NCBI GenBank assembly: GCA_049322255.1
Contig: JBMORE010000032.1
Span: forward strand, 1 to 32,020
Length of the DNA stretch: 32,020 nt
Direction of reading: 5' to 3'
From: Myxococcota bacterium
GTDB taxonomy: Bacteria; Myxococcota; Myxococcia; Myxococcales; Myxococcaceae
Shown here: positions 1 through 32,020 of the stretch, one piece after another
Position numbering within the stretch: the first letter of the stretch is position 1
Layout: every line of letters starts with the position of its first letter
Program-made: the position numbers and the translations under genes
Notes under the pieces: model-generated
What the model saw: only the letters and a program-made list of their open reading frames with translations
Told to the model about the DNA's origin: nothing
Database searches by the model: none

Positions 1-2
1 TG

Positions 3-158
3 GGCAAACTGCAGCGGCTGGGCGAGCTCGACCTGGCTCCGGTGCGCGCCGCGGCTCGGGCTCGGTACGGAGGCGATGTTCCCGAGGCCCTCCTGCTGGT
101 GACGCCAGCGTCGATCGCTGCCGACAAACGGCTCGAGCAGATTTACTCGAGCTTCTAG
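3..158 (+). CDS. 3' end of a CDS entering the window (unknown product)
   Basis: Open frame from position 3 (GKLQRLGELDLAPVRAAARARYGG...EQIYSSF) ends at TAG 156-158, 11 nt before the next ATG; no family recognised. Confidence 0.5.
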   Translation, partial: GKLQRLGELDLAPVRAAARARYGGDVPEALLLVTPASIAADKRLEQIYSSF

Positions 159-169
159 GTCTGTGGCTG

Positions 170-442
170 ATGCGTTGGTTCGCACCAAGCGTGCTGTCGG
201 CCCACCTTTTGGGGGTGATGTTGGCTCAGGCCGGATATTACGGACTCGATAGCCATGACGAAGAGCTCGGAGCCCTGCTGTTTTGTGCAGTCGCGACCTT
301 GTGTGCGCTACCGATGGCCTTTGTTCGCAAAGGTGGACTCGCCCAAAAACTGACGCTGGCAACGTTCCTCGTTGCAGGCGCGCCTGGGTTGTTTTGCCTG
401 TTTCTTGGGTTGTTCAACGTCTTCTTCAGGCTTTTTGCGTAG
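170..442 (+). CDS. small hypothetical membrane protein (about 3 hydrophobic segments)
   Basis: 90-aa ORF, strongly hydrophobic, fills the space between the upstream stop and the convergent YihY stop. Confidence 0.55.
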   Translation: MRWFAPSVLSAHLLGVMLAQAGYYGLDSHDEELGALLFCAVATLCALPMAFVRKGGLAQKLTLATFLVAGAPGLFCLFLGLFNVFFRLFA

Positions 443-1276
443 TCAGGAGGGGTTTGCCACCGCACCATCGCCCGAGCGCTGCTCAAGGATGGCGTTGAGC
501 TCCGCTCCGATGAGCAGCGCCTGCACCGAAATCCACAGCCAGAGGAGGAAGACAATGACTCCGCCCAGCGCTCCGTAGACGACGTCGTACCGCCCGAAGC
601 GGGCCACGTAGAAGGAGAAGACCCACGAGGCGAGGACCCACAACAGCACTCCGAAGACCGAGCCGGGCGTGATGAGCCGGAACCTCTGCTGGACGTCGGG
701 CAGGGCGTAGTAGAGCAGCGCCCACAGAAACATCATCAGCACTCCGGCCACCGGGAGCCGCAGCCAGCCGACGAACACCTCGAACGGGTCTCCGAGGAGC
801 CGCGCCGCCGCGGGGGTGAGCACCACGATGAGTGCCGCGAGCACCCCGAACACCGAGGCCACCAGCGTCATCAGCGCCGCCCTTGCCCGCACCCTCCAGG
901 AGGAGCGGTGCTCGCGCACGCCGTGCACGGCGTTGAGCGCCCGGGAAAGGGCCACCATGCCGTTCGACGCCGAATAGAAAGCGAAGGCCGCCCCCGCGGT
1001 GAGCAACCCCACGTTGCGTTGGGCCCCCAGCGCTCGAATCTGATTGCTCAGAATGTCCACCACCGCTTGGGGTGCGACCCGGCGAAGCTCGTCGACGAGC
1101 AACTGAGCCCGGCCCGGGTCGATGATCACCCCGGCCAGCGCCACGGTGAAGATGAGGAAGGGGAACAGCGCCAGCACGGCAAAGAAGGTCACCGCGCCTG
1201 CGGTGTTGCTGATTTGATCGCGGCGGTACTCGTTTTTGAGCGCGACCAAGAGCTCTTTCCACCCTTTCACCTTCAC
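443..1276 (-). CDS. YihY/virulence factor BrkB family inner-membrane protein
   Basis: Motifs D..S..AGAVTFFAVLALFP, LYYALPD, FSFYV..F..Y..VYGALGGVIVFLLWLW, LIGAELNA; start moved to GTG 1276 behind a GAGGTGG SD-like sequence. Confidence 0.9.
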   Translation of the reverse strand: MKVKGWKELLVALKNEYRRDQISNTAGAVTFFAVLALFPFLIFTVALAGVIIDPGRAQLLVDELRRVAPQAVVDILSNQIRALGAQRNVGLLTAGAAFAFYSASNGMVALSRALNAVHGVREHRSSWRVRARAALMTLVASVFGVLAALIVVLTPAAARLLGDPFEVFVGWLRLPVAGVLMMFLWALLYYALPDVQQRFRLITPGSVFGVLLWVLASWVFSFYVARFGRYDVVYGALGGVIVFLLWLWISVQALLIGAELNAILEQRSGDGAVANPS

Positions 1277-1400
1277 GGTCCACCTCGCCTTTGGCAAAGG
1301 TGGGCATCGAGGAGCTGGAACGCACGCTTTGTTGCCTCTTCTGCGGGCAAGGGACCGGTGGTGGTTTGCGCGGGCGCCGTCGCGTGTCGATCTGGTTCCC

Positions 1401-2246
1401 GTGGCTCGACCGATCTGGACGGGAGCGATCAGCTTCGGCTTGGTCAACGTGCCGGTGAAGCTCTTCCCCGCCATCTCGCACAAGGAGATTCGCTTTCACC
1501 AGCTCCACGACGAGGACGGGGCGCGCATTCAGCTGAAGCGGGTGTGCTCGAAGGACGGTGAGGAGGTGCCCTATGAGCACGTGGTGAAGGGCTTTCCTCT
1601 AGGTGAAGAGGAATATGTGCCCCTCACTGCGGAGGAGCTGAAGGCGCTCGACCCCGAGGCCTCGCGCACGCTGGAAATCGAAGACTTCATCGACCTCGGG
1701 AAGATCGACCCCATCTACTGGGAGTCCAGCTACCACGTGGTGCCTGACCGCGGCGCCGACCGTGCCTATGCGCTCCTGTTCCACGCCATGAAACGCGCGA
1801 GAAAGGTGGCGATTGGCCGCTTGGTGATGCGCACCAAGAAATACCTGTGCAGCGTGCGCCCCTTCGAAAACGGGCTGCTCGTCTCCACCATGCAGTACGC
1901 CGACGAGCTGGTGCCGCAGGCCGAGCTGGAAGGGATGCCGGAGAAGGAACGCAGGCCGGACGAGCGCGAGCTGAAGATGGCCGAAAAGCTCATCGAGGCG
2001 CTCTCCACCGACTTCAGGCCCCAGAAGTACCAGGACGACTACCGCGAGCGGGTGCGGGAGCTCATCGAGAGGAAGGCCCAAGGGAAAGAAATCATCGCCC
2101 CTCTCCCCGCGGCGCGTCCGGCGAAGGTGGTCGACCTCATGGAAGCGCTGCAGCGCTCCTTGGAAGCGCGTGGAGAGCGGCGGGTGAAGGCGCAGGCGGC
2201 GAAGACGGCACGCAAAAAACCGGTGAAGAAGTCGCGCTCAACTTGA
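1401..2246 (+). CDS. ku: Ku protein, non-homologous end joining
   Basis: N-terminus MARPIWTGAISFGLVNVPVKL, VPYEHVVKG, IDPIY, Y.DDYRE, VVDLMEALQRSL and a basic C-terminal tail; GTG start at 1401. Confidence 0.95.
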   Translation: MARPIWTGAISFGLVNVPVKLFPAISHKEIRFHQLHDEDGARIQLKRVCSKDGEEVPYEHVVKGFPLGEEEYVPLTAEELKALDPEASRTLEIEDFIDLGKIDPIYWESSYHVVPDRGADRAYALLFHAMKRARKVAIGRLVMRTKKYLCSVRPFENGLLVSTMQYADELVPQAELEGMPEKERRPDERELKMAEKLIEALSTDFRPQKYQDDYRERVRELIERKAQGKEIIAPLPAARPAKVVDLMEALQRSLEARGERRVKAQAAKTARKKPVKKSRST

Positions 2247-4043
2247 GCGGGGCAGCGCGCTGTCCAAGGGCCCTGCGGTGGGGGAGGCGGCCGGCTCGGT
2301 TGGCACCCGCTGGCGAACGAGAGCGAGCGCCTCCTCCACCGTGGCACAGACGGCGAGCTGATTGGGAGTGTTGGTCAACCCGGCCTTGGCCAGCACCTGC
2401 GAGGGCTGTTTTTGAACCCCGGCGAGAACGACCATCGCGCCGCTCTTCCGGATCTTGGCGAGCGCGGACTCGAGCGCCACCAGCCCGGTGACGTCCATCG
2501 CCGGAACCGACTCGAGGTCGAGCACAACCACTTGGTTCTTGTTGTCGACCCGCGCCAAGGCGCCGATCGCTTTCTGGGCGGCGCCGAAGAAGAGCGGCCC
2601 GGCAATCTCGTAGTAGAGGACACCCGGTGGAAGCTCGACCTTCTGTGCGCCGCCTTGCGAGGTCACCAGCCGCGCGTTGCTGATCTCCGCCATGCGCCGC
2701 ATGAAGAGGAGTGCCGCCAGCATCACCCCAACGCTCACCGACACCACCATGTCGAAGACCACGGTGAGCGAAAAGCAGGTGAGCAGCACCACCACGTCGC
2801 TCTTGGGCGCCACCTTGACGATGTGCGCGAAGTGCTTCACCTCGCTCATGTTCCACGCCACCAAGAGCAGGAGCGCGGCCAACGAGGCCATCGGCAGATA
2901 ACCCATGAGCGGTGCCAGCGCGACCACTCCCGCGAGCACGAAGAGCGCATGCACCACCGCGGCGATGGGCGAGCGGGCGCCTGCGCGAATGTTGGTGGCG
3001 GTACGTGCGATGGCGCCGGTGGCGGCGATGCCTCCGAAGAACGGCGCCGCGATGTTTCCCACGCCTTGGGCGAGCAGCTCGGTGTCGGGGTCGTGCTTGG
3101 TGCCGGCCATGCCGTCGGCCACCACCGCGCACAAGAGCGACTCGATCGCCCCCAGCACCGCGATGGCGAACGCCGAGGGCAAGAGGGTACGAAGCATCGC
3201 CAGCGACACCACCAGCGGCGTGCCGTCGGGACCAGGGAAGCTCCAGGGCAACGAAGGCAGCGGCGGGAAGGGTGGAATCCCGGCGAAGGTCTTGCCTCCG
3301 GAGACGTAGGAGAACTTGCTGGCGATGGTCGCCACCTCGAAGCCGAAGAAGCGGTGGGCGAGCGCGGCGGCGGCGGCGCCCAGCGAGAGCGCTATCAGCG
3401 GTGCGGGTACCCGGCGGGTCACCTTTGGCCAGGCGAGCAGCACGGCAAGGGTGAACGCCCCGATGGCCAAGTCAGGCCAGCGCATGGAGGGGGCGGCGTG
3501 AACCAGCGCCTCCACCCGCTCGATGTAATGGTCAGGGAGCTTGGCGCTCAGCCCCAAGAGCTTGTCGATCTGCAAGGTGGCAATCACCACCGCGATGCCA
3601 GCGGTGAAGCCCGTGGTGACTGGGTGGGGAATGAATTCGATGAGCCTGCCCAGCCGCGCCGCCCCCATGGTGAAGAGAATGACGCCGGCCATCATCGTGG
3701 CGAGCAGAAGGCCCCCCAGACCGTGTTGCGCCGAGATGGGAGCGAGGATGACCACGAAGGCCGCAGTGGGCCCGCTCACCTGGAAGCGCGAGCCACCGAG
3801 GAGGGCAATGAGCCCTCCGCCGATGATGGCGGTGTAAATGCCGTGCTGAGGGGGCACTCCCGAGGCGATCGCCAGCGCCATCGCCAGTGGCAGGGCGACG
3901 ATCCCCACCACCACCCCAGCCATCAAGTCCGCCGAGAAGTCCTTCTTCGAATAGCCGATGTGGAGCGATTCCCGCAACGCCACAGCGGGGTGCAGGTTCA
4001 ATTTGGGGAAGAGCGCTTTCGCCGCTTCGTAACGTTTCCTCAT
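2238..4043 (-). CDS. dauA: SulP-family transporter with STAS domain, DauA/YchM-like C4-dicarboxylate transporter
   Basis: DLMAGVVVGIVALPLAMALAIASGVPPQHG, VSGPTAAFVVIL, ATGAIART, STAS motif GPLFFGAA. Confidence 0.85.
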   Translation of the reverse strand: MRKRYEAAKALFPKLNLHPAVALRESLHIGYSKKDFSADLMAGVVVGIVALPLAMALAIASGVPPQHGIYTAIIGGGLIALLGGSRFQVSGPTAAFVVILAPISAQHGLGGLLLATMMAGVILFTMGAARLGRLIEFIPHPVTTGFTAGIAVVIATLQIDKLLGLSAKLPDHYIERVEALVHAAPSMRWPDLAIGAFTLAVLLAWPKVTRRVPAPLIALSLGAAAAALAHRFFGFEVATIASKFSYVSGGKTFAGIPPFPPLPSLPWSFPGPDGTPLVVSLAMLRTLLPSAFAIAVLGAIESLLCAVVADGMAGTKHDPDTELLAQGVGNIAAPFFGGIAATGAIARTATNIRAGARSPIAAVVHALFVLAGVVALAPLMGYLPMASLAALLLLVAWNMSEVKHFAHIVKVAPKSDVVVLLTCFSLTVVFDMVVSVSVGVMLAALLFMRRMAEISNARLVTSQGGAQKVELPPGVLYYEIAGPLFFGAAQKAIGALARVDNKNQVVVLDLESVPAMDVTGLVALESALAKIRKSGAMVVLAGVQKQPSQVLAKAGLTNTPNQLAVCATVEEALALVRQRVPTEPAASPTAGPLDSALPRSS

Positions 4044-4090
4044 CTTGGTCCTGGCGCTTTACCACGTCGCTCGTGGTAATGCCCGCGCGC

Positions 4091-4888
4091 ATGCCCGAGC
4101 TGCCGGAGGTCGAGATCACCCGCCGCAACCTCGAGCGCTGGCTCACCGGCCGGCGCATCGAGCGCGCAAAGGCCGCTCCCAGCCGCGTGTTTCGTGGCGC
4201 CGACGTGAAGGCGTTTCGCGCGTTGGGCGGCCGTCTGCTCGCCGCCGATCGACGAGGCAAGTACCTGCTTTTGACCTTCGAGGGGGGGCGAGGTCTCCTC
4301 TCTCACCTGGGCATGACGGGGAAGTACGTGCGAAGGCCCCCAGGGCACCTCGAGCCCCACAGCCGGGCCCGCTTCATCCTCGACACGGGGGAGGTCATTC
4401 ACTACCGCGACCCGCGTATGTTCGGACGGATGCAGCCTGCTCCCGCGGAAAAGTTGCCCGCGCTGGTGGCACATCTGGGGCGCGATCCGTTCTTAGAAGG
4501 ACTGACCGCGGCGCAGCTCACGGAGGCGCTCGCCGGCTCGAAGCAGGCGATCAAGGTCGCCCTGATGGACCAGGAGCGGCTGGCCGGCCTGGGCAACATC
4601 CACGCCGCCGAGGCGCTCTTTCGCGCCCGCCTCGACCCGCGGCGCAAGCCCAACTCGCTGACGGCGGAGGAGTGGAAACGGTTGGCGAAGGCGATTCGCG
4701 ACGACTTGCGGTTTGCCATCGACGAGGAAGCGTCGGACGAAATCGAGTACGTCGAGGAGCCGGGGGCGCCCAACCCCTTCCTCATCTACGGCCGCGCGGG
4801 TGAGCCGTGCCCCCGCTGCGGCACCACGGTTCGCGCCCTGACCCAGGCCGGACGGACGACACACTACTGTCCGCAGTGTCAGCGCTAG
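4091..4888 (+). CDS. mutM: formamidopyrimidine-DNA glycosylase (Fpg/MutM)
   Basis: MPELPEVE N-terminus, RRGKYL, HLGMTG, DPRMFG, GLGNIHAAE, C-terminal zinc finger CPRC...CPQCQ. Confidence 0.93.
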   Translation: MPELPEVEITRRNLERWLTGRRIERAKAAPSRVFRGADVKAFRALGGRLLAADRRGKYLLLTFEGGRGLLSHLGMTGKYVRRPPGHLEPHSRARFILDTGEVIHYRDPRMFGRMQPAPAEKLPALVAHLGRDPFLEGLTAAQLTEALAGSKQAIKVALMDQERLAGLGNIHAAEALFRARLDPRRKPNSLTAEEWKRLAKAIRDDLRFAIDEEASDEIEYVEEPGAPNPFLIYGRAGEPCPRCGTTVRALTQAGRTTHYCPQCQR

Positions 4889-4890
4889 CA

Positions 4891-4923
4891 CCCCTCTCCC
4901 GTGGGAGAGGGAAAGGGTGAGGG
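4891..4923 (+). repeat. BoxC/triplex-type palindromic repeat, copy 1 (intergenic mutM-mce)
   Basis: CCCCTCTCCC-GT-GGGAGAGGG-AAA-GGGTGAGGG. Confidence 0.9.
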
Positions 4924-4930
4924 AACGACG

Positions 4931-5353
4931 ATGAGCAAAGTCAAAGCAGTAGGACTCGACCACGTGGCCATCGCGGTGAAGGACTTGGAGGCGGCCATCG
5001 CCGTCTACCGCGACGCCTTGGGCCTGGGAGAACCGGAGCTCGAGGACGTTCCCGAGCAGCAAGTGAAGACCGCCATCTTCGGCCACGGCCAGGGGCGGGT
5101 GGAGCTCATCTGCCCCACGGTGGAGGACAGCGGGGTGGCCAAGTTCCTGAAGAAGCGCGGCGAGGGGCTGCATCACCTGTGCCTGGAAGTGGAAGACATC
5201 GAGGCTGCGCTTGTTGCTCTCAAGGCCCAAGGCGCGCCCCTCATCGACGAGGTGCCGAAGCTGGGTGCGGGCGGAGCGAAGATTGCCTTCGTTCACCCCA
5301 AGGGCACCGGCGGGGTGCTCATCGAGCTACGTCAAGGCGACCGGAGTCGTTGA
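4931..5353 (+). CDS. mce: methylmalonyl-CoA epimerase (VOC fold)
   Basis: DHVAIAVKDLE, FLKKRGEGLHHLCLEV, IAFVHPKGTGGVLIEL; start at ATG 4931 because the upstream GTG lies inside the repeat. Confidence 0.92.
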   Translation: MSKVKAVGLDHVAIAVKDLEAAIAVYRDALGLGEPELEDVPEQQVKTAIFGHGQGRVELICPTVEDSGVAKFLKKRGEGLHHLCLEVEDIEAALVALKAQGAPLIDEVPKLGAGGAKIAFVHPKGTGGVLIELRQGDRSR

Positions 5354-5413
5354 CACCGAAGGCTTCGATGCTTTACTGCCGCGCTCCCACGACGTACCGG
5401 GAGACGAATCCTT

Positions 5414-7273
5414 ATGCTCAAGGCCCCTCTGGCGGCCCTTCTCGTCGTTTCCGCCGCGGCGAACGCCCAGGCTCCTGACGCTGGCACGCCGTTGCCGCCA
5501 CCTCCGCCGGGCACGCCCACCTCGGCCACCGAGGTGGAGCAGCTGAAAAAAGAGCTGGAGAAGGCCCAGCAGCAGATGAAGGAGATGCGCGAAGAATTTC
5601 GCGCGCAGCTGGCCACCCAGTCGGTGGCGCAGGGTTGGCAAGACAGTTGGGTGGAGGAGCGGCGCAAGCTCGAGCTCTTCGTCCCCGACGGGTACTTCCG
5701 GGTGCGGCCCGACCTCTTGCACAACCTCGATTTGAACCGCGCTCCCGACCCGTCTGGTTACACGCTGTTCCCTCAGTCGCCCACCTCCGCGGGTGACAAG
5801 ACGATGGCCGGGGTGAACATGCGCTTCCGCTTCGAGCCGACGCTGAACGTCTCGGAGGAGGTGCGGGTGCGTCTGCAAATCGACGCGCTGGACAACGTGC
5901 TCTTCGGCTCGACACCGGACTACGCCTTCAGCCGCTCGGCGGCGGTGGGCTTTCGCAACGACCGCGACGCCTTCACCGTCTTCTCCAACTCGCAAACGCC
6001 TCCCGCCTCGGCGGTGAGCTCGCTCTCCGACTCGCTCAAGGTCCGGCGCGTCTATGGCGAGGTGAGCACGCCGGTGGGCATCTTGCGCGGCGGCCGCATG
6101 GGCTCGCACTGGGGCCTGGGCATGTTGTGGAACGACGGCAACTGCCGAAACTGCGACTTCGGCACCACGGTGGACCGCCTGATGTTCGTCACCGAGCCGG
6201 TCACCGGCTTCTACGTGACGCCGATGCTCGACTTCAACGCCGAAGGGCCCGCCACGGTGAAGGCGGGCAGCGGCGTACCCATCGACCTGTCGAACTCCGA
6301 TGACAGCCACAGCTTCGTCCTCGCGGTGGCCCGGCGCGACACCGAGCAGCAGGCGCGTGCGCGGCTGGACAACAACCAGGCGGTGTTCAACTACGGGCTG
6401 CACTTCACCTACCGGGTGCAGAAGCACGACCCCGCCGAGCTCTACGGCAACGCCTTCCAGAACGAGGGCGGCGACGTTCCCACCGGTCAGCTGTCTGCTG
6501 GCTACGTCCGGCGCGACTCCAACCTCTACATTCCCGACGTGTGGGTGAAGTACGAGCGCCGCAGCTTTCGTCTCGAGCTCGAGGCGGCCGGCGTCTTCGG
6601 CTCCATCGGCAACCGTGCGCAGCGGGGCGCTGACGCCGATAGTCCCGGGGCCAACCAGGGGCTCACCGTGGTGCAGTTCGGCGCGGTGGCTCAAGGGGAG
6701 TACAAGCTGCTCGAGGGCGGCCTCAAGCTGGGGCTGGAGGTGGGGTTCGCCTCGGGCGACCGTGCGCCGGGGTTTGGCAACTACCCGCGGCGCGTCACTG
6801 GCGATGCCGACAACAACACCCAGCCGGGAGACATCGACGGCCCGCAATACGCCTGCCAGAGCACCGGCGGCTGCACCGACAACTCCATTCGCAACTTCCG
6901 CTTCGACCGGGACTACCGGGTGGACCTCATCTTGTGGCGGGAGATTCTCGGTGGGGTGACCGATGCCGTCTATGCCCGGCCGACCATCGACTACCGGGTG
7001 GCCGAGGGCTTTCACCTGCTGGGGGCGGTCATCTACTCGCGCGCCATCTTCTTCGAGTCGACGCCTTCGTTCGACGGCACCAGTGGCGACGAGAACCTGG
7101 GCCTCGAGCTCAACGCGGGGGCGCGCTACGAAACCGAAGACGGGTTCTTCGCCGAGGTGATGTGGGGCATCCTCTTCCCGCTGGGAGGTCTGGGTGACAA
7201 GCGCCCCTTGGCCGAAGGCACCGACGTGGAGTCGGCGCAGGCGCTGCGCGGCGTGGTGGGAATCCACTTCTAA
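5414..7273 (+). CDS. myxobacterial outer-membrane beta-barrel protein (TIGR04551-like) with N-terminal coiled coil
   Basis: Signal peptide (..AAANA|Q), Pro linker, coiled coil EVEQLKKELEKAQQQMKEMREE, amphipathic strands, GRMGSHWGLG, terminal Phe (GVVGIHF); family name from recollection. Confidence 0.7.
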   Translation: MLKAPLAALLVVSAAANAQAPDAGTPLPPPPPGTPTSATEVEQLKKELEKAQQQMKEMREEFRAQLATQSVAQGWQDSWVEERRKLELFVPDGYFRVRPDLLHNLDLNRAPDPSGYTLFPQSPTSAGDKTMAGVNMRFRFEPTLNVSEEVRVRLQIDALDNVLFGSTPDYAFSRSAAVGFRNDRDAFTVFSNSQTPPASAVSSLSDSLKVRRVYGEVSTPVGILRGGRMGSHWGLGMLWNDGNCRNCDFGTTVDRLMFVTEPVTGFYVTPMLDFNAEGPATVKAGSGVPIDLSNSDDSHSFVLAVARRDTEQQARARLDNNQAVFNYGLHFTYRVQKHDPAELYGNAFQNEGGDVPTGQLSAGYVRRDSNLYIPDVWVKYERRSFRLELEAAGVFGSIGNRAQRGADADSPGANQGLTVVQFGAVAQGEYKLLEGGLKLGLEVGFASGDRAPGFGNYPRRVTGDADNNTQPGDIDGPQYACQSTGGCTDNSIRNFRFDRDYRVDLILWREILGGVTDAVYARPTIDYRVAEGFHLLGAVIYSRAIFFESTPSFDGTSGDENLGLELNAGARYETEDGFFAEVMWGILFPLGGLGDKRPLAEGTDVESAQALRGVVGIHF

Positions 7274-7277
7274 AGCA

Positions 7278-7311
7278 CCCCTCTCCCCGTGGGAGAGGGC
7301 AAGGGTGAGGG
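7278..7311 (+). repeat. BoxC/triplex-type repeat, copy 2
   Basis: CCCCTCTCCC-CGT-GGGAGAGGG-CAA-GGGTGAGGG. Confidence 0.9.
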
Positions 7312-7319
7312 ACCCTCGG

Positions 7320-7472
7320 GTGCGAGCGATTCTTTCTGCCTTCTTCTTTCTCACCGCCTGCGGCATCAAAGGCCCGCCCAAACCGCCGGAGGTTTCGCCA
7401 CCGCCCCCGAGCACTTCGACGGTGGCGAAGCTGCCCGACGCCGGCTGCCCAAGCTGCCCAGAGCGCCCATGA
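7320..7472 (+). CDS. small lipoprotein, YifL/LptM/LppL-like (CGxKGP motif)
   Basis: GTG 7320 gives MRAILSAFFFLTACGIKGPPKPP... (50 aa); lipobox LTAC followed by GIKGP; stop overlaps the lysA start (ATGA). Confidence 0.7.
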   Translation: MRAILSAFFFLTACGIKGPPKPPEVSPPPPSTSTVAKLPDAGCPSCPERP

Positions 7473-8710
7473 ACCACTTTCGGTACCGGGGGCGGGCGCT
7501 GTACGCCGAGGGCGTGCCGCTTTCGCGCATCGCTCGCGAGGTGGGCACCCCGACCTACGTCTACTCCACCGCCACCTTACGCAGGCACATACGGGTGCTC
7601 GACGCGGCCTTCGCTGGGGTGCCGCACCTGCTTTGCTACTCGGTGAAGGCGAGCTCCAACCTGGCGCTCCTGCGGCTCTTGGCAAAGGAGGGCGCGGGCT
7701 TCGACATCGTCTCCGGCGGCGAGCTGGGGCGGGTGCTGAAGGCCACGGGGGATGCCAGCGGGGTGGTCTTCTCCGGGGTGGGAAAGACCGAAGAGGAGAT
7801 GGCCGCGGCGCTGAAGGCCGGCATCTTGATGTTCAACGTGGAGAGCGCCGAAGAGCTTTCCGCTTTGGACCGCGTCGGTCGCCGTCTGCGTCGCCGGGCG
7901 CCCTTCTCCATTCGCGTCAACCCCGACGTCGACCCGCGCACCCACCGGCACATCGCCACCGGCCTTCGAACCTCCAAGTTCGGAGTGCCCTTCGAGGAGG
8001 CGCGTCGGCTTTATCTCGCTAGCCGGAGATGGAAGGGGGTGCGCGCCCAAGGTGTCGACTGCCACATCGGCTCGCAGCTGGTCGACGTGGCGCCGGTGCG
8101 GGCAGCGATTCGCCGGGTGGCCGATTTCTATCGCGCGCTTTCAGCGCAAGGCTTCCCGCTGTCGCACCTGGACGTCGGCGGCGGGCTGGGCATCACCTAC
8201 AAGGAGGAGCGCCCTCCCTCGGTGGAGGAGTACGCCCGCGCGGTGTTCGAACCGCTCCAAGGGCTGGGCGCCACCTTGGTGCTGGAGCCAGGAAGGGTGC
8301 TGGTGGGCAACGCCGCGGTGTTGCTCACCCGGGTGCTTTACCGGAAGCAGACCCCGGCCAAGCGCTTCGTGGTGGTGGATGCGGGGATGAACGACCTTCT
8401 CCGCCCGGCGCTGTACGAGGCGCACCACGAGCTTTTGCCGGTCCAAAAGCATGCGGGGCGCTTCGCCGCCGTCGACGTGGTCGGGCCGGTGTGCGAGTCG
8501 ACCGACGTGCTCGCGCGTGGTCGGCGTCTGGTCGAGCCCAGGCCCGGAGCGTTGTACGCGGTGATGAGCGCCGGTGCCTACGGCATGAGCATGGCGTCGA
8601 ACTACAACTCACGCCTCCGCCCGGCTGAGGTGCTGGTGGATGGAGCGAAGTACCGCGTGGTGCGTGCGCGCGAATCGCTCACCGACCTCTGGCGCGGCGA
8701 AAACCGCTGA
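7469..8710 (+). CDS. lysA: diaminopimelate decarboxylase
   Basis: GTPTYVYS, YSVKA (PLP Lys), DIVSGGEL, HIGSQ, DVGGGLG, EPGR, GPVCESTD, GAYGMSMASNYNSR. Confidence 0.96.
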   Translation: MNHFRYRGRALYAEGVPLSRIAREVGTPTYVYSTATLRRHIRVLDAAFAGVPHLLCYSVKASSNLALLRLLAKEGAGFDIVSGGELGRVLKATGDASGVVFSGVGKTEEEMAAALKAGILMFNVESAEELSALDRVGRRLRRRAPFSIRVNPDVDPRTHRHIATGLRTSKFGVPFEEARRLYLASRRWKGVRAQGVDCHIGSQLVDVAPVRAAIRRVADFYRALSAQGFPLSHLDVGGGLGITYKEERPPSVEEYARAVFEPLQGLGATLVLEPGRVLVGNAAVLLTRVLYRKQTPAKRFVVVDAGMNDLLRPALYEAHHELLPVQKHAGRFAAVDVVGPVCESTDVLARGRRLVEPRPGALYAVMSAGAYGMSMASNYNSRLRPAEVLVDGAKYRVVRARESLTDLWRGENR

Positions 8711-8754
8711 AGGCACACCTTGCCGTCTTGGTCATGCTTAGCTAATTTTGGGGC

Positions 8755-8988
8755 ATGCGCCAGGTCAACGTTCACGAAGCCAAGACGCAGCTCTCGCGCC
8801 TGCTTGAAGTCGTCGAGGCGGGCGAGCGTGTGGTCATCGCGCGCGCCGGTCAACCGGTGGCCGTGCTGACGCCTTATAAGGTGGTGGTGCGCAAGCGGCG
8901 GCTGGGGCTGTTTGCCGGGCAGGCGCGCATTCACCCCGACTTCGACGAACTGCCACCAGACATCGCGTCGACGCTCGGTGTCACCTGA
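8755..8988 (+). CDS. Phd/YefM-family antitoxin
   Basis: MRQVNVHEAKTQLSRLLEVVEAGERVVIARAGQPVA; directly upstream of a PIN toxin. Confidence 0.92.
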   Translation: MRQVNVHEAKTQLSRLLEVVEAGERVVIARAGQPVAVLTPYKVVVRKRRLGLFAGQARIHPDFDELPPDIASTLGVT

Positions 8989-9378
8989 ATGAAGCTGTTG
9001 CTCGACACGCATGCGCTGCTGTGGAGCGCCAGCGACCCCGAAAATTTGTCAGCGGACGCACGAGAGATGCTCGAAGACGGCACCAACGAAGTGCTCGTCA
9101 GCACCGTGTCCGCGTGGGAAATCGCCATCAAGCAGTCGATTGGCAAGCTCGAGCTGCCCAAGCCCGCCGAGCAGTGGCTGCCCGAGGTGTTGCGGCGAAC
9201 GGGCTTCGAGGTCGCTGAACTGGGGCTTTCCGCCGCGCTGCGTGTCCGCGGCTTGCCGTGGCACCACCGCGATCCCTTCGATCGGTTGCTCATCGCTCAT
9301 GCCCTTGAAGACGGTTACACGTTGGTGACGCGCGACGGCGTCTTCGCAGACTACGGCGTGCCGGTGCTCGATGCCTGA
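8989..9378 (+). CDS. vapC: PIN-domain (VapC) toxin
   Basis: MKLLLDTHALLW, S.VSAWEIAIK, HRDPFDRLLIA, LVTRD. Confidence 0.93.
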   Translation: MKLLLDTHALLWSASDPENLSADAREMLEDGTNEVLVSTVSAWEIAIKQSIGKLELPKPAEQWLPEVLRRTGFEVAELGLSAALRVRGLPWHHRDPFDRLLIAHALEDGYTLVTRDGVFADYGVPVLDA

Positions 9379-9433
9379 CGGGAGGCTTCGACGCGCTCGG
9401 TGAAGCGGGCCGAGAGCGCGATGAAGCGCATCT

Positions 9434-9658
9434 ATGGACTTCTCTCGCTACCGCATGGGGCCCGACGCCGAGCCTCGCCAGATCGCAGCGCTCACCGAAG
9501 AGAGGATGTTGAAGATGATGGTTCGCGTGTTGGGTGGGCTGTACTGTGGACTTCCCCGCGATGGAACGCCTGGAAGCGTGATGCAGCCTTCCATCATGGG
9601 GCCTGACGACTTGGATGGCATCGACCTGTCAAATTGGAGGCGACAGTACGCCATCTGA
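9434..9658 (+). CDS. possible 74-aa orphan or gene remnant
   Basis: ORF fills the gap between vapC and dapA; no recognisable motif and no clear SD. Confidence 0.3.
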   Translation: MDFSRYRMGPDAEPRQIAALTEERMLKMMVRVLGGLYCGLPRDGTPGSVMQPSIMGPDDLDGIDLSNWRRQYAI

Positions 9659-9734
9659 GGCGGCATTGATTTCCGACCTCTGGCGCAGAGCGAGCCGCTG
9701 AACTATGGGAAACCGCTCGTCAGGAGGCCTCGCC

Positions 9735-10619
9735 ATGAACAAGCGCTTCGAGGGAACCATCGTCGCCCTGGCTACCCCGTTCAAGAACGGCGCGTTCGAC
9801 GAGGAGGCCTACCGCGGTCTCATCGACTTCGTCCTCTCCAACGGGGTGGAGGGAATCGTTCCCATGGGCACCACCGGCGAGGCGGTGACCATGAGCGCCA
9901 AGGAACGCGACCAAGCCATCGCCGTCGCCATCGACGCCGCAAAGGGCCGCGCTTTCGTCATCGCCGGCACCGGCAACAACAACACGCAGGACTCGGTGGA
10001 GAACACCCAACGCGCGCGCGCGCTGGGCGCCGACGGGGCGATGATTGTCACTCCCTACTACAACAAGCCCACCCAAGCCGGGCTGGTGGAGCACTTCCGG
10101 CTCATCGCCCAAGGCAACCCCGGCTTTCCGCTGGTCGCCTACAACGTGCCGGGGCGCACCGGGGTGGACCTGCTCCCCGAGACCTGCGCGCGGCTGGGAG
10201 AGATTCCCGAGGTGGTGGCGATCAAGGAAGCGACCGCGAGCATGGCGCGGGCGATCGACCTCGTGGAGAAGTGCGGCGACCGCTTCTCGCTGCTCTCCGG
10301 CGACGACTTCACCCTGTTGCCGTTCATCGCTTGTGGCGGCAAGGGCTGCATCTCAGTGTCGGCCAACGTCGCTCCCCGGCAGGTGTCCGACCTGGTGAAG
10401 GCGGCGCGCGCAGGTGAATTGGCCAAGGCGCGCAAGCTGCAAGTCGAGCTGAATCATCTTCACCGGCTGCTCTTCATCGAATCCAACCCTATTCCGGTGA
10501 AGTGGGCGCTTTTCCTGATGAAGAAGCTCGGCCCGGAAATTCGCCCCCCGCTCACGCCAATGAGCGAGGCGAACGCGGCCAAGCTCGAGGCGGAGCTTTC
10601 GCGGCTGGGGCTTTTGTGA
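9735..10619 (+). CDS. dapA: 4-hydroxy-tetrahydrodipicolinate synthase
   Basis: [46 protein letters not shown] upstream. Confidence 0.96.
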
Positions 10620-11434
10620 ACGAGCCGATTCGAGTGGTGGTGACCGGAGTCGCCGGCCGCATGGGCAGCACGCTCGTGCGCATGGTGCGCGACGCCGACG
10701 GCATGAAGCTGGTGGGCGGTACCGAGCGCCCCGGCGCGAGCGCCATCGGCCTCGACGTGGGGTTGGCCGTTCGGTTGGGCGCGCTGGAGGTGCCGGTGGT
10801 GGAAGCGCTGGAGGAGGCGCTGAAGGCGGGCAAGACCGACGTGGTCATCGACTTCACCAACGCCGAGGCCTCGGTGAGCCACGCGAGGATTTGCGCCGAG
10901 CGTGGCGTACCGCTGGTGGTCGGCTCGACTGGGTTTTCTGCGCAGGCCCGGGAGCAGGTGGCATCGTGCGCCCAAAAAGTGCCGGTGGTGATGGCGCCCA
11001 ACATGTCGGTGGGCGTCAATCTCCTCATCAAGGTCGCCGGCGAGTTGGCGAAGGTTTTGGGCGAGGGGTTCGACGTGGAGATTGTCGAGGCCCACCATCG
11101 GATGAAGAAGGACGCTCCCAGCGGCACCGCGCTGCGCCTGGCGGAAGAAATCGCCGAGGCGCTGGGCCGCTCTCCCGAGGGTTTCTGCACGTCGCGCACG
11201 GGCCAGGTGGGCGAGCGGCCGAAAAAAGAAATCGGCATCGCCGCGCTGCGCGGGGGCGACGTGGTGGGCGAGCACACCGTGTTCTTCTTCGGGGAGGGCG
11301 AGCGGGTGGAGCTCACCCACCGCGCGACGAGCCGTGACCAGTTCGCCCAAGGAGCGGTGCGCGCCGCCCGCTGGGTGGTGGGCAAGCCGGCCGGCCTCTA
11401 CGACATGCAGGATGTCCTGGGGCTCAAGGGGTGA
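10616..11434 (+). CDS. dapB: 4-hydroxy-tetrahydrodipicolinate reductase
   Basis: [52 protein letters not shown] overlap with dapA. Confidence 0.96.
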
Positions 11435-11437
11435 CGC

Positions 11438-12238
11438 GTGCGCTTCGGCCGGGCGCTCATCAACGGTGTACCTCGCTACGTGCGCATCGAGGGCATCCCT
11501 CTCCTCATGGGAGAGGGTAAGGGTGAGGGACTCGAGCTCATCGCCCTCACCGCTCCTCCGTGGGAGCACCCCCGAGAAACCGGTGAGCGCCTGCAGCTCG
11601 CTTCCGCCCAGTGGGCTCCTCCCACCGAGGCCTCGAAAATCGTCGCCGTCGGCCAGAACTACCGCCGGCACGCCGAGGAGATGGGCAAGCCTCTTCCCCA
11701 GGAGCCTCTGTTGTTCCTCAAGCCCTCCACGGCGCTCAATGGCAGCGGGCAACCCATCGTTCTGCCGCCCGAGAGCCACGAGGTCCACCACGAGGCAGAG
11801 CTGGCGCTGGTCATCGGTCGACGCCTCTCGCGGGCGAGCGAAGCGGAGGCTGCGGCGGCCATCTTCGGCCTCACCTGCTTCAACGACGTCACCGCGCGGG
11901 ACATCCAGCGGAGAGAAACGCAGCACACCCGGGCCAAGAGCTACGATACCTTCGCCTGCGTCGGCCCGTGGGTGGACACCGACCTGTCGAGCGCCGACCT
12001 CGCCGTACGCTGCCGGGTGAACGGGGAGCTGCGGCAAGACGGGCGGACGAGCGACATGATTTTTCCGCCGGCGGCGCTGGTGGCGTTCATCTCGCGGGTG
12101 ATGACTCTCTTGCCGGGCGACCTGGTCAGCACCGGTACCCCCTCGGGGGTGGGCCCGATTCGTGCCGGCGACCGGGTGGAGGTGGAGATCGAGGGAATCG
12201 GCACGCTCGCCAACACGGTTGTGAGTCGAGCGACGTGA
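11438..12238 (+). CDS. fumarylacetoacetate hydrolase family protein (carries an in-frame repeat insertion)
   Basis: SKIVAVGQNY..H, PLLFLKP, HHEAEL, NDVTARD, AKSYDTF, LLPGDLVSTGTPSGVG. Confidence 0.93.
   Translation: MRFGRALINGVPRYVRIEGIPLLMGEGKGEGLELIALTAPPWEHPRETGERLQLASAQWAPPTEASKIVAVGQNYRRHAEEMGKPLPQEPLLFLKPSTALNGSGQPIVLPPESHEVHHEAELALVIGRRLSRASEAEAAAAIFGLTCFNDVTARDIQRRETQHTRAKSYDTFACVGPWVDTDLSSADLAVRCRVNGELRQDGRTSDMIFPPAALVAFISRVMTLLPGDLVSTGTPSGVGPIRAGDRVEVEIEGIGTLANTVVSRAT
11497..11529 (+). repeat. BoxC/triplex-type repeat, copy 3, inside the FAH coding sequence
   Basis: CCCTCTCCT-CAT-GGGAGAGGG-TAA-GGGTGAGGG (33 nt), read as PLLMGEGKGEG. Confidence 0.88.
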
Positions 12239-12744
12239 GCGAGATTGTCTACATCGGCCTGGGGTCGAACCTCGGAGACCGCGAGAGGAACCTCGGGTGG
12301 GCGGCGGCGGCGCTCTCCCGCATCGACGCGGCGGCGGTGCTCTCGTGCAGCTCGCTGTACGACTCGGCACCGGTGGGACCTCCGCAGCCGCGCTATTTGA
12401 ACGCGGTGGTCGAGCTGGAGTGCGCGCTCTCGCCCCAACGGCTGCTCACCATTCTCAAGCAAATCGAGACCGACCTGGGGCGAACCCCGGCCGGACGCTG
12501 GGCGCCTCGGACGGTGGACTTGGACATTCTCTTGTGGGAAGGGCGCGTGGTGGCCGACGTGAACCTCCAAATTCCTCACCTGGAGTTGCATAAGCGGCGC
12601 TTCGCATTGGAACCCTTGTGCGAGCTCGCCCCTGCGGCGCATCATCCGCTCCTCGGGGCTTCGGTCGGCGAGCTGCTCGCCGCGCTCGGGCCTCAAGACG
12701 TGGTGCGAATCGACACGGCGTTGCGGCCGATGGACGGTGGATGA
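12235..12744 (+). CDS. folK: 2-amino-4-hydroxy-6-hydroxymethyldihydropteridine pyrophosphokinase
   Basis: YIGLGSNLGDR, YLNAV, RWAPRTVDLDIL, IPH..L..RRFALEPL; GTG 12235 overlaps the FAH stop. Confidence 0.95.
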   Translation: MSEIVYIGLGSNLGDRERNLGWAAAALSRIDAAAVLSCSSLYDSAPVGPPQPRYLNAVVELECALSPQRLLTILKQIETDLGRTPAGRWAPRTVDLDILLWEGRVVADVNLQIPHLELHKRRFALEPLCELAPAAHHPLLGASVGELLAALGPQDVVRIDTALRPMDGG

Positions 12745-14042
12745 ACAGCCAAGGCAAATCGCTCAGCAGGGGCCTGTTGCTTTCTCTCATGCTCATGGCG
12801 AGCTCCGTCCCGCTCGCTCAACAGCTGCCTGCCGGCCACCCTCCGCTCGGCGGCGACTCGCCCAAGCGCGCGCCCATCGACCCCACCCAACTTCCCATCG
12901 GTCAAACGGCGGCAAAAGGAGGTGGCGACACCCCCAGCGCCGAGGAGCTGCTCGCCACGTTCGACGCGACCGCCGACTTGAAGACCAAGGAGAAGACCTT
13001 CGAGGTGGCCCTGTCGGTGGGCAAGCTCTACTACGTGCACGGCCGCTTCGCCGACGCCGCCGAGTACCTGGGCCAGGCGGTGGCCAAAGCGGACCCCACC
13101 CGAACCTTCTATTTGCAGATGCGCCAGAAGGCGGCGACTGCGAAGAAGCCGGTGCCGCCGGCGGGAGCGGTGGGCTGCATGCCCTCGCAGGAGATGACCT
13201 TCGACAAGCTCAGCCAGGTGGGCCGAGCCAAGGCCAAGGCGGGTGACGCGGCGGCGGCGGCCAGCTGCGCGCGCGCGGCGCTGCACGGGCTGGCGGAGGT
13301 CGAGGCGTTGCTCGCCAACGCGCGCTTCCTCAACGGGGACTCACGCGGGGCGCTGGAGGTGCACGAGCGCCAGCTCGAGGTGTTCGAGAACAACCCCGAG
13401 GCGCGGTACGGCCGCGCGGTGCTCTTGCTCGACACCCGGGCCGACGACGTCAACGCGCTGACCACCGCGCGCAGCGACCTGCAGCGTTTCCTCTCCGACT
13501 ACCCGACCCACCCGCGCGCGGCGCAGGCCAAGAAGCTTTTCGAATGGGTTGACGCCGGCATCGCCGCGGGAGGGGTGAAGAAGCTCGTCGCCCAACGGGC
13601 GAAGAACTTGGCGCAGGCCTCGCCGACGCCGGCGAGTGGAAACCCTCCGCCACTCACCCAGGAGATGATCGACGCGGTGCAGAACATCGAGCGCACCCCT
13701 GAAGTGGAGGCTGGCTTCCAGAAGCTGGTCGACGAAGCCGAGGAGCATTTGGCGAAGGGCCACTTTCAGGAGGCGCTCGACAACTACAAGAGGGTAGTGC
13801 CCTTTCAGCCGCAGAATGGCCGCGCGCAGGCAGGGATGGCGTGGTCGCTCGTAGGGCTCGACCGCCAACCCATGGCCGAGCGGGTGTGGATGGTGGCGGT
13901 GAGCAACGACCCAGCGGCGGTGGACAAGCTGGGCGACACCCTCAAGGCCAAGGGCGATACCTCGGGCGCGAAGAAGTTGTGGCAGAAGCTGTCGCAAAGC
14001 TCTCCCGACTACGCCGGCCGGCTCGCCGGCAAGTTGCAATAA
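12741..14042 (+). CDS. exported tetratricopeptide-repeat protein
   Basis: Signal-like N-terminus, LPAGHPPL, TPR-like helices (GRFADAAEYLGQA, GHFQEALDNYKRV..FQPQN.RAQAG); ATGA overlap with folK. Confidence 0.75.
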   Translation: MNSQGKSLSRGLLLSLMLMASSVPLAQQLPAGHPPLGGDSPKRAPIDPTQLPIGQTAAKGGGDTPSAEELLATFDATADLKTKEKTFEVALSVGKLYYVHGRFADAAEYLGQAVAKADPTRTFYLQMRQKAATAKKPVPPAGAVGCMPSQEMTFDKLSQVGRAKAKAGDAAAAASCARAALHGLAEVEALLANARFLNGDSRGALEVHERQLEVFENNPEARYGRAVLLLDTRADDVNALTTARSDLQRFLSDYPTHPRAAQAKKLFEWVDAGIAAGGVKKLVAQRAKNLAQASPTPASGNPPPLTQEMIDAVQNIERTPEVEAGFQKLVDEAEEHLAKGHFQEALDNYKRVVPFQPQNGRAQAGMAWSLVGLDRQPMAERVWMVAVSNDPAAVDKLGDTLKAKGDTSGAKKLWQKLSQSSPDYAGRLAGKLQ

Positions 14043-14045
14043 ACT

Positions 14046-14078
14046 CCATCTCCCTCTGGGAGAGGGTGGGGGTGAGGG
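14046..14078 (+). repeat. BoxC/triplex-type repeat, copy 4
   Basis: CCATCTCCC-TCT-GGGAGAGGG-TGG-GGGTGAGGG, ending 1 nt before ATG 14080. Confidence 0.85.
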
Positions 14079-14079
14079 C

Positions 14080-14502
14080 ATGAACAAAACGGATGTTTCG
14101 TTCATCCTCCTCATTTTCCTTCTCGCCGCCTGCGGCGCGCCGACGCTCCCGCCCAGCCCCCAGGGAGACCTTCGCCTCTCGGTCGATGGCGGCGAGCCGC
14201 TCACCCAGCTGGACATCGATTTCGGCCAGCTTCCGGTTGGGCAGTCACGCGAGCTGACGGTGGTTGCCTCCAACTTGGGAAGGGATCCGCTCCTCATCAC
14301 CCACACTCAGCTCGAGGGGGCGCAGAGTGGAGTCTTCTTCTTACGCGGCGTCCCCGTGGCGCTGGCGCCGGGAGTGAGCTCGAGCTTCGTCATCTCCTTC
14401 ACCCCCTCGGCGGCCATGCCATTCGAGGCGCGACTGTCGCTTTTGCACGATGGATTCACCCGGGTTGCCACCGCGCATCTTCAGGGAAAGGGCACTCCAT
14501 GA
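14080..14502 (+). CDS. lipoprotein with a single Ig-like (ASH/choice-of-anchor-D-like) domain
   Basis: Lipobox LAAC; IDFGQLPVGQS..LTV..SNLG..PL.I, LAPG.S.SF.ISFTP. Confidence 0.7.
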   Translation: MNKTDVSFILLIFLLAACGAPTLPPSPQGDLRLSVDGGEPLTQLDIDFGQLPVGQSRELTVVASNLGRDPLLITHTQLEGAQSGVFFLRGVPVALAPGVSSSFVISFTPSAAMPFEARLSLLHDGFTRVATAHLQGKGTP

Positions 14503-14506
14503 ATCC

Positions 14507-14540
14507 CCCCTCTCCCCTTGGGAGAGGGATGGGGTGAGGG
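14507..14540 (+). repeat. BoxC/triplex-type repeat, copy 5 (between convergent genes)
   Basis: CCCCTCTCCC-CTT-GGGAGAGGG-ATG-GGGTGAGGG. Confidence 0.9.
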
Positions 14541-14543
14541 GCG

Positions 14544-15575
14544 TTAGAATGCGCGGGCGGCGAGCAGGTCTTGCACGTCGAGCAGGCCCACCGGGCGGCC
14601 CTCGGCATCGACCACCGGAAGCTGGTCGACCTTTTTTTCGCGCATGAGGGAGGTGGCGGTGAGCACCAGCTCCTCGGGGCCGACCACCGAGGGGCGGCGG
14701 CCCATCACCTCGCGCACCGGCACGTCGAAGTCGGTGCGGCCCTTCTCCACCAGCCGGCGCAGGTCGCCGTCGGTGAAGATGCCCACCAGCTTGCCCGAGC
14801 GGTCGACGATGTTCGCCGCCCCCGGGCGGCCGGGAGTGTTGGTCATTGCCACCACCACTTCGGAAAGCGGAGCCGACTCCTTCACCACCGGGTTCTCCTC
14901 GCCGGCGCGCATCACCTCGAAGACGCGCATCACGCTTTTGCCGAGCTTTCCGCCCGGGTGGAAGAGGGCGTACTCCGAGGTGCTGAACTGGCGCAGCTTG
15001 ACCAGGGTCATCGCCAAGGCGTCGCTCACCGCGTGCAGCGCCGCCGAAGACGCGGTGGGCACCAGACCCATTGGGCAGGCTTCGTCGATGCGGCCGATGT
15101 CCACCACCACGTCGGCACCCCGGGCCAGCGCCGAGCGTGCGTCACCCGTGAGCGCGACCAGCTTGGCTCCCAGGCGCCGTAAGGGGGGGAGCAGGCGCAC
15201 CAGCTCTTCGGTGGCACCGCTGTTGGAGAGGGCGAGCACCACGTCGCCCCGCTGCACGCGGCCCAAGTCGCCGTGTCCCGCCTCGGCCGGGTGCAGATAG
15301 AGCGAGGGTGTACCGGTGGAGGCGAGGGTCGCGGAGAGCTTCTGGGCGATGAAGCCGGGCTTGCCGATGCCGGTGACCACCACGTGGCCAGAGCAGGCGA
15401 GCATCAGCTCGAGCGCGTCGACGAAGCCTTGGCTAAGCCGCGAGCGGACCGAGCGGATGGCGGAGGCCTCGGCCTCGAGGACGGTGCGGCCGAACTCGAG
15501 CGCGTCGGTGGCCGACTTGCCCTTCAGGCGGGGGGGGGAACGTGGCGACTTGACCACGCGCAGGGAGCGAGGCAT
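14544..15575 (-). CDS. kdsD: KpsF/GutQ family arabinose-5-phosphate isomerase (SIS + CBS pair)
   Basis: VTGIGK.G.IA.K, STGTPS..LHPAEA.HGDLG, EACP.GLVPT.S, FHPGG.LG, GIFTDGDLRR. Confidence 0.9.
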   Translation of the reverse strand: MPRSLRVVKSPRSPPRLKGKSATDALEFGRTVLEAEASAIRSVRSRLSQGFVDALELMLACSGHVVVTGIGKPGFIAQKLSATLASTGTPSLYLHPAEAGHGDLGRVQRGDVVLALSNSGATEELVRLLPPLRRLGAKLVALTGDARSALARGADVVVDIGRIDEACPMGLVPTASSAALHAVSDALAMTLVKLRQFSTSEYALFHPGGKLGKSVMRVFEVMRAGEENPVVKESAPLSEVVVAMTNTPGRPGAANIVDRSGKLVGIFTDGDLRRLVEKGRTDFDVPVREVMGRRPSVVGPEELVLTATSLMREKKVDQLPVVDAEGRPVGLLDVQDLLAARAF

Positions 15576-15620
15576 CGAGGGCTTTGACTTTTACCCTTAA
15601 TTCCTCTTGAAAGGTGAGCC

Positions 15621-16274
15621 ATGAAGTTCTTCATCGACAGCGCCGACGTGAAGGAAATCCGCGCCGCCCACGAGATGGGGTGCCTGGACGGGGTGACCAC
15701 CAACCCGTCGTTGCTCGCCAAGGTTGGCCGCCCGCTCGAGGAGACCATCAAAGAAATCTGCTCCATCGTCGAGGGGCCGGTGAGCGCCGAGTGCGTCACT
15801 CTGTCGGCCAAGGAGATGCTCGAAGAAGGCAGGCGGCTGGCGAAGCTCGCTCCCAACGTGGTGGTGAAGATTCCCATGGGGGTGGAGGGGGTCAAGGCGG
15901 TGAAGGCACTGACCGCCGAGGGCATCAAGACCAACGTCACCTTGGTCTTCTCGCCCAACCAGGCGCTGCTCGCGGCCAAGGCCGGCGCGACCTTCGTCTC
16001 ACCCTTCGTCGGCCGGCTCGACGACATTTCCGAGGACGGGATGGAGATGGTGCGGCAGGTGCTGGAAATCTACCGCCACTACGCCTTCAAGACCCAGGTG
16101 CTGGTGGCCAGCGTGCGAAACCCCTTGCACGTGCTCTCCGCCGCGCGCATGGGGGCCGACGTGGCCACCATTCCCCTCTCCGTGCTCCAGCAGCTCGCCC
16201 AGCACCCGCTCACCGAGGCCGGCATCAAGAAGTTCCTCGCCGACTGGGAGAAGGTGCCCAAGCCCAAGGGTTGA
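15621..16274 (+). CDS. tal: transaldolase / fructose-6-phosphate aldolase (short TalC/Fsa type)
   Basis: [56 protein letters not shown]. Confidence 0.9.
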
Positions 16275-16309
16275 CGCTGGCGAGCCCGCTGCACTACGTT
16301 GTGGTGCAA

Positions 16310-16594
16310 ATGAAGAACGAAGTGTACTCGTGGAGGGTTTCGACTGGGCTGAAGAAGGAGCTCGAGGACGAGGCGCGCCGCGAAGGGCTTTCTCTGGCGG
16401 AGCTTCTCGAGAGGTTGGCCAGAGAGGGTCTCGAGGCGGCGCGCGGTGAAAGAGTTGGAGAAGTGGACGAGCAGCAGAGGCTGCAGAGGTCGGCTCTGCG
16501 GGCATTCGGCCTGTTGGCCGGTGGGGACCCCAGAAGAGCCGAGAGGGCCAAGGAGACTTTGCGGAAGAAGCTGAAGGCCAAGCGTGCCGGGTAG
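16310..16594 (+). CDS. putative ribbon-helix-helix/CopG-like antitoxin
   Basis: ATG 16310: MKNEVYSWRVSTGLKKELEDEARREGLSLAELLERL; 3' end overlaps the GTG (16584) of the PIN toxin. Confidence 0.75.
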   Translation: MKNEVYSWRVSTGLKKELEDEARREGLSLAELLERLAREGLEAARGERVGEVDEQQRLQRSALRAFGLLAGGDPRRAERAKETLRKKLKAKRAG

Positions 16595-16851
16595 TGCTCT
16601 GCTCGATACCGGGGCGTTGCTGGCNNNNNNNNNNNNNNNNNNNNNNNNNNNNNNNNNNNNNNNNNNNNNNNNNNNNNNNNNNNNNNNNNNNNNNNNNNNN
16701 NNNNNNNNNNNNNNNNNNNNNNNNGCGGGCATTCGGCCTGTTGGCCGGTGGGGACCCCAGAAGAGCCGAGAGGGCCAAGGAGACTTTGCGGAAGAAGCTG
16801 AAGGCCAAGCGTGCCGGGTAGTGCTCTGCTCGATACCGGGGCGTTGCTGGC
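16498..16851. other. scaffold gap (100 N, 16625-16724) flanked by an exact 127-bp duplication; likely assembly artefact
   Basis: 16498-16624 is identical to 16725-16851. Confidence 0.9.
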
Positions 16852-17242
16852 GCTTCTGGACCGGGATGATCGCTGGCATCAGCCGTGCGTGGCGGCGTTC
16901 GAGACGCTCCGGCTTCCGGTCATCACGACCATCGCCGTGCTCACCGAGTTGTTCCATCTATTGGGCGACGGGGCTCGCGAGCACTCGGCCGCCTGGCAGC
17001 TTTTGCGCTCGGGCGCGGTGAGGGTTGCGCCCATCTCCGACGAGGACCTGCCCGCGCTGGAAACGTTAATGATGCGCTACCGCGACCGGCCGATGGATTT
17101 GGCCGATGCCACTTTGGTGCACCTTGCCCAGCGGGAGTCGCTGTCGACCATCCTCACCGTCGACAACGACGACTTCGAGAGCTACCGCATCGGCGCGAAG
17201 CGACGCTTCCGCGTGCTGCCGGGCCGAATCGGCCGCTCGTAG
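16811..17242 (+). CDS. vapC: PIN-domain (VapC) toxin
   Basis: ALLDTGALLALLD.DD.WH, VLTE.FHLL, Y.D.PMDLADATLV, ILTVD..DF..YR. Confidence 0.9.
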   Translation: MPGSALLDTGALLALLDRDDRWHQPCVAAFETLRLPVITTIAVLTELFHLLGDGAREHSAAWQLLRSGAVRVAPISDEDLPALETLMMRYRDRPMDLADATLVHLAQRESLSTILTVDNDDFESYRIGAKRRFRVLPGRIGRS

Positions 17243-17287
17243 AGAGGGTGCGGCGGTTCGCGTTTCGTAAGGCCGGCCCGTTGGTCT

Positions 17288-19564
17288 TCAGTTGATGGCG
17301 CCGTTGCTGGTGACTCCCGTCTTGATCTGAAGCACGTCGGCTTCGATCGTCACGCTGTCGGGCTGGCAGAGCGTGAAATCGGTAGGCGCAGCGCCAGTCA
17401 CCGACCCAGAAGCGACGGGGCGGCGCCAGTCATAGAAAAGCACGCGCCAGTGGCAGATCGGGCTGCCAGCGGCGGTGCAGGCCTGAGAGGTAGTCGAGTC
17501 AAGCAATCTACGCTCCATGCCGAACCCGTAGCCATCCAGCAAGTTGGTGTTGCTGATGGCGACGGTGCCCTTGGTCGCCGTGTGCCTGATGGCGAAGCTC
17601 GTGCCTGCAGCCTGCGGGCGGTTCAAGTTGAGGTCTCCAAACGTAGCGGAAAGGCCCACGCTGGTGCCCTTGCCCAAACCGCCAGTGCAAACCATTCCAC
17701 CGTCGGGCAGGGGGGAGCAGCACGGGGTGGAGAAGGGGTTGGGCTGAATGAAGCTGTTGGGCAGGCCGGTGGTGATGGGCCTGTCGCTGTATAGGATGCG
17801 GGTCTCCGTCCAGATGGTGGTGTTGTTGTCCCAAATGCCGTTGGGCGGAGTCCACTGATTATCTTGCGGAGCTTCGTCGATGTAGAGCTCCCCGGGGTCG
17901 AAGACGCCGTTGTCATTGGAGTCGACGAAGGGCTCGCCTTGGTCGATGAACCGCTCGTTCGCGTCACGGACTCCGTTCGTGTTGTCGTCGAAGTAGTGCT
18001 CTTCGCCTCGAACGAAGGCGATGACCGTCACCAGCGCATCGCGAGGGTTGCGGGTGAGCGCCCCAGCGGCAACAGACGGTTCGGCCAGGCGGGTGCTGGG
18101 CCACTGCGCCGGATTGGCGGGCAGTGGGGGAACGTCCACCGGGGGCCACACGCCGATGGTGCTGAACACGACGGTGCCTGTCCCCTCATCGGTGTTGTTT
18201 CCCGTGGGATCGAATTTCTTCGTCGCGATCGACTGTGGAATGGCGCCGGCTTCGGTTCGGAAGAAGACCGAGGTGCCGGTCCCGACTGGGTTGTTGCTTC
18301 GATCCACCAGCTTCACGTTGCAATTGACGTTGAATGCCAAAGGAGGCTGGGGACTGGCATAGGCGGCCACGTTGACAGGGCCACACTGAAGAGTGAAACC
18401 CTCGTTTGCGGGCTTCGCGCCTCGAATGCCGATGGTTTGACTGTCCGCTTCGACGAGCCCGGTGATGACCACGGCGTGAACGTTGATGGCACCGGTCCCC
18501 GTTCCCGCGGAGACGTTGACCGTCACGCGTCCCTGAGTATCGGTGATTCCAGTGGGTGTCACCGTGGCTCCGGCAGGAGGATTGGCGATGGAGAACCTCA
18601 CGCTGACTCCGGGGGCCGGTCGATTGCTCGAGTCCACCACTTCGAAAGTCACCTGGGCTTGCTCGTTGAAGCCAGAGCCTTTGATTCCCATGACGTTGCA
18701 GTCGATGCCGTTGCACTTTGTCGAAATCCAACGGATTTGCTGCACCCGCAAGACCTCCACCGAGACGCTGCTGGTGGCGCCGCTCGGGTCGTGCTTGCCG
18801 ACCAGAGTGGTCGTGCCTGGAACCCCCGTTTCGCGGAATTGAACCACCGCGGTACCCAAGGGCCCCGTGCGCTCGACGAGCGGGCTCATCGGGGTCGTTC
18901 CGCCGTCGAGGAAAGTAAAGCCGCCCAGGCCGCTCGTGAATTCGATGTCTTGGTCGGCGATGGGGCCTCCGTCGTTCGTGCGCAAAGTGGCAGTGACATT
19001 TGCGAAGTCGCCCACGTCGAGGAAGATTCGCTGCCGCGACGCGGACAGAGTGAGAACGATCCCGCCGTCGCCAGAGACGCCCGAGTCGCTCGTCACGGTG
19101 CCGCCTCCTCCATCGGTAGTGCCCCCGTCGAAGGCTTCGCCGCCGTCGCCGCCGTCTCCACCACCGCCGCCTCCGGTTCCCACGGTGAGGGAAGTAAAGT
19201 TGGTTACCCTGGTCCCCTCGGCGTCCCATTCGGCGGTAATTCGAACAGAACCGGAGCACCGGGAGTTGGCAGCAACGGCACAACTGAATTGCGTTGTTGC
19301 CTTGCCGGAGCCATCCAGCGTCGCGCTCGTGCTGGTGAACGAGCCCGCGGTCGCGCTGAAAGTGACGGTGCCGCTCCCGAGAGCGCCGCTGGCGGTGAGC
19401 GCCTCGACCGAGATGGTGGAGGTCTCGCCTTGATCGTCGATCTGCCTCGGAGAGGCGGAGATCGACAGCACGGCCAAGCCCGAAGGAGGCGGTGGGCTGC
19501 ACGCGACGTAGGCCCCGGCGAAGACTGCGGCCGCGACCACAGCGAAACGAGTCAGACGCAACAT
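17288..19564 (-). CDS. surface lipoprotein with invasin/Big_1-like Ig domains and DxNxNG Ca-binding-like repeats
   Basis: Start ATG 19564 (MLRLTRFAVVAAAVFAGAYVAC); V.D....P..GV.V.F and TD..G.V.V patterns; FDDNTNG/FVDSNDNG repeats; Gly/DGG linker. Confidence 0.7.
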   Translation of the reverse strand: MLRLTRFAVVAAAVFAGAYVACSPPPPSGLAVLSISASPRQIDDQGETSTISVEALTASGALGSGTVTFSATAGSFTSTSATLDGSGKATTQFSCAVAANSRCSGSVRITAEWDAEGTRVTNFTSLTVGTGGGGGGDGGDGGEAFDGGTTDGGGGTVTSDSGVSGDGGIVLTLSASRQRIFLDVGDFANVTATLRTNDGGPIADQDIEFTSGLGGFTFLDGGTTPMSPLVERTGPLGTAVVQFRETGVPGTTTLVGKHDPSGATSSVSVEVLRVQQIRWISTKCNGIDCNVMGIKGSGFNEQAQVTFEVVDSSNRPAPGVSVRFSIANPPAGATVTPTGITDTQGRVTVNVSAGTGTGAINVHAVVITGLVEADSQTIGIRGAKPANEGFTLQCGPVNVAAYASPQPPLAFNVNCNVKLVDRSNNPVGTGTSVFFRTEAGAIPQSIATKKFDPTGNNTDEGTGTVVFSTIGVWPPVDVPPLPANPAQWPSTRLAEPSVAAGALTRNPRDALVTVIAFVRGEEHYFDDNTNGVRDANERFIDQGEPFVDSNDNGVFDPGELYIDEAPQDNQWTPPNGIWDNNTTIWTETRILYSDRPITTGLPNSFIQPNPFSTPCCSPLPDGGMVCTGGLGKGTSVGLSATFGDLNLNRPQAAGTSFAIRHTATKGTVAISNTNLLDGYGFGMERRLLDSTTSQACTAAGSPICHWRVLFYDWRRPVASGSVTGAAPTDFTLCQPDSVTIEADVLQIKTGVTSNGAIN

Positions 19565-19762
19565 GGTTGCCCCTCTTTGCGAATTGGCGGGGCCGAGTAT
19601 TCCGGGTCGATCCCTCTGCGTCAAACCTCTCGCTTCTTGGAGCAACCGACGGCGGCGAAGCACCTCCGCCCGGCGCATTTCGGTTGCGCCTTCCTGCGGT
19701 GGCGCGTAGATCGCCCGCCCGGCGCATCGCGTCATCGTTCAACATCGAACAGGAGCGCGCTC

Positions 19763-20560
19763 GTGAAAATCCTGGTGACGGCCAAGCGGGTCGAGGACCC
19801 GGAGTCGAAAATCAAGGTCAAGCCCGACGGCTCGGGCATCGTGCAGGAAGGGCTGAAGTTCAAAATCAACCCCTTCGACGAAATCGCCGTCGAAGAGGCT
19901 TTACGCCTCACCACCAAGCACGGCGGCGAAGTGGTGGTGGTCTCCATCGGCGGCAAGGAGGTGCACGAGCAGTTGCGCCACGCGCTGGCGATGGGGGCGG
20001 CGCGCGCGGTGTGGGTGAACCACGAAGGGCCCATCGACCAGATGGGGGTGGCGCGCTTGCTCCAGAAGGTGGTGGAAAAGGAGAAGCCCGAGCTGGTCAT
20101 CCTGGGCAAGCAATCGATCGACGACGACCAGAACCAGGTAGGGCAGTACCTGGCCGAGTGGCTGAGCTGGGGACAGGCGACCTTCGCCTCCAAAGTGGAG
20201 TCGTTCGAATCGGACAACGAGAAAAACAAAGTGCCCGCGCTCGCGCTGAGCGCCGACGGCAAAGCGGTGCAGGTGGTGCGCGAGGTGGACGGCGGCCTGG
20301 CCACCCTGGAGTGCCAGCTGCCGGCGGTGGTCACCACCGACCTACGGCTCAACCTCCCGCGCTACGCTTCCCTGCCGGGCATCATGAAGGCCAAGCAAAA
20401 GCCGCTGGAGGAGCTCACTCCGGCCGGTCTGGGCGTCGACGTCACCCCCAAGCTCTCGGTGGTGAAGATGGCGGCGCCCCCTTCGCGCAAGGCGGGCATC
20501 AAAGTGAAAGATGTCGCCGAGCTGGTGGAGAAGCTCAAGAACGAGGCGAAGGTCATCTAG
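19763..20560 (+). CDS. etfB: electron transfer flavoprotein beta subunit
   Basis: INPFDEIAVEEALR, ALAMGA, GKQSIDDD, REVDGG, PRYASLPGIMKAK; AGGAG SD and GTG start. Confidence 0.95.
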   Translation: MKILVTAKRVEDPESKIKVKPDGSGIVQEGLKFKINPFDEIAVEEALRLTTKHGGEVVVVSIGGKEVHEQLRHALAMGAARAVWVNHEGPIDQMGVARLLQKVVEKEKPELVILGKQSIDDDQNQVGQYLAEWLSWGQATFASKVESFESDNEKNKVPALALSADGKAVQVVREVDGGLATLECQLPAVVTTDLRLNLPRYASLPGIMKAKQKPLEELTPAGLGVDVTPKLSVVKMAAPPSRKAGIKVKDVAELVEKLKNEAKVI

Positions 20561-20566
20561 CGCCCG

Positions 20567-20600
20567 CCCTCACCCTAACCCTCTCCCAGAGGGAGAGGGG
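20567..20600 (-). repeat. BoxC/triplex-type repeat, copy 6 (reverse orientation, etfB-etfA intergenic)
   Basis: CCCTCACCC-TAA-CCCTCTCCC-AGA-GGGAGAGGG(G). Confidence 0.9.
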
Positions 20601-20626
20601 ATCTTCCTGAGAGGAACCCACAGGTC

Positions 20627-21589
20627 ATGTCTATCGTTCTCATCGTCGCCGAGGCGCAGCCGGATGGAACCCTGCGCAAGGCCTCGCTCAACGCGCTCAC
20701 CGCCGGCAAGCAGCTGGCGGAGAAGGCGGGTGCCGAGCTGCACGCGGTCATTCTCGCCAAAGACGCCACCGCCCTTGCGGAAGCCCTCAAGGCGCACGGA
20801 CCCAAGGTGGTGCACGCGGCAAGCAGCGACGTCTTCACCCACTACCTCGCCGAAACTTTTGCTCCGGCGGTGGCCGAGCTGGCCAAGAGCCTCTCCGCCG
20901 ACTTCGTGGGCATGGCCTCCACCGCGGTGGGCAAGGACCTGATGCCTCGGGTGGCTGCCAAGCTCGAGGCGGCGATGGCTTCCGACGTGATGAAGCTCGA
21001 GGGCAGCGGCGCCGACATCACCTTCACCCGGCCGATGTGGGCGGGCAACGTCATCGCCGAGGTGAAGCTGGCCACGAAGGTGAAGGCCTTCAGCGTGCGG
21101 GTGACCGAGTTCGCTCCTGCGCCCAAGGGCGGTTCTGGCGAGGTGAAGGCGTTCAGCCCGCAGGTGGCGCCGGTGAAGACCCGCCACGTGGCCTTCCAAG
21201 AGGTGAAGAGCGCGCGGCCTCAGCTGACCGAGGCGCGGGTGGTGGTCGCTGGCGGCCGCGGCACCAAGGGAGACTTCAAGCCCATCGAGGCGCTCGCCGA
21301 CGAGCTCCAGGCGGCGGTAGGTGCCTCGCGCGCGGTGTGCGACGCCGGCTGGGTGCCCAACGACTTGCAGGTCGGTCAGACCGGCAAGGTCGTCGCCCCC
21401 GAGCTGTACATCGCCGCGGGCATCAGCGGCGCCATTCAGCACCTGGCGGGGATGAAGGGCTCGAGGGTCATCGTCGCCATCAACAAGGACCCCGAGGCGC
21501 CCATTTTCCAGGTGGCCGACTACGGGCTGGTGGCCGACCTGTTCAAGGCCTTGCCCGAGCTGCAAGCGGCAATCAAGGCAGCGAAGTAG
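20627..21589 (+). CDS. etfA: electron transfer flavoprotein alpha subunit
   Basis: [55 protein letters not shown]. Confidence 0.96.
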
Positions 21590-21727
21590 GGCGAGGACGT
21601 TGTAGACTCGCCGCCGTCGGTTTGTCCCAAGGCCGGTGAGGGTATCGAGGGCCGCGGTATGGAAAGCCCCGTCAACCGGGAATCGGCTGGCCGTGGCTGG
21701 TGGGAATCGGCTACAAGTCGCCAGCCG

Positions 21728-22024
21728 ATGGCTTTGGAGCTCAGCGAGGTGCCGAGGGTGCACCCCGAGACAGGGGTGCAGCGCGTCGGAGGGCGTCTGA
21801 TGGCCGCCAGCCCCGATGACCACTTGCACAGCTTCGAGGACGAGGAGGGGGCGGTCTCGGAGGTCGCCGAGCGCATCGTCGAGCTGTGCGACGGCTCGCG
21901 CAGCTTGGAGCAGATCGTCGACGTGTTGTGCGAGGAGTTCGAGGTCGAGCGCGGTGTGTGCACGACCGACACCCTCGCGTTTGTCGAGTTGTTGGTCGAA
22001 AGGCGCATTCTGGTCGTGGGCTGA
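21728..22024 (+). CDS. stand-alone PqqD-family protein / RiPP recognition element (RRE)
   Basis: VAERIVELCDGSRSLEQIVDVLCEEFEVERGVCTTDTLAFVELLVERRIL matches the PqqD helical pattern; start could also be 21659. Confidence 0.88.
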   Translation: MALELSEVPRVHPETGVQRVGGRLMAASPDDHLHSFEDEEGAVSEVAERIVELCDGSRSLEQIVDVLCEEFEVERGVCTTDTLAFVELLVERRILVVG

Positions 22025-22056
22025 AAAGTCCATTGACCGGGGAGAAGGTGGTTTCG

Positions 22057-25000
22057 ATGGTGCGAAGCGGATCGAAGCTGTGGTTGGGCGCGGTGACGGT
22101 GGTGATGGTCGTGGCCGGGTGCGATTGCACTCCGCGGCCGCCCGTCGAGCGCAGCCTCTTCTGTTCCTTCATCACTCCCACCGACGGGCAGCAGGTCGAT
22201 ACCACCGTCGACGTGAAGGTGCAGGTAAACGACCAGGACGGGAATCTGGTGGAGATCGACCGGGCGATTCTCGAGGTGCGGCTCGCCGGGGCAACCGACT
22301 TCACCCCCGGCCCGCAGCCAACCTTGGAGACCGGGGTGGCCACGTTCGCTGGTACCCAGCTCACCCCCGGGGTGAATCAGCTCAGGGTGACGGCCGGAGA
22401 GGTGGGCACGGTGCTGACCTGCAACCCGCGGAGCATCGCGGTGAACGTGGCGGCGCTGGGGCCCGAGATTCTGGCGGTCGAGTTCCAAGGTGACGTGAAC
22501 CAGGACGGGAAGCTGAACGCGGCGGAGCTGCCGAGCTTCCCGGTGGTGGCGATCGTGAGGACGCAGGCGATTGCGGACGGCGAGGAGATTGTCATCCGCG
22601 ATGCCTTCGGGGCCAAGGCCACCAACCCCGGCATCGTCTCGGGGAACCAGGCGACGGTGACGCTCGACCTTCTGGGGACCCAGCCGGAAGCGACGTACAC
22701 CCTCACCGCCGAGGCTCCGAACGTGACCGGCGTCCCCAGCCGGCAGGTGACGCTGGAGATCGACCAGGTGGCGCCGGGGGTGAGCATCTCCTGCCCTTCG
22801 AAGAATCTCCTCGGGCTGAGCGATGACGCGAACACCACGGTCGAGCCTTTCCAGCTGCGCGTGTGCGCGCAGGTGCCGAGCGACGTCAGCCAGGTTAGTT
22901 TCCAGCTGGGGACGCAGCTGTTCCCCTGTACTGGAACGTGCATCGTCTCCGGAGCGGCGGTGCACGTATTCGATGTGCAAAAGCCCGGCACCACCACTCC
23001 CCAGCTCAAGGTCACCGCATTCGACGCCGCCGGCAATACCGGCGAAGCGACCCAGCAGTTGACGCTCGACTTCGATCCACCGGTCATCAACGTCACCGCT
23101 CCGCTGGCCAGCGGAGGTCCGTACAATACCTTCAATCTGACGGTCACCGCGGCGGTCACTGGCGCGGAGGGGCAGCAGGTTGTCTTCTCGCGCGAGACCG
23201 GAGGCACCGAGGTTTCTTTGGGCGTTGCCCAGGTGAGCAATGGCACCGCCTCCATCGGCGCATCGTTCGTCAACGGGACGCACCGAGTCATCGGCAGAGT
23301 GGTGGATGTGGCGGGCAACCCGGCGGTGGACGACGAAACGGGCGTCGTCGTGAACAGCACGCAGTGCAGCGTGCTCTTCACCCGTCCAGCCACCAAGCCG
23401 GCCCTCTTGACGAAGAGCGATGACGAGGTGCTCACGACCCCCAACGACATCGACTACACGATTCGGGTAAACAGCGCGAATTGCCCCAACACCGCGGTGA
23501 CCTTGTTCCGCGACAACAACTTGGTATCCGCCGTCACGACCAACGGGAGCGGGAACGCCCAGTGGCTCGTCACCGTCCCGGCCGGCAGCTCCACCTACCG
23601 CGTGGACGTCTCCAATGGCGTCGGACAGCCACCAACCTCCGACACCGTCGTCATCACCGCCGATTTGAGTACGCCTTCCATCACCGCGCCGCGAAACAAC
23701 GAGCGCTTGAATGTCGCTCAAGATGGCCAGCGTCAGACGCCTGGGGTGCAGCGGTTGCTCACCTATTCCGCCAACGTCCCCACGGGTGGACGCGTAGCCA
23801 TCTGCAGCAATCAGACCCCCGTGGGAGCGACGGCCTGCCCCGATGGCGCATCTGGTTGGTGGGAGCTCGCCGCGAGCGCGCAGCCGAGCGAGCCGGCCTT
23901 CACCTTCCCCGAAGGGGTGTACGAGATCAAGCCGGTCGTGGTGGCGGTGGGAGGTGGCACGAACGTAGGTGGCGCGGTCCACCTCATCGTGGACAGCGTT
24001 CGGCCAACGGTGACCGCGGTGAGCATCGTGGGCGATCTCAACAACGACCGAAAGCTAAACAGCGCCGAGCTCGCGGCGATCGGCGGAGCGCCGCAGTTGA
24101 CGATCACCACCAGCGAGGAGGTGCAGTCGATCGTCGTTCGCGAGCAGGGAACGACCACCACGTTCAATACCGACACCAGCGGCACCTCAAACCGCACCCG
24201 CACGGTGACGCTGGACAAGAACCTCACCACCACCGAGCAGGATTACTCGCTCGAGATTGTGCTGAGCGATCTCAACTTCAACGCCAACGTGTTGGGAACG
24301 CCGACCACCTTCGACCCACTCGACGCGCTGGCGAAGCTGGCGCCGATTCGGATCGACCGCCAGGCCCCGGCTTGCAGCATCACGGCTCCAGCGAAGACGC
24401 AGCTTGGCGTCGCAGACGATGCGGACAGCGCTGCGGGCTATCAGCTGCGCGTCGGCGTCGCTACTTCTCTCGACGTGGCAAACGGCGTCGCCCTCACGTT
24501 GTCTGGAGCCGCGACACAGACAGCAACGGCTTCAGCCAGCGGCGGGAGTGCGACCCACGACTTCACCGTTTCCAGTACCGGCACCTTGGTCTACAACCTC
24601 GCGGCGACTTGCGTTGATGAAGCGGGCAACTCGACCACCGCAACGCCGCTGAACAACATCACCGTCGACAACGAGGTGCCCACCTGTTCGCTGACCTCGC
24701 CGTCTTCTGCCGGGGGCCCCTATGGCACCTTCTCCATCGCCACCAACGTCACTGTGGGAGGGCTGGGAACCGACGGACTGCCCGTGCGCATCTACAGCAA
24801 AGTCGGCGCCGCCGATGAACAGCAGGTGGGTACGCTCACCGTGTCCGGCGGGACGGCCTCCGGTCAAGTGACCTATCCCAATGGGACTCAGACCGTCCGT
24901 GCCGAGGCAGAAGACCTCGCCGGCAACAGGTGCACCAGTTCGCAAGCCAACGTGGTCGTCAATGGCGTGGGTTGTAGCTTGACCGTCTCCAAGCCGCAGA

Positions 25001-27366
25001 CCAACGGCTTCGTCAACAAGGCCGACGACACCAACTCGGCCACGACCACCACCGCTGAGTTCTCGGTCACCGGGAACAGCTCGAACTGCAACTCCGGCCA
25101 GGTGGTGAAGGTCTACCGCCTCGGGCCTCGTACCGAGATCGGCTCCAGCACCGTGGGGGCCACGGGTGCCTTCGCGGTGCCCATTGCCCTGGTCGAGGGG
25201 ACGCACCAGCTGGAAGTGGAGATCGACAACGGTGCAGGAGTGCTCAACTCCGATTTCCCTAGCAACGTCACTGTGGATGTAACGGATCCTACCGTTGGTA
25301 CGGTGACTCCCACCGGGGCGAGTCTCTTCTTCGTGGCCTCCACCAACGCGAATCTCGGCATCAACTCAGCCTACGTCGCCGATGGGACCCCGGGCGCTCC
25401 AGCCGACTTCAATGCGGTGGTGAATGATGTCGCCAACGCCGTCGGAGGAACCGTTCAAGTGACCTATGGCGGGACCGTCGTCGGCGGGCCGGCTTCGGTG
25501 ACCACCAGTCCGCAGAGTTTCACCATTCCAGTCACCCTGACACACAACACCAGCAACACCTTCGTGATCGAGGTGCGTGATCAGGCGGGTAACCTCGTTC
25601 GACCGACGAACGCGGCTGCACAAGTCGATGTCGTTGCTCCAGCGCCGCCCTCGGTGACCCAGACGGTGACGAACGCCCGTCGTGGGTTGGTGGGCCTGAC
25701 ATGGTCACCGGTCTACGACGACGGGAACGATTCCTCGTCGGGAGCGCACGCTGGGTACGATTTGCGGTGGACGACCAATGCTCTCAAAGATGCGACGGGA
25801 GGCGAAACAGCCGGGATGACCGCGGCCGACTATCTCGACTCCACTAAGGTGCAGACCGAATCGCTCATCGCCTGGTCGTCTTCGAGCACCAGCTACACGC
25901 TGACCATGCCGCCGCTGGCGACCTACTTCATCGCGGTGCGAGCGAAGGACGAGGTGGGAAACTATTCGGCGTTCGTTGCGCCAACGGCCCTGAATAACCG
26001 CGGCACTCAGCACACCTTCACCAACCCCATGGCGACGGCGAACCAGAGCTACGGCTCCACGTTGGCGGCGGGAGGCAGCCTGAACAACGATGCGATGGAC
26101 GACCTGGTGGTCGCGGCATCGAACGCGGCGCCAGCCGGCGCTGTGTACGTGTACTTTGGGGGCGCTCTCGTCTCGCAGACCACCTGCACCGCCCCCGCAT
26201 GCCAGAAGATCGAGCCTTACGACGCGGCGGCAGCCGGGGCGGGGAGCAGCTTCGGCGCGGATGTCTCGGTGGGCAACGTCGGCGCGGTGGGGACGGAAAA
26301 CAAGCCCGACCTTGTAGTCGGCGCGTCGGGCTTCAATTCTTCTCAAGGTCGGGTGTTCATCTTCTACGGCACTGCATCGGCGACCACGATGGACAGCGCC
26401 AACAGCTACGTCGAGCTTCGTGGAAATGCGGGGTCGAGCTTTGGAATTGCGGCTCGAGTCATCCCTGATCTCAACAACGACGGCCTGAGCGAGATCGCGA
26501 TCGCGGCGCCCGGTGAAAGCTCGAATCGCGGAAAGGTCTACATCTTCAATGGCCGCGCGATGAGCGCCTGGACCACCGTGCAAGATCCCATCACCATGCG
26601 ACCCTACGTGCCGGTGGCGTCGGCGAACTACGTCATCGAAGGACCCCTGCCAGCGGTGAGCGGCGGAAACCAGTTTGGCCGCGAGCGGGGAGGGTACGCA
26701 GCGCTGGGGGACCTCACCGGCGATGGAGTTCCGGACTTCACTGTCCCTGACTCCAAGGGCACGGTGAACAAGCTGTTCCTCTTTTCGGGGGCGGCAGTGA
26801 CGGCCAAGCCCGCTCCGCTGACTTTGACCACCGGTGTCTCTCCCACCGCAGCGGAAGAACAGCTGCAAACGCTCAGCTTTGGATCGACGGGCGCGGCCAC
26901 GCGGCTGTCCTTCGGCACGAGCGCTGTCGGAAATCTCAACGTGCTTGGCGGTGCCGCAAAGGATCTCGTCATCGCCCACGCCAACGACGCCACCGTGCAC
27001 ATATTCACCGATGGTATCTCGACGGGGTTCCCCTCCACGCCTGCCCTGACCATCCAGGGCACCATTCCATACCCCTTCGGCCGATGGGTGGTGGCAGGTG
27101 ACTTCAATCTCGATGGGAACAACGATATTGCTGTCGGTGAGGGTGCAGCGACGGGCTCGTCGGCGTGGGTGTTCTACAACCGTGGAGGAAGCTTTGATAC
27201 CAGTGCTGGCCGCGGATTTTGGACCTCGCGCGTGTTCGGTGGCTCGGGGGCGACGTCAATGGGCACCGGATTGGTTACAGGTGATTTCGACGGCGATACG
27301 CGGGTAGATCTCGCCTTTGCCGATAGCATTACAAGTACGGGACAGGTGATCGTATGGCACCCATGA
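22057..27366 (+). CDS. giant lipoprotein adhesin: multiple Ig-like repeats, FN3-like domain and C-terminal FG-GAP/integrin-alpha-like propeller
   Basis: GGAGAAGG SD; lipobox VAGC; repeated D.AGN strands; GDVNQDGKLN/GDLNNDRKLN; LTW..VYDDG...Y.LRW...YFIAVRAKDEVGN; seven FG-GAP-like motifs. Confidence 0.85.
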   Translation: MVRSGSKLWLGAVTVVMVVAGCDCTPRPPVERSLFCSFITPTDGQQVDTTVDVKVQVNDQDGNLVEIDRAILEVRLAGATDFTPGPQPTLETGVATFAGTQLTPGVNQLRVTAGEVGTVLTCNPRSIAVNVAALGPEILAVEFQGDVNQDGKLNAAELPSFPVVAIVRTQAIADGEEIVIRDAFGAKATNPGIVSGNQATVTLDLLGTQPEATYTLTAEAPNVTGVPSRQVTLEIDQVAPGVSISCPSKNLLGLSDDANTTVEPFQLRVCAQVPSDVSQVSFQLGTQLFPCTGTCIVSGAAVHVFDVQKPGTTTPQLKVTAFDAAGNTGEATQQLTLDFDPPVINVTAPLASGGPYNTFNLTVTAAVTGAEGQQVVFSRETGGTEVSLGVAQVSNGTASIGASFVNGTHRVIGRVVDVAGNPAVDDETGVVVNSTQCSVLFTRPATKPALLTKSDDEVLTTPNDIDYTIRVNSANCPNTAVTLFRDNNLVSAVTTNGSGNAQWLVTVPAGSSTYRVDVSNGVGQPPTSDTVVITADLSTPSITAPRNNERLNVAQDGQRQTPGVQRLLTYSANVPTGGRVAICSNQTPVGATACPDGASGWWELAASAQPSEPAFTFPEGVYEIKPVVVAVGGGTNVGGAVHLIVDSVRPTVTAVSIVGDLNNDRKLNSAELAAIGGAPQLTITTSEEVQSIVVREQGTTTTFNTDTSGTSNRTRTVTLDKNLTTTEQDYSLEIVLSDLNFNANVLGTPTTFDPLDALAKLAPIRIDRQAPACSITAPAKTQLGVADDADSAAGYQLRVGVATSLDVANGVALTLSGAATQTATASASGGSATHDFTVSSTGTLVYNLAATCVDEAGNSTTATPLNNITVDNEVPTCSLTSPSSAGGPYGTFSIATNVTVGGLGTDGLPVRIYSKVGAADEQQVGTLTVSGGTASGQVTYPNGTQTVRAEAEDLAGNRCTSSQANVVVNGVGCSLTVSKPQTNGFVNKADDTNSATTTTAEFSVTGNSSNCNSGQVVKVYRLGPRTEIGSSTVGATGAFAVPIALVEGTHQLEVEIDNGAGVLNSDFPSNVTVDVTDPTVGTVTPTGASLFFVASTNANLGINSAYVADGTPGAPADFNAVVNDVANAVGGTVQVTYGGTVVGGPASVTTSPQSFTIPVTLTHNTSNTFVIEVRDQAGNLVRPTNAAAQVDVVAPAPPSVTQTVTNARRGLVGLTWSPVYDDGNDSSSGAHAGYDLRWTTNALKDATGGETAGMTAADYLDSTKVQTESLIAWSSSSTSYTLTMPPLATYFIAVRAKDEVGNYSAFVAPTALNNRGTQHTFTNPMATANQSYGSTLAAGGSLNNDAMDDLVVAASNAAPAGAVYVYFGGALVSQTTCTAPACQKIEPYDAAAAGAGSSFGADVSVGNVGAVGTENKPDLVVGASGFNSSQGRVFIFYGTASATTMDSANSYVELRGNAGSSFGIAARVIPDLNNDGLSEIAIAAPGESSNRGKVYIFNGRAMSAWTTVQDPITMRPYVPVASANYVIEGPLPAVSGGNQFGRERGGYAALGDLTGDGVPDFTVPDSKGTVNKLFLFSGAAVTAKPAPLTLTTGVSPTAAEEQLQTLSFGSTGAATRLSFGTSAVGNLNVLGGAAKDLVIAHANDATVHIFTDGISTGFPSTPALTIQGTIPYPFGRWVVAGDFNLDGNNDIAVGEGAATGSSAWVFYNRGGSFDTSAGRGFWTSRVFGGSGATSMGTGLVTGDFDGDTRVDLAFADSITSTGQVIVWHP

Positions 27367-27527
27367 GCAAGCCTCCTCCGAAGGTCAAACGCCGCTACCT
27401 TGCACCGAGTCTTCGTTCCCAGCAGATCGTAGCCCCCAATCTCCTCACGGTGACTTGTTCGGGGGCAACGCCGCTTCTCTGTCCGGATGGGGAGACGTGC
27501 GTAGCGGATCTCGGCGACTGCCCGTAG
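27363..27527 (+). CDS. putative RiPP precursor peptide (54 aa; YxxPxL leader, 4-Cys C-terminal core)
   Basis: Hand translation: MSKPPPKVKRRYLAPSLRSQQIVAPNLLTVTCSGATPLLCPDGETCVADLGDCP*; ATGA overlap with the adhesin stop; shorter than any ORF in the supplied track. Confidence 0.75.
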   Translation: MSKPPPKVKRRYLAPSLRSQQIVAPNLLTVTCSGATPLLCPDGETCVADLGDCP

Positions 27528-27541
27528 CAAGCGGTCTTGGA

Positions 27542-28285
27542 GTGGAAGTTGACCGCCAAATTCTCGAGCTCAGCTCGGCGCGATGCCATTGGCAGTCGTT
27601 TGCCAGCGTTGGAAGCCGAGACGAGCCCAGCGTCTTCGTACGCAGGACGAACAGGCTCGAGGAGAGCGAGAAACTTCCCCTGATGGGTTCGCTGGCACCT
27701 TGGGGCTTCTACACGCTCCAGGGAGACGAGCTGCTCTGCCAAATTCCAGATGACCCGTTCGCTGCGGAGTCGGTGCTGCGCATCGCCTACCATGTCGCGA
27801 CGGTACGTGCAGGAGGCTTGCTCGTTCACGCCTCAGCCATTGCGTTTGATAAGTGCGCTGTTGCTGCAGTTGGACCGAGCGGAGCGGGGAAGTCGACCTT
27901 GGCGAACCTATGCGCCTCCGCCGAAGGAAAGGGAAAGCTGCTCACCGATGAAATAGTGCAGCTTTTCCCTGAGGGGTTGTGCGCAGGCACGCCGTTTCGC
28001 TCCAACCATGAGAATGTGGGCTCGCCGGGGCTCTATCGCCTCACGTCACTGCTCCTGCTCGAGAAGGGCTCCCAAGAGCGTATCGACCCGGTCGCTTCGC
28101 ATCGAGGAATGCCCGCACTCCTCTCCCAGGTGTTCCGGTCGGAGGCGCTCGAGCTTTCCAACGCCGAGGTGCTTCGGCGGCTGGCCGATACCGTCGAAGC
28201 GTCCGGTTTGCACCGCCTGACCTTTCGCAATGATGCGGCTGTGGGACCTTTCCTGCGCCAGTGGGTGGCCACCTGTGGGAGTTAG
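27542..28285 (+). CDS. HPr-kinase-related P-loop kinase (lasso-peptide-kinase/ScmC-like)
   Basis: GGLLVHASAI...GPSGAGKSTL, LLTDE, GTPF; start uncertain (GTG 27542 chosen, frame open from 27455). Confidence 0.75.
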   Translation: MEVDRQILELSSARCHWQSFASVGSRDEPSVFVRRTNRLEESEKLPLMGSLAPWGFYTLQGDELLCQIPDDPFAAESVLRIAYHVATVRAGGLLVHASAIAFDKCAVAAVGPSGAGKSTLANLCASAEGKGKLLTDEIVQLFPEGLCAGTPFRSNHENVGSPGLYRLTSLLLLEKGSQERIDPVASHRGMPALLSQVFRSEALELSNAEVLRRLADTVEASGLHRLTFRNDAAVGPFLRQWVATCGS

Positions 28286-28985
28286 GGTCGCCGACTTCCT
28301 CGAGCAGCTGCCACTGGGTGCAACGATGTGGTTGTCGACACGGGGCACGAGCATGGCGCCCCTTCTGCGGAGCAGAGACGCCCTTCGCGTGCAAAGGTGC
28401 ATCGAGGACGAGCTTCATCGGGGCGACATCGCCATCTTGCGCCGGGAAGATGGCGCTCTCCTGGCCCACATCGTGACGGCGACCCACCCCCTTCGCACCT
28501 CGTCCTTCAGCGGCACCCCCGACGCTCCGGGGCTTCGGAGCCTGGGCAAGGCGATGGCCGTGCGGCGGAAGGGGAAGGAGCTGCCACTGCCTGCTTCGGC
28601 GCGGGTGCCCCTCTACGCGGCACACCGGGTGTGGGCCGGTGCGGCGAAGTCACCGCTGGCGCGCGCGACGCTGCGCCTTTTGCTCGAGTCCACCGCACGC
28701 TTTCGCAGGTGGCAGCTCTCCCCGCTGAGCGTTCGCTTACTTTGCGAGGCCGACCTGCCCACGCTGGCGGACTACGCTCCGGCCGGGCTGGCCGCGACGG
28801 AGGAGGAGCTCGCTCGACTCCTTCGCCCGCCCCGGCGAGCGGCGGGAGCCTTCTTGGGGAACAGGCTGGTGGGTCTCGGGTTGGCGGAGGGCGCCGCGGT
28901 ACGGCACCTCTCGACGACTTTGTGGGCCCGCGCGGTGGGGCTGGAGGCCGAGCTGCTCGAGCTTCTCGGCGCGCGCGATGGGTGA
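28275..28985 (+). CDS. S24/S26-family serine peptidase with degenerate GNAT-like C-terminal region
   Basis: RGTSMAPLL..RD...GDIAIL...LAHIV; tail VRLLCEADL...GAFLGNRLVG...LWARAVGLEAELL; GTG 28275 overlaps the kinase stop. Confidence 0.72.
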   Translation: MGVRVADFLEQLPLGATMWLSTRGTSMAPLLRSRDALRVQRCIEDELHRGDIAILRREDGALLAHIVTATHPLRTSSFSGTPDAPGLRSLGKAMAVRRKGKELPLPASARVPLYAAHRVWAGAAKSPLARATLRLLLESTARFRRWQLSPLSVRLLCEADLPTLADYAPAGLAATEEELARLLRPPRRAAGAFLGNRLVGLGLAEGAAVRHLSTTLWARAVGLEAELLELLGARDG

Positions 28986-29895
28986 GGAACTTTCCCGCGG
29001 CCCCGGCCTCAAGGCCGACGCGCTCTTGGTGCTCATCACCGCCTTCTGGGGCGTCACCTTCGTGGTGGTGAAGGACGCGCTGAACGACGCCGACGCTTTC
29101 AGCTTCCTGGCCATGCGTTTCGCGGTGGGCGGCATCGCCGCTTCGGCCATCGCGCGGCGCACCCTTTTCGACCGTGGCGCGTGGCACGCCGGGCTTTTGC
29201 TCGGGGTGCTCCTCTTCGTCGGGTATGCGTTTCAGACCTTCGGGCTCTCCCTCACCACGCCCTCCCGCTCGGCCTTCCTCACCGGGCTCGCGGTGGTGCT
29301 GGTGCCCTTCGCCGCGCTGCTCGTCTTTCGGCGAATGCCGAAGGCGCCGGCGCTCCTGGGGGTTGCGCTGGCGGCGGGAGGGCTGTACCTGCTCACCGGC
29401 GGCCTTTCCGGCGGTGGCACGCGCCTGGGCGATGGGCTGACGGTGGGCTGCGCCATCGCCTTCTGCTTTCACATCGTTCTCACCGAGCGCTTCGCTCCCG
29501 GTCGGCCGGTGGTGGCGATGGTCGCCTGGCAGCTTTGGGTCACCGCGCTCCTCTCCGCGCTCTGCCTACCTTTCTCCCAGGCTCGCATCCATTGGACGGG
29601 CTCGCTCCTCTCGGCCATTCTCGCCTGCGGCATTTTTGCCTCCGCCCTCGCCATCTCTTTGCAGACTTGGGCCCAACGGCGCACCACCGCGGTGCGCGCG
29701 GCGCTCATCTTCGCGCTCGAGCCGGTGTTTGCAGCGCTCCTCTCCGTCGGCTTGGGGAGGGAAACGCTCGGGCTGGTCGAGGGGATGGGAGGCGTGCTCA
29801 TTGTGCTGGGAGTGGTTTGCGCGGAGGTGGGTGGGGTTTTGGTGAGGAGAGTACGCCCCTCATCCCCGCCCCTCTCCCAGGGGGAGAGGGTGTAA
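28978..29895 (+). CDS. EamA/DMT family transporter
   Basis: WGVTFVVVKDAL, FQTFGL..TTPS.SAFLTGL.VV.VP, QTWAQ, ALIFALEPVFA; about 10 TM segments. Confidence 0.92.
   Translation: MGEELSRGPGLKADALLVLITAFWGVTFVVVKDALNDADAFSFLAMRFAVGGIAASAIARRTLFDRGAWHAGLLLGVLLFVGYAFQTFGLSLTTPSRSAFLTGLAVVLVPFAALLVFRRMPKAPALLGVALAAGGLYLLTGGLSGGGTRLGDGLTVGCAIAFCFHIVLTERFAPGRPVVAMVAWQLWVTALLSALCLPFSQARIHWTGSLLSAILACGIFASALAISLQTWAQRRTTAVRAALIFALEPVFAALLSVGLGRETLGLVEGMGGVLIVLGVVCAEVGGVLVRRVRPSSPPLSQGERV
29857..29890 (-). repeat. BoxC/triplex-type repeat, copy 7, forming the last codons of the EamA gene
   Basis: CCCTCATCC-CCGC-CCCTCTCCC-AGG-GGGAGAGGG; translated as ..PSSPPLSQGERV*. Confidence 0.8.
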
Positions 29896-30867
29896 ATGCC
29901 GGTTGAGCTGCGCAAAGGTGGGTTGCACCTGTCGGGCACGGCGCTCTCCTTGGACGCCACCCGCAAGGTGCCGCTCTCCTTCGTTTCGCACGCGCACTCC
30001 GACCACATCGCTCGTCACGAGCGTGTCATCGCCACCCGGCCCACCGTCGAGCTGATGACGCATCGTCTCGGCCAGCTCCCGGCGGCGCTGCCGGCGCCCT
30101 ACCGCCGGCCCTTTGAAATCGGGCCGCTCCTTCTCGAGCTCTTCCCCGCGGGGCACATTCTCGGCTCAGCTCAGTTGCGCATCACCCGCGCCGACGGCCA
30201 CCGTGTCGTCTACACCGGTGACTTGAATATGGAGTCCTCGCTCACCGCCGAGGCTGCCGAAGTGGTCGAGGGCGACACCCTCATCCTCGAGTCGACCTTC
30301 GGGCACCCGAAGTTCGTCTTTCCGCCGCGCGAGCAAGTCTTTGCCGACGTCGAAGCATGGGTACTCAAGAAGCTGGAAGAGAAAGTCGCGCCCATTCTCC
30401 TCGGCTACCCGCTGGGCAAGAGCCAGGAAATCATCAAGTACCTCGGTGACCGAGGCTTTTCCTTGCGCGCCCACCCGAACATCTTCGCGGTGAGCCAGCT
30501 CTACCGGTCACTCGGAGTGGAGCTGAAGGTGCGGCGCTTCGACGGCGAGTTGGGCGAGGGGGAGGTGGGGGTTTTCCCGCCCTTCGGCCGCTCGCAGGCG
30601 GTCAAGCGCCTCTGGCCGCGCGCCACCGCGGTCCTCACCGGCTGGGCGCTGGAGCCATGGGCCGCTAGCCGCTACGGCGCCGACGTGGCTTTCCCCCTCT
30701 CCGACCACGCCGACTTTCCCTCCCTCGTTCGCTACGCCAAGGCCACCGGCGCCGAGGAGGTCATCACCCACCACGGTTTTGCAACCGAGCTGGCAGAAGA
30801 GCTTCGGCGAGAAGGGGTGTTCGCTCGCCCGGTGGGAAAACCGGTGCAGATGGAGATGGGGTTTTAA
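29896..30867 (+). CDS. metallo-beta-lactamase/beta-CASP nuclease, DNA-ligase-associated exonuclease-like
   Basis: SHAHSDH, PAGHILGSA, YTGD, ESTFG, Y.LGKSQE, LSDHADF, HG. Confidence 0.85.
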   Translation: MPVELRKGGLHLSGTALSLDATRKVPLSFVSHAHSDHIARHERVIATRPTVELMTHRLGQLPAALPAPYRRPFEIGPLLLELFPAGHILGSAQLRITRADGHRVVYTGDLNMESSLTAEAAEVVEGDTLILESTFGHPKFVFPPREQVFADVEAWVLKKLEEKVAPILLGYPLGKSQEIIKYLGDRGFSLRAHPNIFAVSQLYRSLGVELKVRRFDGELGEGEVGVFPPFGRSQAVKRLWPRATAVLTGWALEPWAASRYGADVAFPLSDHADFPSLVRYAKATGAEEVITHHGFATELAEELRREGVFARPVGKPVQMEMGF

Positions 30868-31901
30868 TGAAAACTGCGCTGTCGCTTTCGATTCTTATTC
30901 TTGGCTGTGCTGGGCCACGCAAGACTTCGCCCGCGCCAGCTACTACTCAAGGTCCCAACATCTGCTCCACTGCGCAGCGTCTGGCCGCGGGAGGTTCGTT
31001 TGCGAGGGCGGCCGACGGCGTCGCCATCTGGTACAAGCTCGCCGGCCGGAAAGGCGCTCCGACCATCGCGTATCTCCACGGTGGACCTGGCTACAACGCC
31101 TTCGCCTTTGAGCAGAGTAGTGGCCGGCTGCTGGAGAGTCGCTTCCAGGTACTCTACATCGACCAACGCGGGTGCGGTCGGTCCGGCTTCCACGGATCGC
31201 CAAGCCAGTATGGGATGTCCAAGACTGTCGATGATATCGAGCAAATCCGCGCGAGCATCGGAGTCGGTCGCTTGATCCTCCTCGGGCACTCCTTCGGTGG
31301 ATTGGTCGCCGCCGAATACGCCCGTCGCTACCCGGCACATGTATCTGCCATCGTGATGATTGACATTGCTCCCGACGTCCACCGAGCTCTGGAACATCAA
31401 GTTGCAACCATCGATGCCGTGGCCGAGACCAAGTTCCCAGTCGAAGCCAGCAGGATTCACGCGATCGCCCAGTCGGACGGGAAACCGTTCGAGAAGCTGT
31501 TCCGCCTTTACGAGCTACTTGGCCGTGTCCCAATCCAGCGGCACCTGCACTATGCCGCCCCCCAAGCCCAGGAGAAAATGGAGCGAGTCGATGGTGCGTC
31601 AGGGATCATGGGCTGCACCTCGTCGGAGGTCCTCAGTGCCTTTGAGCGGGAAGGATACCTCCTTGGACCAAGGCCCTCGGTCGCGGCGCGAATCACCGTT
31701 CCGACCCTCCTCATTGCGGGTCGTTCGAGTCACGTCATTGGAGCGGACAACATTCGATTCGCTGCGGAAATCTGGGGAGCACGTGTTCAATGGCTCGAGA
31801 CTGGGCACTTCGTCTATTTCGAGCGGCCTGACGAGTTCGCGAACGCCGTCGAGAGTTTCGTTTGGGGAACAGGAATCCTCGAGCAAGCAAGTCCTCGCTG
31901 A
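30867..31901 (+). CDS. alpha/beta hydrolase, proline iminopeptidase (S33)-like, probable lipoprotein
   Basis: Lipobox-like ILGC; HGGPG, DQRGCGRS, GHSFGG nucleophile elbow, GH..YFE.P. Confidence 0.85.
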   Translation: MKTALSLSILILGCAGPRKTSPAPATTQGPNICSTAQRLAAGGSFARAADGVAIWYKLAGRKGAPTIAYLHGGPGYNAFAFEQSSGRLLESRFQVLYIDQRGCGRSGFHGSPSQYGMSKTVDDIEQIRASIGVGRLILLGHSFGGLVAAEYARRYPAHVSAIVMIDIAPDVHRALEHQVATIDAVAETKFPVEASRIHAIAQSDGKPFEKLFRLYELLGRVPIQRHLHYAAPQAQEKMERVDGASGIMGCTSSEVLSAFEREGYLLGPRPSVAARITVPTLLIAGRSSHVIGADNIRFAAEIWGARVQWLETGHFVYFERPDEFANAVESFVWGTGILEQASPR

Positions 31902-32020
31902 ATTCAAGCGCGCGGCGCTCTAGCGAAAACGTGTGCGGCACAGGCCGACTTGGTGGTGAAGCCGGCATCTTGTTCCAAGCGCTCTATCATGGGGCAAAAG
32001 TGCCCATGGATACGCACTAG

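What the first reader, a model, noticed from the sequence alone, without database searches (positions are those of the whole stretch)
21728..28985. Candidate undescribed RiPP-like system: RRE + giant adhesin + Cys-rich YxxPxL peptide + HPr-like kinase + S26 peptidase, with no cyclase or radical SAM
Seen in sequence: five co-oriented, tightly packed genes (32-nt gap, ATGA overlap, about 14-nt gap, 11-nt overlap). They encode a PqqD/RRE protein, a 1769-aa Ig/FG-GAP lipoprotein, a 54-aa peptide, a P-loop kinase and a GxSMxP peptidase. Established: stand-alone RREs bind RiPP leaders, YxxPxL is the RRE-binding motif of lasso leaders, and HPr-kinase-like enzymes accompany paeninodin-type lasso clusters and SynChlorMet-type cassettes. 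Those systems also carry a lasso cyclase plus a transglutaminase-like B2 protease, or radical SAM enzymes; none is present in this window. Inference: this is a minimal 'recognise-phosphorylate-cleave' pathway whose product is functionally tied to a cell-surface adhesin, for example as a ligand, cofactor or surface decoration, rather than being a classical antibiotic.
Basis: partly seen in the sequence, partly recalled or inferred. Interest (0 to 1): 0.9.

Follow-up and report, generated by a model that had tools for sequence, protein, structure and literature searches.

The report
Phosphopeptide pathway wrapped around giant lipoprotein
Five tightly packed myxobacterial genes look like a relative of a peptide-phosphorylating pathway first described in 2026, and here the small peptide gene is always welded to the end of a gene for a giant surface protein, which suggests that peptide and protein work together.

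Summary
An ORF with a conserved [Y/W]xxPx[V/L/I] leader and a variable Cys-bearing tail starts -26 to +11 nt from the giant gene's stop in 19 of 19 loci. The same holds after 3 of 3 further giant-gene orthologues, though one tail has no Cys.

The inferred "recognise, phosphorylate, cleave" pathway is no longer undescribed. It matches the LPP family of Bacillota (PMC13381572, May 2026): a discrete RRE, a YxxP leader, an HprK-like kinase and a Ser/His/Asp signal-peptidase-like leader peptidase. Here the kinase model folds like PEPCK and HprK/P. The peptidase has an S24/S26-clan fold and a conserved Ser, His and Asp. The genome yielded no lasso B2 protease or cyclase, and no related radical SAM enzyme.

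What is new is the context: Myxococcaceae, no LppN or LppD, and an obligate link to a 1769-aa FG-GAP lipoprotein. A second RRE, propeller protein, peptide and kinase set lies elsewhere in this genome.

One caveat is that the peptidase-GNAT gene persists in a genus that lost the other four genes. No chemistry has been shown. I rate it a new variant of a known kind, interest 0.6.

The parts
21728..22024 (+). Discrete RiPP recognition element (PqqD family, 98 aa)
   Evidence: Pfam PqqD E 1.5e-12. The best solved relative is the lasso RRE TbiB1, E 0.003. An orthologue lies upstream of the giant gene in 17 of 17 loci that reach that far.
22057..27366 (+). Giant surface lipoprotein (1769 aa): lipobox Cys22 (22120-22122), repeated Ig-like domains, C-terminal FG-GAP beta-propeller (about 25924-27363)
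   Evidence: FG-GAP E 4.9e-19 and FG-GAP_3 E 1.4e-13; the Big_13, HYR and Big_3_3 hits are weak. Orthologues were found in 18 of 19 kinase loci. The C-terminal 521 aa are 36-45% identical across 18 genomes.
27354..27527 (+). Precursor peptide (57 aa from ATG 27354, or 54 aa from ATG 27363). Leader motif [Y/W]xxPx[V/L/I] at 27396-27413. C-terminal tail with 4 Cys.
   Evidence: It matches no family. Homologous ORFs occur in 19 of 19 loci, starting -26 to +11 nt from the giant gene's stop. The tail after the leader holds an even number of Cys in every peptide that has Cys (hand count).
27542..28285 (+). HprK-like P-loop kinase (247 aa); Walker A at 27872-27898
   Evidence: HprK_rel_A E 1.7e-5 and HprK_rel_B E 8.3e-4, both far below their cut-offs. 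The AlphaFold2 model has pLDDT 94. Foldseek matches PEP carboxykinases (E 2.8e-6) and HprK/P structures 1ko7, 1kkl, 2qmh, 1jb1 and 1knx (E 3e-4 to 1e-3). The alignment of 19 sequences has 21 invariant columns.
28275..28985 (+). Soluble S24/S26-clan Ser/His/Asp peptidase (Ser26 at 28350-28352, His65 at 28467-28469, Asp83 at 28521-28523) with a truncated GNAT remnant. An alternative ATG lies at 28230.
   Evidence: In alignment A3, His65 and Asp83 are invariant and Ser26 is present in 13 of 14 sequences, with Cys in the other. The model has pLDDT 91. Foldseek matches UmuD/UmuD', LexA and lambda cI C-domains, then GNATs. Orthologues of about 320 aa carry a full GNAT domain (Acetyltransf_1 E 2.7e-12). 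The window copy covers only profile positions 6-251 of 315.
28978..29895 (+). EamA-family (DMT) transporter; a neighbour, probably not part of the system
   Evidence: EamA E 3e-35. It overlaps the peptidase stop by 8 nt and follows in 13 of 19 related loci. It did not appear beside the giant-FG-GAP loci of other families, as far as those loci were scanned.

Best explanation
This is a myxobacterial relative of the LPP (linear polyphosphorylated peptide) type of RiPP pathway, built around a giant surface lipoprotein.

Proposed steps:
1. The peptide is translated in fixed coupling with the lipoprotein, because its start codon lies inside or just after the last codons of the giant gene.
2. The PqqD-type RRE binds the [Y/W]xxPx[V/L/I] leader.
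3. The HprK-like kinase phosphorylates a Ser or Thr close to the leader/tail junction.
4. The soluble Ser/His/Asp peptidase removes the leader from the RRE-presented precursor.
5. The released Cys-paired, acidic tail is exported, becomes disulfide-bonded, and acts together with the FG-GAP propeller lipoprotein at the cell surface.

Shown here: the gene anatomy, the conservation, the folds and the conserved catalytic residues. Shown elsewhere, for LPP in Bacillota: RRE-leader binding, RRE-dependent cleavage, and polyphosphorylation of Ser3 of the core. Inferred for this locus: every chemical step, the export, and the partnership with the lipoprotein.
For: 1. All four LPP core functions are present and adjacent.
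2. The precursor family has a conserved leader and a variable tail. Alignment A4 has 19 sequences, and its invariant columns are Met1, Pro18 and two Cys. The leader starts with Tyr in 14 and Trp in 5, the same Y/W alternatives that the paper describes (paper section 12).
3. The paralogous peptides of the second set carry Ser or Thr exactly 18 residues after the Tyr in 6 of 6 cases. That is the spacing in the published LPP motif YxxPxVLxHQxIxFETxxS, whose Ser is the phosphorylated Ser3. In this window's type, Ser or Thr sits at Tyr+19 in 11 of 19.
4. The peptidase has a conserved Ser, His and Asp with a Ser-to-His spacing of 39. The catalytic residues reported for LppS are S29, H68 and D93.
5. 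Kinase and peptidase overlap by 11 nt here and form one open frame in one genome, G009.
6. Co-retention: all 21 family genomes with a kinase match at E <= 1e-20 also have the peptidase. This includes 5 of 5 genomes where it is not adjacent to the kinase.
7. The link to the giant protein is strong. The peptide ORF starts -26 to +11 nt from the giant gene's stop in 19 of 19 loci, overlapping it in 12. The RRE, giant gene and peptide stay together in the 3 fetched loci where the kinase has moved 1.6-3.7 kb downstream.
8. RRE, giant FG-GAP protein and kinase recur together in other families and another order-level group (L101-L104). A matching peptide ORF was seen in 2 of those 4 loci, L102 and L103.
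9. This genome holds a second set: RRE, a 709-aa PQQ-like propeller protein, a peptide and a kinase.
10. The tail holds an even number of Cys (2, 4, 6 or 8) in every peptide that has Cys.
Against: - No chemistry, binding or expression has been shown for any member.
- Sequence-level support for the kinase and peptidase families is weak and below the curated cut-offs. Profile searches of solved-structure sequences found only P-loop and GNAT matches.
- I could not align these proteins directly with LppB, LppK or LppS.
- LppN (NTP transferase) and LppD (MsbA-like exporter) have no counterpart in the locus, so export is unexplained. The peptide has no signal peptide.
- A full-length peptidase-GNAT gene is retained in 21 of 21 genomes of genus g13. 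The 18 g13 genomes in the phylum search gave only weak, paralogue-level kinase matches. In the one g13 locus examined (G012), the RRE, giant gene, peptide and kinase are missing between ETF-alpha and the peptidase. The peptidase may therefore have another or an additional job.
- Much of the co-occurrence lies within one family that shares flanking housekeeping synteny (ETF genes, EamA, MBL), so the related genomes are not independent.
- One giant-gene orthologue (G002) is followed by a peptide with no Cys, and no kinase was found in that genome.
- Ser/Thr at the fixed position holds in only 11 of 19 peptides of this type.
Confidence: 0.5

Rival explanations
1. An LPP-like pathway makes a free, exported peptide such as a signal, antibiotic or matrix component. 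The giant lipoprotein is only co-expressed with it as part of a common cell-surface programme, with no physical partnership.
For: LPP clusters of Bacillota sit in capsule loci without any known protein partner. The complex prediction gave no verdict, which says nothing either way. The tails are conserved within genera and differ between them, as in ordinary RiPP families.
Against: Overlapping or near-overlapping start and stop in 19 of 19 loci, kept across genera with only 36-45% identity in the giant protein, is tighter than co-regulation requires. The same RRE, giant protein, peptide and kinase order recurs with three unrelated kinds of giant protein: FG-GAP, PQQ-like propeller and, together with radical SAM enzymes, Peptidase_C25.
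Confidence: 0.25
2. The genes are not one system. They are neighbours by inherited synteny, and the kinase and the peptidase-GNAT act on other substrates.
For: The block lies in a conserved housekeeping neighbourhood of ETF-beta, ETF-alpha, EamA and MBL. Genus g13 keeps the peptidase-GNAT in 21 of 21 genomes without the rest. In 12 of the 30 best loci the kinase stands alone within 1.5 kb on either side.
Against: The RRE and the YxxP-type leader are a matched pair by every known precedent. Kinase and peptidase overlap by 11 nt and are fused into one frame in G009. All 21 kinase-bearing genomes also keep the peptidase. The same component set recurs in other families and classes in different flanking contexts.
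Confidence: 0.1
3. The pathway is incomplete in this locus. A cross-linking step is supplied from elsewhere, either by the genome's single radical SAM/SPASM maturase or by phosphate elimination followed by Cys addition to give thioethers. The product would then be cross-linked rather than a linear phosphopeptide.
For: Related cassettes in other classes of the phylum carry a radical SAM/SPASM gene next to the kinase, RRE and S24-like peptidase (L095-L097). The first Cys of the tail usually lies next to a Ser or Thr. The genome has one SPASM maturase, on contig C166.
Against: The C166 enzyme is of the nif11/GDL-peptide type (TIGR04103, 444 bits), not the type found in those cassettes, and it sits in an unrelated context. 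No radical SAM gene appeared among the ORFs scanned in the four giant-FG-GAP loci of other families, L101-L104. No LanC-like protein was found, but the control genomes did not ring either, so that search says little. An even Cys count fits disulfides as well.
Confidence: 0.1
4. It is a lasso peptide cluster whose cyclase and B2 protease lie elsewhere in the genome.
For: The leader motif and the discrete RRE resemble lasso systems. The best solved relative of the RRE is the lasso protein TbiB1.
Against: No Transglut_core3 (B2) match was found in a genome that is 99.6% complete. The Asn_synthase family gave only five short partial matches, E 3.6e-7 or weaker, covering at most about 115 of 354 positions.
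Confidence: 0.02

Closest known systems
LPP (linear polyphosphorylated peptide) gene clusters of Bacillota: LppA, B, K, S, D, N of Paenibacillus alginolyticus (Popov et al., Nat Commun 2026, PMC13381572; I read sections 6, 7, 11 and 12)
   Same: Both have a discrete RRE, a precursor with a conserved Y/WxxP leader and a variable C-terminus, and an HprK-like kinase. Both have a Ser/His/Asp signal-peptidase-like leader peptidase in place of the lasso B2 protease, and neither has a cyclase. Both have a Ser or Thr a fixed distance after the leader Tyr. Both are associated with cell-surface loci.
   Different: The phylum differs: Myxococcota here, whereas the paper calls LPP restricted to Bacillota. 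This locus has no LppN NTP transferase and no LppD exporter. The peptidase is soluble, folds most like S24 proteins, and in most orthologues is fused to a GNAT domain. The tails are short and Cys-paired. The peptide gene is obligately coupled to a giant lipoprotein gene.
Phosphorylated lasso peptide clusters (paeninodin type, Bsf of Bradymonas); known to me from the LPP paper's text and from search listings only
   Same: An RRE, a Y/WxxP leader and an HprK-like kinase acting on a Ser of the peptide.
   Different: They need a B2 protease and a macrolactam cyclase. Neither was found in this genome.
SynChlorMet (ScmC/D/E/F) and GeoRSP-type cassettes (NCBIfam TIGR04249-04251, TIGR04302/04303), defined by comparative genomics only
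   Same: An HprK-related protein and a PqqD-like protein sit with a small peptide. A kinase from a related cassette (L096) hits ScmC at E 3.8e-9.
   Different: Those cassettes are built on radical SAM/SPASM enzymes, and this locus has none. The window kinase does not reach any of those models' cut-offs.
Quinohemoprotein amine dehydrogenase small subunit QhpC (recalled, not tested here)
   Same: It is a precedent for a small, leader-bearing, Cys-rich, post-translationally matured peptide that ends up as a subunit of a larger enzyme.
   Different: Maturation there uses a radical SAM enzyme and a subtilisin-like protease. No sequence relation has been shown. It is offered only as an analogy for the peptide-plus-big-protein reading.

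Membership tests
LPP family (PMC13381572) | Discrete RRE (PqqD-like) encoded in the cluster | tested here: met
   Pfam PqqD E 1.5e-12, above the cut-off.
LPP family (PMC13381572) | Precursor with a conserved N-terminal YxxPxV-type leader and a highly variable C-terminus | tested here: met
   Alignment A4 of 19 peptides. The second set's peptides match the published motif's spacing, with Ser or Thr at Tyr+18 in 6 of 6.
LPP family (PMC13381572) | HprK-like kinase | tested here: met
   Met by fold: Foldseek matches PEPCK and HprK/P. By sequence the support is only weak: HprK_rel_A E 1.7e-5, below the cut-off.
LPP family (PMC13381572) | Archaeal-type signal-peptidase-I-like leader peptidase with a Ser/His/Asp catalytic set | tested here: inconclusive
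   Ser (13 of 14), His and Asp (14 of 14) are conserved, and the Ser-to-His spacing of 39 equals that of LppS S29/H68. However, the closest folds are the S24 proteins UmuD' and LexA, and the signal-peptidase models score E 0.042. No direct alignment with LppS was made.
LPP family (PMC13381572) | NTP transferase (LppN) and MsbA-like exporter (LppD) in the conserved core | tested here: not met
   Neither appears among the window genes. NTP_transf_5 genes exist only on other contigs, two of them in a polysaccharide locus.
LPP family (PMC13381572) | Multiple phosphorylation of Ser3 of the core and RRE-dependent leader cleavage | not testable with these tools
   This needs co-expression and mass spectrometry.
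Lasso peptides | B2 transglutaminase-like protease and Asn-synthetase-like macrolactam cyclase | tested here: not met
   No Transglut_core3 match. Only five short partial Asn_synthase matches in the whole genome, which is 99.6% complete.
SynChlorMet / GeoRSP-type radical SAM cassettes | Radical SAM/SPASM maturase in the cassette | tested here: not met
   None in the window. The genome's single SPASM protein, on C166, is of the nif11/GDL type and lies in another context.
Peptidase clan SF (S24/S26) | LexA/UmuD/signal-peptidase beta-fold with a nucleophilic Ser in a GxSMxP-like motif | tested here: met
   Foldseek E 7e-4 to 4e-3 with probability 1.00 against UmuD, UmuD', LexA and lambda cI. Gly24 and Pro29 are invariant and Ser26 is nearly so.

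The most novel reading that the evidence does not exclude
The matured peptide is not a free natural product. It is a dedicated small partner (subunit, plug or ligand) of a giant surface propeller protein. Under this reading, 'RRE, giant protein, peptide, HprK-like kinase' is a general four-gene module of Myxococcota. It has been re-used with FG-GAP and PQQ-like propellers and, with added radical SAM enzymes, with C25 proteases. RiPP chemistry would here serve to build or tune a surface protein complex, for example by offering a phosphorylated, disulfide-locked loop to the calcium-binding blades of the propeller.
Probability: 0.3. Interest if true: 0.8.

Novelty: new variant of a known kind. 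Interest (0 to 1): 0.6.

Why it matters
The function of LPP-type peptides is unknown even in the organisms where they were discovered. This myxobacterial variant offers a concrete handle. The peptide gene is physically coupled to a giant lipoprotein gene, which predicts a partner and a compartment that can be tested directly.

If the link is real, it would extend RiPP biology from free antibiotics and signals to matured peptide partners of surface proteins. It would also extend a family thought to be confined to Bacillota into another phylum. A paralogous version seems to be present in genera with 9-10 Mb complete genomes, and some of these are likely to be cultivable and genetically tractable.

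Tried and rejected
- Complex prediction of the giant protein's C-terminal 521 aa (A5) with the peptide (A4) gave no verdict, score 0.00 in two runs. It counts neither for nor against binding.
- No RNA holder was listed for 26900-28400. The only holder is a DNA run that may be the source of this DNA.
- The promoter and terminator scan of 19500-32020 was at chance level: 1 promoter found against 1.0 expected, and 10 terminators against 9.0.
- Profile searches of solved-structure sequences gave only P-loop hits for the kinase and only GNAT hits for the peptidase. The LPP crystal chains did not appear among the RRE's hits.
- I looked for an RRE alignment column that separates Trp-leader loci from Tyr-leader loci and found none.
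- The search for related loci with the 19-sequence kinase alignment failed because no stretch was conserved enough. A 6-sequence alignment gave 17 loci, which served mainly to name the taxa as Myxococcaceae/Archangiaceae.
- The lasso reading was rejected.
- A radical SAM partner was considered. The only SPASM enzyme in the genome is of another subfamily and context.
- A LanC-like cyclase was not found, but the control did not ring anywhere, so this is uninformative.
- EamA, MBL and the hydrolase were considered as system members. I set them aside because they are part of the family-wide backbone (present even where the block is deleted) and did not appear beside the giant-FG-GAP loci of other families as far as scanned.
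The counts given are hand counts from outputs already printed.
- Literature: 'HPr kinase' + 'myxobacteria' + 'RiPP' returned 0 papers. 'PqqD', 'HPr kinase' and 'S24' (any two of three) returned nothing relevant beyond lasso papers. The LPP terms found only the one paper. Its supplements were not opened.

Full report
**Observation.**
- The PqqD-family RRE lies at 21728-22024 (Pfam PqqD E 1.5e-12).
- After 32 nt comes a 1769-aa protein at 22057-27366. It has a lipoprotein signal ending in Cys22 and a C-terminal FG-GAP region (FG-GAP E 4.9e-19, FG-GAP_3 E 1.4e-13). Its Ig-like family hits are weak.
- A small ORF ends at 27527.
- A P-loop protein starts at GTG 27542, 14 nt later, and ends at 28285.
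- A GxSMxP-type peptidase starts at GTG 28275, an 11-nt overlap, and ends at 28985.
- The packing does not stop there. An EamA transporter gene starts 8 nt before the peptidase stop, and an MBL-fold gene and a hydrolase gene follow with no gap.
- Upstream are the two electron-transfer-flavoprotein genes.
- None of the 27 window proteins I scanned carries a cyclase or radical SAM family.

**The small ORF is a real gene.**
- I searched 61 related genomes with the kinase and fetched 19 orthologous loci. Of these, 18 contain an orthologue of the giant gene. Every one of those 18, like the window, has a small ORF at its end.
- The 19 peptides align with a conserved basic stretch, a [Y/W]xxPx[V/L/I] motif (Tyr in 14, Trp in 5) and about ten further semi-conserved leader positions. 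A tail that differs between genera follows.
- Within a genus the tail is stable. It is identical in 4 of 5 species of genus g30 and in 2 of 2 of g34.
- Three further orthologues of the giant gene, found on other contigs, are also followed by such an ORF. One of them (G002) has no Cys, and no kinase was found in that genome.
- The peptide's start codon lies -26 to +11 nt from the giant gene's stop in 19 of 19 loci and overlaps the giant gene in 12. In nine loci the ATG sits inside the last Val-Trp codons of the giant gene, preceded by a purine-rich stretch.
- By hand count, the tail after the leader holds 2, 4, 6 or 8 Cys in every peptide that has any. Two peptides have one extra Cys inside the leader.

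**The enzymes.**
- The kinase has only weak sequence matches: HprK_rel_A E 1.7e-5 and HprK_rel_B E 8.3e-4, both far below the cut-offs. A profile search of solved-structure sequences found only P-loops.
- Its AlphaFold2 model is confident, with pLDDT 94. Foldseek places it with PEP carboxykinases (E 2.8e-6) and HprK/P structures (E 3e-4 to 1e-3). PEPCK and HprK/P are known to share a fold (recalled).
- In 14 aligned orthologues of the peptidase, His65 and Asp83 are invariant and Ser26 is present in 13, with Cys in one. There is no conserved Lys.
- The peptidase model (pLDDT 91) matches UmuD, UmuD', LexA and lambda repressor C-domains for the first ~105 residues and GNAT acetyltransferases for the rest.
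- Most orthologues are about 320 aa with a full GNAT domain (Acetyltransf_1 E 2.7e-12). The window copy is cut short (profile positions 6-251 of 315), so acetylation is unlikely in this genome.

**Comparison with what is known.** Earlier notes of this scan pointed me to Popov et al., Nat Commun 2026 (PMC13381572). I read its sections 6, 7, 11 and 12.
- The paper defines LPP clusters of Bacillota. Their parts are a precursor with the leader YxxPxVLxHQxIxFETxxS, a discrete RRE (LppB), an HprK-like kinase (LppK), a signal-peptidase-I-like leader peptidase (LppS), an NTP transferase (LppN) and an exporter (LppD).
- LppK puts several phosphates on Ser3 of the core. LppS has catalytic residues S29, H68 and D93, needs the RRE to cleave, and prefers the phosphorylated precursor.
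- The window's RRE, leader type, kinase fold and Ser/His/Asp peptidase (with the same Ser-to-His spacing of 39) match four of these six parts.
- LppN and LppD have no counterpart in the locus. NTP_transf_5 genes lie on other contigs, two of them in a polysaccharide locus.
- The lasso reading fails. The genome is 99.6% complete and has no B2-type protease match, and the cyclase family gave only five short partial matches.
- The genome's single radical SAM/SPASM protein is of the nif11/GDL-peptide type and sits in an unrelated context.

**A second copy of the idea in the same genome.**
- A second PqqD gene lies on contig C182. It is followed by a 709-aa protein with a PQQ-like beta-propeller, a small ORF with the YxxP motif and two Cys, and a paralogous kinase that overlaps the ORF's end. 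The tRNA gene miaA follows.
- The same set, here called type 2, occurs in four genomes of the same family that I fetched. These have a 1035-aa-class propeller protein and a small S24-like gene upstream of the RRE. It also occurs in a fifth with a different order.
- In all 6 type-2 peptides a Ser or Thr lies 18 residues after the Tyr, exactly as in the LPP motif. It is preceded by a small-x-small site of the kind that signal peptidases cut.
- In the window's type the corresponding Ser or Thr is at Tyr+19 in 11 of 19 peptides, and within two residues of that in most others.
- This genome has only one peptidase domain of this family, the window's. It may serve both peptides; that is inference.

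**Distribution.**
- With a kinase profile over 301 genomes of the phylum, strong matches (E <= 1.4e-56) occur in 41 genomes, all of the window's family, which had 114 genomes sampled besides the window's own. Record titles name the family as Myxococcaceae/Archangiaceae. Weaker, paralogue-level matches are spread over many families.
- Among the 30 best loci, peptide and peptidase flank the kinase in 18. In the other 12 the kinase stands alone within 1.5 kb on either side.
- In the three fully fetched loci of that second kind, the RRE, giant gene and peptide stay together and the kinase lies 1.6-3.7 kb downstream, behind panD.
- All 5 genomes without an adjacent peptidase have a ~140-aa peptidase-only orthologue elsewhere.
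- In four loci from other families or another order-level group, the RRE, a 1481-2346-aa FG-GAP protein and the kinase recur, twice with an S24-like gene. A matching peptide ORF was seen in two of them, L102 and L103.
- In other classes of the phylum, the kinase sits with an RRE, an S24-like peptidase, a radical SAM/SPASM enzyme and a giant Peptidase_C25 protein (L095, L096, L099). Earlier notes of this scan reported the same.

**Results against a simple reading.**
- Genus g13 keeps a full-length peptidase-GNAT gene in 21 of 21 genomes, although its 18 genomes in the phylum search have only paralogue-level kinase matches.
- In the one g13 locus I examined, the order is ETF-beta, ETF-alpha, peptidase-GNAT, EamA, MBL. 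The RRE, giant gene, peptide and kinase are simply missing, and no orthologue of the giant gene was found in that genome.
- The minimal mobile block may therefore be four genes, and the peptidase-GNAT may have a further role.
- Against that, the peptidase overlaps the kinase by 11 nt here, is fused to it in one open frame in G009, and is present in 21 of 21 family genomes that have the kinase.
- Much of the co-occurrence lies within one family that shares flanking synteny, so the counts overstate independence.

**Mechanism proposed.** The steps below marked 'inferred' are not shown here.
1. The peptide is made in step with the lipoprotein. The coupling is shown; stoichiometry is inferred.
2. 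The RRE binds the leader (inferred from LPP and lasso precedent).
3. The kinase phosphorylates the Ser or Thr next to the leader/tail junction (inferred from LppK and the conserved spacing).
4. The peptidase, with the precursor presented by the RRE, removes the leader (inferred from LppS and the conserved Ser, His and Asp).
5. The acidic tail, with its even number of Cys, is exported and oxidised to disulfides. It then acts with the FG-GAP propeller, whose blades are of the kind that binds calcium in integrins (speculative; the calcium point is recalled).
6. Export is the weakest link, because no dedicated exporter is present and the peptide has no signal peptide.

**What led nowhere.**
- The complex prediction of propeller plus peptide gave no verdict.
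- No RNA data were available.
- The promoter and terminator scan was at chance.
- No RRE column tracks the Tyr/Trp choice of the leader.

**Verdict.**
- This is a new variant of a known kind: an LPP-like pathway outside Bacillota, lacking LppN and LppD, and obligately coupled to a giant surface lipoprotein.
- I searched the held literature for this combination in myxobacteria and found nothing. I did not open the LPP paper's supplements, which may list non-Bacillota homologues.

Noticed in passing
G000 contig C182, locus L040:5457-10206: A second, paralogous set in the same genome. It comprises a PqqD gene (5457-5741), a 709-aa PQQ-like propeller protein (6157-8286), a small YxxP/two-Cys ORF (within 8301-8522) and an HprK-like kinase (8510-9307). 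It lies between hisS and miaA, and there is no peptidase in the locus.
   Followed up: partly
L022:9966-11606 (= L083:1306-3117), genome G009: Kinase and peptidase are read as one open frame of about 550-600 aa. This is the only such fusion among the 30 best loci.
   Followed up: partly
L110 (G012:C2:29000-47000), and genus g13: The locus has a clean gap: ETF-beta, ETF-alpha, peptidase-GNAT, EamA, MBL, with the RRE, giant gene, peptide and kinase missing. The peptidase-GNAT is kept in 21 of 21 genomes of that genus.
   Followed up: partly
window 28275-28985: The window's peptidase gene has lost the C-terminal half of the GNAT domain that most orthologues carry. The EamA gene starts inside its last codons.
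   Followed up: yes
window 27001-28000: GC content drops to 0.60 over the peptide and kinase genes, against 0.65-0.69 on both sides.
   Followed up: no
G000 contig C166, locus L058:6855-8159: This is the only radical SAM/SPASM protein of the genome. It is closest to the nif11-class and GDL-motif peptide maturases (444 and 371 bits, below their cut-offs). It lies next to a 369-aa protein of no known family and a tryptophan 2,3-dioxygenase, and no precursor was looked for.
   Followed up: no
G000 contig C104, locus L059:6795-9310: Two adjacent NTP_transf_5 genes, the family of the LPP and lasso nucleotidyltransferases, sit inside a polysaccharide-synthesis locus with UDP-glucose dehydrogenase, an epimerase and a GT4 glycosyltransferase.
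   Followed up: no
window 8746-9378 and 16802-17242: A Phd/YefM antitoxin plus PIN toxin pair, and a second solitary PIN-domain gene.
   Followed up: no
window 17288-19738 (- strand): An 816-aa ORF with a Big_1 Ig-like domain lies on the opposite strand, just upstream of the ETF genes. A long + strand ORF overlapping it looks spurious apart from its ETF-beta end.
   Followed up: no
L095, L096, L099 (other classes of the phylum): Kinase homologues sit with a PqqD gene and next to 1161-1206-aa Peptidase_C25 proteins. A radical SAM gene (with SPASM in L096) was seen in L095 and L096, and an S24-like peptidase in L095.
   Followed up: partly

Follow-up and report, generated by a model that had tools for sequence, protein, structure and literature searches.

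The window analysed here, a 32,020-nt stretch of DNA from a Myxococcota bacterium, carries on its plus strand a precursor peptide gene (27354..27527, 57 aa, or 54 aa from ATG 27363), recognised by translation, a family profile and selection, which is almost certainly a real gene and, by analogy, is likely to encode a RiPP precursor processed in the manner of the linear polyphosphorylated peptides (LPP) of Paenibacillus alginolyticus. It belongs to a cassette on the plus strand with the order RRE, giant Ig/FG-GAP lipoprotein, peptide, HprK-like kinase and S24/S26 peptidase-GNAT, beyond which lie EamA and a metallo-beta-lactamase-fold nuclease (MBL). The closest genomic partner of the peptide is the giant surface protein, which had earlier been treated as a mere neighbour. 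Enzyme logic of the LPP type is firmly tied here to a single giant surface protein, in each of two paralogous cassettes and across Myxococcota, which gives this RiPP class a concrete, testable function; PMC13381572 describes what LPPs and paeninodins do biologically as unknown. If the peptide and the propeller do form cognate pairs, the cassette would give these social bacteria a means of cell recognition based on a RiPP.

Peptide gene and start codon

Translation of 27363-27527 (+) gives a 54-aa peptide identical, letter for letter, with the one proposed in the first-pass annotation, which had described it as absent from the ORF track; the ORF finder does carry this frame, as a 57-aa entry from an in-frame ATG (27354) nine bases 5' of 27363. 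ATG 27363 overlaps the TGA of the upstream long gene (21886/22057-27366) as ATGA, both starts overlap the last adhesin codons, and either of them would be translationally coupled to the adhesin gene, a coupling that had been suggested before and is consistent with the family data. The start is probably not 27363 but ATG 27354, which is favoured by ribosome-binding-site spacing, codon use and a pattern in relatives. The sequence AGGTG, which is complementary to the 16S 3' end, lies 5 nt ahead of ATG 27354 and 14 nt ahead of ATG 27363, and ATG 27354 calls for GTA, a rare Val codon (10 of the 200 Val codons in the adhesin gene). In relatives whose adhesin has a Trp three codons from the end, the base before that codon completes an ATG at 13 of the 17 loci without another ATG and at just 4 of the 35 that possess one. 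A scan for promoters and terminators gave no signal above chance, and a search of sequencing runs listed no RNA run with the sequence.

Conservation and selection

A profile built from 24 peptides and searched in 208 family genomes matched in 98 of them, while the RRE profile matched in 103; both were found in 91 genomes, the peptide alone in 7, the RRE alone in 12 and neither in 98, and no p-value is attached to this co-occurrence, because kin genomes are not independent (the unpublished genome G162 is counted in the genome tallies only). Of the 91 genomes with both, 72 have the peptide downstream of the RRE at a distance of 2.9-7.0 kb and on its strand, and the two are on different contigs in 18 of the remaining 19. 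Among 84 distinct 3' ends of adhesin genes for which sufficient sequence lies downstream, most of which were retrieved through a peptide match and 26 (window included) through the kinase or RRE, an intact peptide homologue follows 83 and a frameshifted one follows the other (L154); behind the kinase- or RRE-retrieved ends the peptide is present in 26/26.

In 18 disjoint pairs, leader pN/pS is 0.29 (uncorrected) and leader differences at codon positions 1/2/3 number 44/36/90; the stop-free peptide frame is circular in this comparison and is not counted as evidence. The leader is under purifying selection, judged by these codon patterns, and the core is variable, in line with the division expected in the first-pass annotation. 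The same annotation had named, as the outcome speaking against the peptide, a conserved kinase frame from 27455 over an unconserved ORF, and the reverse was found, the ORF being conserved and the kinase extension not. Profile matches in family genomes, homologues behind adhesin ends and leader selection together argue against a chance ORF.

No Pfam or NCBIfam model fits the peptides (NCBIfam matched 0/24), and the ESM Atlas returned unnamed clusters alone, all below 0.9, which are a lead at most. The homologues are annotated merely as hypothetical proteins, such as WP_177241412.1 in a named genome. The titled relatives are Myxococcaceae, and the named cultured carriers comprise Stigmatella, Hyalangium and Citreicoccus, with a second cassette (described below) in Corallococcus, all annotated as hypothetical.

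Leader, predicted cleavage and core

The family leader has a basic N-terminus and the motif [YW]xxPx[VIL]x[ST], which is represented in the window by YLAPSL (27396..27413, +), a YxxPxL motif predicted to bind the RRE. Among 81 distinct peptides, Y/W and P are present in 81/81 (the pattern used for the search included both positions); 78 have V/I/L/M at +5 (motif position 6) and 79 have Ser/Thr at +7 (motif position 8), while the 8 residues ahead of the motif contain on average 3.4 Lys/Arg. The near-invariant leader Ser/Thr is an alternative candidate kinase site.

A Leu-[Phe/Leu] doublet, mostly followed by Ala or Thr, occurs after the motif in 75 of the 81 peptides, and in 75/75 (the six without the doublet being excluded) a Ser/Thr is found at most 6 residues past it, where the rest of the core gives an expectation of 43%; a Ser lies in this range in 44/75. 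One fixed position past the doublet is Ser/Thr in 57/75 (Thr 28, Ser 29), where the window has Thr. By analogy to F-E-T of LppA, Leu-Leu-Thr (27441..27449, +) is the predicted leader end (P3-P2-P1), which would leave a 25-aa core (27450..27524, +) with four Cys (35, 43, 49 and 56 in 57-aa numbering), where Thr34 and Ser36 are the candidate phospho-acceptors. The bipartite leader/core layout, the YxxP leader and the internal kinase target previously proposed all agree with the family data and with the LPP precedent (PMC13381572). The cut, earlier guessed near LLTVT|C, is more probably made behind LLT, two residues ahead of that guess, in the F-E-T register of LPP. The number of Cys is even in 78/81 peptides (two in 32, four in 13, six in 28, eight in 4 and none in 1), which suggests disulfides, and the mature core is probably disulfide-bonded.

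Recognition element, surface protein and enzymes

The gene at 21728..22024 (+) encodes a stand-alone PqqD-family RiPP recognition element (PF05402, 47.4 bits, cut-off 23.4), one of exactly two PqqD genes in the source genome. Its profile matches lasso, PQQ and LPP RREs, where the best solved match is the lasso RRE TbiB1, and LppB (9x8z) is also matched (E 0.0011). This RRE is predicted to bind the YxxP leader. Modelling of the RRE-peptide complex, which had been put forward as a check, lends weak support, with a score of 0.51 vs 0.08 for the best control, a contact agreement of at least 94% between runs and a partner pLDDT of 53; this weak-pass range holds 18/157 solved complexes together with both passing mismatches of 215, and solved RRE-leader complexes of similar kind may account for the pass. 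Next to the RRE lies the adhesin (22057..27366, +), a predicted lipoprotein of 1769 aa in which domain matches identify Ig-like repeats and, at the C-terminus, an FG-GAP propeller region; its lipobox is VAGC.

Downstream of the peptide, 27542..28285 (+; likely start GTG 27542) encodes an HprK-like P-loop kinase containing the invariant His, GxxGxGKST and DE. A homologue is found in 37/61 relatives, and the His, Walker A and Asp-Glu are invariant in 23/23. The model of the kinase reaches a pLDDT of 94.8 and fits structures of PEPCK and HprK/P, and the sequence match to HprK-related kinases is weak (TIGR04352, 23.6 bits vs a cut-off of 200). A kinase start at 27455 was rejected as an ORF-finder extension, as homology starts only at about residue 21-31 of that frame; a frame of this type is open for at least 73 nt into the peptide in just 15/51 loci.

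The following gene (28230..28985, +) encodes an S24/S26-fold peptidase fused to a GNAT domain, with Ser41/His80/Asp98, where Ser is conserved in 18/19 (one Cys) and His and Asp in 19/19 each. Its fold matches UmuD/LexA-type S24/S26 domains plus GNAT, the latter being truncated in the window, intact in many relatives and above the Pfam cut-off in four of them. Kinase and peptidase form a single ORF in two loci (L031 and L049), and by analogy to LPP the S24/S26 peptidase is probably the processing enzyme of the peptide. It is not tied exclusively to the peptide, since an S26-GNAT gene is kept in 7/7 inspected genomes of two genera without this RRE, adhesin, peptide and kinase (peptidase Ser and His seen in 4/7).

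The EamA transporter gene (28978..29895, +), a conserved neighbour, is probably not a dedicated cassette part, and its role as dedicated exporter was rejected, because it is retained where the cassette is lost and follows the genus tree. No exporter is found in the cassette, which has EamA as a neighbour and in relatives also a Na/Ca exchanger, nor is an NTP transferase found from the RRE to EamA; the two PF14907 genes of the source genome lie on another contig amid polysaccharide genes.

Linkage to the surface protein and exchange of the block

The scan near kinase homologues suggested in the first-pass annotation bore out the gene order: RRE-adhesin-peptide-kinase is found in 18 of 20 long loci around kinase matches, the other two being broken by contig ends. 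The kinase lies at most 170 nt from the peptide in 55/82 loci. In three genera (g6, g12 and g36; L108, L109, L110 and others), the peptide stands behind the adhesin stop codon while the kinase is kilobases off or unlinked, and the peptidase too lies apart from the peptide. It is a new finding that the peptide tracks the stop codon of the surface protein even where the kinase has moved.

Also new is a second paralogous cassette that uses another propeller protein. The source genome has two such kinases, and the second cassette (C182) comprises an RRE and a lipoprotein together with a secreted propeller protein of another kind, a peptide of the YxxP type and a kinase, the last being found in 88/208 genomes. 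Its L123 copy carries an S24/S26 gene of its own, and in the leader of the second cassette the Ser that follows A-L-A falls on motif position 19, which is the LPP register. Among 20 kinase-chosen loci of other families, the order giant protein-peptide-kinase is found in 12 (in two of them the large gene is split between frames), and in 7 of these 12 a radical SAM gene lies directly after the kinase. Three distant loci (L276, L287 and L288) contain RRE-radical SAM-peptide-kinase and no giant protein, while stand-alone peptide copies remote from any adhesin are found at L111 and L118.

The exchange of the cassette parts was compared in 27 genomes of seven genera, with core types that were first assigned visually, on the core together with the adhesin end, and then checked using cores alone. 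RRE, ETF, EamA and MBL follow genus, while adhesin, kinase and core type travel together; propeller identity is 45% within genus across different core types vs 60% across genera with the same core type. Core similarity correlates with the identity of the propeller (rho 0.55) and the kinase (0.60), as against 0.11 for the RRE and 0.07 for EamA. Monophyly of genus g16 is rejected for the propeller (p-AU 0.0006) and the kinase (p-AU 0.0004). The flanking MBL gene does keep g16 together, and for this gene core type c as a single clade is rejected (p-AU 0.0002). These sequence comparisons show a further new feature, namely that adhesin, core type and kinase have passed between genera as one block, with a genus-bound RRE. 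As physical linkage alone can co-transfer neighbours, they show a swapped block and not binding; since peptide, kinase and surface protein are swapped together, the product may take part in cell recognition jointly with that protein.

Comparison with known systems

According to PMC13381572, the LPP cluster of P. alginolyticus (lppA/K/B/S/D/N) encodes an RRE, the signal-peptidase-like LppS (S29/H68/D93), the HprK-like LppK, an NTP transferase and an exporter; the leader YxxPxVLxHQxIxFET is cleaved after Thr, Ser3 of the core is polyphosphorylated, and LppK accepts Ser and rejects Thr. The myxobacterial cassette has in common with it a discrete RRE (PF05402 above cut-off, profile match to LppB 9x8z), a [Y/W]xxP leader with a variable core and Ser/Thr near the core start, an HprK-like kinase, a signal-peptidase-I-like Ser/His/Asp leader peptidase of predicted activity, a Ser-His spacing of 39 residues as in S29/H68 of LppS (compared by residue positions) and the lack of a macrolactam cyclase. 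Matching LPP in its three core enzymes and in the Ser-His spacing, the cassette likely works like LPP without being an LPP member, as it departs from the leader consensus and has no NTP transferase or exporter.

The differences are several. The host belongs to Myxococcota, whereas PMC13381572 calls LPPs restricted to Bacillota; neither the NTP transferase nor the MsbA-like exporter of the LPP cluster is found in the myxobacterial cassette; and the leader is YxxPxVRSExI...L[FL][AT] instead of YxxPxVLxHQxIxFETxxS, with only YxxPx[VIL] in common and the Ser/Thr one position later than in the LPP consensus, while the second cassette matches the LPP leader in register but not in letters. In addition, the myxobacterial core is Cys-paired and often has Thr at the acceptor position, the peptidase is fused to GNAT, and the cassette has a fixed place behind a giant propeller surface protein, unlike LPP in capsule loci. 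The Thr at the conserved position in the window, a residue rejected by LppK, speaks against LPP-like phosphorylation.

In the supplement of PMC13381572, at least three rows show peptidases from Myxococcota that fall outside the LPP cluster and have no assigned precursor, and a search of the main text for myxobacteria gave nothing. No description of the myxobacterial cassette was found in literature search listings, with subscription papers outside scope, and a term search of the available text of PMC12710340 and PMC7470986 gave no passage on HPr/kinase/S24/S26.

With paeninodin-type lasso clusters the cassette shares a PqqD-type RRE, a [Y/W]xxPxL leader and an HprK-like kinase. However, the source genome (99.6% complete) contains no lasso B2 peptidase (PF13471) and no full-length macrolactam cyclase, the PF00733 matches being short, N-terminal and elsewhere, and the peptide has no C-terminal Ser and, for plausible cuts, no Asp/Glu at ring position 7-9; a lasso cluster is excluded by the absence of B2 and cyclase. 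HPr-rel-A (TIGR04352), SynChlorMet and GeoRSP (NCBIfam) likewise combine a PqqD chaperone with an HprK-related kinase, and radical SAM genes occur in distant relatives of the myxobacterial cassette, but every score falls far short of the cut-offs (23.6 vs 200 for the kinase, 25.7 vs 100 for the RRE).

Proposed pathway and alternative explanations

In the proposed pathway, the upstream RRE would bind the YxxP leader, the HprK-like kinase would phosphorylate a Ser/Thr at the core start (Thr34 or Ser36), and the S24/S26 peptidase would cut the leader off after LLT, where the phospho-site, the cleavage site and the order of steps are modelled on LPP. The product would be a short, probably disulfide-bonded phosphopeptide, the freed core of which may be N-acetylated by the GNAT domain in relatives, as suggested by the domain fusion (a step probably lost in the window), and which, going by linkage, may work with the giant FG-GAP surface lipoprotein.

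The chances that the peptide is a functional partner of the surface protein are about even, given the sequence comparisons. A more specific version, in which the phosphorylated, disulfide-closed core would bind or sit on its own beta-propeller as a cognate ligand, with adhesin, core and kinase swapped as identity alleles and a generic RRE in a phylum-wide myxobacterial module, is doubtful. That the LPP-like RiPP is instead a genomic passenger of the adhesin, a co-transcribed diffusible signal or antagonist that does not act on the surface protein, is a serious possibility, although short of probable: it fits the stand-alone copies without adhesin (L111, L118) and the three distant loci without a giant protein, and linkage accounts for co-transfer, but the peptide keeps its place after the adhesin stop when kinase and peptidase relocate, and the order recurs with an unrelated propeller in the second cassette and in the 12/20 loci of other families. 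A role inside the cell, as adaptor, regulator or metal-binding chaperone in surface-protein biogenesis, with a peptide that is never exported and is switched by RRE and kinase acting on the leader Ser/Thr, would explain why this residue is kept in 79/81, why no dedicated exporter is found, the strict translational coupling and a peptidase that is sometimes unlinked or retained alone; it is nevertheless improbable, since Cys counts of 2, 4, 6 and 8 fit disulfides better than a single metal site, a conserved Ser/Thr lies right behind the predicted cut, core and kinase covary, and LPP provides a precedent.

Still less probable is a relic of an older radical-SAM RiPP cassette, whose precursor was kept and main maturase lost, with no functional product in the family. 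The seven loci with a radical SAM gene directly after the kinase, the truncated GNAT of the window and the cassette largely lost in two genera are compatible with such a decay, which is contradicted by purifying selection on the leader, invariant catalytic residues, 83/84 intact peptides and active block exchange. The chance that there is no separate gene at all, the ORF being fortuitous, the 5' end of the kinase or a frameshift extension of the adhesin, is negligible despite a GC3 of only 0.67 and the overlapping kinase-frame ORF from 27455, as the peptide is conserved family-wide, with homologues called as proteins in named genomes, and the kinase extension is not. A frameshift fusion with the adhesin was rejected, the peptide frame relative to the adhesin being distributed 46/21/15 across the three frames.

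Second cassette and orphan genes

Outside the window, the same genome encodes a second cassette between hisS and miaA (contig C182, 41330–45306), which comprises an RRE, a small lipoprotein, a 709-aa secreted propeller protein, a YxxP peptide (about 44387–44521) and an HprK-like kinase; this copy contains no peptidase gene. Homologues of its kinase are found in 88 of the 208 family genomes surveyed, among them all 21 genomes of the genus holding Corallococcus. The genome also contains two NTP_transf_5 genes inside a polysaccharide locus (contig C104, 9794–12309), a candidate pair of enzymes that could act in trans on phosphopeptides.

In two genera (loci L185–L189, L191 and L192), the S26-GNAT gene is kept as an orphan between etfA and EamA, the RRE, adhesin, peptide and kinase having been lost. 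Stand-alone copies of the precursor gene are present in loci L111 (7309–7539) and L118 (6955–7167), apart from any RRE, kinase or adhesin. The peptide gene of L154 contains an apparent frameshift directly past the Trp of the [YW]xxP motif, which appears to be an assembly error or to mark a pseudogene.

Radical SAM cassettes

In other Myxococcota families, seven loci (L278, L280, L282, L284, L285, L289 and L291) possess the same giant-protein/peptide/kinase cassette carrying a radical SAM gene, and paired cysteines are often absent from their cores. Three of these genes have YydG epimerase as their best match, all below the cut-off. The cassettes of L276, L287 and L288 run RRE-radical SAM-peptide-kinase and lack a giant-protein gene; their peptide cores are Gly/Cys-rich, and one peptide from these cassettes, scanned against the NCBIfam precursor models, gave no match.

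Other features of the window

The window encodes a predicted 815-aa lipoprotein with Big_1 Ig domains (17288–19735, reverse strand), whose gene is conserved in several relatives, where it lies upstream of etfAB. Visual inspection of the translations suggests two PIN-type toxin-antitoxin pairs on the forward strand (16294–17242 and about 8710–9378). A run of N at about 16620–16720, translated as X, is located just upstream of the ORF at 16811.
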